Positions 1 to 64,000 of a stretch of 64,000 nucleotides of DNA are shown here, one piece after another. The translations under genes were made by a program, and so were the position numbers. Position 1 is the first letter of the stretch, and each line of letters begins with the position of its first letter. The stretch is from an uncultured Pseudomonadota bacterium (GTDB lineage Bacteria; Pseudomonadota; Alphaproteobacteria; JACZXZ01), in assembly GCA_963749075.1 (NCBI GenBank), contig CAVVLJ010000016.1:384001-448000 (forward strand), written 5' to 3'. The notes beneath the pieces were generated by a model, which did not search any database, was not told where the DNA came from, and worked only from the letters and a program-made list of their open reading frames with translations.

Positions 1-2
1 TC

Positions 3-1712
3 TTGACGCGCATGTCCGACACGGTCGACCACCGCGGGCCGGAGAGCCGCGGCCGCTACTCGGTCGCCAACGTCGGCATGGTGCAGAACCGCCTCGCCAT
101 CATCGATCTCAAGACCGGCGGCCATCCGCTCTACGAGCCCGGCGGCGGGGCGCTTGTGGGCAACGGCGAGATCTACAATTACATCGAGCTGCGCGAGGAT
201 GCGGCACTGGCCGGCATCAACTTCGCGACGGGCTCGGATTTCGAGCCGGCACTCCACCTCTACCGGCGCCTCGGCCTCGGCTTCGTCGAGAAGCTGCGCG
301 GCATGTACGCCATCGCCCTCCACGACGCGCCGGCCGGCCGCCTCGTGCTCGCGCGCGATCCCTTCGGCATCAAGCCGCTCTATTACGTGGAGCGGCCCGA
401 GCTCTTCGCCTTCGCCTCCGAGCCGCGCGCGCTGATCGCGGCGGGCCTTGCCCAGCGCGTCGTCGATCCGGTGCGCCGGGCGGAGCTCGTCGAGCTGCAA
501 TTCACCACCGGTCGCGACACGCCCTTCCTCGGCATCCGGCGGCTCCTGCCGGGCGAGACCCTCGTCCTCGCCGAGGCGCGCATCGTCGAGCGCAAGCGGC
601 TCGACCCGCTGCCCCAGGGCGGTCCGGAGCCGATGGACGAGGAGGAGGCCCTCGAGGCGCTCGAGGCGGCGCTCGCCGACAGCGTGCGCGTCCACCAGCG
701 CTCGGACGTGCCCTACGGCATGTTCCTCTCGGGCGGCATCGATTCCTCGAGCGTGCTGGCGCTGATGGCCAGGCTCAACGACCGCCCGGTGCGCGCCTTC
801 ACCATCGGCTTCTCGGGCACCGAGGTGGCGGACGAGCGCGCGCTCGCCCGCACGGTCGCGCGCAAGCTCGGCGCCGAGCACGTCGAGGTGGAGTTCAGCG
901 AAGGCGATTTCTGGCAGCTCCTGCCGAAAGTGGCGGCGGCGCTCGACGACCCGACCGCCGACTACGCGGCACTTCCCACCTACAAGCTCGCCTCCCTCGT
1001 CAAGGGCTCGCTCAAGGTGATCCTGACCGGCGAGGGCGGCGACGAGCTCTTCGCCGGCTACGGCCGCTACCGCAGCGTCGTGCGTCCCTGGTGGCAGTGG
1101 GGCCGCACCATGCGCGCGCGCGGCATCCTCGACGGGCTCGGCGTGCTGCGCGCGAACCCGGCCGGCTGGCGCGACGGCATCGCCGCGGCGGAGCTGGCGG
1201 CGGCGACGCCGGGGCGCACCAAGCTGCAAGCGGCGCAGGTGGTGGACGCCACCGACTGGCTGCCCAACGACCTGCTCACCAAGCTCGACCGCTGCCTCAT
1301 GGCGCACTCGATCGAGGGCCGCGTGCCTTTCCTCGATCCCGTCGTGGCGCGCCTGGCCTTCCGCCTGCCGGACCGCCTCAAGCTCCGCCGCGGCCTCGGC
1401 AAGTGGCTCTTGCGCAAGTGGCTCGCGCGCGCCGTTCCCGAGGCGGAGCCGATGAGCGCCAAGCGCGGCTTCACGGTACCGGTCGCCGAATGGATCGGCC
1501 GCAAGCGCGAGAGCATCGTGCCGCTCGTGGCGCGCCAGGCGGGCATACGCGAGCTCTGCCAGCCGGGCGCCGTCGAGCGGCTCTTCCTCGGCAGCGGCAA
1601 GCGCGCGGAGTTCGCCGAATGGGCGCTCCTCTTCTACGCCTGCTGGCACCAGACCCACATCATGGGGAGCGGCGGCGCCGCCGACGCCTTCGAGCTCCTC
1701 GCTACGGCGTGA
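3..1712 (+). CDS. asnB: Asparagine synthase (glutamine-hydrolysing) family amidotransferase, 5' end truncated by the window
   Basis: HRGP, RLAIIDL, NGEIYNY, RDPFGIKPLYY, LSGGIDSS, TGEGGDELFAGY and EGRVPFLD motifs. The N-terminal catalytic Cys lies outside the window. Confidence 0.9.
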   Translation: MTRMSDTVDHRGPESRGRYSVANVGMVQNRLAIIDLKTGGHPLYEPGGGALVGNGEIYNYIELREDAALAGINFATGSDFEPALHLYRRLGLGFVEKLRGMYAIALHDAPAGRLVLARDPFGIKPLYYVERPELFAFASEPRALIAAGLAQRVVDPVRRAELVELQFTTGRDTPFLGIRRLLPGETLVLAEARIVERKRLDPLPQGGPEPMDEEEALEALEAALADSVRVHQRSDVPYGMFLSGGIDSSSVLALMARLNDRPVRAFTIGFSGTEVADERALARTVARKLGAEHVEVEFSEGDFWQLLPKVAAALDDPTADYAALPTYKLASLVKGSLKVILTGEGGDELFAGYGRYRSVVRPWWQWGRTMRARGILDGLGVLRANPAGWRDGIAAAELAAATPGRTKLQAAQVVDATDWLPNDLLTKLDRCLMAHSIEGRVPFLDPVVARLAFRLPDRLKLRRGLGKWLLRKWLARAVPEAEPMSAKRGFTVPVAEWIGRKRESIVPLVARQAGIRELCQPGAVERLFLGSGKRAEFAEWALLFYACWHQTHIMGSGGAADAFELLATA

Positions 1713-1716
1713 TGCC

Positions 1717-3060
1717 ATGGCCGATGGCTTCGAGCTCGTCCTCAAGGGCGGCACCGTGGCGACGCCGGGCGGCCTCGTCGAGACCGACGTGGGCGTGCGT
1801 GCGGGCCGCATCGCCGCCTTCGGCAGCTTGGCTCTCGCCGCCGGCCGCACGGCGCTCGACGTGCGCGGACTGCATCTCCTCCCCGGCGTCATCGACACCC
1901 AGGTGCATTTCCGCGAGCCCGGCCACGAGCACAAGGAGGACCTCGCGAGCGGCACCCGCGCCGCCGCACTCGGCGGCGTCACGGCCGTGTGCGAGATGCC
2001 GAACACCCGGCCGAGCACCACCACGCGCGAGCTCCTCGAGGACAAGCTCGCGCGCGCGCGCGGCCGCGCCGCGGTCGACCATGCCTTCTTCGTGGGTGCT
2101 GCGCACGAGAATATAGGCGCGCTCGCGGCGCTCGAGCTCTTGCCCGGCTGCGCCGGCGTCAAGATGTTCATGGGGAGCTCGACCGGGAGCCTCCTCGTCC
2201 CCGATGACGAAGGGGTGCTCGCGGTGCTGCGCGCGGGGCGCCGGCGCGTGGCCGTGCACGCGGAGGACGAGGCGCGCCTCGTCGAGCGCAGGCGGATCGC
2301 CACGGACGGCGGCGACGTGCACCTCCATCCCCTATGGCGCGACGAGGAGACGGCACTCGCCGCGACGAGGCGCCTCATCGCGCACGCCCGGCGCGCGGGC
2401 CGCCGCGTCCACGTGCTGCACGTCACCACGGCGGGCGAGATGGTCTTCCTCGCCGAGCACAAGGAGATCGCCACCGTCGAGACGACGCCCCAGCATCTCA
2501 CGCTCGCGGCACCCGAGTGCTACGACCGCCTCGGCACGCTCGCCCAGATGAACCCGCCCATCCGAAGTGCCGCCCATCGCGAGGCCTTATGGCGCGCGGT
2601 CGCCCAAGGCGTGGTCGACGTGATCGGCTCCGATCATGCGCCCCATACGCTCGAGGAGAAGGCGAAGCCCTATCCCGAGAGCCCCTCGGGCATGCCCGGC
2701 GTGCAGACGCTGGTGCCGCTCCTCCTCGACCATGTCAACGCCGGCCGGCTCTCGCTCGCGCGCTTCGTCGATCTCACCAGCGCCGGTCCCGCGCGCATCT
2801 ACGGCATTGCCGGCAAGGGCCGCATCGCCCTCGGCTACGACGCGGACTTCACCATCGTCGATCTCGCGTTGAAGCGGCGCATCGAGAACGGCTGGATCGC
2901 CAGCCGCTGCGCCTGGACGCCCTTCGACGGCATGACGGTGGCCGGCTGGCCGCGCATGACCGTCATCCGCGGCCGCATCGTCATGCGCGAGGACGAGCTC
3001 CTGGGCGAGCCCGCAGGCGCCCCTTTGCGCTTTCTCGAGACGCTCGAAGCAGAAGGCTGA
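1717..3060 (+). CDS. pyrC: Dihydroorotase (amidohydrolase superfamily)
   Basis: PGVIDTQVHFREPG, EMPNT, KMFMGSSTG, SDHAPH and SPSGMPG motifs; starts 4 nt after the asnB stop. Confidence 0.85.
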   Translation: MADGFELVLKGGTVATPGGLVETDVGVRAGRIAAFGSLALAAGRTALDVRGLHLLPGVIDTQVHFREPGHEHKEDLASGTRAAALGGVTAVCEMPNTRPSTTTRELLEDKLARARGRAAVDHAFFVGAAHENIGALAALELLPGCAGVKMFMGSSTGSLLVPDDEGVLAVLRAGRRRVAVHAEDEARLVERRRIATDGGDVHLHPLWRDEETALAATRRLIAHARRAGRRVHVLHVTTAGEMVFLAEHKEIATVETTPQHLTLAAPECYDRLGTLAQMNPPIRSAAHREALWRAVAQGVVDVIGSDHAPHTLEEKAKPYPESPSGMPGVQTLVPLLLDHVNAGRLSLARFVDLTSAGPARIYGIAGKGRIALGYDADFTIVDLALKRRIENGWIASRCAWTPFDGMTVAGWPRMTVIRGRIVMREDELLGEPAGAPLRFLETLEAEG

Positions 3061-3313
3061 GGCGGCGCCGGCAGGCAGGGGTTCCTCCGCTGCAAAGCCC
3101 GGACCGCTCTTGGCCATATGCGCAATCCCTAAATAGGGCTTGCATTTTTACACGTTTTGGCCCATGTATCCATCATCCGTATCTGCTTCGGCACTTGCCG
3201 ATTTGCCCCCGTTTGGGGCGCACATCTCAGCAATCCATGAGGCCGGTAACTGGAGACGCCCTTGCGCGATGGTCGCGCAGGACGCGGAGACTCATATCCA
3301 CTAGGAGGCCATC

Positions 3314-3520
3314 ATGGCTATCGGTACCGTCAAGTTCTTCAACACCCAGCGCGGCTTCGGGTTCATTCAGCCGCAGGACGGCTCGAAGGACATCTTCGTG
3401 CACGTGAGCGCCGTCGAGCGCGCCGGCATGGCGACCCTGAACGAGGGTCAGAAGGTGTCGTACGAAGTCGAGCGCGGCCGCGACGGGCGCGTCTCGGCCG
3501 TCAACCTCTCCGCCGCGTAA
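3314..3520 (+). CDS. cspA: Cold-shock protein
   Basis: GTVKFFN..GFGFI (RNP1) and DIFVHVSA (RNP2) motifs, AGGAGG RBS, and a long AT-richer 5' region. Confidence 0.95.
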   Translation: MAIGTVKFFNTQRGFGFIQPQDGSKDIFVHVSAVERAGMATLNEGQKVSYEVERGRDGRVSAVNLSAA

Positions 3521-3550
3521 GGCACGCGACGCCAGAGACAATTCGGGATT

Positions 3551-3582
3551 GCCGCGGCACTTCCTCGAAGGAGTGCCGCGGC
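3551..3582. terminator. Hairpin between convergent cspA and GNAT genes (likely bidirectional terminator)
   Basis: GCCGCGGCACT ... AGTGCCGCGGC inverted repeat. Confidence 0.65.
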
Positions 3583-3589
3583 GGCCCTT

Positions 3590-4072
3590 CTATTTCCCGC
3601 CTGCGGCCGCCAGAAGCTTCGCCATGAAAATCCGGTCGTAGCCCGCCTCCTTGCCGCGATGCGTCTCGGCGAAGCCGAGATGCCGGTAGAGGCCGATGTT
3701 TTCCACCATCACCGCATTGGTATAGAGGCGGAGCTCCGAGAAGCCGCGCTCGAGCGCGTGGCGCTCGGCAAAGGCGACGAGCGCGCGGCCCAGCCCCTCG
3801 CCCTGACGCGCGGGATCGACGGCAATGTTCTCGAGGAAGAGATGATCCCCCTTGGGGACGAGCACGAGCACGCCCGCAAGTCCGCAGCTTGAGACAGCGA
3901 CAAAGATGCCGCCCTCGGCGACGCGCGCGGCGTAATCATCGAGCATGGGAGCCGGCGGACGGTCCATGCGCGCGAGATAGATCTCGTAGGCCCGCCGCAC
4001 GATGCGCGTGATGTCCTCGACATCGGCGGCCACAGCTGTGCGGATCGCGGTCTTGGGCGCTGGAATGCTCAT
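3590..4072 (-). CDS. GNAT family N-acetyltransferase
   Basis: ENIAVDPARQGEGLGRAL acetyl-CoA motif A and NIGLYRHLGF; ATG at 4072 follows a GAGG RBS. Confidence 0.85.
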   Translation of the reverse strand: MSIPAPKTAIRTAVAADVEDITRIVRRAYEIYLARMDRPPAPMLDDYAARVAEGGIFVAVSSCGLAGVLVLVPKGDHLFLENIAVDPARQGEGLGRALVAFAERHALERGFSELRLYTNAVMVENIGLYRHLGFAETHRGKEAGYDRIFMAKLLAAAGGK

Positions 4073-4216
4073 CCTCGACACCTCGCAGGTTGGGCGGTGG
4101 ACCGCGGCGCTGGCCAAGCCTATTCCGGCAATGTAACCTTGGCTGGTTAGATAGGCGGGTGGCTGCGCCGCTCGGGCATGCCGCCTTAGGCTTCCCTCAT
4201 TTCCGCTGCGTAGACC

Positions 4217-5541
4217 TTGAGCATCGCACGAAAGAGCGTCCTTGGCCTGGCCCTGCTGCTTGCGCGGGCTGCGGGAAGGCGTCGCAGCCTCAGGCAGCGC
4301 TTTGCGAGCGGGTCTCGGGCATCCTCTTCCCCGCGGACCGCATCGAGCGCCTCGAGAGCGAACGCGATGCCGGGAGCGCCCATCGGATTGCCACCCGCAT
4401 CACCTTGCGCGCGGCGGACGGGACGCTCGAGCGGCACCGCGTCGGCTGCAGCTTCGCGGGCGGCCCCTTCAGCCCCGGCCAGCTCGAGCTCGTCGAGGTC
4501 ACAAGCGACGTCGAGGGGCGGCTCAGCGCCGCGCACATGGCGGCCCTCGGCTTCGTGCTCGACCGCTTCGGAGGAAACGCCGGCGCCGCGGGGCCGGGGC
4601 CGCTCTCCCGACCGGCGCTCCGGCTCCCGCTCGGCGTCGAGACGCTTTATTTCCTGCAGCAACTCGTCAATGGCGTGACACTCGGCTGCGTCGTCTCGCT
4701 CATCGCGGTCGGCTACACGCTCATCTACGGCATCATCGGCGTCATCAATCTCTCCTTCGGCGAGATCTACATGATCGGCGCCTTCGCCGCCGTCATCGGC
4801 GCCCTCATGTTCATGATGCTCGGCGTCGCATCCCAGACGGCGAGCGTGCTCCTGGCGCTGCCCTTCGCCATGGCTCTCACCGCCGGCTACAGCATGATGA
4901 CCGACCGCCTGGTCTTCCGCCCCTTGCGCGAGGCGAGCACGCTCATGCCGCTCATCGCCTCGATCGGCCTAGCGCTCGTGCTGCAGAATTACGTCTTTCT
5001 CGTCGAGAGCGCGCGCAATCTTTGGCTGCCGGTGCACTCCGAGGACGGCATAGCGCTCGCCGCGGCCGGCAGCTTCAGCCTTTACGTCAACCGCCAGCAA
5101 GCGCTCGTCCTGGGGCTCACCGCACTCCTCGCGGGCGCCACCTGGTACATCCTCACGCGGACCCGTTTCGGCCGTGTGCAGCGCGCGTGCTCCTAGGACC
5201 GGCGCATGGCAGCGCTGCTCGGCGTCGACGTCGATCTCGTCGTCGCCTCGACCTTCGCCCTCGGCGGCGCCCTCGCCGCGGCCGGCGGGCTCATGGTCGC
5301 GAGCTATTACGGCGGGGTCAATTTCGCCATGGGCCTCTCCATGGGGCTCAAGGCGCTCACCGCCGCGATCGTGGGCGGCATCGGAAACTTCAAGGGGGCG
5401 TTGCTCGGCGGCTTCGTCGTGGCGCTGCTCGAGACTTTCTGGGCAGGCTATCTGCCGGGCGCCTACCGGGAGATCGCGGTGTTCGCGCTCCTCATCGTGC
5501 TGCTCATCTTCCGGCCGCAGGGCATTCTCGGCGAGGTGTGA
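4217..5541 (+). pseudogene. livH: Branched-chain amino acid ABC permease (LivH-like) with an N-terminal lipoprotein/periplasmic extension, interrupted by a frameshift (~4262) and an in-frame TAG (5194-5196)
   Basis: LQQLVNGVTLG..IAVGYTL..GVINLSFGE, then TRFGRVQRACS*DRRMAALLGVD continues in frame to FRPQGILGE. The signal MSIARKSVLGLALLLA joins GCGK in another frame. Confidence 0.8.
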
Positions 5542-5551
5542 GGGCGGCAGC

Positions 5552-6718
5552 TCAGAGCTTGTGGAGCGTACCGCCCTGCCAGCCGTAGATGTCGTAATGC
5601 AGCTCCTTGGGATCGCCCTTGGCATCGAAGCTGATTTTGCCGATCGCAGTGCTGTAGTCGCCCTCGCGCAAGGCCTTGGCCACGGCGGCGGCGTCGACCG
5701 AGCCGGCACGCCCGGCGGCCTTGGCGTAGAGCTCGACCGCTGCGTAGGCGTAGAGCGTGTAGCCCTTGGCGTCGACGCCGTAGCGCGCCAGTCCGGCGAC
5801 CGGATTGGGCGCGTTGCGCGATTGCTCGGTGCTGGTGTTGGCGCCCGTCTCGCTCATGTCCGGGAGCGAGGTCATGAAGGTGCCGTCCGCCGCCGCCCCG
5901 GCAGTCTTGGCGAAGTCGCCAGCAAGCAGCGTATCGCCGCCGCCGAACGCCGCATCGAGCCCCTGCGCGCGCGCCGCGACGAGGAAGTTGGCGGCCCTCT
6001 CCGCGTAGCCGCCGAAGACGATGACGCCGATGCCGTTGGCCTTGAGGCGCGAGGCGAGGGCCGCCGGGTCGTCGGCACTGCCGAGGGTCGTATCCTCGCG
6101 CGCCGCAGGGGCGCCCGCGTCGGCGAGCGCCTTCCGCGTCGAGGCGACGACGGTCGTGCCATAGGGGGTTCCGTCGCTCACCAGCGCCACGGCCGCATTG
6201 GGATAATGCGCGAGGATGTATTTGACGAGCGCCGGGCCCTGCATGTCGTCGCGCGGCACGGTGCGGAAGATGTTGGTATTGCCGCGCGCCGCCGCCTCGT
6301 CCGTGAGCGCCCCGCTGGTCGAGGACGGCGTGATCATCACGATGTCCGCGGCACCGTAGACGGGCGCCGCGGCGATCGAGGAGGGCGAGCAGAAGTGCCC
6401 GACCACGAGGGCGAAGTGCTCGGCGACCAGTCCGGCCGCGATGCCGGCGGCGCGCTTCGCATCGCACTGATCGTCGACCGTGCGCAGCTTGAGCACGTGA
6501 CCGTCGACGCCGTTCGCCGAATTCACGTCCTCGATGGCCTGCTGCACGCCGGCGCGCATCTGCCCGCCGAGCGCGCTATAGGGGCCGTGCATGGGGCCGA
6601 CCACGGCTATGTCGAGCGGCGGGGCGGTATCGACGTTGAAGATCGACGTGACCTCGCTGCAGGCGGCAAGCATGGCAAACGGCAAGAGCCAGGGGAGGAG
6701 TCTCGAGATCGGTGGCAT
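5552..6718 (-). CDS. Branched-chain amino acid ABC substrate-binding lipoprotein (LivJ/LivK family)
   Basis: LAAC lipobox; IAVVGPMHG, DDQCD, VGHFCS, FRTVPRDDMQG and IGKISFDAKGD motifs. Confidence 0.9.
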   Translation of the reverse strand: MPPISRLLPWLLPFAMLAACSEVTSIFNVDTAPPLDIAVVGPMHGPYSALGGQMRAGVQQAIEDVNSANGVDGHVLKLRTVDDQCDAKRAAGIAAGLVAEHFALVVGHFCSPSSIAAAPVYGAADIVMITPSSTSGALTDEAAARGNTNIFRTVPRDDMQGPALVKYILAHYPNAAVALVSDGTPYGTTVVASTRKALADAGAPAAREDTTLGSADDPAALASRLKANGIGVIVFGGYAERAANFLVAARAQGLDAAFGGGDTLLAGDFAKTAGAAADGTFMTSLPDMSETGANTSTEQSRNAPNPVAGLARYGVDAKGYTLYAYAAVELYAKAAGRAGSVDAAAVAKALREGDYSTAIGKISFDAKGDPKELHYDIYGWQGGTLHKL

Positions 6719-6796
6719 CGCATCCTGCTCACGTTGCGGGTTCGGCGCGGGCGGCCGGGGGAAGATCGGGGGAAGGCCGCCATCGCCGACGGAACA

Positions 6797-7615
6797 CTAG
6801 CATGGCGGCACGCCTGCGGCACGCGGCGCTTTCGCCGTCCCGGCCGCCTGAAGGTCCGCGGTGCGGTAGTGGTAGCCGTAGACCCGGCTAAAGCCCGCCT
6901 TGCGATAGAGCTCCAGGGCCGGCACGTTGCCCGCTTCGACCATGAGGGCGAGCCGCCCGGCCCCTTCCTGGCGCGCCCAGCCCCGAACGGCCGTCATGAC
7001 GGCGTTGGCCAGGCCGCGGCGGCGGAAGTCCGGCAGCGTGCGTACGGCGGCGATCTGCACCCAAGGTCCGCTCAAGACCGCAAGCGCGACGCTCGCGACC
7101 TTCCCCCCTGAGATCGCCGCGGCGAAGACGTGAGGATCCGCGATGCGCGCGAAGAGGCCGCGCACGGCGCGCCGCTCGGCCTCGCTTGCGAGGCCCTCCT
7201 CATAGCAGGCGAGCCACGCGGCGTCGGGTGCCTCGAGCAGCACTGTCTCGGCCGCCGTGCTGAGAGGCGTCTCGCCTTGAGCCGCGGAGAAGGGGGCCAC
7301 GAGGACGTGGCTCGCGCCCTCGCTGCGGTAGCCTTCGGCCGCCAGCGCCGCGTCGAGCCCTGCGGGCCGCACGGCGTCGGCGATCCTGAAGCAGGGCCGC
7401 AAGCCCGCCTCTCGGTAGAGTGCTGCCGCCTCCGCGATCGCCGCCGCGAGCTCGACGCCGCCGTCCCAGGCCAGCGCCCAGACGCTGTTCGGCCGACGCG
7501 TGACGCCGCGGTCGAGCCCGCAGCGCCAGCCGTGGAGCTCGACGACGCGCGCCGCTGGCCAGCCGCGCATGAGGTGCGGCTCGAGCGCGAGGATGTCGGA
7601 GGCGGCGAAGCGCAC
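6797..7615 (-). CDS. GNAT family acetyltransferase (two-domain)
   Basis: GVTRRPNSV in the N-domain; VRTLPDFRRRGLA and NVPALELYRKAGF in the C-domain. Confidence 0.8.
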   Translation of the reverse strand: MRFAASDILALEPHLMRGWPAARVVELHGWRCGLDRGVTRRPNSVWALAWDGGVELAAAIAEAAALYREAGLRPCFRIADAVRPAGLDAALAAEGYRSEGASHVLVAPFSAAQGETPLSTAAETVLLEAPDAAWLACYEEGLASEAERRAVRGLFARIADPHVFAAAISGGKVASVALAVLSGPWVQIAAVRTLPDFRRRGLANAVMTAVRGWARQEGAGRLALMVEAGNVPALELYRKAGFSRVYGYHYRTADLQAAGTAKAPRAAGVPPC

Positions 7616-7636
7616 GGGTGTCTCCCTCAGGGCGTA

Positions 7637-8272
7637 TTAGGGCACGACGCCCTTGTAGTGGGCGCTATGGTCGCCGGCGAAGTTATCCATGCCGTCTTTG
7701 GTGAGGAGCGTGCGCGCGCCGTCCGCCGTGTGGGTGATGGCGCGCTCGGACGGCCCCTCGTACCAGCGGATGTTGAAGGCTGAGAGCCAGGGATAGAAGG
7801 CGGCCTCGGCATAATGCTCGATATGGTCGCGGATCCACCAGGCGAGCGGGCGCCAGTCGCCGCTCTTCTCGTAGTGATCGAGATAGCCCGGGACGACCAG
7901 CGACACGGTGGCGCCGAGGTGGCCGGCCGCATCGCGCCGGTCCCAGATGTGGCGCGCGCGGTTGAACTCGTTCTCGCCGCAGAAATAGGCGAGGTCGCCC
8001 GCCTTGAGCCGCTCGTTGCAGAAGCCGTTGACCGAGGGCGAGCGGTAGGCGCTGCGGATGGCGATGTGGCCGAGGCCGCGGCGCATGGGCTCGAGCACGA
8101 GCCGGCAGAGCTTCTCGCCGGCGGCGATGGCGAGGTCCGGGTCGTCGGGCATGTTGGGCATGCCGTGGAAATTGGCGACCTCGCTATAGAGCATCTCGCG
8201 CATGAAGAAGTTCTCGGAGAGGCGCACGCGCCCGAGCTCGGTGAGCGCTGCTACGGACTCGGGCTTTCTCAT
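7637..8272 (-). CDS. Conserved hypothetical protein, peptidase M15-like fold suspected
   Basis: RLSENFFMREMLYSE and IRSAYRSPSVNG segments resemble M15A proteins; coding-like codon use. Confidence 0.55.
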   Translation of the reverse strand: MRKPESVAALTELGRVRLSENFFMREMLYSEVANFHGMPNMPDDPDLAIAAGEKLCRLVLEPMRRGLGHIAIRSAYRSPSVNGFCNERLKAGDLAYFCGENEFNRARHIWDRRDAAGHLGATVSLVVPGYLDHYEKSGDWRPLAWWIRDHIEHYAEAAFYPWLSAFNIRWYEGPSERAITHTADGARTLLTKDGMDNFAGDHSAHYKGVVP

Positions 8273-8336
8273 GGCGCAATCCCCCTACTGCTTCGTCGCA
8301 GTCTAATGCACCGATTTCGACGCTCCATCCCCACTT

Positions 8337-8415
8337 CGTCATGCCCGCGAAAGCGGGCATCCAGAGCCAAAGCCGCTGGATTCCGGCTCTCCGCTTCGCT
8401 CCGGCCGGAATGACG
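8337..8415. repeat. REP-like extragenic palindromic element
   Basis: CGTCATGCCCGCGAAAGCGGGCATCCAG ... CTGGATTCCGG...CCGGAATGACG; a related copy lies at 46264-46325. Confidence 0.75.
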
Positions 8416-8600
8416 AGGCCGCGACGGGATCCAAGCATGAAGAACGCGACACCAGCCGCGCCCGGCACGCGAGCCCATGGACATTTGGGCGGCGGGCTCA
8501 TAACCTCGCGGCCGATCGGAGCCGCAACGCCGCAACCATGGGCGCCGCCCGCGGAGCCTCGCTCCCGCGGCAAGGTGCTGCAGATTGGGAGGCCTTCGTC

Positions 8601-9401
8601 ATGGGAAACACGCTTCGCCGCTTCGCCGCCTCGGCCCCGCTTGCGGGACTGACGCTTGCAACCCTCCTCCTTGCCGGCGCGCTGCAGCCGGCGGGAGCCG
8701 GCATCCTCGACGATCTGAAGTCCGGCGGCAAGACGCTCCGCGTCGGCACCGACGCCACCTTCCCGCCCTTCGAGCAGACCTCGACCAGCGGCGAGAAGTC
8801 GGGCTTCGATATCGACCTGGTGAACGCGCTTGCCGCCAAGATCGGCATCAAGAAGCTCGAGTTCCAGCAGGTCCCCTTCGGCCAGCTTGTGCCCGGCCTG
8901 CAGGCGGACCACATCGACCTCGCGGCCTCGGCCATCTACATCACCGACGAGCGCAAGAAGGTGGTGGACTTCTCCGATCCCTACTTCACGGGCGGGCTCA
9001 GCGTCATGCTCAAGCCCGGCGAGACGGGCATCACGAAGCCCGAGGACCTCGAGGGCAAGCGCATCTCGGTGCAGGTCGGCACCAAGTCGGTCGACTATCT
9101 CAAAGAGCGTTTCCCCAAGGCCGAGCTCGTCATCGCCCAGACCAACGACCAGATGTTCCAGGCGCTGCCGAGCGGGCGGGCGGACGTGGTGGTCACCGGC
9201 TACCCCGCCGCGCGCTACTACATCAAGACGCACGGCGGGGCGAAGCTCGCCGATTTCCTCCTCACCCACGAGATGTACGGCTACGCCGTGCGCAAGGAGG
9301 ACAAGGACCTGCTCGCGGCGATCAACGGGGCGCTCGCCGCCCTCGAGAAGGACGGCACCGTGAAGCGCCTGCAGGAGAAGTGGTTCGGCACCGGCACGTA
9401 A
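8601..9401 (+). CDS. Polar amino acid ABC substrate-binding protein
   Basis: Signal peptide; VGTDATFPPFE, GFDIDL and ITDERKKVVDFSDPY motifs; GGAGG RBS. Confidence 0.9.
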   Translation: MGNTLRRFAASAPLAGLTLATLLLAGALQPAGAGILDDLKSGGKTLRVGTDATFPPFEQTSTSGEKSGFDIDLVNALAAKIGIKKLEFQQVPFGQLVPGLQADHIDLAASAIYITDERKKVVDFSDPYFTGGLSVMLKPGETGITKPEDLEGKRISVQVGTKSVDYLKERFPKAELVIAQTNDQMFQALPSGRADVVVTGYPAARYYIKTHGGAKLADFLLTHEMYGYAVRKEDKDLLAAINGALAALEKDGTVKRLQEKWFGTGT

Positions 9402-9417
9402 GTGCTGAGGGGCCGCC

Positions 9418-10077
9418 ATGACGGCGCTCGGGCTCGAGACGGTTATCCGCTCGCTGCCCTTCCTCCTCGCCGGTGCCGTCAAGACCATCGAGGTCGTGGT
9501 GCTGGCGCTCGCCTTAGGCGTGGTCTGCGGCCTCGTGGGCGGCTTCGCCAAGCTCTCGCGCCGGCGGCTCCTGCGCGGCATGGCGGCCGCCTACGTCTCG
9601 GTCATCCGCGGCACGCCCTTCGTGGTGCAGCTCTTCTTCGTCTATTACGCCTTTCCCCAGGTGGGCATCGAGGTGCCGGCGATGGTGGCCGCCGTCGGCA
9701 CGCTCGCCTTCTACTCGGGCTCCTACCAGACCGAGATCGTGCGCGGCGCCGTGCAGTCGATCCACAAGGGCCAGATCGAGGCGGCGCGGGCGCTCGGGCT
9801 CTCCCCGCGCCAGGCGCTGCGCTACGTCGTCTTCCCGCAGGCGCTCCTGCGCATGTTGCCGCCGCTCGGCAACGAATTCGTGGCGCTCACCAAGAACTCG
9901 GCCCTCGTCTCGCTCGTCACCGTGCAGGAGCTCTTCCTCTCGGCCCAGATGGTGATCAGCTCGACCTTCCAGAATTTCGCCATCTTCCTAACCATCGGCA
10001 TCATGTATTACGCGATGACGAGTGCCGTGGGCGGCTTGACGCAGCTCCTCGAGCGCCGGCTCAGGGTCTATGGCTGA
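9418..10077 (+). CDS. Polar amino acid ABC permease (HisM/GlnP family)
   Basis: IRGTPFVVQLF motif and EAA loop EIVRGAVQSIHKGQIEAARALG. Confidence 0.9.
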   Translation: MTALGLETVIRSLPFLLAGAVKTIEVVVLALALGVVCGLVGGFAKLSRRRLLRGMAAAYVSVIRGTPFVVQLFFVYYAFPQVGIEVPAMVAAVGTLAFYSGSYQTEIVRGAVQSIHKGQIEAARALGLSPRQALRYVVFPQALLRMLPPLGNEFVALTKNSALVSLVTVQELFLSAQMVISSTFQNFAIFLTIGIMYYAMTSAVGGLTQLLERRLRVYG

Positions 10078-10177
10078 ACGGGTGGCGCCAGAGGGGTGCT
10101 GGCGCTAGATTGAGCCGCGATCGAATGCGGCCGCGGAAGGCCGCCGGCCCGGCGGCGAGCGGGAGGAAGCACGAGCC

Positions 10178-11326
10178 GTGGCACTCAAGGATCTCATCGT
10201 CGAGGCGCTTCGGACCAAGGGAACGAGCGTGCTCTCGCGCAGGGCCCGTGCGGCGCATGCGGCGGCACTTGCGCTCGGCATCGCTGCGATGGTCTGCGGC
10301 ACCATGCCCGAGGCGGAGGCCCAAGCGGGCTGGGCGATCGCGGCGGCGACCTGGCTCGTGCTCGGGCTCTTCGCCGTCGAGTACGGCTTGCGCCTCATCT
10401 ACGCGCCGGCGCTGAGCGCTGCGTCCGACGTGCTCTCCGCGCGCGAGATGAGGCGGCGTTGGGCCGCCTCCTATGCCGGCGTCGTCGATCTCCTCGCCTG
10501 GCTGCCGATCCTCGTGGCCCTGCTCGCCATGCGCGACCAGGCGACGGCGCGGCTCTTCGGCGTGCTGTGGCTGCTCAAGTTCGGCCGCCACGTGCCGCGG
10601 TTAGGCGTACTCGGCCGCGTGCTGCGCCACGCGCGCGAGCCGGTGCTCGCCGTCTTCGCCGCCTTCATCGGCGTCCTCCTGGTCGCGGCCACGCTCGCCT
10701 ATCTCCTCGAAGGGGCGGCGCAGCCCGATACCTTCGGCAGCATCCCGCGGGCACTTTGGTGGGCGATCACCACGCTGACCACGACCGGCTATGGCGACGC
10801 CGTTCCGGTGACCCCGCTCGGCCGCGTGCTGGCCGGCGCGGTGATGGTGTGCGGCATCCTGGTCTTCGCCCTCTGGGCCGGCATCCTCGCGACCGAGTTC
10901 GCGGAGGAGATGCGCCGGCACGACTTCCTCAAGACCTGGGACCTGGTCGCCAAGGTGCCGTACTTCGAGAAGCTCGGGCCCGACACCATCGCCGAGGTCG
11001 TGCGCCTCCTGAAGCCGAGAGTGCTGGCGCCGGGTGCCGTGGTGATGCGGCGGGGAGCGCCCGGAGACTGCATGTATTTCATCGTGGACGGCGAAGTCGA
11101 GATCCAGATCAAGCCCAAGCCCATCGTGCTCGAGTCCGGCAGCTTCTTCGGCGAGATCGCCCTCATCACCGGCGGCCCGCGCACGGCGACCGCGGTGGCG
11201 CTGGGCGAGACGGTGCTGCTCTCCCTCGATATCGCCCACTTCCGCCAGCTTGCCGCGACGCGGCCCGAGCTCATGGCCGCGATCGACGTGGAGGCGAAGC
11301 GCCGGGTGGCCGAGGGTCCGGGCTAG
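10178..11326 (+). CDS. Cyclic nucleotide-gated potassium channel (MloK1-like)
   Basis: TM segments, TTTGYGD selectivity filter, and a C-terminal CNBD with canonical FFGEIAL...PRTAT. Confidence 0.9.
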   Translation: MALKDLIVEALRTKGTSVLSRRARAAHAAALALGIAAMVCGTMPEAEAQAGWAIAAATWLVLGLFAVEYGLRLIYAPALSAASDVLSAREMRRRWAASYAGVVDLLAWLPILVALLAMRDQATARLFGVLWLLKFGRHVPRLGVLGRVLRHAREPVLAVFAAFIGVLLVAATLAYLLEGAAQPDTFGSIPRALWWAITTLTTTGYGDAVPVTPLGRVLAGAVMVCGILVFALWAGILATEFAEEMRRHDFLKTWDLVAKVPYFEKLGPDTIAEVVRLLKPRVLAPGAVVMRRGAPGDCMYFIVDGEVEIQIKPKPIVLESGSFFGEIALITGGPRTATAVALGETVLLSLDIAHFRQLAATRPELMAAIDVEAKRRVAEGPG

Positions 11327-11345
11327 GGCGCCCGCGCCGGCCCGC

Positions 11346-12218
11346 TCACGCCGCGGGACGGAGCTCGGCGAGCCCGTCCGCGTCGGTGGCGGAGATCGTC
11401 GTGCGCACCATGGAGCGCGCGGCACCCTCCGGCCACGGGCGCCCGCGGTGCATGGTGGCGCGGTTGTCCCACATCGCCACGTCCCCCGGCCGCCAGCGGT
11501 GGAGATAGGTGAGCTCCGGCCGCGTCGCCTCCTCGATCAGCCTGGCGAGGAGCGCCTTGCCCTCGTTGTCGCCCATGCCCTCGACCGCGAAGGCGTGGGA
11601 GGCGATGTAGAGGGCGCGGCGGCCATTGACCGGGTTGCGCCAGGTCATGTGCCAGCGCACCGGCGGAAGTGCTGCGCGCTCGGCGGGCGTCATGAGCTCT
11701 GGGTCGATCTGGTCGCGCGAGCTCGCGTAGCTGTGGCGCACCACCATATCGCGCAGCCTCGCCTGCATGGCGCCCGGCAGGCGCTCCCAGGCGAGCCGCG
11801 TCGAGGTGAACTGCGTCTCGCCGCCGCTCTCGGGCAAGAGGCGCGCCGAGAGCACCGATGCCAAAGCGGGAGTGCGCTTGAACGAGCTGTCGGTGTGCCA
11901 GAGCCGGTTGGCGCGCGAGTTGAGGGCCTGGCGGTGGCCCGGCGGAACGGCGGCGCCCTCGGGTCCGATGTTGGTGACGCGGGCATAGAGCGTGCCCGCC
12001 CCGGCCGTGCCGAGCTTGGTGATCTCGAGCGGACCGAAGGCCCGGGAATAGGCGACCTGCAAATCGTCGCCGACGCTGTGGTCGCGAAAGAGGAGGAGCG
12101 AGTGCTCCTCGAGCGCAGCGCGCACCGCCCGATAGGCCTCGGCGCTGCTCGCCACGTCGATGAGGCTTGTGCCGCGAACCTCGACGCCGAAGCCGGGGCC
12201 GAGCGGTATGAGTTCCAT
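11346..12218 (-). CDS. TauD/TfdA family alpha-ketoglutarate-dependent dioxygenase
   Basis: WHTDSSF (HxD), GGETQF and WDNRATMHR motifs. Confidence 0.9.
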   Translation of the reverse strand: MELIPLGPGFGVEVRGTSLIDVASSAEAYRAVRAALEEHSLLLFRDHSVGDDLQVAYSRAFGPLEITKLGTAGAGTLYARVTNIGPEGAAVPPGHRQALNSRANRLWHTDSSFKRTPALASVLSARLLPESGGETQFTSTRLAWERLPGAMQARLRDMVVRHSYASSRDQIDPELMTPAERAALPPVRWHMTWRNPVNGRRALYIASHAFAVEGMGDNEGKALLARLIEEATRPELTYLHRWRPGDVAMWDNRATMHRGRPWPEGAARSMVRTTISATDADGLAELRPAA

Positions 12219-12274
12219 GGCGCTTCCCCTTCCCGAGCCGGCGCCGGCTCTCGGCCGGTTCGGCGGGAGCAAGC

Positions 12275-12922
12275 CTAGCAGATTGGCGGGTCTCGGGCGA
12301 AGCCCGGATAGGCGCCGAACGCCCACCCGTCCTTGAGCAGCTCGAGGCAAGCGTCGACTGCCGCAGCGTCGTATCTTATCCCTTTGTTCGAGGCGATCTC
12401 GTCGATGCAGGCATCCTTGCCCAAGGCCGGGCGATACGGACGGTGGTGCGCCATCGAATCGACCACATCGGCGACCGCCAAAATCCGCGCCTCGAGCAAG
12501 ATCTCCTCTCCGCTCATCCCGCGAGGGTATCCGCTGCCGTCGAGGCGTTCATGGTGCTGCAGGACGATATCGCCCAATGGCCACGTCGTCTCCAGCGGCC
12601 GCAGGATGTCGCAGCCGACTTGCGAATGGGATTTGATCATCATCCATTCGGCCTCGTCGAGCCTGCCGGGCTTGATCAAAATCTCGGTCGGAATGCGGAT
12701 TTTGCCGATATCGTGCACCAGCCCGGCGAGGTACAGCGCGTCCAGCCTCTCCGGCGAGAGCCCGAGCCCGACGCCGATCGCCTTCGCCAAATCCGCGACT
12801 TTGGAGCTGTGCTGGCCGGTGTAGGGGTCCCTCGACTCCAACGCCAACTGCAGAGCCTTCACGGCTTGCGCATGTGCGACCATCACGCGAGAATGATACC
12901 ACAGCAAGGACTCTGCCGTCAT
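12275..12922 (-). CDS. Stand-alone HD-GYP domain protein (putative cyclic di-GMP phosphodiesterase)
   Basis: RDPYTGQHS, HDIGK, HHERLDGSGYP, ADVVDSM and RPYR motifs. Confidence 0.88.
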   Translation of the reverse strand: MTAESLLWYHSRVMVAHAQAVKALQLALESRDPYTGQHSSKVADLAKAIGVGLGLSPERLDALYLAGLVHDIGKIRIPTEILIKPGRLDEAEWMMIKSHSQVGCDILRPLETTWPLGDIVLQHHERLDGSGYPRGMSGEEILLEARILAVADVVDSMAHHRPYRPALGKDACIDEIASNKGIRYDAAAVDACLELLKDGWAFGAYPGFARDPPIC

Positions 12923-12941
12923 TCACTCGATCGCCGTGGCC

Positions 12942-14480
12942 TCACGTCGTGGAGCTTTGCCGGTAGTAGGGGCGGTGGGCGGAGCCGTCGTAATAGCCGT
13001 CGTAGAAGGCCTTGACGTGGGGGAGGACGGCCTTGGCGATGCTTCGGCGCTCGAGCTCCTCGGCGCCGAGCGGGCGCTTGAGGAGAGCGGCGAGCTCGGC
13101 GAGCGCCGAGTCGCGGTCGACCCGCGTGAAGCGCCCGTCCCGGTAGATGATCTCGCCCGCCGCGATCACCGTGCTCACGCCCGCAACCTTGGCGCGCTGG
13201 ATCACCGCGTCGAGCGCGGGCGTCTCGGCATCGAGATAGGGCTGGCTGATCTGCCGCCAGTCGATCAGCACCATGTCCGCCGCCTTGCCCGGCTCGAGCG
13301 TGCCGAGCCGCGCGCCATAGGGCGTGGTGCGGGCGCCGCCCACGGTCGCCATGCGCAGCAACTGCGCCATCGTCGGCACAGCATCGTCCATGCCGGGCTC
13401 GCGGTGGGCGCGCAACACCATGCGCATCTCCTGCAGCATGTCGCGGTCGTCGTTGATGCCCGCCTCGTCGAGGCCGATCGCCACGTTGATGCCCATGGCC
13501 TCGAAGCGGTTGAGGGGGGCCACCCCGCTGCGCAGTCGGAAGTTGGAGCTGCAGTTGTGGCAGATGCTGGTGCCCGTCTCCGCCAGCCGCTCGAGATCGC
13601 GTTCCGAGAGCCAGACGCCGTGGCCGAGCGTCATGCGCGGGCCGAGCAGCCCGAAGCGGCCGATGTGATCGACCGCGCTGCCGCCGCCGCGCCGGCGCGC
13701 ATATTCCTTCTGATAAGCGGTCTCGACGAGGTGCATGTGGAGAGGTGCTCCGTACTTCTCCGAGCAGTCGGCGAGCAGGGCGAGTGCCGCGTCCGAGCAC
13801 CAGTGAAGATTTGCAGGCGCCAGCTGGATCTTGACGCGCTCCTTCTCCTGGTGCCTGGCGTGGAGATGGGCGAAGAGCTCGAGCGCCTCCTCGGCCGTGA
13901 GCGGGAACCGCGCGAAGTGCCGCGCAAGCGGTGCCCGCAGCTCCGCCGGCAGGCGCTCGAGGAAGCGCTCGTTCGCCTCGTAGACGAGGAGGTTCTGGTC
14001 GCGCAGTGCGAAGCAGTAGGAGACCCGCATGCCGACCGCCTCGTAGGCGCGGATCACCGCGTGCGCGCGCGCCTCCACCTCGGCGAGCCCGCCTGGCGCC
14101 CAGCCGTGGATGTGCTGCACCGTGGTGATGCCGGAGGCGATCATCTCGAAGGCGGAATAGAGCGTATCGAGATAGGGGTCGATATTGCGCGCCACGAGCC
14201 GGGTGGCGAACCACAGCTCGAGCGGCATGTCGGGCGAGCCGAGCTGGACGGGGGTGAGCCCGATGTGGTGGTGAGCGTTCACGAAGCCGGGCAGCACGAC
14301 CTCTTCGCCGTTGCCGATGACCGCCACATCGGGATGAGCCCGGCTGAGCTCCGCGAAGGAGCCGATTGCGGTGACGATGCCGTCCTCTTGCAGCACGGCG
14401 CCGTCGTCGAGCTGCTCCCAGCTCAGGCGGTCGAGCGCGCGCGTGATGACGTGCTTGCCGCGGATGATCGAGTTCGACAC
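12942..14480 (-). CDS. Amidohydrolase family protein (AtzA/SsnA/deaminase-like)
   Basis: PGFVNAHHH, HMHLVE, GHGVW, IGLD and GTLEPGKAAD motifs. Confidence 0.85.
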   Translation of the reverse strand: MSNSIIRGKHVITRALDRLSWEQLDDGAVLQEDGIVTAIGSFAELSRAHPDVAVIGNGEEVVLPGFVNAHHHIGLTPVQLGSPDMPLELWFATRLVARNIDPYLDTLYSAFEMIASGITTVQHIHGWAPGGLAEVEARAHAVIRAYEAVGMRVSYCFALRDQNLLVYEANERFLERLPAELRAPLARHFARFPLTAEEALELFAHLHARHQEKERVKIQLAPANLHWCSDAALALLADCSEKYGAPLHMHLVETAYQKEYARRRGGGSAVDHIGRFGLLGPRMTLGHGVWLSERDLERLAETGTSICHNCSSNFRLRSGVAPLNRFEAMGINVAIGLDEAGINDDRDMLQEMRMVLRAHREPGMDDAVPTMAQLLRMATVGGARTTPYGARLGTLEPGKAADMVLIDWRQISQPYLDAETPALDAVIQRAKVAGVSTVIAAGEIIYRDGRFTRVDRDSALAELAALLKRPLGAEELERRSIAKAVLPHVKAFYDGYYDGSAHRPYYRQSSTT

Positions 14481-14516
14481 GGTCCCTCCCCGTTTGGCGG
14501 CCGGCGCCGGCTCGCC

Positions 14517-15272
14517 TCACGCCGATTTGGCCATCTCCGGCTCTTCCAGCTCGAGGCTGAGCGCCCTGAGCGCCGCGGTATGGGGATGCCGGGTGCGGCC
14601 GGCGCGCAGGTCGTCTGCCGAGAGAAGCTCGACCAGCTCGCCCTCCTGCATCACGCCGATCACGGTGCAAAGGTGCGCCACGACCGCGAGATTGTGGCTC
14701 ACCATGATATAGGTGAGGCCGTGCGCCTGCTGCAGATCGGCGAGCAGGTTCAAGACCTCGGCCTGAACCGAGACGTCGAGGGAGCTCGTGGGCTCGTCGA
14801 GCAGCAGCACCTCCGGCTCGGCCATCAGCGCGCGCGCGATGGCGACGCGCTGGCGCTGCCCGCCCGAGAGCTCATGCGGATAGCGGAAGCGCATGGCGGG
14901 AGAGAGCGCCACCTCGGCCAGCGCGCGGCGGATGCGCGCGTCCAGCTCGCCGATGCCGTGCACGAGCAAGGGCTCGGAGAGGATGCGGTCGACGGTCTGG
15001 CGCGGATGCAGCGAGCCGTAGGGGTCCTGGAACACCATCTGCACGCGGCGGTAGAAGTCCCTGCCGCGCACGGGCCCCTGCTCCTTCCCTGCTATGAGGA
15101 TGCCGCCGCTCCACTCGGGGTTGAGGCCGGAAAGCGCCCGCAGCACGGTCGACTTGCCCGAGCCGCTCTCGCCGACGATGCCGAAGCTCGAGCCGCGCTC
15201 GACCCGGAAGCTGATGCCCCTCACCGCAGCTACACTGCCGAAGCGGACGGAGAGGTCGTTCACCTCGATCAT
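14517..15272 (-). CDS. Peptide/nickel-type ABC ATPase (DppF-like)
   Basis: GESGSGKS, LSGGQRQR and LLLDEPT motifs; ATGA overlap with the upstream gene. Confidence 0.9.
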   Translation of the reverse strand: MIEVNDLSVRFGSVAAVRGISFRVERGSSFGIVGESGSGKSTVLRALSGLNPEWSGGILIAGKEQGPVRGRDFYRRVQMVFQDPYGSLHPRQTVDRILSEPLLVHGIGELDARIRRALAEVALSPAMRFRYPHELSGGQRQRVAIARALMAEPEVLLLDEPTSSLDVSVQAEVLNLLADLQQAHGLTYIMVSHNLAVVAHLCTVIGVMQEGELVELLSADDLRAGRTRHPHTAALRALSLELEEPEMAKSA

Positions 15273-16099
15273 GGCGCGAGCCATGACGGGTCGCGCTCCA
15301 TGACCGCGAGGCGCGAGCGGGGACGCACCAGGCTCGGCAGGCACGCGAGGAGGCCGCGCGTATAGGGGTGCCGCGCGCGCGCGAGCTCCGCCGCGGCGCT
15401 CTCCTCGACCACGCGGCCCGCATACATCACCAGCACGCGGTCGCAGAAATGCGAGACGAGCGGCAGGTCGTGGCTGATCAGGATGAGCCCCATGCCGCGG
15501 CGCGACACCAGCTCCTCGATGAGCCGGAGAATCTCCGCCTGCACGGTGGCATCGAGGGCACTCGTCGGCTCGTCCGCGATGAGGAGCTCGGGATCGGGCG
15601 CCAGCATCATCGCGATCATCACGCGCTGGCCCATGCCGCCCGAGAGCTCGTGCGGGTAGAGGCTTGCTACGCGCCGCGCATCGCGGATCTGCACCTGGGC
15701 CAGGAGCTCGACGGCGGCCTCGCGCGCCGCCTTGCGGGTGCCGCCGCGATGGGCGCGCCAGGCCTCGGCGATCTGGGCGCCCGCCGTCATCACGGGATTG
15801 AGCGAGAATTTCGGGTCCTGCAGGATGAGGCCGGCGCGCTTTCCCCGGATGCGCCGCAGTGCCGTCTCGTCGGCGCGCAGGACATCGATGCCGTCGAACT
15901 CGAGGGTGTTGGCCGAAAGACGCGCCTGGCGCGGCAGCAGCTTGAGGAGGGAGCGCGCGGTGAGCGATTTGCCGGAGCCGGATTCGCCGACGATGCCGAG
16001 CTTCTCCTTGGCAAGCGTGAAGGAGACGCCGCGCACCGCCTCGGCAATGCCGAGGGGCGAGGGAAAGGCAATGCGCAGGTTGCGGACGATCACTTGCAC
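15269..16099 (-). CDS. Peptide/nickel-type ABC ATPase (DppD-like)
   Basis: GESGSGKS, LSGGMGQR, IADEPT and HPYTRGL motifs; GTG start. Confidence 0.9.
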   Translation of the reverse strand: MQVIVRNLRIAFPSPLGIAEAVRGVSFTLAKEKLGIVGESGSGKSLTARSLLKLLPRQARLSANTLEFDGIDVLRADETALRRIRGKRAGLILQDPKFSLNPVMTAGAQIAEAWRAHRGGTRKAAREAAVELLAQVQIRDARRVASLYPHELSGGMGQRVMIAMMLAPDPELLIADEPTSALDATVQAEILRLIEELVSRRGMGLILISHDLPLVSHFCDRVLVMYAGRVVEESAAAELARARHPYTRGLLACLPSLVRPRSRLAVMERDPSWLAP

Positions 16100-16104
16100 C
16101 GCAC

Positions 16105-17013
16105 CTAGCCCTGCTTCGGATCGAGCACGTCGCGCAAGCCGTCGCCCAGGAGATTGAAGGCGAGCGAGGCCACGAAGATGGCGACGCCGGGGATGGTCGG
16201 CACCCACCAGGCGTCGAGGATCTGCCCGCGCGTGGCCGCCACCATGGTGCCCCATTCCGGCAGCGGCGGCTGCGCGCCCATGCCGAGGAAGCCGAGCCCG
16301 GCCGCGGTCAGGATGATGCCGCTCATGTCGAGCGTCACGCGCACGACGAGGGAGGAGACGCAGAGCGGGGCTATGTGCCGCAGCACGATGCGCGCGGCCG
16401 AGGCGCCGGTGAGCCTGACCGCGGCGATGAAGTCGGCGTTGCGCACGGTGAGCGTCTCGGCGCGCGCGAGCCGCGCATAGGGCGGCCAGGCGGTGAGTGC
16501 GATGGCGATCACCGCACTCGTGATCCCCGGCTTCAGCGCCGCCACGAAGGCGAGCGCCAGGATGAGCCGCGGGAAGGCGAGAAAGATGTCGGTCAAGCGC
16601 ATGAGGACGCGGTCAGCCGTGCCGCCCGCATAACCCGCGATCGTGCCTACCGCGAGGCCGACGGGCGCCACCAGCACCATGATCGCCACCACCATGCCGA
16701 GCGTGATGCGTCCGCCGTAGAGGAGGCGCGAATAGAGATCGCGCCCGACCTCGTCGGTGCCGAGCCAGTGGGCGGCCGAGGGTGCGGCAAAGCGGGCAGC
16801 CAGATCCTGCGCCGTCGGATTCTGCGTCGCGAGCAGCGGTGCGGCGAGCGAGGCTGCGATCAGCAGCAGCGCCGCAACGAGCCCGGCCATCGCCAGATGG
16901 TTGCCGCGAAACTGCAGCCAGCCGCGATAGACGCGGCCGAGCCCGGCCTGGCGGCGCGATTCCGGCGCGTCGCTCAGCAGCCAGGCACGGGTGGCGTTCA
17001 TCGGGCGGCTCAT
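16105..17013 (-). CDS. Peptide-type ABC permease (DppC-like)
   Basis: HWLGTDEVGRD and LGFLGMGAQPPLPEWG motifs. Confidence 0.9.
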   Translation of the reverse strand: MSRPMNATRAWLLSDAPESRRQAGLGRVYRGWLQFRGNHLAMAGLVAALLLIAASLAAPLLATQNPTAQDLAARFAAPSAAHWLGTDEVGRDLYSRLLYGGRITLGMVVAIMVLVAPVGLAVGTIAGYAGGTADRVLMRLTDIFLAFPRLILALAFVAALKPGITSAVIAIALTAWPPYARLARAETLTVRNADFIAAVRLTGASAARIVLRHIAPLCVSSLVVRVTLDMSGIILTAAGLGFLGMGAQPPLPEWGTMVAATRGQILDAWWVPTIPGVAIFVASLAFNLLGDGLRDVLDPKQG

Positions 17014-18050
17014 CGCACGCGCGGATCAAGCAAGCGATATGCCAGGTTGGCCGTGAGATTGAGCCCGACATAGACCGTACCCACCACGAGCGTGGCACCC
17101 AGGACCGCGTTCATGTCCGCGTTCAGGAGCGAGCCCGTGAGGTAGAGGCCGATGCCCGGCCAGCTGAAGACCGTCTCGGTCAGGACCGCCCCCTCGAGGA
17201 GGCCGGCATAGGCGAGTGCGATGACGGTGACGAGCGGCACCATGATGTTGCCGAAGGCATGGCGCCAGAGGATGCGGGTACCCGACAGCCCCTTGGCACG
17301 CGCCGCGATGATGTATTCGCCGGCGAGCGCGTCGAGCATGAAGGCGCGCGTCATGCGCGTGATGAGCGAGAGGCTGAAATAGGCCAGCACCAGGGCCGGC
17401 ATGGCGAGGTGCGCAAGCGCGTCCCAGAAGGCGTCCCATTGGCCCTCGAGCGCCGCGTCGAGGACCCGCATGCCGGTCAGCTGCTTGACCGTGCCTTCAT
17501 AGAGCACGTCCTGCTGCCCGGTGCCGGGGGCGATGCCCAGCTTGACGTAGAAGACGAGGAGGCAGAGCAGGCCGAGCACGAAGATCGGCACCGACTGGCC
17601 GGCGAGGCTGAAGACCCTGACCGCGTGATCGAAGCGCGAGCCCTGGCGCGCCGCGGCGAGCACGCCGAGCGGCACGCCGAGGGCGATCGCGATGACGATC
17701 GCGGTCGTCGCCAGCTCGATGGTCGCCGGGAAGAATTGCAGGATGTCCTCGGTGACGGGATGGGTCGTCATCACCGACTGCCCGAGGTCGCCTTCGGCCA
17801 GATGGCGGAGATAGATCCAGAATTGGACCGGGAGCGGTTCATCCAGCCCGAGCTCGACGCGCACGCGCGCCACCACGTCCGCAGGCGCGTGGTCGCCGAC
17901 GATGGCGATCACCGGATCGATCGGCATGGCGCGGCCGATGAGGAAGGTGACCAGGATGAGCCCGAAGAGCGTGACCGCCACGCTCGCCAGCCCAGAGAGC
18001 GTGGCGCGGAAGCGGGCCGGCGAGCGGCCCGCGTCGGCACTTCTGCTCAC
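17010..18050 (-). CDS. Peptide-type ABC permease (DppB-like)
   Basis: LGLDEPL, GDLGQS, PATIEL, ARAKGL and ETVFSWPGIG motifs; GTGA overlap with the SBP stop. Confidence 0.9.
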   Translation of the reverse strand: MSRSADAGRSPARFRATLSGLASVAVTLFGLILVTFLIGRAMPIDPVIAIVGDHAPADVVARVRVELGLDEPLPVQFWIYLRHLAEGDLGQSVMTTHPVTEDILQFFPATIELATTAIVIAIALGVPLGVLAAARQGSRFDHAVRVFSLAGQSVPIFVLGLLCLLVFYVKLGIAPGTGQQDVLYEGTVKQLTGMRVLDAALEGQWDAFWDALAHLAMPALVLAYFSLSLITRMTRAFMLDALAGEYIIAARAKGLSGTRILWRHAFGNIMVPLVTVIALAYAGLLEGAVLTETVFSWPGIGLYLTGSLLNADMNAVLGATLVVGTVYVGLNLTANLAYRLLDPRVR

Positions 18051-19658
18051 GCCTTGGTAATCGGCGCGTAGCGGGTATAGTCGGGCAGAACGCCCACGGC
18101 CAATCCGCTGACGCCCTTGCGCAGCACGTCGATCTCGGCGTTCTGCAGCATGAAGATGAACGGCGCCCGCTCCATGAAGGCGCGCTGCATCTTGGCGTAC
18201 ATCTCCAAGCGCTTCTTGGTGTCGAGCTCCTTGACCGCGGCGTCGACGTCGGCCGAGAGCTCCTTGTCGAAGAAGTGGTAGCGCCAGGCGACGCTCTTGC
18301 TCTTGGCGTTGTCGGAATCGTCGAGGTTCTCGCAGAAGGCCTGGGCGTTCGAATGCGCATCGAGGAAGTCTGGGAACCAGGTGGTGAGCGCCAGCTGCGT
18401 CGTGCGGGCGCGCGTCTTGCTGATCACCTGCTTCTGCTCGCCGGCGAGGAGCTGCACCTTGACGCCGATCGCCGCGAGGTCCGCCTGCACGGCCTGCGCG
18501 ATCTCCGCATAGGGCGGCTTGGAGAAGTGATCGAACGTCAAGGAGAAGCCGTCGGGATAGCCCGCCTCGGCGAGGAGCGCCTTGGCCTTGGCCACGTCCT
18601 TCTTGAACGGCATGTCGGAGATCGCCCCCGGAACGCCCTTGGGCAGGAAGGCCTGCCAGACGACCCACAGCCTGGGCGTGATGTTCTTGGCGATCGCCTG
18701 GTAGTCGATGGCATATTTGATGGCTTGGCGCGCCTGCACCTTCTGGAGCTGCGGCACGCCCATGTTCATGCCGATGTACATCGATGTGAGCTGCGGCATC
18801 TCGACGAGCGTGAACTCCGGCTTGCCGGCGACGATCTTGAGCTGGTCGGAGCCGAGGTCGCGCGCGATGTCCACGTCGCCCTTCTGCACCAGGAGAAGCT
18901 GCGCGGAGGGGTCGGCCACGTGGCGCAGGATGGCGCGAGGAACGCGCGGCTTCACGGCCGCGCGCGGGTTGGCCTCGAGGATGATGTGGTCGCTCGCCTG
19001 CCACTCCACCAGGCGGTAGGAGCCGGCGCCGGCGCTGTGCGTCTTGAGCCAGGCGTTGCCGAGGTCGCCGTTGGTCTGGTTGGCGAGCGCCCGCGCCTTC
19101 TCGACGACGCCGCCGATGGTGGCCGAGAGGCAGTAGAGCACGAAGCTCGTCGCCTGCACCACCGGGGTCTTCATCTCGAGCGTGTACTCGCCCGTGGCGC
19201 GTACCAGCTTCTCCACGTTGTCGGCGGTGAAGCCGAACTGGGTGAGGATGAAGCCGGGGGTCTTGTTGAGCTTGACCGCGCGCTGCTGGCTGAAGGCCAC
19301 GTCCTCGGCGGTGAGCGGCTTGCCGCTTTCGAAGAGGACGCCCTTCCTGATCTGGAAGGTGAAGGTCGAGCCGTCCTTGGAGACCTCCCACTTCTCGGCG
19401 AGGTCGCCCACCAGGTGGGGCGCGCCGGAGGGATCGGGGATCACCAGCTTGCGGTAGAGGTTGCCGCAGACCTCGTTGTTGGTGAACTCGTAGGACTCGG
19501 CCGGGTCGAAGGCGCCGATGATGTCGTCGATCTGCTTGGCCATGGCCACCAGAATTCTTGGGCGTCGCGGCCGAGCTTCGCGTGATCACTGCGGGCGCCG
19601 CCAGCGGAAGGGCCGCCGCGGCGGCGGCGGAAGCCAAGAGCGTGCGTCGTGTCAGCAT
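18047..19658 (-). CDS. Peptide-type ABC substrate-binding protein (family 5) with a Tat signal; apparent frameshift near 19553
   Basis: The Tat signal MLTRRTLL...AATPKN is in one frame. The SBP_bac_5 body (GDLAEKWEVSKDG, AGSYRLVEW) is in another. Confidence 0.85.
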
Positions 19659-19817
19659 GACAGGCCCCCTGCGTGTTGTTTTGTGCGAGCTCGCGGATGC
19701 CCGGCGGCGCCCGGCATCGGCATGGCCCCAGCGGCTGCACTCCTCGGCTGTATTATAGCGAAGGTTGTGCGCAGCACAAACGGTGCCGCGGCGGGCTCGG
19801 CGGCCCCAGCGCCCCGC

Positions 19818-20219
19818 TCAGACGGGCGTGAAGGTCGGCACCGGCGGTCCGCCCTCGGTCGGCGTGAAGACCAGCCTCACCTCCTGGCCGATGCGGAGTG
19901 CCGCGAAGTCGCACTCGACCAGGTTGGTCATCATCGTCGGCCCCTCGGCGAGCGTCACATAAGCGATGGCGTAAGGCACGGGCGCGCGGCGCATCACGCT
20001 GAAGGTGTAGATCGTCCCCTTGCCCGAGGCTTCCGCCCATTCGGTGCGGTCGCTGAAGCAGAAGGGGCAGATGGCGCGCGGGTACCAATGGGCCTTGCCG
20101 CAGGCGGCGCAGCGCCGGATGAGGAATTTCCCCCGGGTGGCGGCATCCCAGAACGCCTGGGTCTCGGGATTAGGGATGGCTGCCGGGAACTTCCGCGGCG
20201 GTACTTTGGCCATGGTCAC
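19818..20219 (-). CDS. DUF35 Zn-ribbon/OB-fold protein (ChsH2-like thiolase partner)
   Basis: CAACG..YPRAICPFC, GTIYTFS and AYVTLAEGP motifs; overlaps the thiolase stop. Confidence 0.9.
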   Translation of the reverse strand: MTMAKVPPRKFPAAIPNPETQAFWDAATRGKFLIRRCAACGKAHWYPRAICPFCFSDRTEWAEASGKGTIYTFSVMRRAPVPYAIAYVTLAEGPTMMTNLVECDFAALRIGQEVRLVFTPTEGGPPVPTFTPV

Positions 20220-21385
20220 TCGCGCTGCAAAATGAGGGTGGCGCTGCCGTGCCGGCTGGCGAGCGAGCCGCCGGTGCCGTGCGCGAGCGCCAGATCGCAG
20301 CTCGGCACCTGCACCGCGGGATGCGCCTCGCCGCGCAGCTGGCGCACTGCCTCGATCACCTTGGTCATGCCGCCGCGGTTGGCCGGATGATTGTTGCAGA
20401 GGCCCCCGCCGTCCGTGTTGAAGGGGAGCTTGCCGACACCCGAGATCAGGTTCCCGTCGGCCACGAAACGGCCGCCCTTACCCTTCTCGCAGAAGCCCAG
20501 GTCCTCGAGCTGGATCACCACGGTAATGGTGAAGCTGTCGTAGATCGAGGCGTATTTGATGTCGGGCGGCTTGACTCCGGCCTCCGCGAAGGCAGCGCTG
20601 CCGGAGCGCACGGCGGCCGAGTAGGTCACGTCGATTTGGCCGCCGCTCTGGTGCTTGGTCGCCTCGCCGGCGCCGATCACGCTGACGAGCGGCCGCTTGA
20701 GGCTCAGCGCCACCTCCGGGCTCACGACGACGAGGGCGCCGCCGCCATCGCTGATGACGCAGCAGTCGAGGCGGTGGAGGGGGTCGGCCACCATGGGCGA
20801 GGCGAGCACCTCCTCGACCGTGACGACGTCCCGCAGCATGGCGCCCGGATTGTGCTGCGCGTGATGGGAGGCCGCGACCTTGACCCAGGCGAGCTCTTCG
20901 CTCGTGGTGCCGAACTGATACATGTGCCGCATCGCGCACATGGCGTAGCTGTTGGCGATCGCCACGCCATAGGGGAACTCCCACTGGTAGTCGGGCTGCG
21001 CCGGATTGAGCACGCGGGGTGTCGTGCCCGTGGCCATGCCCTCGCTGCGCGGCCGGCCGGCGAGGGTCACCAGCGCCACGCTGCATTTGCCGGCGGCGAT
21101 CGCTTCGGCGGCATGGCCGACGTGCACGAGATAGGAGGAGCCGCCCGTGTCGGTCGCATCCACGTGCCGCAGCTTGAGGTTCATGTAGTCGGCCATCGAG
21201 AGCGGCCCCATGCCCGGCGCGTCGCCGGCGCAGAAGTAGCCGTCCACGTCGTCCTTGGAGAGGCCGGCGTCCTCGAGAGCGCCCTTGGCGGCCTCGGCAT
21301 GGAGCTGCGCCACCGACTTGTCGGGCGCGTGGCGCGTCGGGTGCTCGAAGGCGCCGGCGATATAGGACTTGCCCTTGATCGACAT
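20216..21385 (-). CDS. Thiolase-fold protein (SCP-x/Ltp2-like) lacking the N-terminal catalytic Cys
   Basis: DTGGSS at the CxS position; DCCVISDGGGA, YDSFT, NTDGG and EAVRQLRG motifs. Confidence 0.85.
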   Translation of the reverse strand: MSIKGKSYIAGAFEHPTRHAPDKSVAQLHAEAAKGALEDAGLSKDDVDGYFCAGDAPGMGPLSMADYMNLKLRHVDATDTGGSSYLVHVGHAAEAIAAGKCSVALVTLAGRPRSEGMATGTTPRVLNPAQPDYQWEFPYGVAIANSYAMCAMRHMYQFGTTSEELAWVKVAASHHAQHNPGAMLRDVVTVEEVLASPMVADPLHRLDCCVISDGGGALVVVSPEVALSLKRPLVSVIGAGEATKHQSGGQIDVTYSAAVRSGSAAFAEAGVKPPDIKYASIYDSFTITVVIQLEDLGFCEKGKGGRFVADGNLISGVGKLPFNTDGGGLCNNHPANRGGMTKVIEAVRQLRGEAHPAVQVPSCDLALAHGTGGSLASRHGSATLILQRE

Positions 21386-21405
21386 GCGTTCCCGTCCCTC
21401 TTGCC

Positions 21406-22215
21406 TCAAAATCCCGCTTCGCCAAGAAAGCCGGCGATGGCGGCGGCTATCGGCTCCGGCGTTTGCACGGCCATGAAGTGGCCGGTCTCCATGGTGCGGC
21501 ATCGGGCGCCGGGAATGGCCCGCGCCACCGGCTCCACGAGCGCCGGCGGGCGCACGCCGTCCAGGCTGCCTGCGATGACCAGCACCGGGCAGCGGAGGCG
21601 CCCGAGCTCGCCGATCATCTCGAGCCCGGCCAGCATGCGGTAGATCGCGGCGTAGCTCGCCGGGTCGTTGGCGAGCCGGCGCGCGCGGAAGAGGCGAAAG
21701 CGCTGCTCGTCGCCGCGCAGCTCGGCCGGGTAGGAGCCCGCGAGTGCCGCGTCCAGCCCCGGGCGCACGCCGTCTCTCTCGAGGCCGTCGGCATAGGCGA
21801 GGGTGTCCGCGCGCCGCTCCGCCGCCACGCCCACGGCGGGTGCGAGGGCGACGAGTGCTGCCGCGCGCGCCGGAAAGCTGAGCGCGAAGTGGAACGCGAT
21901 GGCCGCACCGACAGCACAGCCCACGAGTGCGACCGGCCCGCCGATGCCGAGCGCCTCGAGGAGTGCCGCCAGATCCTCCGCCATGGTGCCGATGGCGACG
22001 CCGCCGCGGATCTTCTCCGAGAGGCCGGCGCCGCGCGTGTCGTAAGCGAGGACGCGCCAGCGCTCGGCAAGTGCCGGCAGCACCAGCTCCCAGCTCTCGA
22101 GCGCCCCGCCCATCTCATGGACGAGCACCAGCGTCTTCGCGCCGCGCCCCGCAAGCCGGTAGCGCAGCGCAGCACCATTCGCCTCGATCCACCCAGCCGA
22201 CGCGTCGCTCGCCAT
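21406..22215 (-). CDS. Alpha/beta hydrolase (PcaD enol-lactonase-like)
   Basis: LVHEMGG, YDTRGAGLS, GCAVG nucleophile elbow, GSLD and TGH motifs. Confidence 0.8.
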   Translation of the reverse strand: MASDASAGWIEANGAALRYRLAGRGAKTLVLVHEMGGALESWELVLPALAERWRVLAYDTRGAGLSEKIRGGVAIGTMAEDLAALLEALGIGGPVALVGCAVGAAIAFHFALSFPARAAALVALAPAVGVAAERRADTLAYADGLERDGVRPGLDAALAGSYPAELRGDEQRFRLFRARRLANDPASYAAIYRMLAGLEMIGELGRLRCPVLVIAGSLDGVRPPALVEPVARAIPGARCRTMETGHFMAVQTPEPIAAAIAGFLGEAGF

Positions 22216-22282
22216 GGTCCGCAGCCTCGCTTTGGGGGCGAGGCTAACATAACGCCCATAGTGCGGGGAGTCCGGCTGCTTG

Positions 22283-22328
22283 CCCCCTCTTCTCCTTCAG
22301 AAGGAGAGGGGAAAGGAGGAGAGGGGGA
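22283..22328. repeat. CCCCTCT...GGAGAGGGG palindromic intergenic element / hairpin
   Basis: TCTCCTTCAGAAGGAGA core palindrome with flanking purine/pyrimidine tracts. Confidence 0.45.
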
Positions 22329-22353
22329 GTGAAGGCAGCGCTTGCGGCGCGGC

Positions 22354-22899
22354 TCAGCTCTTGGGCGGCGGTGTCAGAGGCGTGGCGCTGACCGGCGCTT
22401 CGGGGGCGGCACTCACCGGCGGTGCTGCGAAGTCGCCCGGCGGCGGCGGCGGCGGGGTTGCCGCCATGCTCATGCCGGGAAGCTGGTTGCCCTTGGCGTA
22501 CATGCATTGCTCGTAGGCGATGTCGTAGCGGCGCTGCGCCGCCCATCCGGTCGCCTGGGCCGAGCTGGCGCCGATGGCGGTGCCCGCGATGGCGCCGGAG
22601 GCGGCGCCGATGGCAGCGCCGCCCGCACCGCCGACCGCGGCTCCGAGGCCGGCGCCGAGCACCGTGCCGACCACTGCGCTGCCGATGCCCCGGTTGGCGG
22701 CCGTGGCCTCTGCGGCACCCGGCCCGCCGATCTCCGCGTCGGCATATTGCTTGCACGTCGCCTGATCCTGCTGGAAGACCTCGAAGGGCTTGTTGGGCGA
22801 CGGCATCACGGCTACGTCCGGCCCGATCGGCGGGTTGACGCAGCCGCCCAGCAGCAGCACGGCGGCGAGTGCCGCCACACCCGGTACAATGCGCTTCAT
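22354..22899 (-). CDS. Glycine-zipper lipoprotein with a Pro-rich tail
   Basis: LGGC lipobox, GTVLGAGLGAAVGG..GAAIGAASG zipper, and YEQCMYAKG motif. Confidence 0.8.
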   Translation of the reverse strand: MKRIVPGVAALAAVLLLGGCVNPPIGPDVAVMPSPNKPFEVFQQDQATCKQYADAEIGGPGAAEATAANRGIGSAVVGTVLGAGLGAAVGGAGGAAIGAASGAIAGTAIGASSAQATGWAAQRRYDIAYEQCMYAKGNQLPGMSMAATPPPPPPGDFAAPPVSAAPEAPVSATPLTPPPKS

Positions 22900-23000
22900 G
22901 GAGTCGTCCCTCCGCACGGCCGCGGCGATGCGACCTACCGTTCATACGAGAGTCGCCCGGCCAACCCTGCGCCGCCTCGGCAGGGGCTCGCCCATGGCCG

Positions 23001-23158
23001 CCTCGCCCTTCGAGACGCGCGCCTATTTTGCATCATGCAAGAGAGCGGGCCTTCGGCCCGCGGCGCGCTCCCCCGGGCACTTCGTCCCGGGGGTGGCCCC
23101 GATGTTTGGCGGATTTCCTCGTCCTGAGGAGGGCCGCAGGCCCGTCTCGAAGGATGAG
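23001..23158. repeat. Alphaproteobacterial REP-like inverted-repeat element
   Basis: CCTCGCCCTTCGAGACG (23001-) pairs with CGTCTCGAAGGATGAGG (-23158); CGTCCTGAGGAGGGCCGCAGGCCC internal hairpin. Confidence 0.55.
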
Positions 23159-23167
23159 GAAATCCCT

Positions 23168-23746
23168 TCAGCGGTAGAGCTCGAGCTCCGGGCGCGGGTC
23201 GGGGAAGAAGCCGGTGCGGTTCGGCATCTCCACCTTGGGCAGGCTCGCGGCGTCGAGGATGTCGCCCTTCTTGACGATGTTCGCCTCGCCGAGGATGTAG
23301 GCGACCACGCTATAGACCTGCGCATCGGTGAGCGAGCCCGGCGCGTTGAAGGGCATGGCGCGCTTCACATAGTCGAAGATGGTGGTGGCGTAGGGCCAAT
23401 AGCTCTCGATGGTCTTGACCGGCGCCTCGCTCGCGAGGCTGCCGCGGCCGCCGATCAGCTTGTCGCCGCCGATGCCCTTCTGGGGATTGCCCTCGAGCTT
23501 CTCGCCGTGGCACGCGGCGCAGTTCTCGGTATAGACCTGCTTGCCCTCCTCGTAGGTGCCCTTGCCCGGCGGCAGGCCCGTGCCGTCGGGCGGGATCGCG
23601 AAGAAGCCGGCAAGCTCCTGAGGCGTCGGCGTGGTGCCGAAGTCGAAGTGGAGCGGATAGCCGGTTTGCGCGCGGAGCGGCGCTGCTGCGAGGAGGAGTG
23701 CTGCGGCCGCGGCGAGGGCGGCCAGACTTGCCCTAGGCGTGCACAT
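23168..23746 (-). CDS. soxD: Monoheme cytochrome c, SoxD-like subunit
   Basis: Signal peptide, GLPPGKG, a single CAACH heme motif, SYWPYATTIFDYVKRAMP and MPNR; overlaps soxC. Confidence 0.75.
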   Translation of the reverse strand: MCTPRASLAALAAAAALLLAAAPLRAQTGYPLHFDFGTTPTPQELAGFFAIPPDGTGLPPGKGTYEEGKQVYTENCAACHGEKLEGNPQKGIGGDKLIGGRGSLASEAPVKTIESYWPYATTIFDYVKRAMPFNAPGSLTDAQVYSVVAYILGEANIVKKGDILDAASLPKVEMPNRTGFFPDPRPELELYR

Positions 23747-25142
23747 TGCTGACGCTCCCGTCCGCTGCCACCGCCCAGCTCTGGATGGCGTTCAGGTGAT
23801 AGATCGAGCCGAAGGGTCCGGCGAGCCCGCGGATGTCGACGAGCTGCTTGAGCGTGGGCTGCACGTAGCCGGTCTCGTCGACGGCTCGGCTCTGCAGCGT
23901 GGCCGCCTTGCCGTCCCACATCCAGGGGAAGCGGAAGCGCGTGCCGGCGATGCGCTGGATGGGCTCCTGCAGCGCCGCGAGCGCCCAGCTCTGGCCGCCG
24001 TCGCTCGAGACCTCGACGCGCTCGATGCGACCGCGGCCGCTCCAGGCGAGGCCGGTAATCTCGTAGAAGCCGGGGCCCGGCAACTTCATCTCGCCGGAGG
24101 GGAAGGTGATGACCGACTTGGCGTCCATGATGAAGGTGAATTGCCGCGCCTTGCCGTTGCCGAGGAGGTCGGTGTATTTCGAGGTCTCCTCCCGCGTCAT
24201 GTAGGGCTTGTCGCTGATCTCGAGGCGGCGCAGCCACTTGATGTGCAGATTGCCCTCCCAGCCGGGGAGGATGAGGCGCAGGGGATAGCCCTGCTCGGGC
24301 CGCATCGCCTCGCCGTTCTGGCCGTAGGCGATGATGGCGTCGCTGAGCAGCTTGTCGAGCGGGATGCTGCGCGTCATCACCGCGGCGTCGGCCCCTTCGG
24401 CGAGCACCCAGGAGGCGCCGGCCTTCAAGCCCACCTCGCGCGCGATGGTGGCGAAGGGCACGCCGGTCCATTCCGAGGTGCTGAGGAGCCCGTGGGTCCC
24501 CTGCACCGTCTTGAGGGTGGGCTTGCGCCACTCGGTCAGGCCGTTGCCGGCGCATTCGATGAAATGGGTGCGGCTCACCGAGGGGAAGCGCTTCATGTCG
24601 GCGACCGAATACCTCTTCGGCCGCTCGACCATGCCGTGCACGAAGAGGAAATGCCGCGCCGGATCGATGGTGGGGATGCCGTTGTGGTGGCGCTCGAAGT
24701 GGAGGCCCGAGGGCGTGACGGTGCCGAGTGCCTTGTCGAGCGGCGACATCGACCAGGAGGAGTATTCGGTCGCCGTCGGGAAGCGCCAGCGCACCTCGGT
24801 CTCGAACTGCGAGCGCGTGCCGTAGCCGCCGTCGCCGGCCGTAGGGCGGCCCTGCACCTTGGTCGAGTCCGGCGGCACCTCGTGCCAGACGGCGCCTGGC
24901 GGTGCCGTCTCGGCGGCAGCGCTTTGCGGCAAGGCCGCGGCACTGGCGGCCGTCGCAAGCAGCGAGCCCGCCGCGAAGAGGAGCTTGCGGCGGCCGGGAT
25001 TGAAGAACATGCCCTCCTTGCAGCTGCAGTCCTCGAGCTCGGCGCGCCGCGCGGCGAGCGCCCCGCGTTCCGCCGCGATCATCGCCGCGATCAGCGCTTG
25101 CGTCTTGGCGTCGTATCCCTCAAGGAGATCCGCTTCGCTCAT
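23733..25142 (-). CDS. soxC: Sulfite oxidase-family molybdoenzyme, SoxC-like sulfane/sulfite dehydrogenase
   Basis: Tat signal GRRKLL; TPSGLHFERHH, FIECAGNG (Mo-binding Cys), EWTGV, QNGE..RPEQGYPLRL and GLAWSGRG motifs. Confidence 0.88.
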   Translation of the reverse strand: MSEADLLEGYDAKTQALIAAMIAAERGALAARRAELEDCSCKEGMFFNPGRRKLLFAAGSLLATAASAAALPQSAAAETAPPGAVWHEVPPDSTKVQGRPTAGDGGYGTRSQFETEVRWRFPTATEYSSWSMSPLDKALGTVTPSGLHFERHHNGIPTIDPARHFLFVHGMVERPKRYSVADMKRFPSVSRTHFIECAGNGLTEWRKPTLKTVQGTHGLLSTSEWTGVPFATIAREVGLKAGASWVLAEGADAAVMTRSIPLDKLLSDAIIAYGQNGEAMRPEQGYPLRLILPGWEGNLHIKWLRRLEISDKPYMTREETSKYTDLLGNGKARQFTFIMDAKSVITFPSGEMKLPGPGFYEITGLAWSGRGRIERVEVSSDGGQSWALAALQEPIQRIAGTRFRFPWMWDGKAATLQSRAVDETGYVQPTLKQLVDIRGLAGPFGSIYHLNAIQSWAVAADGSVSNVHA

Positions 25143-25301
25143 GACATTCCTCCCAGCTCGTTTCTTGTGGCCGCGGCCTTGTCCAGCCGGCGGCGGAGAT
25201 CGTTTATCCGGCGCTTCGGCGCCGAGTCTCTTGCTCTCCTTCGCCTCCTCTAACAGCGCTTACCGCTGGTCCGTCCGCTCATGCGAAGCGGCCGAGCTTG
25301 G

Positions 25302-25433
25302 TCAACTCCGCCCCAGGAGCGGGAAAACGACGGCGAGCGCCACGACGAGAATGAGGATGGCGACCGCGGCCGCGCGCTCCGCCTTGCTCCAGCGCTGCCA
25401 GTCCCGCCGCAATGCCACCAGCTCGTTGCGCAT
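25302..25433 (-). CDS. Small single-TM membrane protein (43 aa)
   Basis: MRNELVALRRDWQRWSKAERAAAVAILILVVALAVVFPLLGRS: basic N-terminus plus one hydrophobic helix, upstream of soxC. Confidence 0.5.
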   Translation of the reverse strand: MRNELVALRRDWQRWSKAERAAAVAILILVVALAVVFPLLGRS

Positions 25434-25870
25434 GTCCGATGATCCACGCTTCGTCCCGAGAAACCCGTCATGAGCGCGACCGTCCGCATGCCGACCCGCG
25501 ATCCTGGAGCGGCCTTTGCCCGAATTCGGCTCCGCTACCAAGGGGCGACGAAGCGGCGTCAAAGTCAAAATCAATCGATCAATGAAATCATTGGCAGCAT
25601 ATATGACGCGGCCGCACATCGGGGGCCGGCGCTGCGGCGGCTCCGCTTGCGCCGGTGCCGCCGCCGCCTCGGGAGCGATGAAAAGCGCGCGCTTGCGCGG
25701 TGTTTGCTCTAGTATTCGAGGCTACTTGGTGATAACAGGACGGGCGAAGACTTGAACACTGATCCGCGCTCGATAAGATCAAGCGTTCGCGCTTTTTGTT
25801 AATTTTCAAAAACTATACCCCAATAGCCCAGGATTATTGCTAAAGCGCCGTATGCCCTTCGGAGTTTGCC

Positions 25871-26914
25871 GTGCTGATCGAGGTCAATTCTAAGAGCGGC
25901 AACGCGAGCTTCGAGGCAGGTCCGCAGGAGCCGCTGCTCTATGCGGCATTGCGGGCGGGCCTCTCCTTTCCCTACGAATGCGCCACGGGGACCTGCGGCA
26001 CCTGCAAGGCCCGGCGGCTCGCGGGCGTCGTCGTCTCGGACTGGCCGGAGGCGCCGGGCAATGCCTTCCTCGCGCAGGGCGGCGAGGAGTTCCTCATGTG
26101 CCAGGCGCGGGCACTCTCGGCGAGCGGCTTCGCGCTCAAGGGCGCCGTCGCTCCCACAGCCTCCCAGGCGGCGCTGCCCGGCTTCGGCCACGGGGTGATC
26201 GAGGATGTCGAGACGCTCGCCCCCGATGTGGCGGCGGTGCGTCTCGGCATGGAGCCGCCGCTCGCCTTCGCCGCCGGCCAGTTCATCGTGCTGAAGGCGG
26301 CGCACGTCTCCGGCTTCCGGGCCTATTCGATGGCCAATTACGGCGAGCCCGCCCAGGCGGTGGAGTTCGTCGTCAAGCGCAAGCCGGACGGCCGCATGAC
26401 GCCCTGGCTCGTCTCGCCCGCGGCGCGCGGCGCGCGGCTCGCCTGGTTCGGACCGCTCGGCAAGGCGACCTTCAATCCCCAGGAGCAGCGCACCATCGTC
26501 TGCATCGCCGGCGGCTCGGGCATTGCCTCCATGATGGCGATCCTCGAGCACGGGCTCATGAGCCGGCATTTCGATCACTTCGACGCGGCGCTCTTCTTCG
26601 GCGTGCGTACGCGGGCGGACGTCTTCCATCTCGAGCGGCTCGCCGCCTATGCCGCCGAATTTCCCCACAGGCTCGCCATCACCGTCTCGCTCTCGGACGA
26701 CAGTCCCACCGAGGAGCTGAGAAGCCGCTATCCCCGGCTTGCCTTTGCGCGCGGCTTTCCCCACGAGATCGCCGCGCGCGAGCTCGAGGGCCGCTTTGCC
26801 GGCCGCGTCGCCTATATCGCCGGGCCGCCGATCCTGGTCGACGTGTCGATCCGCATGCTGATCACCCAGGCCCGCCTGCCGGCGCGCGACATCCGCTACG
26901 ACAAATTCAGCTGA
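25871..26914 (+). CDS. msmD: [2Fe-2S]/FAD/NAD reductase component of methanesulfonate monooxygenase (MsmD-like)
   Basis: CATGTCGTC...C ferredoxin motif; RAYSMAN, IAGGSG and AGPP FNR motifs; adjacent to msmABC. Confidence 0.82.
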   Translation: MLIEVNSKSGNASFEAGPQEPLLYAALRAGLSFPYECATGTCGTCKARRLAGVVVSDWPEAPGNAFLAQGGEEFLMCQARALSASGFALKGAVAPTASQAALPGFGHGVIEDVETLAPDVAAVRLGMEPPLAFAAGQFIVLKAAHVSGFRAYSMANYGEPAQAVEFVVKRKPDGRMTPWLVSPAARGARLAWFGPLGKATFNPQEQRTIVCIAGGSGIASMMAILEHGLMSRHFDHFDAALFFGVRTRADVFHLERLAAYAAEFPHRLAITVSLSDDSPTEELRSRYPRLAFARGFPHEIAARELEGRFAGRVAYIAGPPILVDVSIRMLITQARLPARDIRYDKFS

Positions 26915-26946
26915 GAGGGCGGCACAGCCCGCGAGAGGAAGCCCCC

Positions 26947-27423
26947 ATGGTACAGGCCCAGCGCAAGACAGCCGACGCCGCGACCCTTGCGATCCTCAGG
27001 CGCACCGCGATCCTCGCCGGGGTCGCGGAGCGCACGCTCGGCCGCATCGCCCGCGCGGCACGGCGTAGGAGCTACGAGGAGGGCGCCGTCCTCTACGAGA
27101 TGGGCGACCCGGTCGGCAGCCTCTATGTGGTGGCCGAGGGGCGGCTGCGCTTCACCCTCGGCGGCGATAGCCGCATCGAGGGCGGCGGCAGCATCATCCT
27201 CCCCGGCGACATCCTCGGCTGGGCAGCGCTCGTGGCCGACCTGGCGCGGCGCATCGCGACCGTGGCCGCGCTCGAGCCCTCAGAGCTCCTGGAAATCGAC
27301 GGCAGAGCACTCCTCGCCATCCTCGACGAGGACCCGCGCGCGGGCTATCTCGTGATGCAGCGCCTGGCCCGCATGATCACCGCGTCCTTCCTCGAGCAGA
27401 GCAGGCGCTTGAGCGTGAGCTGA
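26947..27423 (+). CDS. Stand-alone cyclic-nucleotide-binding-domain (Crp-type effector) protein
   Basis: LYEMGDPVGSLYVVAEGRL and GDILGWAAL..RRIATVAAL segments; no HTH; GAGGA RBS. Confidence 0.8.
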   Translation: MVQAQRKTADAATLAILRRTAILAGVAERTLGRIARAARRRSYEEGAVLYEMGDPVGSLYVVAEGRLRFTLGGDSRIEGGGSIILPGDILGWAALVADLARRIATVAALEPSELLEIDGRALLAILDEDPRAGYLVMQRLARMITASFLEQSRRLSVS

Positions 27424-27433
27424 GGGAGCCGCC

Positions 27434-27766
27434 TCACTCGTACTCGTAGACCAGCTCGCGCTCGATCTCGACGAAGAGCTCGCCGGCCTCGAGGCGCGTC
27501 GGATAGAGGAGGAGCGGGCGCTCGGCAGCCCCTAGCTCGGCGCCGCTCCGCATGTCCCACTGCCAGAGGTGCTTGGTGCAGGTGAGCACGCCCTCGCTGC
27601 ACAGGCCCGAGAGCTCGAGCGGCTCCGCCATGTGCGGGCAGAGCGGGGGATAGGCGTAGAACTCGCCCTCGAGCCGGGCCACGAGCACGGCGATGCCGTC
27701 CACTTCGAACTTGGCGAGCGCTCCCTCGGGGACGCTGCTCGCGGCGCACAGCCTCTTCCATGCCAT
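27434..27766 (-). CDS. msmC: Rieske ferredoxin (MsmC-like)
   Basis: CPH...CTKH Rieske motif, 110 aa, downstream of msmB. Confidence 0.85.
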   Translation of the reverse strand: MAWKRLCAASSVPEGALAKFEVDGIAVLVARLEGEFYAYPPLCPHMAEPLELSGLCSEGVLTCTKHLWQWDMRSGAELGAAERPLLLYPTRLEAGELFVEIERELVYEYE

Positions 27767-27794
27767 GGGGTGGCCCTTGCCCTTGTGCCGCGGC

Positions 27795-28298
27795 TCAGAT
27801 CGGGTAGTGGGAGCCCTTGTCCATGCGGCGGGTGTCGAGGCGCACCGTGCGCTCGGTGAAGAGCGGCGCGCCATCCGCGATGCGGAAGCGGTCGTGGTAC
27901 TTGCCGATGAGGAAGAGCTGGGTCTCGCCGGAATCGAGATGGGAATTGATGCCGTCGAGCATGGTGCGGTAGCACGCGAAGGAGGTGACCGCCGTCGCCG
28001 CGTCGCCCTCGCCGTCGAGCTCGACGGCATAGACGCTGGCATGCCGGGTGAGTTGGCCGTGGTCCGTGTTGTGGCGCGGCAGCATCTCGATGAGCATCTT
28101 GAGGCCGGCGCGGTCGTGCTCCAGCCAGGTCATGTCCTTGCGGATCTCCGGGCTGTAGGCCTCGATGCGATAGACGAAGTCCTCCGAGCAGAGTGCCAGC
28201 CAATCGGCGAAGCGCTGCTCGTCGAGGAGGAGACCGGCCTTGTAGATGAGCTCGCGCACGGCGCCCTTTACGGCTTCGCGGCGATCGTCGGCGATCAT
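27795..28298 (-). CDS. msmB: Methanesulfonate monooxygenase hydroxylase beta subunit (SnoaL/NTF2-like)
   Basis: Ring-hydroxylating beta-subunit pattern LLDEQRFADWLAL...YSPEIRKDMTWL...VRLDTR; sits between msmA and the ferredoxin. Confidence 0.85.
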   Translation of the reverse strand: MIADDRREAVKGAVRELIYKAGLLLDEQRFADWLALCSEDFVYRIEAYSPEIRKDMTWLEHDRAGLKMLIEMLPRHNTDHGQLTRHASVYAVELDGEGDAATAVTSFACYRTMLDGINSHLDSGETQLFLIGKYHDRFRIADGAPLFTERTVRLDTRRMDKGSHYPI

Positions 28299-28336
28299 GT
28301 CGGACCTGCCCTGTTGATGCCGGAGCGGCGCTCCGC

Positions 28337-29570
28337 TCACTCCGCGGCGAGGCCGCGCGTGCGCATCGGATCGGAGGGCGAGCGGCCCATCATGCGGCCC
28401 CATTCGTGATAATAATGGCGCATGCCGATCTCGTCGTGGATGGTGTTGTTCTCGCGCCGGCCGTGCAGCACGTGGCGCGGCTCGCTGCCCGGCCGCATGG
28501 CGACGCCCTGGCCGGTGATGCCGAGCAGGTCCTCATGGAGATTGCGCCCGAAGGGACCCCAGATGGTGTTGTGGTCGCGGATGCGCTGGTGGCGCTCCGC
28601 CTTGGTGTCTCGCTTGAGGCCGAGCCCGCGGAACTCGATCATCACGAGGTTGGCGCCGAGCGGCGTCATGGTATCGACGCGCAGCGAGGAGCCGCGGATG
28701 TTGAAGGTGGCGCCGGGGAAGAGATCGACCATCTTCCAGCCGTTCTTCGGCATGCCCGGGAAGGAGAGCGGGCGCTCCGCCACGCCCTCGTAAGCCTCGT
28801 ACTTCACCTCCATCGAGCCGACGGTGGCGTGGCCGTTGGGGAAGGCGGTGTAGGTGCGCTCGAAGTAGCCCTTCTGCATCATGCTGGTGGCGCGGTTAAA
28901 GTAGTGCATGTAGTCGTGGTAGAACTCGCTGTTGGTGTCGTGCCAGAGCTTGAAATTGCTGTTGATGTAGGACTTGTGATAGTGGAAGACGTTCGAGCGG
29001 CTCGGTGTCGAGCTCCTCCTTCATGATGCCGAAGGCGTCTCCGATGTAATCGGCGAGCGAGGGGCCCGCGGCGTCGAGCGAGAGCCATACGAAGCCGCCG
29101 AAGGCGACCTCCGAGCGCAGCTCCCCGAGCGAGACCTGCGCCTTGGAGAGGCGGTCCTGGTAGCCCTGCTTCAGGCGCGGGATGTCGACGCAGCGCCCCA
29201 GGCTGTCGAACTGCCAGGCGTGGAACATGCAGGTCATGTGGTTGGCGTTGCCCGAGGGCTCGGCCTCGGCGAGATTGCCCGCGGGCTTGCGCACGATGAG
29301 GTTGCCGCGGTGCGGGCAGACGTTGCGGAAGGCGCGCACCTTGCCGTCGCCGCCGCGCACGATGACGACCGGCTCGCGCGCGACCGTAAGGGTGCGGAAA
29401 TCGAGCGGTGCGGCGAGCTCGGACTCGTGCACCGTCGGCAGCCAGACCTTCTTCCAGATGCGGCGCAGCTCCTCCTCGAAGAGGGGCTCGTCGCTGTAGA
29501 GCCGGCTGTCCACGAAGGGCATCGCCTGCCCGCTGTCGTAGCCGGCCGTCTCGTTCGCCGTCGTCGCCAT
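28337..29570 (-). CDS. msmA: Methanesulfonate monooxygenase hydroxylase alpha subunit; apparent 1-nt frameshift at ~28992
   Basis: Rieske motif CPH-X26-CMFH, whose long spacer is characteristic of MsmA. After restoring the frame it reads VFHYHK..NFKLWHDTNSEFYHDYMH and NLHED. Confidence 0.88.
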
Positions 29571-30212
29571 CGTTTCCTCCCGACAAGACGCCAGGGCCGC
29601 GTTTTGCGCAAGCATGAAATTCCGGCCGGTGCTTGTAAAGGAAATATGCGTTATAATCCCATAGGGCGCGCCAATGAGCTGGCGGCCGCAAATCGACGCA
29701 TGAGATCACTTGGCCGGCACGGGCGATTTACATGGGCCGCCGCTGCGCATCGCCAGTATTCCGCGAAGCCAAGGCCGGATCCGGCGGCGTGCTGCGGCGC
29801 AAAAGCCGGTATCGCCCGCCTCACGTCATAGGCTCAGCAAATAAAATTATTCGCGAACAGGATTGGACATCCGGGCAGCCGCCAACCTTCAATAGCGCTG
29901 CTCTATGAAGCGGGCCGCGCCGATGCTGCACGGCCGAGCGCCCGGCCGCCGAGGTCGGGCCAAGAACAACAGGGTAGGGAGGATGAAGCGCGAGAAGACG
30001 GGATGGGCGAGAACCCGGAGGACGGAGCTCAGCCGCTCGTGAGGGCTCTCTGTCGCAAGCGGAGCTTGCGAGCGCCCGACGATGCGGCGCGCGCAGAGGC
30101 GGCCACGGCGCCGCTCGGTGCCCGCCGCAGATGCCGCCGTCCCGCCGTCGTCGCAGACTTTGTCCCTCGTCGCGGTTTAGCGTGAGCGAACACAGCCGAG
30201 AGGAGGTCTGCG

Positions 30213-31367
30213 ATGAACGCCCTCGTTTCCAAGCTGCCGCCGACAGTGCGGCGCTGCCTTGCTGCGGCCGGTTTCCTGGCATTGGCGGCATTCTCAGCCG
30301 GCGGCGCCGGCCACGCGGCGGCGGTCAAGGACTATGGCAAGCCGGGCGAGCCGATCCAGCTCGTCATCGGCTACCAGCCCTACTACACGGAGTCCTGGTC
30401 CGGCGTGATCATGCGCGACCAGAAATTCTACGAGAAATACCTGCCCAAGGGATCGAGCGTCAGCTTCGAGGTCGGGCTCCAGGGCGCCATCATCGTCAAC
30501 GGCATGCTGGCGGGAAAGGTCGACGTGGGCTACGTCGGCGACATGCCGGGCATCGTCGCTACGAGCCATGCCGAGGTGCGCGACATCCGCCTCGTCTCGG
30601 TGCTCGGGCTGGGCTACGACCAGTGCAACGCGTTCCTGGTGCGCACCGATGCGCCCGCGTTCAAGTCGCCCGAGGAGGCGATCAAGTGGCTCGACGGCAA
30701 GATCGTGGCGGTGCCGCAGGGCAGCTGCACGGACCGCTTCGCCCGCGCGGTGTTCAAGAAGTTCAACATCAAGCCCGCCGAATACCTCAACCAGAGCATC
30801 GAGGTGATCACCAGCGGCTTCCGCGCCAAGAAGCTCGATGCGGCCGTGCTGTGGGAGCCGACCGTCTCGCGCCTCATCATGGAGGGTCTCGCCCGCAAGG
30901 TGGCGACCGGCGTCTCGGTCAACGAGAAGGACGGCGGCTTCATGGTGATGCCGGAGGCGCTCGTCGAGCAGCGACCGGACGTGGTCAAGGCCTGGCTCAA
31001 TGCCGAGCTCGACGCGGAGCTCTATTTCGCCGACCCCAAGAACGCCATGGCGGTCGCCAAGATGGCAGAGAGCCAGACCACGGGCTTCCCTGAGAAGACT
31101 CTCTGGTATGCCGCCTACGGCAGCTATCCTGCCGCGGTCGGCGGCACCAACGTGCGCATCGGGCTCGACTACGGCTTCACGGACGACGCCATGGCGCTGA
31201 TCCATAAGGCGGCCGCGTTCCTCTTCGAGATCAAGAGCATCAAGGCCGACTTGCGGCCGGAGGCGGTGCTGCCGCAGTTCACGGCGGAGATCCTCAAGGC
31301 GCGCGGGCTCAAGGCGCCGGTCGGTGAGGTCAAGGCGCTGCCCGATTCGGCCTACACGGGACCCTGA
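30213..31367 (+). CDS. msmE: NitT/TauT-family ABC substrate-binding protein (MsmE-like)
   Basis: Signal peptide; IGYQPYY, GYVGDMP and AAVLWEP motifs; divergent from msmA. Confidence 0.8.
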   Translation: MNALVSKLPPTVRRCLAAAGFLALAAFSAGGAGHAAAVKDYGKPGEPIQLVIGYQPYYTESWSGVIMRDQKFYEKYLPKGSSVSFEVGLQGAIIVNGMLAGKVDVGYVGDMPGIVATSHAEVRDIRLVSVLGLGYDQCNAFLVRTDAPAFKSPEEAIKWLDGKIVAVPQGSCTDRFARAVFKKFNIKPAEYLNQSIEVITSGFRAKKLDAAVLWEPTVSRLIMEGLARKVATGVSVNEKDGGFMVMPEALVEQRPDVVKAWLNAELDAELYFADPKNAMAVAKMAESQTTGFPEKTLWYAAYGSYPAAVGGTNVRIGLDYGFTDDAMALIHKAAAFLFEIKSIKADLRPEAVLPQFTAEILKARGLKAPVGEVKALPDSAYTGP

Positions 31368-31432
31368 TCCAGCGGGCCGCCGGATCGCGAGCGGCGGCCG
31401 GCAGGCATGCGGCGGGAGGGGAGCGGGATCGC

Positions 31433-32833
31433 TTGAAGCAGGGGCAACAGGGTGCGCACGCCGACGCCGGGCACGAGGTCGTGATCGGCCTCCTGCGGCG
31501 GGCCATGCCGTTCCAGGTGGTGGGAGAGGAGCTGCTTGCGCGCATTGCCGGGCTCGCGCGCTTCGCCACCTACGGCAAGGAAGAGACCATCTACCGCGCC
31601 GGCGACGCGGCCGACGACGTCTACATCATCGTCTCCGGCCGCGTCGACCACATCCTCGAGCCGGACGCCAAGGCGTGGAGCGCCATCAAGGAGCTCGGCG
31701 CGGGAGCGGTGTTCGGCTGGGCCGCGGTCCTGCGCTATCACCCCCACCGCCTTGCCACCACCACGGCGCTCGAGCGCACCGAGGTGGTGCGGCTCAACGG
31801 TGCAGCGCTCGTCAGGCTGCTGGCGAGCGAGCCCGAGACCGGCGACGTGGTGATGAGCCGCTTCGCCACCATGATCAACCGCGAGTTCACGGTCCCCGAG
31901 GACGTGGCCGTGCCGCGCCGCATCGCGCGGCCGCCGGGAGAACCGGCAGCGAAGGCGTTGCAGCCGCTGCCAGCGCCGGCTCCGCGCGAAACCACGCGCT
32001 TGGCACTCACCATGTACCGCATGGCGCTCTGGCTGAAGAGCCCGCGGCCCTACCTCATGGTGATCGGCTATAGCCTCTTCCTCGGCGCCTGGTATCTCGC
32101 GGTCCAGGTGTGGAAGCTGCCGCGCTTCGCCGAGATGCCGGGGCTGACCGAGGTGCTCAGCGAGTGGTTCAGCCGCGATCCCGTCTACGGCCTCTCGATC
32201 TACACCCCGGAGTACTATGAGAACATCTGGGTGAGCGTCGAGCGCGTGACCGTCGCCTTCTTTCTGGCGACCGCGATCGGCGTGCCGCTCGGCCTCTTTC
32301 TCGGCTGGTCCGAGCGCTTCAAGGACCATGTCTTTCCCGTCTTCGAGCTCTTGCGTCCGGTGCCGCCGCTCGCCTGGGTGCCGCTCGCCATCATCATGTT
32401 CAAGGGCTCGGAGACGCCGATCATCTTCCTCACCTTCCTCGCCTCGTTCTACGCGACGGCGCTCAACACCATGCTCGGCGTCGAATCGATCGACCAGTCC
32501 TACGTGCGCGCCGCCTATTGCCTGGGCGCCAAGCGCTGGCAGGTCTTCGGCCACGTCATCGTGCCCGGCTCCATGCCCTTCATCTTCACCGGCCTGCAGA
32601 TCTCGGTCGGCGTCGCCTGGTTCTCGCTGGTGGCGGCCGAGATGGTATCGGGCCAGTACGGCCTCGGCTACGTGATCAACACCTCCTACACCATGGTGCG
32701 CTATCCGACGATCGTCATCGGCATGTTCACGCTGGGCATCGTCGGCTACGTCACCTCGGCCGGCGTGCGCGTCGTCGGCCACTACCTCATGCAATGGCGC
32801 GTGCGCGAGCGGGCGCTCGGGGGCGAGCTGTGA
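31433..32833 (+). CDS. Fusion of an N-terminal cNMP-binding-type domain and a NitT/TauT ABC permease (MsmF-like)
   Basis: IYRAGDAADDVYIIVSGRV..VFGWAAV..RLATT domain, a Pro-rich linker, then LRPVPPLAWVPL and AAEMV permease motifs in one frame. Confidence 0.85.
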   Translation: MKQGQQGAHADAGHEVVIGLLRRAMPFQVVGEELLARIAGLARFATYGKEETIYRAGDAADDVYIIVSGRVDHILEPDAKAWSAIKELGAGAVFGWAAVLRYHPHRLATTTALERTEVVRLNGAALVRLLASEPETGDVVMSRFATMINREFTVPEDVAVPRRIARPPGEPAAKALQPLPAPAPRETTRLALTMYRMALWLKSPRPYLMVIGYSLFLGAWYLAVQVWKLPRFAEMPGLTEVLSEWFSRDPVYGLSIYTPEYYENIWVSVERVTVAFFLATAIGVPLGLFLGWSERFKDHVFPVFELLRPVPPLAWVPLAIIMFKGSETPIIFLTFLASFYATALNTMLGVESIDQSYVRAAYCLGAKRWQVFGHVIVPGSMPFIFTGLQISVGVAWFSLVAAEMVSGQYGLGYVINTSYTMVRYPTIVIGMFTLGIVGYVTSAGVRVVGHYLMQWRVRERALGGEL

Positions 32834-33679
32834 GAGCGGGCCCCACGGCAGAGCGCGGTGGCAAGGGTGCTATCAGCATCGTCGATGCGGTCAAGGTCTA
32901 CAACCCCGAGGGTGCCGCCGTGCTCGCCGTCGACCACTGCACGCTCGACGTGCCGGCGGGCGAGATCTCGGTCGTCGTCGGACCGTCCGGCTGCGGCAAG
33001 ACTACGCTGCTCAACGCCATCGCGGGATTCCACAGCCTGAGCTCGGGCGCCATCTATCTCGACGGCGAGCTCCTCTGCGGACCGGGGAAGCCCCAGGCGT
33101 CGCCCGGTCCCGACCGCATCGTCGTCTTCCAGAACGGCGCGCTCTTTCCCTGGAAGACCAATCTCGACAACGTCGCCTTCGGCCCCATCGTGCAGGGCCG
33201 GCTCAGCCGCAAGGAGGCCTACGAGAAGGCGCGCGGCATGATGGCCGACGCGGGGCTCAGCGGCAGCGAGAAGAACTACCCCGGGGAGATCTCCTCGGGC
33301 GTGCGGCGGCGGGTCGAGATCGTGCGCGCGCTGATGAACGATCCCAAGGTGCTGCTGCTCGACGAGCCCTACCGCGCGCTCGAACTCGCTGACCAAATCC
33401 GTGATGCACGAATCGCTCCTCGAGATCTTCTACCGCAACCGCGTGACGATCTTCTTCATCACCCACGACCTCGACGAGGCGATCTTCCTCGGCCACCGCG
33501 TCGTGATCATGACGACGCGGCCGTGCAGGCCCAAGAAGATACTCGACATCGACATCCCGCATCCGCGCGACTACAGCGTGTTGACGACGAAGCGCTACCG
33601 GGAGATCCTCGACGAGACGGCGGAGGCCGTGCACGAGGAGGCCCGCAAGGCCTTCGCCGCGGGCGAGAAGGAAGGTTGA
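32830..33679 (+). CDS. NitT/TauT ABC ATPase (MsmG-like); apparent 1-nt frameshift at ~33383
   Basis: GPSGCGKT, ISSGVRRR and LLLDEPY, then after the shift DSLTKSVMHE..FITHDLDEA. Confidence 0.85.
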
Positions 33680-33687
33680 GACCCGCC

Positions 33688-34527
33688 ATGATCCCAGCAC
33701 TCGGCGCCGCGAGGAAGCACCTCGGCAGCAGCAAGGTGCGGCGGGGCGCCCTCTCGCTCGCCGCCTTCCTCGTTCTCTGGGAGATCGGCTCGCGCTCGGG
33801 ACAATGGTTCGGCGTGCCCATGCCCTGGGTCGGCCAGGTGCCGGCCCCGAGCACGGTCGCGGCGACGCTTGCCGTGCTGGTGCAGACTCCCGGCTATTGG
33901 CAGAGCTGGTATCTCAGCACGTTCAGGGTCTTCGAGGGCTTCACCGCCGGCCTCCTCATCGGCATTCCGCTCGGCCTTGCCATGGCGGTGAGCCGCACCT
34001 TCTACGGCATCGTCTTCCCCACCTTCGAGGTGCTGCGCCCCATCCCGCCGCTCGCCTGGGTGCCGGCCTCGATCATCTTCTGGCCGACCCAGGAGCTCTC
34101 CATCGCTTTCGTGACCTTCCTCGGCGCCTTCTACACCATCGTCATCAACGTCATCGGCGGCGCCCAGGCGATCGACGTGCGCTACTTCCAGGCGGCGCGC
34201 TCCATGGGCTCCTCGAGCTGGGACATCTTCCGGCGCATCATCCTCCCCGGCACGCTGCCCTCGATCGTGGTGGGCGCCACCGTCGGCATGGGGATCACCT
34301 GGGCCGTGGTGGTGGCGGCGGAGATGATCTCGGGCGGCGGCAGTGCGGGCTCCATGGGCGGGGCCGCCGGCGGCGGGCTCGGCTTCTTCATCTGGAACTC
34401 CTACGTCGGCGGCTCCTACAACCAGATCGTCGTGGGCATGATCAGCATCGGCATTGCCGGCTATCTCTCGAGCGCCTTCTTGCGCAAGCTCGGCGAGATG
34501 GTCACGCCGTGGCTGCGGCAACGCTGA
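33688..34527 (+). CDS. NitT/TauT ABC permease (MsmH-like)
   Basis: LRPIPPLAWVP, QAARSMG and VVAAEMI motifs. Confidence 0.88.
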   Translation: MIPALGAARKHLGSSKVRRGALSLAAFLVLWEIGSRSGQWFGVPMPWVGQVPAPSTVAATLAVLVQTPGYWQSWYLSTFRVFEGFTAGLLIGIPLGLAMAVSRTFYGIVFPTFEVLRPIPPLAWVPASIIFWPTQELSIAFVTFLGAFYTIVINVIGGAQAIDVRYFQAARSMGSSSWDIFRRIILPGTLPSIVVGATVGMGITWAVVVAAEMISGGGSAGSMGGAAGGGLGFFIWNSYVGGSYNQIVVGMISIGIAGYLSSAFLRKLGEMVTPWLRQR

Positions 34528-35402
34528 TGGCGCCGCCCGAGGCATCGCCCCAGGCGCCGGCCGACGGCCAGATCGAGGTCGAGGGTCTCGACAAGACCTA
34601 CGGCGCCAAGTCCTTCGCCAAGACGGTGGTGCACGGCTGCTCCTTCACCGTCGAGCGCGGCAAGCTCACCGTGATGATCGGCCCCTCGGGCTGCGGCAAG
34701 AGCACGCTCATCCGCCTCATCTCCGGCTTCGAGCGGCCGAGTGCGGGTCACATCGCGATCGACGGCAAGCCGGTCACCGGCCCGGGCCGCGACCGCCTCG
34801 TCGTCTTCCAGGAGACGGCGCTCTTTCCCTGGATGACGACCTACGAGAACATCATGTACGGGCCGCGCGCGCGCGGCGAGGACAACCGCGAGAGCCGCGC
34901 GCTCGCCGAGTTCCTCCTCGACAAGGTGGGGCTTACGGCGTTCCGCCACAAATATCCCCCGCAGCTCTCGGGCGGCATGCAGCGGCGCGCCGAGCTCGCC
35001 CGCGCCATGATCAACAACCCGCGCGTCATGATCCTCGACGAGCCGTTCCGCGGGCTCGACGCCATGACCAAGCGCCTGATGCAGGAGTATTACGCCAAGC
35101 TCTACGAGGAATCGCGGCGCACCACCTTCTTCGTCACCACCGACATCGACGAGGCGATCTATCTCGCCGACCGCATCCTCGTCATGACCAACATCCCGAC
35201 GCGCGTGCGCGCCGTGCTCGAGGTCGATCTGCCGCGCCCGCGCCAGCTCCTCGCCGTCGTCGACGACGACCGCGCCAATGCCATCAAGATGGAGGCCTTG
35301 ACGCTGCTCCACGAGGAGGCGATGAAATCCTTCGCCGGCGGCAGCAAGGCGGCGGCCGACTTCGTCGAGGCCTACGCGCGGCGCATCAAGACGGCGGGCT
35401 GA
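34527..35402 (+). CDS. Second NitT/TauT ABC ATPase
   Basis: GPSGCGKS, LSGGMQRR and ILDEPF motifs. The H-loop reads VTTD rather than THD. Confidence 0.88.
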   Translation: MAPPEASPQAPADGQIEVEGLDKTYGAKSFAKTVVHGCSFTVERGKLTVMIGPSGCGKSTLIRLISGFERPSAGHIAIDGKPVTGPGRDRLVVFQETALFPWMTTYENIMYGPRARGEDNRESRALAEFLLDKVGLTAFRHKYPPQLSGGMQRRAELARAMINNPRVMILDEPFRGLDAMTKRLMQEYYAKLYEESRRTTFFVTTDIDEAIYLADRILVMTNIPTRVRAVLEVDLPRPRQLLAVVDDDRANAIKMEALTLLHEEAMKSFAGGSKAAADFVEAYARRIKTAG

Positions 35403-35423
35403 GGGCGTCCTGCTGGCCGCACC

Positions 35424-36365
35424 TCAGCCGGCCTTGGCAGCCGGCGTGCGCGGCGGGTGCAGCAGGCGGCCGAGCTCGCCGCTCTCGCAGAGCGACTTGA
35501 GGAGCGTGTAGATCGCCTTGGCCATGGGCAGCATGGGGTCGCCCTCGACCCAGACCAGCCCGACCTCGCGCACCACGTCGGGCTCGACGAGCGGAACGAT
35601 GCGCGTCCTGGGGAAGGCGCCGATGACGTGGACGAAATGCTCGGGGATGATGGTGGCGAGGCCGCCGTTCATGGTGTGGAAGGCGAGGTTGACGATCGAA
35701 TCCGATTCCATGCGCGCCGTCGGCGCAGTACCGGCGGCGGCGAAGGCGGAATCGATGATCTGGCGCTCGTGCATGTGCGAGGGCAGGAGCGCCAGCGGCA
35801 GCGCCGCGGCCTCGGCCCAGCTCACGCTCTCGCCGGCCGGGAAATCCGCGCTGTCGGGGACGAGGAGGCTCAGATGCTCGCGGTAGAGCGGGTAGCTCGC
35901 GAGCGGCACGGGCTGCTTCTGGTCGGTGTAGGTGATGCCCACGTCGAGATCGAAATTGGCGAGCTTGACGCGCATCTCCTCGAGGCCGAGGAAGCTCACC
36001 TGGAAACGCACGCCCGGATGGCGCTTGGCGAACTGGCGGTCGATGAAGGGGAGGATGGGCGAGCAGGTCGGCATGGCGCCGAGGCGCAGCTGGCCCGAGA
36101 GGTTGCGCCGCAGCACGGAGAGCTCCTGCAGCATGGAATTGCGGTCCGCGATGATGCGCTTCGCCCATTCCACGACGCGCAGGCCTTCGGCGGTGAAGCC
36201 CTGAAAGCGCTGGTGGCGTAGGACGACCGGCGTGCCGAGCTCCTCCTCGAGCTGCTTGATCGCATTGGAGAGGCTCGGCTGGGAGACGTTGCAGTGCTGC
36301 GCCGCCCGGCTGAAATGCCGCAGCTGGGACAAGGCCACGAGATATTCCAGCTGGCGGATGAACAT
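35424..36365 (-). CDS. LysR family transcriptional regulator
   Basis: HTH LRHFSRAAQHCNVSQPSLSNAIKQLEEELG; GQLRLGAMPT. Confidence 0.93.
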   Translation of the reverse strand: MFIRQLEYLVALSQLRHFSRAAQHCNVSQPSLSNAIKQLEEELGTPVVLRHQRFQGFTAEGLRVVEWAKRIIADRNSMLQELSVLRRNLSGQLRLGAMPTCSPILPFIDRQFAKRHPGVRFQVSFLGLEEMRVKLANFDLDVGITYTDQKQPVPLASYPLYREHLSLLVPDSADFPAGESVSWAEAAALPLALLPSHMHERQIIDSAFAAAGTAPTARMESDSIVNLAFHTMNGGLATIIPEHFVHVIGAFPRTRIVPLVEPDVVREVGLVWVEGDPMLPMAKAIYTLLKSLCESGELGRLLHPPRTPAAKAG

Positions 36366-36491
36366 CGGGCGTTTTCCGTGGGCCACGGCCGCGCATGCCG
36401 CTGCGGCCACCTTAGGGGACTTCGCGGCACTTTGCCATTGCCGAGTGGCGCCGGCAACGGGCGCAGTACCCGGCGTGCGCGCGGCGCGCGC

Positions 36492-37241
36492 ATGACGCTC
36501 TTCGTCATAGCGCTCGCCCTCGTCTCGGGCCTCCTCATCGGCTGCGTCGGCATCGGCGGCGTCCTCCTGGTGCCGGGCCTGAGCCTCGCGGGCGTGCCCG
36601 TGCATGACGCGATCGCCGCGAGCATGCTCTGCTATCTCTTCAGCGGCGGCATCGCGGTCGTCATCTACGCGCGCGCGGGCTCGATCGCCTGGACCTCCGC
36701 GGCCTGGCTCGGCCTCGGCGCCATGCCGGGCGCCTTCGCGGGCGCCGTGCTCGCGAATGCGGTCGGCGGCGAGGTGCTGCTCCTCCTCATCGGCGTCGCG
36801 GTGCTGTTCTCCGGCCTGCGCTCCCTGGGCCTCTCGCGCGCCGCCGTGGCGGGCGAGGGGCGGGCGCTCGGCGCCGCTCCCCTCGCGGTCATCGGCGCCG
36901 CGGTCGGCTTCGGCTCGGCCTTGACCGGCACCGGCGGCCCGGTGCTCCTCGTCCCGCTCCTCATGTGGTTCCGCCTGCCGGTCCTCTTCGTGGTCGGCTT
37001 GAGCCAGGCGATCCAGGTGCCGATCGCGGCACTCGCCACCATCGGCAACTTGCTCTACGGCCGGCTCGATCCCGCCCTCGCGGCATGGCTGAGCCTCGGC
37101 GTCGTGGCCGGCTCGGCGGTGGGGGCACGCATTGCGCACGCGCTGCCGCGCACGGCACTCGTCCGCCTCGTCGGGCTGGTGCTGCTCGCGGTCGGTGCCC
37201 TCCTCATCCTGCGCACGCGCCATCTGGCGTTCGCCGGCTGA
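36492..37241 (+). CDS. Sulfite exporter TauE/SafE family protein
   Basis: GLLIGCVGIGG..LVP and SALTGTGGP..LVP repeats; highly hydrophobic. Confidence 0.85.
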   Translation: MTLFVIALALVSGLLIGCVGIGGVLLVPGLSLAGVPVHDAIAASMLCYLFSGGIAVVIYARAGSIAWTSAAWLGLGAMPGAFAGAVLANAVGGEVLLLLIGVAVLFSGLRSLGLSRAAVAGEGRALGAAPLAVIGAAVGFGSALTGTGGPVLLVPLLMWFRLPVLFVVGLSQAIQVPIAALATIGNLLYGRLDPALAAWLSLGVVAGSAVGARIAHALPRTALVRLVGLVLLAVGALLILRTRHLAFAG

Positions 37242-38278
37242 TGGGGCTACGTAGCGAACTGGCGCGCGCCGGCATAGCGCTCGACTACGGCGACGCGGCG
37301 GGCGAGGCCAGCGCCTGCCGCGCCGCGGCGGCGCTCTTCGATTTCAGCTTCATGTCGCGCGCGCGGGTGAGCGGCCCCGGCGCCCTTCGCCTCCTCGCGC
37401 GCTTGACGCCGCGTCCGCTCGCCGATCTGCCAGCGGGCCGCATCCGCTACGCGTTTGCTCTCGATCGCCACGGCTCGGTCGTGGCCGACCTCACGGTCTG
37501 GTGCCTCGAGCGGGGGCGCTACGAGCTCATGAGCGGCCGCCACGAGGAGATTGCAACGCTCGCGGCATGGGCGGCCGACGCCGCCGCGGTCGAGGACCTC
37601 TCGGCGGAGAGCGCCGTCCTTGCCGTGCAGGGCCCGGCGAGCCTGGCAGCGCTTGCCGCCCTCGCTCCCGGCGAGGCGCTCGCGGCCATCCCCTATTTCG
37701 GCCATGCGGCGCTCGAGCTTGCCGGCATTTCCTGCCGCGTGGGGCGGCTCGGCTATACGGGTGAGCGCGGCTTCGAGATCCTGTTGCCGCGGAGCGCGCG
37801 CGCCGAGATCTGGCAGGCCCTCGCCGCGCGGGTGCGGCCGGCCGGCTTCGCCGCCGCGGACATCCTGCGCATCGAGGCGGGCTTCCTCCTCTTCGCCAAC
37901 GAGCTCGCCTTTCCCGTCACGGCAGGCGAGCTCGGGCTCGAGCGCTACGCGGCCGAAAGCGCCGCACCTCGCCGCGTCCGCCTCGCCGCCTTCCGCGCCC
38001 GCGCCGATCGTCGCCCGATCTTGCCGCCGCCGCCGCCGCCCGCTGCGGCGTTCCCGCCGCGGCCAGGCGAGATCGTCGCAACCTCGGCCTGCTGGAGCCC
38101 CCATGCGGCGGGCGTGCTCGGCCTCGGCTATGTGCGCGCGGAGGAGCCGGCCTGCGCCGGCCTCCTCGATGGCAGCAGGCGCTTCCATGCCGTCGAGGAG
38201 GTGGCGCTGCCGTTCCACGACCCGGCCAAGCGGCGGCCGCGCGGTGGCTGGCGGTGCGGCGATCGGATGCCCGAGTGA
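37241..38278 (+). CDS. Aminomethyltransferase (GcvT-like folate-binding) family protein
   Basis: LFDFSFM, LAVQGP, RLGYTGERGFE and LRIEAG motifs; TGATG coupling to tauE. Confidence 0.82.
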   Translation: MGLRSELARAGIALDYGDAAGEASACRAAAALFDFSFMSRARVSGPGALRLLARLTPRPLADLPAGRIRYAFALDRHGSVVADLTVWCLERGRYELMSGRHEEIATLAAWAADAAAVEDLSAESAVLAVQGPASLAALAALAPGEALAAIPYFGHAALELAGISCRVGRLGYTGERGFEILLPRSARAEIWQALAARVRPAGFAAADILRIEAGFLLFANELAFPVTAGELGLERYAAESAAPRRVRLAAFRARADRRPILPPPPPPAAAFPPRPGEIVATSACWSPHAAGVLGLGYVRAEEPACAGLLDGSRRFHAVEEVALPFHDPAKRRPRGGWRCGDRMPE

Positions 38279-38297
38279 GGGCGGCAGCCGCCGTCAT

Positions 38298-38337
38298 TGA
38301 TAGGGTCGATCAGGTCATTCCAGGCTTGTCTTTGACT
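38298..38337 (+). promoter_or_regulatory. Putative LysR-type operator and -35 upstream of the PanB-like gene
   Basis: TGAT-N7-ATCA palindrome (38298-38312) followed by TTGACT (38332-38337). Confidence 0.4.
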
Positions 38338-38412
38338 TGCTCGCCGGCCCGCTCGTACCCTTCGCGGCACAAACGGCATGGCATTCGCGCCGGGAACAAG
38401 GGAGGAATGGCA

Positions 38413-39363
38413 ATGAGCGCGCCCGCAGCGGCGCTGGCCCAGGCGCCGGCGCGCAGGAAGGTGACGATCAACTCGCTCATGGCGAAGATGCGCCGAAACG
38501 AGGCGATCGTGCAGATGGCGGTCTACGACTACCGCAGTGCGGTCATCGCCGACCGCCTCGGCATCGACATCCTCTGCGTCTCCGACACCGGCGGCATGGT
38601 GCTGTTCGGCCACCGCAGCACGGTAACGGTAAGCTTCGAGGAGGTCATGTTCATGGCCCAGGCAGTCGACCGCGGCTCGCGCTACGGGATGCGCATGGTC
38701 GACATGCCCTACTGGAGCTTTCACGTCTCGCGCGAGCAGGCGGTTGAGAACGCCGGCAAGTTCGTCTCCCAGGCCAATGCCGAGGTGATGAAGTGCGAGG
38801 GCAACAAGCACCACGTGCCCGCCATCGAGGCCATCATCAAGGCCGGCATCCCCGTGCAGGGCCACATCGGCATCACGCCCATGCGCATGCCGCAGTTGGG
38901 CGGCTTCGTGGCCCAGGGCAAGACGGCGGAGCGCGCGGCGGAGCTCGTGGAGGACGCGCGGCTCATGGTCGAGGCCGGCTGCTTCTCCATCCTCTGCGAG
39001 GTGACGACCGAGGATGTCTGCCGCTTTCTCACCGAGACGCTGCCGGTGCCGGTCGTCAGCCTCGGCGCCGGCAACAAGGCGCACGGCGTCCACATCATCA
39101 CCTCCGACCTCTTCCACCTCTACGAGGAGCACACGCCGCGGCACTCGAAGATTTACACCGACCTCATCCCGATCATCGAGGACGTCTACACCCGCTACGC
39201 CAACGACGTGCGCGCGCGCACCTATCCCGGCCCCGAGCACACGGTCTATATGACGCCCCAGGAGCTCGAGCGCTTCGCCAAGAAGGTCGCCTGGACGAAC
39301 CCGCCGATCGCCGAGGCCGAGGAGCGCGAGAAGGCCAAGCGCAGCAGCAAGGCAGCGGAATAG
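38413..39363 (+). CDS. panB: Ketopantoate hydroxymethyltransferase-like protein (divergent PanB)
   Basis: AVYDY, VSDTGGM, VDMPY, KCEG, GHIGITP and SLGAG motifs; GGAGGA RBS. Confidence 0.78.
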   Translation: MSAPAAALAQAPARRKVTINSLMAKMRRNEAIVQMAVYDYRSAVIADRLGIDILCVSDTGGMVLFGHRSTVTVSFEEVMFMAQAVDRGSRYGMRMVDMPYWSFHVSREQAVENAGKFVSQANAEVMKCEGNKHHVPAIEAIIKAGIPVQGHIGITPMRMPQLGGFVAQGKTAERAAELVEDARLMVEAGCFSILCEVTTEDVCRFLTETLPVPVVSLGAGNKAHGVHIITSDLFHLYEEHTPRHSKIYTDLIPIIEDVYTRYANDVRARTYPGPEHTVYMTPQELERFAKKVAWTNPPIAEAEEREKAKRSSKAAE

Positions 39364-39397
39364 GCGGGCGGCGCGGCGGAAGCTCTATGGCGGCGTC

Positions 39398-40357
39398 CTA
39401 GCGCGCTGCGAGCCGGCGCCGCCGCACCACGCGCTCGCGGTGCGCGGTATAGATGCCGCTCGCCACGATGATCGCGGCACCGGTCACCGTCTCAAGGTCG
39501 GGCACGTTGCCGAAGATCGCCATCCCGAGCAGGCTCGACCATACGATCTGCGTGTAGGAGAAGGGTGCGAGCACCGAGGCCTCGGCGCGGCGGTAGGCCA
39601 GGACCACGAGCCATTGGCCCACGGAGCTCGCCACGCCGATGAAGATGCCGAGAGCCACCTGTGCCAGGTCGGGCGTCACCCAGACGACGGGGAGGGCGGC
39701 GCTGAGCGCCACGAAGCCGGTGCCGGCCGCGTAGGTCAGCATCGTGGTGGTGCCGTCGGTGCCGCTCATCTTGCGCGTGATCACGAGCGCCATGCTCCAG
39801 CTCGCCGCCGAGAGGAGCGGGAAGACCGCGGCAGGGTTGAAGGCGGTGGTGCCGGGCCGCACCACGATGACGACGCCGATGATGCCGACGACGATGGCGG
39901 CCCAGCGCCGCACGCCGACCGTCTCGCCGAGGAGCGGGATGGAGAGGGCCGTGGTGAAGAGCGGCGAGACGAAGCTCGTCGCCGTCGCGTCCGCCATCGG
40001 CATGTAGCTGATCGCCAGGATGAAGAGCAGGCTCGAGCCGAGCAGGCCGCAGCCGCGCACGAGCTGGAGCCGCGGGTTCCGCGAGCGCAGGCCGGCGCCG
40101 CCGTGCCGCACGAGTGCTGGCGTGATGAGCAGCACGAAGGTGGCGTAGCGGAGCCAGGCGATCTCGACCGCGGGCAGCGATTGCGTGAGGTACTTCGCCG
40201 TCGCGTCGGAGGCGGAGAAGACGATCATCGAGGCGACGACGATGAGGATGCCGGCGAGCGGCTCGTCGCTGCGCGCCTCGACCGCCGCGAGCGAAACCTG
40301 CGGTGCCGGTGCCGTGGCGCTCTCGGCTTCGCGCGGCGTGGACGGGCGCTTGGTCAC
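39398..40357 (-). CDS. DMT/EamA family transporter
   Basis: About 10 TM helices; LLGETVGVRRW and AEASVLAPFSY motifs. Confidence 0.88.
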   Translation of the reverse strand: MTKRPSTPREAESATAPAPQVSLAAVEARSDEPLAGILIVVASMIVFSASDATAKYLTQSLPAVEIAWLRYATFVLLITPALVRHGGAGLRSRNPRLQLVRGCGLLGSSLLFILAISYMPMADATATSFVSPLFTTALSIPLLGETVGVRRWAAIVVGIIGVVIVVRPGTTAFNPAAVFPLLSAASWSMALVITRKMSGTDGTTTMLTYAAGTGFVALSAALPVVWVTPDLAQVALGIFIGVASSVGQWLVVLAYRRAEASVLAPFSYTQIVWSSLLGMAIFGNVPDLETVTGAAIIVASGIYTAHRERVVRRRRLAAR

Positions 40358-40529
40358 CTTGGGCTCTCGTTTCTCGCGCCGCGTCGGCGGCTTTCGCGGC
40401 GGCCACAATAGCGGCGCCGGGTCCGGCGAGAAAGCCCGCCGGCGCCGCCTTATGGCGGCCACGGAAAGTGATGCATAATCGCGCGCAAGCCGCCGGAGCG
40501 GCGGGCAACCCGGAGCAGCGGAAACGGCC

Positions 40530-41231
40530 ATGGGACACGAGACGCCGCCGTCCGGCGGGCAGAGGAGCGAGCGGGCGCCTGCCCTCGAGCGCGTGCTCCT
40601 GGCACTCCTCGCCCTCGTCCTCGCCGGCAAGGCCGGCGCGCTCGGGCGGGATGCCTTCCTCATGCTGCGGGAGATCGAGCCCGGCGAGCCCGACGCGATG
40701 CTGCTGGCGAACGTGATCGGCGCTGCGACGGCCTGCGCCTATGTGCTGCTGCTCGCTTGCCTCTTCATGATCCGGCCGCCGGCCTTGGCCAAGTACCGCG
40801 AGCTCTGGCCGCGGCTGGCCGCACTCCTCGGCAGCCTGCTGCCGTTCGCCGTGCCGTTCTTTCCGCCCGCCGAGGAGTTGCCGTACGAGCTGCACCTTGC
40901 CGCTAGCGCGATCAGCCTCGTCGGCATGGCGTTCGCGCTCTACATCCTAGTCTGGCTCGGCCGCTCCTTCAGCATCACCCCCCAGGCCCGCGGGCTGGTG
41001 ACGCGCGGCCCCTACCGCTACCTGCGCCATCCGCTCTACGCGGCGGAATACGTCGCCGGCCTCGGCGTGATGGCCCACTATCTTTCGCTCTGGGCGATCC
41101 TCATCACCCTCGCCCAGGGTGCCCTGCAGGTCTGCCGCATGCATTACGAGGAGCGCCTGCTGCGCCAGGTCTTTCCGGACTATGACGACTATGCCGCAAG
41201 GACGGCGCGCGTCCTGCCCGGCATCTACTAG
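40530..41231 (+). CDS. Isoprenylcysteine carboxyl methyltransferase (ICMT/PEMT) family membrane protein
   Basis: LGRSFSI, LVTRGPYRYLRHPLY and EERLL..F..Y..Y motifs. Confidence 0.85.
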   Translation: MGHETPPSGGQRSERAPALERVLLALLALVLAGKAGALGRDAFLMLREIEPGEPDAMLLANVIGAATACAYVLLLACLFMIRPPALAKYRELWPRLAALLGSLLPFAVPFFPPAEELPYELHLAASAISLVGMAFALYILVWLGRSFSITPQARGLVTRGPYRYLRHPLYAAEYVAGLGVMAHYLSLWAILITLAQGALQVCRMHYEERLLRQVFPDYDDYAARTARVLPGIY

Positions 41232-41301
41232 GCGAATGCCGCCAGCGGCCGCGGCAACGTCGCCGCGGCGATTGCGTTTGCCGCCCGACGCGCGCCGGTG
41301 T

Positions 41302-41838
41302 CTACTTCTTCTTCGGAGCGCCCGCGCTCACGATGCGGTCGAAGACCACGGTGAAGTCCGCCGGCTTACCTTGCGCATCAGGCGCCGTGCCCGAGCAGGT
41401 CATCTTCTTCCGATCGGGCGACAGCGTGCAGGTCGACGTGCTGCCGGTCTCGGACTTCTTGCTCGTGAACTTGCTCTGCAACGAGCCGTCGGGCAGCACC
41501 GTGTAGGCGCGCGTCGCCCCGTCGTCGCGGCCCTTGACCGGGTAGGGCTTGCCGTCGAAGGCGCCGTCGAAGCCCTCGGAGCGCTCGGAGCCGTCCGGAT
41601 AGGTGATCTCGAGCGACATTTGCACGCGGTTGTAGTCGGTGTGCCCGTGCCCCGTGAAGTTCTTGATGTCCCAAATGATTTCCTGGGGCGCCGCGACTCC
41701 AGGAACGAGCTTGGACTCGTCCTTGTTCCAGTGCCAGGCACCGGAGAACGGGCTGATCGTCATCGCCGCCCGGACCGGGATCACGGCCGCCAAAGCCAAG
41801 AGACCGGCCGCCGCTGCGCCAATCGCCAATCGCCTCAT
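41302..41838 (-). CDS. Secreted hypothetical protein, predicted beta-rich, with one Cys pair
   Basis: Sec signal ending VRA; FSGAWHWNKDES, FDGKPYPV, CTLSPDRKKMTC and VFDR segments; AGGAGG RBS. Confidence 0.75.
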   Translation of the reverse strand: MRRLAIGAAAAGLLALAAVIPVRAAMTISPFSGAWHWNKDESKLVPGVAAPQEIIWDIKNFTGHGHTDYNRVQMSLEITYPDGSERSEGFDGAFDGKPYPVKGRDDGATRAYTVLPDGSLQSKFTSKKSETGSTSTCTLSPDRKKMTCSGTAPDAQGKPADFTVVFDRIVSAGAPKKK

Positions 41839-41931
41839 GGGAACCTCCTTCTCTGGATCAGGATGGGATCGTATCACCGCCCAAGGCGAAATTCAGCAGC
41901 CAAAACGGGGCATCGCCGAAGCCCTCGCCGG

Positions 41932-43083
41932 TCAGGCCTCGGCCCGGCGCGCGGCCGGCTCGGCGTAGCGCGCGCCCATATAGGCGAGGCTGATCTCGGT
42001 GATCGCCTTCTTCATCAGGCGGCAATGCAGCGTCTCGGTGCCTTCGAAGGTGCCGAGCTCGTAGAACTTGTTGGAGGGGGCGCCGCCGCCGCAAACCTCG
42101 AAATACTCGCAACTAGCCCGGCATTGCTCCACCCCCCGCGTGACCGCGCCCTTGAGGCGCGCGTACCGCCCGCCGGCGAGGATGGCCGCGAGATCCTCGG
42201 TCAGGAGATTGCCGATGGTGAAATTGTCCCATTCCGCGTTCTCCATGCCCAGGAGCTCGGGCGAGAACGTCGAGCAGTTGCCGAGATGGTCCACGCTCAA
42301 GATCGACAAGGGGGCGCTCTCGGTCGAGACGAAGTCGGGCGGCCGCGACAGGATGAGCCGCACGCACTGCTGCAGTTCGCGGATCATGAGGGGCCGGCCG
42401 TGCGCGTCGTTGAGCTCGAGGAGCCGCGTGAAGAAGCGCGTGAATTTCGCCGGCGCCTCCTCGTCGCTCAGCGTCGACGACTTGTTCTCCGCCTCGATCT
42501 CGTCGATGTTGAAGCCGACGCTGGAGATGCGGTTGCCGGCGAAGAAGTCGAAGATGGCGTCGGGATTCTCGATGGAGGGCTGCGTCAGCACCGCGATGAC
42601 GTGGAACGGCAGCGCTGCCTCCTGAAGGAGCCGCACGCCGCGCATGGTCGCCGCGAAGGTCCCCTTGCCGGCGCGCGTACGCCGGTTGACGTCGTGGATC
42701 TCCTGCGGCCCGTCCAGGCTTACGCCGACCTGAATGTTGTGCTCCTTGATCAGCTGGATCCAGTCGGCGTTCAAAAGCGTGCCGTTCGTCTGGAAGCTGT
42801 AGCGGATCGCGGTGCCGGCCGGCAGGTGCCGCGCCATCTCGGCGAATGCCGCCCGGTACCAGTCGACCGGTGCCGCGAGCGGCTCGCCCGCATGCCAGAC
42901 GATGCTGATGTCCGGCGGCAGCGGCGAGAAATAGTCGAAGAGCTTCTTCGCGATGACGCTCAAAGTCTCGAGCGTCATCCGCGCCTTGGAGGTGCGGTTG
43001 GGCAGGTAGCAATAGGCGCAGTCGATGTTGCAGAACGGCGTCGCCTGAATGACCAGGAGCTCAGGGAACTGGACCCGATCCAT
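41932..43083 (-). CDS. grrM: Radical SAM/SPASM peptide maturase, GrrM/OscB-like cyclophane (triceptide) synthase
   Basis: LVIQATPFCNIDCAYCY (CxxxCxxC), WHAGEP, QTNG and VSLDGP motifs; SPASM region STFSPE, CRASCEYFEVCGGGAPSNK and ETLHC. Confidence 0.85.
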   Translation of the reverse strand: MDRVQFPELLVIQATPFCNIDCAYCYLPNRTSKARMTLETLSVIAKKLFDYFSPLPPDISIVWHAGEPLAAPVDWYRAAFAEMARHLPAGTAIRYSFQTNGTLLNADWIQLIKEHNIQVGVSLDGPQEIHDVNRRTRAGKGTFAATMRGVRLLQEAALPFHVIAVLTQPSIENPDAIFDFFAGNRISSVGFNIDEIEAENKSSTLSDEEAPAKFTRFFTRLLELNDAHGRPLMIRELQQCVRLILSRPPDFVSTESAPLSILSVDHLGNCSTFSPELLGMENAEWDNFTIGNLLTEDLAAILAGGRYARLKGAVTRGVEQCRASCEYFEVCGGGAPSNKFYELGTFEGTETLHCRLMKKAITEISLAYMGARYAEPAARRAEA

Positions 43084-43118
43084 CGGCAAACACGTCGAGC
43101 GCCCGAACGCGCGAGCGC

Positions 43119-43472
43119 TCAGAAATTGCCCCAGAAGCCGTTGCCCCAATTGTGCCAATTGTGCCAATTGTTCCAGGGCACATAGTGGCTGCCCCAATTC
43201 GGCCAATTGACCCACTGCACCTTGGTCAGAAGGTTCTCGCGCAGAAGCTCGTCGGTCACGGCCGGGTTCGCCATGGCAAGCGTCCGCACGGCGTTCACGC
43301 GCTCGCCCAGCGACGGCACCGGCTCGATGGCCTTGGCGGGACTCGCCGAGACCGCGACGCCGGCAACAAGCGCTGCCGCACCCGCCCCCAGCAAGAATTT
43401 GCGGCCCATCATCGACGTTTCAGCGGGAGAAGCCTGCGGATTCTCAGCCTTGCCGTCAAGACGCTTCGCCAT
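43119..43472 (-). CDS. RiPP precursor peptide (GrrA/OscA-like), 117 aa, with a W-x-N repeat core
   Basis: GGAGG RBS. The C-terminus is QWVNWPNWGSHYVPWNNWHNWHNWGNGFWGNF, and the gene lies immediately upstream of the rSAM gene. Confidence 0.85.
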   Translation of the reverse strand: MAKRLDGKAENPQASPAETSMMGRKFLLGAGAAALVAGVAVSASPAKAIEPVPSLGERVNAVRTLAMANPAVTDELLRENLLTKVQWVNWPNWGSHYVPWNNWHNWHNWGNGFWGNF

Positions 43473-43613
43473 TACCGATCCTCCCATCAAACCAAAGCCG
43501 TAGACGCATTTTGTCACCGCGCCATGCTAAAGGTCAAGAACGATCGTCCCTTGAACGCCTGCCGAGGGCGGCGGTTCCGCGGGGACGCGCGGGCCTTCCG
43601 GCCGGGCATCGGC

Positions 43614-44810
43614 TCAACTCTTGCGGGATTTGCGGGTGCGCGCCGCGCGCGTGGCCGGCGGCAGCGAGACCTTGCCCACATAGGTCGTGAACTCGCCGTG
43701 CTTGCGGTAGGCCTCGCCGTACTTGGCCACCTTGTCCTCGTCGATCTCGACGCCTAGGCCGGGCTTCTCGATGCGGCCCCAGCGCGGCCCGTCGGCGATC
43801 GGCAGTCGCTCGCTGAGGATGTCGTCCTCCATGAGCTGCGCCGTCTGCTGGTGCCCGAGGCAGGCATTGGGGATCGTCAGCATGATGTGCTGGCCGGCCG
43901 CGGCGGTGAGGCCGAGCTCGCCATGGGTGTGCTTGCAGACGAGCCAGCCCTCCATGTGCCCGGCATGGCAGAGCATGTGCCAGCGCGCGAGCGAGCCGAC
44001 CCAATATTGCGAGAAGCAGAGATAGTGCCCGGCGCGGGCCCGGATGATGCGCCAGGCATCGGCTTCGCGCCACAGGCCCTCGTTGACGCAGATCGGCACG
44101 TCCGTCTGCCGCATGAGGTCGAGATTGTTCTCGATCGGATCGATGCGCACCGGCGCCTCGGCGAAGTCGAGCGTGAACTTGCCGTGCCAGCGCTTCAAGA
44201 GCCGCACCGCCGTCGGCATGTCCCAGGCCTGGTTCACGTCGATGCGGATCCTGCCCTCGGGTCCGATGCCGTCGCGCAGCGCCTCGAGCATCGCCTCCTC
44301 CTTCTTCTCGTCGACTCCGGCCTTGATGTAGTAGGTGCCGTATCCCCGCCCGACGCCGTCCTTGGCCTGGCGCGCGATCTCCTCGGGCGTGCCCCATTCC
44401 ATATAATAGAAATAGTCGACCTCCTCGCGCATCGCACCGCCGAACAGGCGATAGAGCGGCTCGCCGCACGCCTTGCCGCAGAGATCCCACAGCGCCATGT
44501 CGATGCCGGCGTAGGCGAAGTTGCCGGTCATCGGCTGGAACGCCCAGAGCGCCGGGATCGCGAGATCGCGGTGGATAGCCTCCTTGTCCCAGGGGTCGCG
44601 CCCGAGCACGAGCGGCGTCATCGCCTTGATAGCACTCTCGATGCCCGGCACGTCGGCGGCGCGCGTGCATTCGCCCCAGCCGACGAGGCCGTTGCTTGCT
44701 GTCGCCTTGACGAGGACGTCGGCGACGCCGGCGCGGGCGATGAGCGAGCTCGCCTCGACGTGCTTGTAGGGAACGCGGACGGGAATGGCTTCGAGCTTGA
44801 CCACCTTCAT
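43614..44810 (-). CDS. Mandelate racemase/muconate lactonizing enzyme (enolase superfamily) protein
   Basis: GWGE, IDMALWDLCGK, RIDVNQ, FAEAP, NEG and PGLGVEID motifs. Confidence 0.88.
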   Translation of the reverse strand: MKVVKLEAIPVRVPYKHVEASSLIARAGVADVLVKATASNGLVGWGECTRAADVPGIESAIKAMTPLVLGRDPWDKEAIHRDLAIPALWAFQPMTGNFAYAGIDMALWDLCGKACGEPLYRLFGGAMREEVDYFYYMEWGTPEEIARQAKDGVGRGYGTYYIKAGVDEKKEEAMLEALRDGIGPEGRIRIDVNQAWDMPTAVRLLKRWHGKFTLDFAEAPVRIDPIENNLDLMRQTDVPICVNEGLWREADAWRIIRARAGHYLCFSQYWVGSLARWHMLCHAGHMEGWLVCKHTHGELGLTAAAGQHIMLTIPNACLGHQQTAQLMEDDILSERLPIADGPRWGRIEKPGLGVEIDEDKVAKYGEAYRKHGEFTTYVGKVSLPPATRAARTRKSRKS

Positions 44811-44837
44811 GGCGCACCTTTCGCGTATGTTGACGGA

Positions 44838-45521
44838 TCAACGGCCTCGGCCCATGCGCGACTCCATGTAGCGCACGGAGAGCGACAGCGGATAGCACAT
44901 GACGAAATAGATGCCGGCGACCAGCACGAAGACCGCCATGGGCTGGTACTCGGCAAAGGCGATGCTCTTGGCGTCGTTCATCAATTCGTTGACGCCGATG
45001 AGCGAGCAAAGCGCCGTGTCCTTCACCAGGCCGATGGCATAGTTGGCGACCGGCGGCAGCACGATGCGCACGGCCTGCGGCAGGATGATGTGGGCCATGG
45101 CCTTCGCCGGCGTCATGCCGAGGGATAGTGCTGCCTCGCGCTGGCCGCCGTGCAAGGCCTCGATGCCCGCGCGGAAGACCTCGGCAAGGATGGCCCCGCC
45201 GTGGATGCCGAGGCCGAGCACGGCACCCACGAAGGCGTCGAGCCACGTCCAATTGATGTCGGGGACCAATTGCGGCGGCACGAAGTAGACGATGTAGAGG
45301 AGCACGACGATGGGCAGCCCGCGCGCGACCTCGATATAGACCACGGCGGCGGTGCGGAGGATGCGGTGGCGCGAGGTGCGGCAGAGCGCCATCGCGAGGC
45401 CGATGGCGATGGCCAGGAGGAACGATACGGCGGCGATCGCCAGCGTCGTCTGGCAGAACGACAGCAGCTCCGGCAGCCAGCGGCCGATGTTGGCGGCGTA
45501 CACCTTGGGAAGATCGAGCAT
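44838..45521 (-). CDS. Polar amino acid ABC permease
   Basis: ARGLP and AEVFRAGIEALHGGQREAALSLG motifs. Confidence 0.9.
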   Translation of the reverse strand: MLDLPKVYAANIGRWLPELLSFCQTTLAIAAVSFLLAIAIGLAMALCRTSRHRILRTAAVVYIEVARGLPIVVLLYIVYFVPPQLVPDINWTWLDAFVGAVLGLGIHGGAILAEVFRAGIEALHGGQREAALSLGMTPAKAMAHIILPQAVRIVLPPVANYAIGLVKDTALCSLIGVNELMNDAKSIAFAEYQPMAVFVLVAGIYFVMCYPLSLSVRYMESRMGRGR

Positions 45522-45536
45522 GGCCGGCGGCGGTCC

Positions 45537-46202
45537 TTAGTGCCAGGCCCGTCGCGCCAGCTCGAGGCGGGCGGCCAGGCGGGCCATGGGGATGGTCATC
45601 GAGAGATAGATGGCGCCGGCCATGAGGTAGACCACGGCGCTCTGCAGCGTCTCGGTCACCAGGTTGCGCGCATAGGCCATGACTTCCGGAACCGCGACCG
45701 CATAGACGATCGCCGTGTCCTTCAAGAGGACGATCGCGAAATTGGTGATCGGCGGCAGCATGGTGCGCACCGCCTGCGGCAGGATGATGAACTGCATCGC
45801 GCGCGCCGGCGTCATGCCGAGCGTGAGCGCGGCCTCGAGCTGCCCCTTGTGGATCGCCTCGATGCCGGCGCGGTAAATCTCGGCGAGATAGGCCGCACCA
45901 TTGAGCCCGAGGCCCACGATGGCGGCTTCCAGCGGCGTCGGCTCGAGGCCGGCGTCGGGCAGCCCGAAATAGATCACGAAGAGCTGGACCAAGGCAGGGG
46001 TGCCGCGCAGGAACTCGATATAGGCGATCGCCGGATAGCGCACGATGCGCCAGCGCGACATGCGCAGAAGGGCGATGACCAGTCCGAAGGCAAGTGCGAA
46101 GAGGAGCGCTCCGGCCGTGACCTCGACGGTCGCCGGCAGCCCGCCGAGGAGCGTCGTGAGGAAATACCAGCCCCTCTCGGTCAGCACGTGGAGAAAACGC
46201 AT
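45537..46202 (-). CDS. Polar amino acid ABC permease
   Basis: LRGTPALVQLF and AEIYRAGIEAIHKGQLEAA motifs. Confidence 0.9.
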   Translation of the reverse strand: MRFLHVLTERGWYFLTTLLGGLPATVEVTAGALLFALAFGLVIALLRMSRWRIVRYPAIAYIEFLRGTPALVQLFVIYFGLPDAGLEPTPLEAAIVGLGLNGAAYLAEIYRAGIEAIHKGQLEAALTLGMTPARAMQFIILPQAVRTMLPPITNFAIVLLKDTAIVYAVAVPEVMAYARNLVTETLQSAVVYLMAGAIYLSMTIPMARLAARLELARRAWH

Positions 46203-46263
46203 GAGGGCGGGACCTTCTGGTGCTTTTCGCTAGGGCGTGATCCGAGCTGGCCGAAAGACCTGG

Positions 46264-46325
46264 CGTCACCCCCGCGAAGGCGGGGGTCCGCAAGCTGCTG
46301 GATTCCCGCTTTCGCGGGAATGACG
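46264..46325. repeat. REP-like extragenic palindromic element inside the ABC operon
   Basis: CGTCACCCCCGCGAAGGCGGGGGTCC ... CTGGATTCCCGCTTTCGCGGGAATGACG; same family as 8337-8415. Confidence 0.75.
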
Positions 46326-46361
46326 ATGTAAATATCCGTTTCGCTCCGACGGGATCATGCT

Positions 46362-47135
46362 CTACCGCTCCTGGATGTGCTTGAGGAACTCCCGCGTGCG
46401 CGGCAGCTGCGGATTGAAGAGGACCTCGCGCGGCGCGCCCTGCTCGACGATCTTGCCGCCGTCCATGAAGACCACGCGGTCGGAGACCTCGCCGGCGAAC
46501 TGGATCTCGTGCGTGACGATGACCATGGTGCGGCCCTCCTCGGCAAGCTGGCGCATGACGCGCAGGACCTCGCCGATGAGTTCGGGGTCGAGCGCCGAGG
46601 TCGCCTCGTCGAACAGCATGAGCTTCGGCTGCATGGCGAGCACGCGGGCGATCGCCACGCGTTGCTGCTGGCCGCCCGAGAGGCGCTCCGGGTACTCGCC
46701 CATCTTGTGGGCGAGGCCCACCTTGGTCAGCATCTCGCGGCCGCGCGCCTCGGCCTCCTCGCGCGGGAGCGCCAGCACCTTGCGCGGAGCGATCGTCACG
46801 TTGTCGAGCGCCGTGAGGTGCGGGAAGAGATTGAAGCGCTGGAAGACGAAGCCGATCTCCTGGCGCTCCTTGGCGAGCTCGCGGTCGCTCAGGTGGACGT
46901 AGCCGCCCTGCGTCTGGCGCTCTCCGATCAGGTTGCCGTCGATATAGACGTGGCCCGAGGTGGGCTTCTCGAGATAGTTGATGCAGCGCAGGAGCGTCGT
47001 CTTGCCCGAGCCGCTGGGACCGATGATGGCGACCTTCTCGCCGCGCGCCACGTCGAGGCTGACTCCTGAGAGCACCTCGAGCTCGCCGAATCGCTTGTGG
47101 AGATCGACGATGCGCAGCAGGGATTGCGCCGCCAT
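46362..47135 (-). CDS. Polar amino acid ABC ATPase (GlnQ-like)
   Basis: GPSGSGKT, LSGGQQQR and FDEATSALDPE motifs. Confidence 0.92.
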   Translation of the reverse strand: MAAQSLLRIVDLHKRFGELEVLSGVSLDVARGEKVAIIGPSGSGKTTLLRCINYLEKPTSGHVYIDGNLIGERQTQGGYVHLSDRELAKERQEIGFVFQRFNLFPHLTALDNVTIAPRKVLALPREEAEARGREMLTKVGLAHKMGEYPERLSGGQQQRVAIARVLAMQPKLMLFDEATSALDPELIGEVLRVMRQLAEEGRTMVIVTHEIQFAGEVSDRVVFMDGGKIVEQGAPREVLFNPQLPRTREFLKHIQER

Positions 47136-47274
47136 CACGCCCCCGAGCACGGACCGGCGCTGCCTCTGCCGGCCGCGCAACCGAGGGGCGGGCCACCGGC
47201 CCGCCCCGTTCCCGTTCGCTGAACCGCGGCCAAGCGTGCGACAGAGACGCCGCGGCGCCGCCCTATTTGAAGCC

Positions 47275-48165
47275 CTATTTGAAGCAGTGTGCCGCGGTCG
47301 GCGCCTTGTAGTCGGCCGGCCGGTCGACGCCGATGCGCGGGTCCTTCTCGGGCGGAATGAACCACGACTTGTCGCCCATCCCGTACTTGGCCATGGTCTT
47401 GACGTTGATGCAGTTGGGCCAGATGTCCTCGCGGATGATCTTGCTCATGGCCGCGGCGAGCTCGGGCTCCTCTTTGTTCACGCCGAAGATCACGTTGTAC
47501 TTGGTCGACATGATCGGGTACTTGGCCGCCATCGGGTCGAGCGGCAGCTGCTTGATCTTCCATTCGGGGTGCTGGACGATGCCCCATTGCACGAGGGGCG
47601 GGTCGAGGATGGCGATGTCGAGGCGGCCGGCGACGAGATCCTGGAGCACGCCGTCGGAGGTGTCGTAGAGCTTCACCTCGCCGATGCCCTCGATGCTCTT
47701 GAGCTCGGGCACCAGCGTGAAGCCCGTCACGGTGCCGGCCGAATGGCCTTTCATGTCGGCGAAGGTGTGGAAGTTGTTCGCGTCCTTCTGGGCGAGCAGC
47801 GTGCCGAAATAGTAGATCGGATCGGTCAGGTTCATGATCTTGGTGCGCGGCTCGATCCAGCCCATGGCACCGTGCATGACGTTGACCTTGCCTTGCTTGG
47901 TCGATTCGATCTCGGCGGCCCAGTCCATCTGCTGGACGACCGGCACGAGCCCCAGCTTCTTCGCGATATAGACCATCAATTCGCCGTCGGTCCCGCTCAG
48001 CACGCCATCCTTGAGCTGGGTCATCGGCATGTCGCCGTTCATGGCGATGTGGAGCTTGCCAGGCTCGATCGTCTTCACTTGGGCAGACGCGGGCATACTC
48101 GCGAGCCCGCCAGCGACGACCGCTACCGCGAAGGCGGCCGCCGCCCGACGCAGGTCGAATGTCAT
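47275..48165 (-). CDS. Polar amino acid ABC substrate-binding protein
   Basis: Signal peptide; GKLHIAMNG, GTDGEL and TDPIYY motifs; GGGAGG RBS. Confidence 0.85.
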   Translation of the reverse strand: MTFDLRRAAAAFAVAVVAGGLASMPASAQVKTIEPGKLHIAMNGDMPMTQLKDGVLSGTDGELMVYIAKKLGLVPVVQQMDWAAEIESTKQGKVNVMHGAMGWIEPRTKIMNLTDPIYYFGTLLAQKDANNFHTFADMKGHSAGTVTGFTLVPELKSIEGIGEVKLYDTSDGVLQDLVAGRLDIAILDPPLVQWGIVQHPEWKIKQLPLDPMAAKYPIMSTKYNVIFGVNKEEPELAAAMSKIIREDIWPNCINVKTMAKYGMGDKSWFIPPEKDPRIGVDRPADYKAPTAAHCFK

Positions 48166-48576
48166 CTTAAGCCTCCCTCATTATGTGAAGTGCCTCCCGC
48201 GACCCCTGTGCGAAAGCCCACGCACGCAAACTGCACCAGTCTTGCGCATACCCCCGCGAGCCGTCGGGAAGCGTAACAGGGCGGAGCTCGGCCTGTCAAC
48301 TGAGGTGAAACAAAATTTCTTATCGAGAAACAGGATCGCCGCGGCATTGGCCGAAGTACGGCTCGCGACCGGGAGGCGCACGGCGCCGTCTCAGGCACGC
48401 CTCTTCGCGGCAGCCGAGTGGCATCTCGCAGTCTAAGGCGTCACCCGACTGCGACTCCGCGCCCTTGCCGGCAACGCAGAGGCCGAGGCCGCGTCCCGCA
48501 AGAGCGGCTTCGAACGCTCCGAGGTGGCGTTCGAGAAGCGGGTCGTCGGGGAGCGCCGAGGCGGCTCTCGCGCGGG

Positions 48577-48810
48577 CTAGAGCTTGGGCATCGCGCGGGG
48601 TTGAACGGTCATGCTTTGAGCCACGGGTCGCACGGCCCTTGCGGGCACCGTTGCCACCGCGATCGTCTCGCCGCCGGGCGTCATGAATTCCACCTCATAG
48701 CCAGCCCCGCCGGCATGAACCAGCACCACGCACCCTCGGTCGCCGGCACGGAGGCCTAGCGCGGGCAGACTCTCGGTGAGAATGACTGAGTCCAGCTCCT
48801 TGATCGTCAT
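48577..48810 (-). CDS. DUF4926-like small protein (putative antitoxin/immunity)
   Basis: IKELDSVIL..LPALGLRAGDRGCVVLV...YEVEF pattern; ATGA coupling with the upstream remnant. Confidence 0.75.
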   Translation of the reverse strand: MTIKELDSVILTESLPALGLRAGDRGCVVLVHAGGAGYEVEFMTPGGETIAVATVPARAVRPVAQSMTVQPRAMPKL

Positions 48811-49170
48811 TGGCCTCTCCGCAAAGGAACGACGGTGACCAGCCGTGGCTCGACGTGTCCCACGTCCACCATCCGGACGGCGCGCACTTGCGGCCCCCGC
48901 CCGTCGGGCGCGCGTAACGGTCCCTCCAATATATACTTCCTTCCGATATATACTTCCTTCCGAACTCCGTCAGTTCCACCCCTGCGACTGCAACAGTGCA
49001 CGCGTGCTCAAGGAGCGCGTCCCGCAATATTTGCCAATTCTGAGCCTGAAATCCGAAGCGAGAAAAAACATTGCCTTATGACGCCCCTCGGGATGGCTCG
49101 TGGATAGGAGATAGTCCCTGATCTTGCTCGCATCTATGATGGCAAGCTGGACGTTGGGTAGCAGGCCCAC
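48807..49170 (-). pseudogene. DUF6883-like putative toxin, broken by a homopolymer indel and a 17-bp tandem duplication
   Basis: LPN..AIIDASKIRDYLLSTSHPEGRHKA, FGRKYI and GPLRAPDGR..PRLVT are spread over three frames; lower GC. Confidence 0.7.
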
Positions 49171-49402
49171 ATTACCCCCGCAATCTCCGGCTAGATCGGC
49201 GCCACCATAGTTTTCCTATGATGGCATTGGCTATAGGCTTGAACATCCTATACGTGCTCGCCATGACGGTCTGCGCCCGGCCGGCTTGTCGCAGACCGGG
49301 GGAGCGCCGGCACGTCTATGCCAGTCGGCGTCCTGCCCGCGGCATCGCGCCGCTGCTCCTCCGCGAACTCCCCTGTTGCTTTTTCCGCGCCATGCTTTAT
49401 CT

Positions 49403-49427
49403 AATCAGTACCTTTTCGGTCCTGATT
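49403..49427. promoter_or_regulatory. Imperfect palindrome, candidate Rrf2 operator of the suf operon
   Basis: AATCAG-T-ACC-TTTTC-GGT-C-CTGATT, 14 nt before the regulator start codon. Confidence 0.55.
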
Positions 49428-49441
49428 GGATGCGGTGCAGC

Positions 49442-49906
49442 ATGATCCGGCTAAACAGGCTTACCGATTACGCAATCGTCGTCCTCTCGCAGATGGGGCG
49501 GGGGCATGGTGCGATGCGCACGGCGGCCCAGCTCGCCCACGAGACGGGGATGCCGGTGCCGACCGTGGCCAAGCTCCTCAAGACGCTGGCGGCGGACCAT
49601 ATCATCCTCTCGCACCGCGGTGCCGCGGGCGGTTATGCGCTGAGCCGCCCGCCCGAGGAGATCAGCGTGGCGGAGATCATCGCCTCCCTCGAGGGGCCGA
49701 TCGCCCTCACCGCCTGCGTCGAGGGCTCGGGCAACCATTGCGACGTGGAGTCCCTCTGCCCGATGCGCGGCAACTGGGAAAAGATCAACGGCGCCATCCG
49801 CACGGCGCTCGAGGCTCTGACGCTCGCCGACATGGCGATGCCGCTGAGCTTCCCGCCGCTCGGCGCCGCCGCGCGCGCCGCCGCACCGGCGGTGGCCGGC
49901 GCCTGA
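49442..49906 (+). CDS. Rrf2-family SUF system Fe-S cluster assembly regulator
   Basis: [20 protein letters not shown] and [11 protein letters not shown]...C motifs; first gene of the suf operon. Confidence 0.9.
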
Positions 49907-49943
49907 GCGGACAGGGTCTCAAGGTCGAAGGGAGCAAGCCAGC

Positions 49944-51398
<1,455 letters not shown>

Positions 51399-51423
51399 GA
51401 TGGCTTTGACGAAGGACGCGGAA

Positions 51424-52179
<756 letters not shown>

Positions 52180-52189
52180 GGGCGTGGCG

Positions 52190-53539
52190 GTGAGCGAGAT
52201 GACGCAACGGCCCGGCCTCGGCGAGCGCTTCGTGGCGGAGTACGAGGCCGCGAAGGGCGGCTTGCCCGGCGGCGGCCTCGACTGGCTGCCGGCGCTCCGC
52301 GGCGCCGCACTCGCGCGCTTCGCCGCCGCGGGCTTGCCCACCCAGCGCAGCGAGGAGTGGCGATACACGAGCCTGGCACCGCTCGCACGGCTCGCTTTCG
52401 CGCCGGCACGTGCTACGCTGAACGGCGTTGCGGCGTCGGTGCTGCCGTGGCTGCTGCCGGAAGCCGCCGGCGCCCATCGCCTCGTCTTCGTGAACGGCCG
52501 GCTGCGCCGCGACCTCTCCGCACCCGGCACGCTCCCGGCCGGCGTCAGCTTGACGGGACTTGCGGTTGCCCTCGAGGAGAACCCGGTCATGCTCGTCGGC
52601 CGCCTGGGTGCCGTCGGCGACATCGAGGGCCAGCCGATGCTGGCGCTCAACACGGCGCTGATGGCGGACGGCTACGTTCTCCGCCTCGCACGCGATGTCA
52701 GGCTCGAGCATCCGGTCGAGCTCCTCTTCGTGGCGCTTGCCGGCGGCGAGCCGGTTTCCTATCACCCGCGCGGCCTCGTCGTCGCCGAGTCGGGGAGCAG
52801 TGCTACGATCATCGAGCAGCACGTCGGCATGGGCCGCGGCATAACGCTTGCCAACATGGCAAGCGAGATCCTCGTCGAGGACGGCGCTGCGCTCAGCCAT
52901 TACAAGCTCGCGGCGGACGGTGCTGAGGCCTTCCACATCGCCGCCTCCGCCGTGCAGGTCGCGCGCGGGGGGCGTTACGAGAGCTTCGTCCTGACCCATG
53001 GCGGCCGGCTCGCGCGCAACGAGATCCGCCTGCGCCTCGGCGGCCCCGGCGCATCTTGCGCGCTCGACGGGGCCTATCTCGGAAGGCGGCGCCAGCACAT
53101 CGACAACACCACCTTCATCGACCATGCAGCACCCGAGACGACGAGCCGCGAGCTTTACAAGGGCGTGCTCGGCGGCTATGCGCGCGGCGTCTTCCAGGGC
53201 CGCATCCTGGTGCGCCCCGATGCGCAGAAGGCCGACGGTCAGCAGACGAGCAAGGCGCTCCTCCTCTCGGCCGGTGCCGAGATCGACGCCAAGCCGCAGC
53301 TCGAGATCTACGCCGACGACGTGAAGTGCAGCCATGGCGCCGCCGCGGGCGAGCTCGACGAGGAGGCGCTCTTCTACCTGCGCAGCCGCGGCATCCCGGA
53401 GGCCGAGGCGCGGCACATGCTGGTCGAGGCCTTTCTCGCCGAGGCCGTCGAGAGGATCGCCTCTGCGCCGGTGCGCGCGGCCTTCCATCGGCGCCTCGCG
53501 GAGGCCCTGGCCGCCGATATCCTGGAGCCGGGAGAATGA
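52190..53539 (+). CDS. sufD: Fe-S cluster assembly protein SufD
   Basis: EEWRYT, VFQGRI, KPQLEIYADDVKCSHG and FYLRSRGI motifs. Confidence 0.95.
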   Translation: MSEMTQRPGLGERFVAEYEAAKGGLPGGGLDWLPALRGAALARFAAAGLPTQRSEEWRYTSLAPLARLAFAPARATLNGVAASVLPWLLPEAAGAHRLVFVNGRLRRDLSAPGTLPAGVSLTGLAVALEENPVMLVGRLGAVGDIEGQPMLALNTALMADGYVLRLARDVRLEHPVELLFVALAGGEPVSYHPRGLVVAESGSSATIIEQHVGMGRGITLANMASEILVEDGAALSHYKLAADGAEAFHIAASAVQVARGGRYESFVLTHGGRLARNEIRLRLGGPGASCALDGAYLGRRRQHIDNTTFIDHAAPETTSRELYKGVLGGYARGVFQGRILVRPDAQKADGQQTSKALLLSAGAEIDAKPQLEIYADDVKCSHGAAAGELDEEALFYLRSRGIPEAEARHMLVEAFLAEAVERIASAPVRAAFHRRLAEALAADILEPGE

Positions 53540-54807
53540 CGATGTCGAGAAGTGCCGCCTTCAAGCCGCGGGCGGGAAGCAACAGGCCGGTCTATGACGT
53601 TGAGCGCGTGCGCCAGGACTTTCCCATCCTCGCGCGGAGCGTGCACGGCCGGCCCCTCGTCTATCTCGACAACGGCGCCTCGGCCCAGAAGCCGCGCCAG
53701 GTGATCGAGACCATGCGCGAGGTGATGGAAGAGGACTATGCCAACGTCCATCGCGGCGTGCATTTCCTCTCCCAGCGCGCGACCGAGCGCTACGAGGCGG
53801 CTCGCGGGACGGTCGCCCGCTTCCTCGGCGCCGAGCCGCGCGAGATCGTCTTCACGCGCAACGCCACCGAGGCGATCAACCTCGTGGCGGCGAGCTACGG
53901 CCGCCGCTTCTTCGAGAAGGGCGACGAGGTCGTCGTTTCGGAGATGGAGCACCACGCCAATATCGTGCCCTGGCAGCTCCTCGAGAGCGAGATCGGCATC
54001 CGCTTGCGCGTGGTACCCGTGGACGACGCGGGGAGCCTGCGCATGGAGGTCTATGAGAGCCTCCTCGGACCGCGGACCAAGCTCGTGGCGCTTGCCCACT
54101 GCTCGAACGTGCTCGGCACTTTCACGCCGGCGGGCGAGATCGTGCGCCTGGCGCACGCGCGCGGCATCCCGGTGCTGTTCGACGGCGCCCAGGCGGCGGT
54201 GCACGGCCCAGTCGACGTGAAGGCGCTCGACGCCGACTTCTACGCCTTCACCGGCCACAAGCTCTATGGCCCGACGGGGATCGGCGTGCTCTACGGCAAG
54301 TACGAGCTCCTCGCCAAGATGCCGCCTTACCAGGGCGGCGGCGACATGATCCAATCGGTCAGCTTCTCCGGCACCAGCTTCAAGGAGCCGCCCGAGCGCT
54401 TCGAGGCCGGCACGCCCGCTATCGTCGAGGCGATCGGGCTCGCCGCGGCGATCGACTATGTGACGGCGCTCGGCCGCGACGCCATCGCGGCGCACGAGCA
54501 GCAGCTCCTGGACTACGCGACGGAGCGCCTCTCGGCGATCCCCGGCCTCACCATCTACGGCACCGCACCCGAGAAGGCGGCGATCCTCTCCTTCACGCTC
54601 GCCTCGGCGCATGCCCACGACGTCGGCACCATCGTCGACCGCGCCGGCGTGGCGCTGCGCACCGGCCACCACTGCGCCCAGCCGCTCATGGAGCGCCTGG
54701 GCATAGCAGGCACCGCGCGCGCCTCCTTCGGACTTTACAATACGCTTGCCGAGGTCGATGTCCTGGCGGACGCCATTCATTCGGTCGAGGAGATTTTCGG
54801 GCGATGA
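53536..54807 (+). CDS. sufS: Cysteine desulfurase SufS
   Basis: YLDNGASAQKP, TGHK (PLP Lys), FEAGTP and RTGHHCA motifs. Confidence 0.96.
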   Translation: MTMSRSAAFKPRAGSNRPVYDVERVRQDFPILARSVHGRPLVYLDNGASAQKPRQVIETMREVMEEDYANVHRGVHFLSQRATERYEAARGTVARFLGAEPREIVFTRNATEAINLVAASYGRRFFEKGDEVVVSEMEHHANIVPWQLLESEIGIRLRVVPVDDAGSLRMEVYESLLGPRTKLVALAHCSNVLGTFTPAGEIVRLAHARGIPVLFDGAQAAVHGPVDVKALDADFYAFTGHKLYGPTGIGVLYGKYELLAKMPPYQGGGDMIQSVSFSGTSFKEPPERFEAGTPAIVEAIGLAAAIDYVTALGRDAIAAHEQQLLDYATERLSAIPGLTIYGTAPEKAAILSFTLASAHAHDVGTIVDRAGVALRTGHHCAQPLMERLGIAGTARASFGLYNTLAEVDVLADAIHSVEEIFGR

Positions 54808-55268
54808 GCGACGACCTGCGCGAGCTCTACCAGGAGGTCATCCTGGACCACGGCAAGCATCCGCGGAACTTCCGCCATCCCGCGGACGCCAACTGCCAGG
54901 CGCACGGCTACAATCCGCTGTGCGGCGACCAGCTCACCGTGTACCTCAAGCGCGACGGCGACGGCGTCATCCGCGACGCCGCCTTCGAGGGCCGCGGCTG
55001 CGCCATCTCCACGGCCTCCGCCTCGATGATGACCGAGGTGCTGCGCGGCAAGAGCGAGGCCGAGGTCAAGGCCCTCTTCGAAGCCTTCCACCGCCTCTGC
55101 ACCGTGGGCGAGGACGGCAATCTGCCCTCGGCACTCGTCGAGGATGCCGAGAAGCTGCACGTGCTCGCGGGCGTGCGCCAGTTCCCCATGCGGGTCAAAT
55201 GCGCGACCCTCGCGTGGCACACGATGAACGCAGCCCTCCACGGCAAGAACGAAGTCTCGACGGAATAG
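54804..55268 (+). CDS. sufU: SUF system NifU-like protein SufU
   Basis: LYQEVILDH, NPLCGD, GCAIS and RVKCATL motifs. Confidence 0.93.
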   Translation: MSDDLRELYQEVILDHGKHPRNFRHPADANCQAHGYNPLCGDQLTVYLKRDGDGVIRDAAFEGRGCAISTASASMMTEVLRGKSEAEVKALFEAFHRLCTVGEDGNLPSALVEDAEKLHVLAGVRQFPMRVKCATLAWHTMNAALHGKNEVSTE

Positions 55269-55282
55269 CGAGGACGGACGCG

Positions 55283-55705
55283 ATGGACCGCTCTATGGCA
55301 TCGGAAGCAAGCCACGACATCGCGAGTGCGGCAGCGGGCGGTGCTGCGGCGGACGACGGGGAGCTTGTGCGCGCCGGAGCGCCGTTGGCGGCCGGCGCCT
55401 CCGTGGCATCCTGGGACGCCGTGGCGGACGCGCTCAGGACCGTCTACGACCCCGAGATCCCGGTCAACATCTTCGAGCTCGGCCTCATCTACAAGCTCGA
55501 GATCGCCGAGGACGGCAAGGTCGCCATCGAGATGACGCTGACGGCACCGGCCTGCCCGGTCGCCGGCACGCTCCCAGGCCAGGTGGCAGAGACGGTGGCG
55601 CAGGTGCCGGGGGTGGGGGAGGTCGCGGTCAAGCTGGTCTGGGAGCCCCCTTGGACGCCCCAGAAGATGTCCGAGGACGCCCGCATGGTCTTGGACATCC
55701 CGTGA
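55283..55705 (+). CDS. sufT: DUF59 Fe-S assembly protein (SufT-like)
   Basis: VYDPEIPVNIFELGLIY, MTLTAPACP and VWEPPW motifs. Confidence 0.9.
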   Translation: MDRSMASEASHDIASAAAGGAAADDGELVRAGAPLAAGASVASWDAVADALRTVYDPEIPVNIFELGLIYKLEIAEDGKVAIEMTLTAPACPVAGTLPGQVAETVAQVPGVGEVAVKLVWEPPWTPQKMSEDARMVLDIP

Positions 55706-55757
55706 GCGTGGGCTTATATAGGCGTCGCACTCCCGGGTTCGAAGGGTCGTGAGAGCC

Positions 55758-56093
55758 ATGGCCGCAGCGATGATCACCCTGACGGAGGCCGCCGCCCTGC
55801 GGGCCAAGAGCCTCATCGGCAAGGCCGACAAGCCGGTCAAGGGCCTGCGCGTCGGCGTGCGCACGCGCGGCTGCTCGGGGCACAGCTATTTCGTCGAGTA
55901 TGCCGAGGCGCCCAAGAAGTTCGAGGACGTGATCGAGGACAAGGGCGTCAAGATATTCATCGATCCCGCCTCGGTGATGTTCCTCCTCGGCACCGAGATG
56001 GACTATGTCGAGGACAAGCTGCAGTCCGGCTTCGTCTTCCGCAATCCCAACGAGAAGAGCCGCTGCGGCTGCGGCGAGAGCTTCAATATCTGA
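55758..56093 (+). CDS. sufA: A-type Fe-S carrier (SufA/IscA)
   Basis: GCSG and NPNEKSRCGCGESF motifs. Confidence 0.93.
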   Translation: MAAAMITLTEAAALRAKSLIGKADKPVKGLRVGVRTRGCSGHSYFVEYAEAPKKFEDVIEDKGVKIFIDPASVMFLLGTEMDYVEDKLQSGFVFRNPNEKSRCGCGESFNI

Positions 56094-56124
56094 GGCCGCT
56101 CCGGCCGTCGTGAGATGCTGAGCA

Positions 56125-56147
56125 GGCCCCCGAGCGGGGCCATTTTC
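56125..56147 (+). terminator. Putative intrinsic terminator of the suf operon
   Basis: GGCCCC-CGAGC-GGGGCC followed by ATTTT. Confidence 0.55.
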
Positions 56148-56233
56148 ATGGCGGAAACGGCATTCCCCTGGGGCGCCGGCGCTGTTTGACGTTGCGCTCT
56201 TAATTAGCCAATTCTTAGCTAAGGAGGGGCGCC

Positions 56234-56464
56234 ATGACGGCGACGGTTACGGTCCACGTGGCAAAGACCAGGCTCTCCCAGCTCCTCCAGCGCGTGGAGC
56301 GGGGCGAGACGATCACCATCTCGCGCGGCAAAACGCCCGTCGCGAAACTGGTGCCGCTCGCGCCCAAGGCGGAGCGCCGCTTCGGCGCGATGCGCGGCGT
56401 GCTCCAAGTCGACGAGTCTTTCTTCGAACCGTTGCCTGAGGAGGAACTGGCGGCCTGGAAGTAG
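56234..56464 (+). CDS. Phd/YefM family antitoxin
   Basis: AKTRLSQLL..VERGETITISRGKTPVAKLVP...FFEPLPEEEL; AAGGAGG RBS. Confidence 0.88.
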   Translation: MTATVTVHVAKTRLSQLLQRVERGETITISRGKTPVAKLVPLAPKAERRFGAMRGVLQVDESFFEPLPEEELAAWK

Positions 56465-56478
56465 CCTGGGGATAGAGG

Positions 56479-56629
56479 TTGCTTCTCCTTCTCGATACGC
56501 CTGCCTTCCCCCGGTCCCCATCGCGATCCGTTCGACCGCATGCTGATCGTGCAGGCCATCCGCAAAGCCATGATGCTGGTGTCGAACGAGCGGCTCTTCG
56601 AGCGCTATGGCGTCAGTCGCCCGTGGTAA
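56479..56629 (+). pseudogene. vapC: VapC/PIN toxin remnant with a large internal deletion
   Basis: The N-terminal LLLLDT is joined out of frame to the C-terminal PHRDPFDRMLIVQA...LVSNERLFERYGV..W*. About 50 codons remain, versus ~130 typical. Confidence 0.8.
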
Positions 56630-56762
56630 GAAATGCCGGCGCGATCGTGCCTGCGCGCGCAGAGCTTACGCGGATATTACTCGCCGCCATCGACCGGACG
56701 GGCAGCGCGCTGCGAGGCGAGGCACGGAGATGCCGCGGCAACACGTCGTAAGGCATGCGCCT

Positions 56763-56909
56763 TTAGCGCATGAGGTGCGGCCAAAGGCCGGTGACGCCGA
56801 TGAGAATGAGGTAGATGGCGACGACGTAGTTGAGCAGGCGCGGCAAGACGAGGATGAGGATGCCCGCGATCAGGGCGACGACCGGCTGCAGCACCAGGAT
56901 ATTCATCAT
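56763..56909 (-). CDS. DUF3096-like small membrane protein
   Basis: PVVALIAGILILVLPRLLNYVVAIYLILIG pattern. Confidence 0.8.
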   Translation of the reverse strand: MMNILVLQPVVALIAGILILVLPRLLNYVVAIYLILIGVTGLWPHLMR

Positions 56910-57063
56910 CGGTTGAGCTCCGTTTCTGCGTGAATGTTGCAGCGAGAGCGATAACCTAGCCGGAGCGCCGCAGCAGCGCCATGGGTAGCCGGCGATCCCG
57001 GGATGTAAACGCCGCAAGGGCCATTATGGCTCCCTCGGGCGACGCCGCCCGCTTGCCTGCCGA

Positions 57064-58494
57064 TCAGTAGTGCGTCAGCACGCGGTAGCTGAGCTTGCGC
57101 GTACCCTTTGCCGGGACGTCGAGATGCCAGCGCGCGGCGGAGGCGCTTGCCTTCTCGTGCGGGTCGCTCTCCTGAAGGATGTGCCAGTCGCCCGGCAGCG
57201 TCTCGACCACGGTGACCGTGACGGGCGTCTCCTTGGCGTTATGGAGGGTGATCTCCTCGCTCGCCTCGTAGCTCTTGTCGCTCGGCCGCGAGGCGCTCGT
57301 CTGCAGACGCTCGGCGGTCACGTCGAAGGCCTTGCCGAGGGTAAGCTTCACGGGCTTTTCCGCCGGCGTGGCGGCGATGTCGTCCTCGCCGAGGAAGGCG
57401 ATGGCGCCCTCGGCGCCGTGCCGGTAGACGCGCACGATCCCTTGCGGCAGCGGCGTGCCGAGGCCGGACGCCTTGTCGTTCTCGAAGCTGAAGCGCACGG
57501 CGATGCCGACGGGTGCCGGCTCGCTCGCCGCCGTCGACGTCACCGGCGCCTCGTCGCTCAAGAGATACTCCTTCTTGACCGGCACGGCGGGCGCCTCGAG
57601 GAGCGCCAATTGGATCGTCTCGCGCTCGCCGAGGCTGATCTCGCGCGGCAGCGCAAAGCGATAGAAATCGCCGAGCGCCTCGGCACTCGGCAGCGGCGGC
57701 GGGGCCGCCATGGCTGCGCCAACGCCCGGCAACGCCCGTGCCAGGGCCAACGGCGCGCGTGCGACGCGGTTGAGGGTGCCTGCGACGAGCGTCAAATGCG
57801 CCCTCGGATAGCTGGCTCCGCTGGCATTCTCGACGCTGGCGCGGCCGACGAGCGAGAGCCTGGTCTCGCCCGCGTCGAGCTCGGCCACGTAATTGGCCGA
57901 CCAGCCGAGCCCGCCCGTGAGGTAGCTGAGCTCGACGGGCCGCGCTCCGGCCTTGGAGCTGAGGAGGGCCAGCACGAGGGTGGGCTTGTCGCGCAAGCCC
58001 GGCGGCAGGGCGGAGAAGACGAGGCGGCCGGGGAGCGTGGTTTCGATGCGGTCGCCGATCCGCAGCACGACGCCTTGCGCCGCCGAGAGCACGGTCGCCT
58101 GCTCGATGCGCTCCTCCCCCGTCTGCGGGTTGCGGATGGCGATGCGGACCTCGTGGCCGACGGACGCCGCGAGGAGGGCGCTCGGGGTAAGCAGGTCCTT
58201 CTCATAGCGCTGCTCGACGAAACGCAAGGGATCGCCGCCGAGCTGGTCCAGCAGCACGCTCTCGGGGAGGAGCTGGGCCGAGACGCCGGCAAAGGCGATG
58301 CGGTTGAGGCCGTCCTTGAGCGGAACCGTGCGGCGGTCCTGCACCAGCGCCAGGTTCTGCTCGTAGACGGTGAGCGCCAAAGCCGTCTGCTGATCGCTTG
58401 CGACGCTCACCTCGTCGTCCGCCGCGGCGGCCTCGCCGCCCATGGCAAGGACGAGCGGCAGGGCGAGAACGGAAAGGGCGTGGCAAAGGCGCAT
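57064..58494 (-). CDS. DUF4139-like secreted protein
   Basis: Signal peptide; LTVYEQNLALVQD, LSYLTGGLGWSANY and PLPQGIVRVY motifs. Confidence 0.8.
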   Translation of the reverse strand: MRLCHALSVLALPLVLAMGGEAAAADDEVSVASDQQTALALTVYEQNLALVQDRRTVPLKDGLNRIAFAGVSAQLLPESVLLDQLGGDPLRFVEQRYEKDLLTPSALLAASVGHEVRIAIRNPQTGEERIEQATVLSAAQGVVLRIGDRIETTLPGRLVFSALPPGLRDKPTLVLALLSSKAGARPVELSYLTGGLGWSANYVAELDAGETRLSLVGRASVENASGASYPRAHLTLVAGTLNRVARAPLALARALPGVGAAMAAPPPLPSAEALGDFYRFALPREISLGERETIQLALLEAPAVPVKKEYLLSDEAPVTSTAASEPAPVGIAVRFSFENDKASGLGTPLPQGIVRVYRHGAEGAIAFLGEDDIAATPAEKPVKLTLGKAFDVTAERLQTSASRPSDKSYEASEEITLHNAKETPVTVTVVETLPGDWHILQESDPHEKASASAARWHLDVPAKGTRKLSYRVLTHY

Positions 58495-58573
58495 CGAAGC
58501 CTCCTCTCGCAATCGTCCTCAGCGACGTGCCGCCGACCCTAGGGCGAAGTTGCGGCGGATTTTGGGCAGAGTC

Positions 58574-59851
58574 TCAGAAGCGATCGACGCGGAACGGTGC
58601 GAGATCGATGCCCGGGTCGCGCCCGGCGGCGAGGCTGGCGATGATGCGGCCGGTGGTGGCGCCCCCGGTCAATCCGAGATGGCCATGGCCGAACGCGTAG
58701 AAGACGTTGCCGAAGTGCGGGCTCGGCGAGATCACGGGGAGCGAGTCGGGAAGCGACGGCCGGAAGCCCATCCATTCGCTGCCGCCCGAGGCGTCGAGCC
58801 GGGGCAGGAAGCGCCGCGCGCGCTCGACGAGCACGCGCGCGCGCGCATAATTGGGCGGCAGCTCGAGCCCGCCGAGCTCGACCGTGCCGGAAAGCCTGAG
58901 GCCCATCGCCATGGGCGTCGCCACGAAGCCGCCTTCGGCGGAGTGCAGCATGCGGTTCAGGCTGACGTTCGGATGGGGCAGCGTCGTGTGATAGCCGCGC
59001 TCGGTCTCGAGCGGCACCGGGCTGCCGAGCAGCTTCGCGAGCCTGCCGGACCAGGCGCCGGCGGCGATCACCAGCCGCTCGAAGGGGATGCGCTCGCCGC
59101 TCTCCGTGCGCAGCGCCAGCGGCCCCTCGCCACCGAGCTCGAAGCCCACCGCGCGCGCCTCCCTGATGGTGCCGCCCTCGCGCGCGAAGTGTTCGGCGAT
59201 GCTTGCTACGACGCGATAGGGATCGGCCACGTGCCCCCAGTCGGGCACGAACATGCCGAGCTTGAAGATGGGCGCCAGCTCCGGCTCCATCTGGCGCAGC
59301 TCCTCAGGTGCCAGGCGCTCGACGCGCACGCCGTGGCGGCGCTTGAGCTCCCATTCGAAGGCGTCCGCCCGCAGCGCCTCCTCGCTCTCGTAAAGCGAGA
59401 TGCAGCCTTTGCGATAGAGGATGTCGCGGATGCCGGCCTCGACGAGGAGCGGCTCGTAATCGTCGTAGGCATGGGAGAGCAGGCTGGCAAGTGCCGCCGC
59501 CGCCGCCTCCACGCGCTCGCGCCGGCTCGCGCGCCAGAAGCGCCACAGCCAAGGTGCGAGCCGCGGCAGATAGGACCAGCGGATGGCGAGCGGTCCGAGC
59601 GGGTCCATGAGCCAGCGCGGCACGCGGCGCATGATGCCGGGGAGTGCTTGGGGCGCCACCTCGGTCACCGCGATGCCGCCCGCGTTGCCGAAGGAGGTGC
59701 CGCGGCCGGGCGCCAGCGGATCGATGACCGTGACGGCAGCACCTTCGCGCTGCAGGGAGCGCGCGCAGCTTATGCCCACGATGCCGGCACCCACCACGAC
59801 GGTGCTCGGCGGCGCGCCGTGCGGGCGCGTCATTGTCATGGCAACTTCCAT
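58574..59851 (-). CDS. FAD-dependent D-amino acid dehydrogenase family protein, probable D-hydroxyproline dehydrogenase
   Basis: GAGIVG, TSFGNAG, ERGYH, WMGFRPSLPDSLP and GHGHLGLT motifs; divergent from the Hyp epimerase. Confidence 0.8.
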   Translation of the reverse strand: MEVAMTMTRPHGAPPSTVVVGAGIVGISCARSLQREGAAVTVIDPLAPGRGTSFGNAGGIAVTEVAPQALPGIMRRVPRWLMDPLGPLAIRWSYLPRLAPWLWRFWRASRRERVEAAAAALASLLSHAYDDYEPLLVEAGIRDILYRKGCISLYESEEALRADAFEWELKRRHGVRVERLAPEELRQMEPELAPIFKLGMFVPDWGHVADPYRVVASIAEHFAREGGTIREARAVGFELGGEGPLALRTESGERIPFERLVIAAGAWSGRLAKLLGSPVPLETERGYHTTLPHPNVSLNRMLHSAEGGFVATPMAMGLRLSGTVELGGLELPPNYARARVLVERARRFLPRLDASGGSEWMGFRPSLPDSLPVISPSPHFGNVFYAFGHGHLGLTGGATTGRIIASLAAGRDPGIDLAPFRVDRF

Positions 59852-59940
59852 AGCGGAGCGCGGGCCACAGCGCTACCGCGGAATGGGCCAAGCCCTTGGC
59901 CGCCATTGCAGGCGCGATGCCGTTGGCGTAGAACACGCGC

Positions 59941-64000: not shown

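Follow-up and report, generated by a model that had tools for sequence, protein, structure and literature searches.

The minus strand of the 64,000-nt window, the whole stretch of DNA analyzed here (positions 384,001–448,000 of contig CAVVLJ010000016.1), carries a genuine small gene cluster for a ribosomal peptide. In the best overall explanation, which we consider probable, positions 41302–43537 would act as one unit of three genes for a ribosomal peptide of the triceptide type: a 117-aa pre-pro-peptide (gene 1), a radical SAM enzyme of the GrrM/OscB family (gene 2), and a secreted calycin-like barrel (gene 3). The cluster belongs to the known triceptide kind and is not a new kind of system, because neither the enzyme family nor its chemistry is new and close relatives of the enzyme are already named by public pipelines (an 81%-identical MAG protein carries the NCBI name [quoted passage not shown]). 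Its less usual features seem to be the apparent general-secretion build of the peptide and the neighboring small secreted barrel.

The precursor gene (43119–43472, minus strand) encodes 117 amino-acid residues followed by a stop codon (43119–43121), and a Shine-Dalgarno sequence, GGAGG (43480–43484, minus strand, by direct reading), lies 7 nt before its ATG at 43472. The C-terminal end of the translated protein is QWVNWPNWGSHYVPWNNWHNWHNWGNGFWGNF, and the core, residues 86–117 (43122–43217, minus strand), reads Q-WVN-WPN-WGS-HYVP-WNN-WHN-WHN-WGN-GF-WGN-F, with seven W-x-N motifs and one W-x-S. Translation and sequence reading bear out the first-pass annotation of this ORF, its ribosome-binding site and its motifs, as well as its position 35 nt upstream of the radical SAM gene (gap 43084–43118). 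A density of eight Wx[NS] in 32 residues is unique among the 609 open segments that reach 50 aa or more across the six frames of the window (the runner-up has three), the Poisson expectation for stretches this dense is about 8e-10, and a chance origin of the W-x-N ORF is excluded. A search of 5.8 billion proteins yields 12 precursor homologues, including the window's own, with an invariant core, and the precursor is present in six of six genomes of the genus (again counting the window's own). Pfam gives the sub-threshold LPAM_1 alone (E 0.46, 11.5 bits compared with 20).

The W and N columns of the core are invariant across phyla, both in the 12 close homologues and in a 25-precursor alignment. 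The 32 core residues comprise 8 Trp, 8 Asn and 5 Gly, so that the core is not Gly-rich, as had been stated at first, in the sense of TIGR04260, whose older name, Cyano_gly_rpt, supplied this criterion. The middle residues of the window's W-x-N triads are V, P, N, H, H, G, and G, and Gly is the commonest middle residue family-wide (322 of 1135 triads). The leader, residues 49–85 (43218–43328, minus strand), contains the motif S-L-x-x-R-V-x-x-V-R and then K-V-Q before the first Trp. Its Arg58 is invariant and Arg63 is present in at least 90% of the 25 aligned sequences, and each of the two occurs in at least 90% of the best 150 precursor sequences. At the level of sequence, the window thus combines the two attributes that define the triceptide class, an aromatic-X-X core and a radical SAM enzyme of the kind that forms three-residue cyclophanes.

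The precursor is a divergent member of the GrrA/OscA1 superfamily. It has no direct NCBIfam match, and the GrrA/OscA1 model TIGR04260 (cut-off 31 bits) does not match it even at E ≤ 1. However, hhalign connects a profile of the window's subfamily to two TIGR04260-positive proteins with a probability of 97.4% (E 1.3e-11), and the 81 aligned columns take in the hydrophobic stretch, leader, and core. A kinship with GrrA therefore fails as a direct model match and stands as a profile link, and by this alignment the precursor is homologous to the GrrA/OscA1 family in leader and core alike. In the TIGR04260-positive protein P0027, the model spans residues 10–120, including the N-terminal region. When the window's precursor and its 149 best relatives are scanned, TIGR04260 recognizes 26 of the 150, two of which score 50.4 bits, and leaves 124 unrecognized; the AmcA model touches one. 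Because these 124 precursors are invisible to the curated model, many triceptide clusters are annotated as an enzyme plus a 'hypothetical protein'. In a profile search, at least 787 cluster representatives (50% identity) share the precursor build.

The second gene (41932–43083, minus strand) encodes a 383-aa GrrM/OscB-family radical SAM/SPASM peptide maturase, and its translation carries the CNIDCAYC, WHAGEP, and CRASCEYFEVCGGGAPSNK motifs reported at the outset. The longest ORF in this position (427 aa, GTG at 43215) overlaps the precursor; alignment with 20 homologues places the start at the ATG at 43083. TIGR04261 (GrrM/OscB) matches the enzyme with 416.6 bits against a cut-off of 310, over model positions 1–360 of 363, which agrees with its initial designation as GrrM/OscB-like, and a whole-genome search with this model finds one copy. 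All other radical SAM models score below their own cut-offs, among them AmcB (303 bits compared with 425), the anaerobic sulfatase maturase model TIGR03942 (170.3 compared with 349.45), DarE (82.9 compared with 650), XyeB (84), FxsB (128), and YhhB (162); DynA gives 168.5 bits. The cluster motif C18-x3-C22-x2-C25 is invariant in 21 of 21 sequences, and Pfam Radical_SAM matches with 67.4 bits. Four C-terminal cysteines (Cys321, Cys325, Cys331, Cys354) are invariant in the same 21 sequences, and Pfam SPASM reaches 13.1 bits compared with a threshold of 21.5. The classical SPASM pattern has seven cysteines, and the window's enzyme has fewer. With a sub-threshold SPASM match and no more than four invariant cysteines near the C-terminus, it is uncertain which auxiliary clusters the enzyme carries.

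The precursor and the enzyme are consistently paired. A genome scan with the precursor profile gives 26 loci, 23 of which were judged real, and a GrrM-type gene lies directly downstream of the precursor in all 23, as the first-pass annotation presupposed for homologous enzymes; the gap is 21–94 nt in the 20 intact loci. Three loci (L015, L016, L027) were dropped, each having a short WHNWHNW in an unrelated long frame or hydrophobic protein and no radical SAM match. The loci represent about five phyla and include Alphaproteobacteria, Binatia-type 'delta' MAGs, Isosphaeraceae, and Chthoniobacterales. The 21 intact enzymes (the window's own and 20 partners) all match TIGR04261 at E ≤ 1e-20, with this family giving the best E-value for each; the alignment of these 21 leaves aside L012 and L024, in which the radical SAM gene is split into two frames, and L026, which has two distant radical SAM genes. 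In the reverse direction, of three independent GrrM loci that belong to Alphaproteobacteria but not to the window's family, two have an adjacent ORF with aromatic-x-Asn repeats, and the third has no such ORF within 1.5 kb (a sample of three only). A point against tight pairing is a sister genus in which the precursor and radical SAM genes are about 2 kb apart.

This pairing also bears on the idea that gene 2 encodes a SPASM enzyme unconnected with RiPPs, for instance an anaerobic sulfatase maturase, beside an unrelated or spurious Trp-rich ORF. The solved structures nearest in sequence are indeed anaerobic sulfatase maturases (4k37, E 2e-22) and ChlB (9gm3), and GC-rich DNA yields many spurious ORFs. 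However, the enzyme falls far below the sulfatase maturase cut-off, and the ORF has a ribosome-binding site, protein-level conservation across phyla, and an enzyme partner at 23 of 23 real loci, which makes this idea hardly credible. Anaerobic sulfatase maturases share the SPASM-type fold family with the window's enzyme, but they act on sulfatases, whereas the window's enzyme adjoins a dedicated peptide.

OscB is described in a review as linking Trp C7 to the Cβ of Asn or Asp, and Phe C4 to the Cβ of Asn (available portions of PMC11002830); W-x-N is by these links a known motif of the GrrM/OscB family, as had been proposed for the window's core. Crosslinking of the window's precursor by the same chemistry is, judging from the motif and the enzyme family, likely. 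In the proposed mechanism, the enzyme would bind the leader motif (residues 54–63) in the cytoplasm and, at each W-x-N triad, abstract a hydrogen from the Asn Cβ and bond this carbon to the indole of the Trp that opens the triad, at C7 as in OscB, which would produce a three-residue cyclophane with a change of −2 Da per ring. The original estimate of up to eight rings is retained in part: the WGSxYVP stretch is missing from 3 of the 12 close homologues, and six or seven rings are therefore the conserved expectation, and W-G-S might add an eighth. With its W-x-N triads set back to back, the product is predicted to be unusually dense and rigid, with six to eight rings.

The enzyme's clade is distinct, with 77–81% identity inside and at most 49% to all others. 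This distinctness, the AmcB and DynA scores, and the observation that related radical SAM enzymes make C–C, C–N, and C–O links (available portions of PMC11499958) would be compatible with a chemistry other than the Trp–Asn C–C cyclophane, for example C–O or C–N links or oxidation of the Asn Cβ. Such chemistry is quite improbable, given that GrrM/OscB is the best and sole model above its cut-off, that W-x-N is the motif reported for OscB, and that the window's core contains no daropeptide-type W-x-W motif.

Among known systems, OscA/OscB and GrrA/GrrM (TIGR04260 plus TIGR04261; IPR026357) share with the window the enzyme family, the W-x-N motif, the precursor build, and the gene order. In contrast to GrrA/OscA1, the window's precursor is unrecognized by TIGR04260 and its core consists of back-to-back W-x-N triads with His, Pro, and Asn in middle positions rather than Gly-rich repeats; its host, an uncultured alphaproteobacterium from soil, belongs to a clade that adds a calycin-like third gene. 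GrrA was first described from cyanobacteria. AmcA/AmcB, a multiple-cyclophane RiPP system (NF041721, NF041718), provides the second-best enzyme model and likewise has multiple rings per precursor, but the window's enzyme stays below the AmcB cut-off. XncB/XyeB, MscB/FxsB, YhhB, and ChlB belong to the same enzyme superfamily and follow the same aromatic-x-X logic, but use other aromatic carbons and partner residues (available portions of PMC11002830).

By feature analysis, precursor residues 1–48 (43329–43472, minus strand) resemble a signal peptide, with a basic n-region of 25 aa, the uncharged stretch FLLGAGAAALVAGVAVSASPA and A-K-A; the net charge is +2, the uncharged stretch has 21 residues, and the n-region is atypically long. 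In the 25-precursor alignment, which covers several phyla, an uncharged stretch is followed by a small-x-small motif, mostly A-x-A. The assignment is based on our own crude heuristic, which is passed by 128 of the 150 best family members compared with 49 of 1500 shuffles and none of 21 radical SAM enzymes; A-x-A is present in 103 of the 128, and some of the 22 failing members fail by truncation. A Tat signal was rejected, because the twin arginine is unconserved (G-R-K-F-L in the window; R-R in 1 of 12 close homologues and 14 of 150 members of the wider family). In the proposed mechanism, the N-terminal 48 residues would serve as a Sec-type signal peptide cleaved after A46-K-A48, and the modified peptide would leave by the general secretion route; on these sequence features, the case for Sec export and signal cleavage is evenly poised. 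Exit and cleavage of this kind would account for the lack of a conserved gene for a dedicated exporter or protease at the 23 real loci, which universally share the pair only. A shared ABC transporter was likewise rejected, because the members of a 17-locus BLAST cluster are ATPase domains from transporters unrelated to one another (by reading of the sequences, Liv-type, LptB-like, and polar amino acid type).

The hydrophobic N-terminus might instead serve enzyme recognition, with the product remaining cytoplasmic or leaving via an unlinked transporter. The curated GrrA/OscA1 model does include the N-terminal region (residues 10–120 of P0027), the authors of the bufferin work suggest a part for the signal peptide in recognition by the enzyme (available portions of PMC12452194), and a single Arg alone is invariant in the atypically long n-region, which counts against a signal peptide. 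However, the sequence of the stretch is poorly conserved across phyla, whereas its character and A-x-A are kept, and conserved character without conserved sequence is more in keeping with a targeting signal than with an epitope for specific binding. In addition, a dedicated ABC exporter occurs at one locus only, L026, directly after its two radical SAM genes, and L026 is also the one locus whose precursor (52 aa) lacks a hydrophobic N-terminus. A pure recognition role is therefore rather improbable.

A further alternative accepts the targeting role of the N-terminus and differs in the fate of the chain. The crosslinked 117-aa chain may stay whole as a modified small protein and not be released as a short peptide, either as a periplasmic protein of about 69 aa after signal cleavage or as a protein held in the membrane by an uncleaved signal-anchor, its rigid Trp-rich tail exposed in the envelope. 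Such a protein would suit the absence of a conserved protease gene from all 23 loci, an uncharged stretch of 18–27 residues that is long enough for a membrane span, a leader that is kept conserved past the proposed signal cut, and a system that, in the manner of a housekeeping part of the envelope, occurs in six of six genomes of the genus. It is nevertheless unlikely: A-x-A after the hydrophobic stretch in the 103 members suggests cleavage, hydrophobicity is moderate (mean Kyte-Doolittle about 2.2 in the best 15-residue window), and characterized triceptides have so far all been proteolysed before the first cyclophane motif (available portions of PMC12912966).

With a Sec-type signal peptide as the preferred reading, the radical SAM enzyme must act before export, which raises the question of how modification and Sec targeting are ordered. 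Signal peptides on RiPP precursors are called "highly unusual" in a 2025 survey, in the available portions of which export is shown only for bufferins (PMC12452194). The accessible text of this survey and of PMC10885120 does not describe a signal peptide on a triceptide precursor. Bufferins and oxazolins, which are MNIO RiPPs, likewise have a Sec-type signal on the precursor and a precursor-then-enzyme gene order, but bufferins are made by an MNIO enzyme in place of a radical SAM enzyme, contain Cys-derived heterocycles and have been shown to bind copper; Sec export is demonstrated for them, and for the window's precursor it is predicted from sequence features (available portions of PMC12452194).

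Downstream of the radical SAM gene by 90 nt and co-oriented with it, a third gene (41302–41841, minus strand) encodes a secreted protein of 178/179 aa with a predicted calycin-like barrel fold. The system was originally called minimal; the precursor–enzyme pair stands, and the qualifier does not, because this third gene is conserved in the clade, being present in four of five close alphaproteobacterial loci (the contig of the fifth ends too early). Both this conserved gene and the signal-peptide-like N-terminus of the precursor were absent from the first-pass annotation. Homologues of the gene 3 product number nine close and two distant only, and the product itself has no Pfam family. Its AF2 model (pLDDT 79.8) has nine strands, and Foldseek matches in the PDB below E 1e-3 are mostly barrels of the FABP/lipocalin type, joined by a barrel designed de novo (E-values 8e-5 to 9e-4, TM by target 0.42–0.65); with these modest scores, a calycin-like fold is suggested with modest confidence. 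The barrel may bind or carry the hydrophobic product, and a role for gene 3 in the pathway is doubtful. A complex prediction with gene 3 residues 26–178 and precursor residues 49–117 gives 0.03 compared with a mark of 0.32 and speaks neither for nor against binding.

Between the alphaproteobacterial 178-aa protein and a secreted 215-aa neighbor in Binatia loci, BLASTP and hhalign find no similarity beyond signal peptides. The model of the Binatia protein (pLDDT 68.8) weakly resembles carriers of the LprG, LolA, LppX, and RseB types (TM 0.2–0.44, rmsd 9–14), which is a lead and not a finding.

All six genomes of the genus carry the system, and neither immunity nor export genes accompany it, which hints that its role is physiological and not antibiotic; the function leans, tentatively, toward the envelope or extracellular space and away from a classic antibiotic. 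The functions put forward at first (metal binding, antibacterial or structural) are guesses. More broadly, it is possible, if speculative, that GrrA/OscA-like triceptides are as a rule Sec-routed, signal-peptidase-cut envelope peptides with clade-specific barrels, fixed in the physiology of a genus. If this is true, they would form a large and mostly unannotated superfamily (at least 787 representatives, with about one-sixth of the best 150 recognized by the model) whose products are Trp-/Phe-cyclophane peptides made by radical SAM enzymes in the cytoplasm and then exported by Sec. Each clade would add secreted carrier-like barrels of its own (calycin-like in this one, possibly LolA/LprG-like in Binatia), and in the window's alphaproteobacterial genus the system would belong permanently to the physiology of the cell envelope.

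A soil metatranscriptome library contains one 357-nt contig over 43130–43486, a near-exact match to the extent of the precursor gene, with four differences, which is weak evidence of transcription because DNA carry-over is possible; stretches without cover in the RNA run, like the minor shares seen in runs X3 and X4, are uninformative on absence or habitat. A consensus scan of 41000–44000 finds one promoter-like site compared with a mean of 0.3 in shuffles: TTGACC and CAAAAT separated by 18 nt, with TG before the second hexamer (43508–43537, minus strand, immediately ahead of the precursor gene), a pattern match only. The 35-nt spacer between the precursor and radical SAM genes (43084–43118, minus strand) contains a 10-bp hairpin that starts at the precursor stop codon; its candidacy as an attenuator was dropped, because its energy (−26.1 kcal/mol, z = −0.89) is not significant compared with shuffles. 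A scan for terminator-like sites finds none on the minus strand in either intergenic spacer; the sole minus-strand site in the unit (42950–42936) is inside the radical SAM coding sequence. A GC-rich 8-bp hairpin between convergent genes (41248–41269), listed on the plus strand in the same type of scan, is a possible end of the unit.

The precursor gene (43119–43472, minus strand) translates to a 117-amino-acid peptide, and a GGAGG Shine-Dalgarno sequence is read 7 nt before its ATG. The last 32 residues are Q-WVN-WPN-WGS-HYVP-WNN-WHN-WHN-WGN-GF-WGN-F. A density of eight Wx[NS] triads per 32 residues is unique to the precursor among the 609 six-frame open segments of at least 50 amino acids in the window; the runner-up has three triads, the Poisson expectation for a precursor-like density is about 8e-10, and a chance origin of the motif run is ruled out. 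The radical SAM (rSAM) gene (41932–43083, minus strand; 383 amino acids) lies 35 nt downstream, and its translation contains CNIDCAYC, WHAGEP, and CRASCEYFEVCGGGAPSNK. Translation and sequence reading confirmed each detail of the first-pass annotation, namely the open reading frame (ORF), the ribosome-binding site, the motif run, the 35-nt gap, and the rSAM motifs. The longest rSAM ORF (41932–43215, minus strand; 427 amino acids) has a GTG start and overlaps the 3′ end of the precursor gene; the 429-amino-acid NCBI record of an 81%-identical homologue suggests that public annotation shares this over-long start call.

The enzyme matches the NCBIfam model TIGR04261 (cyclophane-forming radical SAM/SPASM peptide maturase GrrM/OscB) with 416.6 bits against a cut-off of 310, over model positions 1–360 of 363. 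It falls below cut-off on the remaining NCBIfam models, including AmcB (303 vs. 425), anaerobic sulfatase maturase (170.3 vs. 349.45), DynA (168.5 vs. 450), and YhhB (161.7 vs. 445). These scores uphold the GrrM/OscB assignment made at first pass over that of a sulfatase maturase; by sequence, the closest solved structures are anaerobic sulfatase maturases and ChlB. Pfam detects Radical_SAM (67.4 bits), with SPASM remaining sub-threshold (13.1 vs. 21.5 bits). Seven cysteines (Cys18, Cys22, Cys25, Cys321, Cys325, Cys331, and Cys354) are invariant across the enzyme and 20 aligned partner enzymes of other loci. The gene is present in a single copy in the genome. The GrrM-type family is very large, with at least 4289 clusters at E ≤ 1e-40 among 8000 candidates scored, and the window's clade is small and distinct (77–81% identity inside, at most 49% to all else); its 81%-identical member, from a MAG, carries the NCBI name GrrM/OscB.

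A genome scan with the precursor profile, using one genome per species, yielded 26 loci, of which 23 were kept after the translations were read. The three rejected loci (L015, L016, and L027) are chance WHNWHNW matches and are the sole loci of the 26 without an rSAM match. The real loci derive from Alphaproteobacteria, Binatia-type 'delta proteobacterium' MAGs, an Isosphaeraceae MAG, and a Chthoniobacterales MAG. In all 23, found via the precursor profile, a GrrM-type gene directly follows the precursor, consistent with the adjacency claimed at first pass. The gap is 21–94 nt in the 20 intact loci; the exceptions to this layout are two loci with a frameshifted rSAM gene and one (L026) whose two rSAM genes lie farther away. 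TIGR04261 is matched by each of the 21 intact enzymes at E ≤ 1e-20 and gives them their best E-value of any family. In an all-against-all ORF comparison of the 23 loci and the window, solely the precursor and the rSAM enzyme are common to all. The frameshifted rSAM genes, each split in two frames beside an intact precursor, are in Binatia-type MAGs (L012, 6385–7549; L024, 6382–7516) and could reflect decay or assembly error.

The precursor has no significant NCBIfam or Pfam match, its sole match being to sub-threshold Pfam LPAM_1. A word-indexed search of 5.8 billion proteins returned 12 homologues including the window's own, of 115–118 amino acids and with an invariant core. When 1.84 billion cluster representatives were searched with a profile built from 25 precursors, 787 proteins were recovered at E ≤ 1e-3 (97 at E ≤ 1e-10); among the best 150 of these matches, nearly all are 80–145 amino acids long and aligned across most of their length. 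In a set of 150, made up of the window's precursor and its 149 top matches, TIGR04260 (GrrA/OscA1 family cyclophane-containing rSAM-modified RiPP) recognizes 26 and the AmcA model one; the window's precursor is itself unmatched by TIGR04260. On profile comparison, it is a divergent GrrA/OscA1 relative overlooked by the curated model, because hhalign aligns its 12-member subfamily to two TIGR04260-positive proteins with 97.4% probability (E 1.3e-11) over 81 columns spanning the hydrophobic stretch, leader, and core. Of the GrrM and GrrA models to which the first-pass annotation pointed, the former recognizes the enzyme above cut-off, but the latter leaves the precursor unmatched, its homology being recovered via hhalign.

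All 22 long precursors of the real loci and that of the window share a four-part build: a basic N-terminus; an uncharged run of 18–27 residues that closes with a small-x-small site (A-x-A in most); a leader in which R-V-x-x-V-R is nearly invariant; and a core of W-x-N triads (median eight per protein). Leader Arg58 is invariant in 25 sequences, and Arg58 and Arg63 are each present in at least 90% of the 150. By a crude signal-peptide heuristic of our own, which is not a trained predictor, 128 of the 150 family members pass, vs. 49 of 1500 shuffles and none of 21 rSAM proteins; A-x-A is present in 103 of the 128, and the 22 that fail include several near misses or records with a truncated N-terminus. 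Cleavage in the window's precursor is predicted after A46-K-A48. Conservation of a twin-arginine motif, considered as an alternative signal, is lacking: only 1 of the 12 close homologues has it, and 14 of the 150 members of the wider family. L026 is the only locus with a short precursor (52 amino acids) that has no hydrophobic N-terminus, and its two rSAM genes are directly followed by a 559-amino-acid ABC exporter with ABC_membrane and ABC_tran domains; this region (6004–10504) has a classical leader-plus-exporter layout, in contrast to the 22 precursors with a signal-like N-terminus elsewhere. An excerpt of PMC12452194 names, besides the bufferins, enterocin P and cinnamycin, neither a triceptide, as further suggested signal-peptide cases.

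A promoter-like site was found by pattern scan at 43537–43508 (minus strand). Scanning the minus strand revealed no terminator-like site in either intergenic spacer; the sole such site within the unit (42950–42936) lies inside the rSAM gene. A GC hairpin is located between the third gene of the unit and its convergent neighbour. Another, with a 10-bp GC stem, extends from the precursor stop codon (43084–43125, minus strand) and lends no support to attenuation, since shuffled versions fold as stably (z = −0.89). In a soil metatranscriptome, a single 357-nt contig with four differences from the window covers 43130–43486, nearly coincident with the precursor gene plus its ribosome-binding site, and the remainder of the 2351-nt stretch is uncovered in that run. 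It hints only weakly at transcription of the precursor, because such contigs come from an RNA library in which DNA carry-over is possible and levels are not comparable.

The unit has a third gene in the window's clade (41302–41841, minus strand), located 90 nt past the rSAM gene. It is present in four of five close loci, the contig of the fifth ending too early, and in one MAG its locus tag adjoins those of the precursor–rSAM pair. Its family is as small as that of the precursor (nine close and two distant homologues). The product carries a signal peptide and falls in no Pfam family, and its confident AlphaFold model (pLDDT 79.8) has nine strands. The significant Foldseek matches, topped by a de novo designed barrel, are mostly barrels of fatty-acid-binding-protein or lipocalin type, and they score modestly (E 8e-5 to 9e-4; TM by target 0.42–0.65); a language-model atlas search gave only weak leads of the same kind. 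Loci of the Binatia clade carry in its place a divergent secreted protein of about 215 amino acids (15 loci) and a cytoplasmic protein of about 190 amino acids after the rSAM gene (14 loci), neither with a Pfam family. Such neighbours, exemplified in L007 (2848–3498, minus strand; 5318–5893, plus strand), are clade-specific and recur in other Binatia-type loci; the former is divergently transcribed and beta-rich, and its modelled fold weakly resembles LprG/LolA-type carriers (TM ≤ 0.44). No conserved protease or exporter was found among the ORFs of the 23 loci and the window, and an apparent shared ABC cluster consisted of ATPase domains of unrelated proteins. The genes flanking the cluster look unremarkable and without connection to it: on one side a PEMT/ICMT-type membrane methyltransferase (40530–41231, plus strand) convergent with the third gene and, on the other, an enolase-superfamily (MR/MLE) protein and a putative polar amino acid ABC transporter operon, the latter assigned from translations (43614–48165, minus strand).

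According to excerpts of PMC11002830, OscB (IPR026357) joins the aromatic residue i to C-beta of residue i+2 (Trp C7 with Asn or Asp, Phe C4 with Asn), and its products are named triceptides; the excerpted PMC12912966 describes proteolysis ahead of the first cyclophane motif in all characterised triceptides. Enzyme model, pairing, architecture, and homology support the first-pass reading of a GrrM/OscB-type triceptide RiPP system, and the cluster belongs to this known kind rather than being a new system. It adds a large superfamily of unannotated precursors, their putative signal-peptide logic, and a clade-specific secreted partner. After synthesis of the pre-pro-peptide, the R-V-x-x-V-R leader would be recognized by the rSAM enzyme, which, using SAM and Fe-S clusters, probably forms one three-residue cyclophane per W-x-N triad. 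The modified chain would then exit via Sec with cleavage after Ala48, a route we consider about evenly balanced, and a second cleavage ahead of the first Trp may free a polycyclic core of about 32 amino acids. That the secreted barrel may bind this core is a rather doubtful proposal. With low confidence, we favour an envelope or extracellular physiological role over that of a classic antibiotic, because the system is genus-wide and has no immunity or export genes.

Within the order (11 genomes), the precursor is present in all six genomes of the genus, including the window's own, in a single sister-genus genome as two weaker paralogues, and in none of four genomes of three other genera. In the sister genus, one paralogue is about 2 kb from GrrM (G001:C40, 921–4445); the intervening gene encodes a 567-amino-acid B12-binding radical SAM protein with best matches, far below cut-off, of BchE, PhpK, or HpnJ type. 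The other (G001:C5, 3941–4390) is an orphan with no rSAM gene within 3.5 kb. Across the class, GrrM is above cut-off in 7 of 401 sampled genomes, four of which belong to the window's family. One independent locus, in a 1.5-Mb genome (G211:C26, 167–4234), has no aromatic-x-Asn ORF within 1.5 kb either side of an above-cut-off GrrM. In another (L038), a W-x-N precursor follows the rSAM gene at a distance of about 800 nt. A third has an F-x-N version of the same architecture directly upstream of GrrM (G382:C1, 1123–1452), in which a signal-like N-terminus and an R-L-S-A-I-R leader are followed by FPNFPNFNNFPNFPNFPNFPNFRNF.
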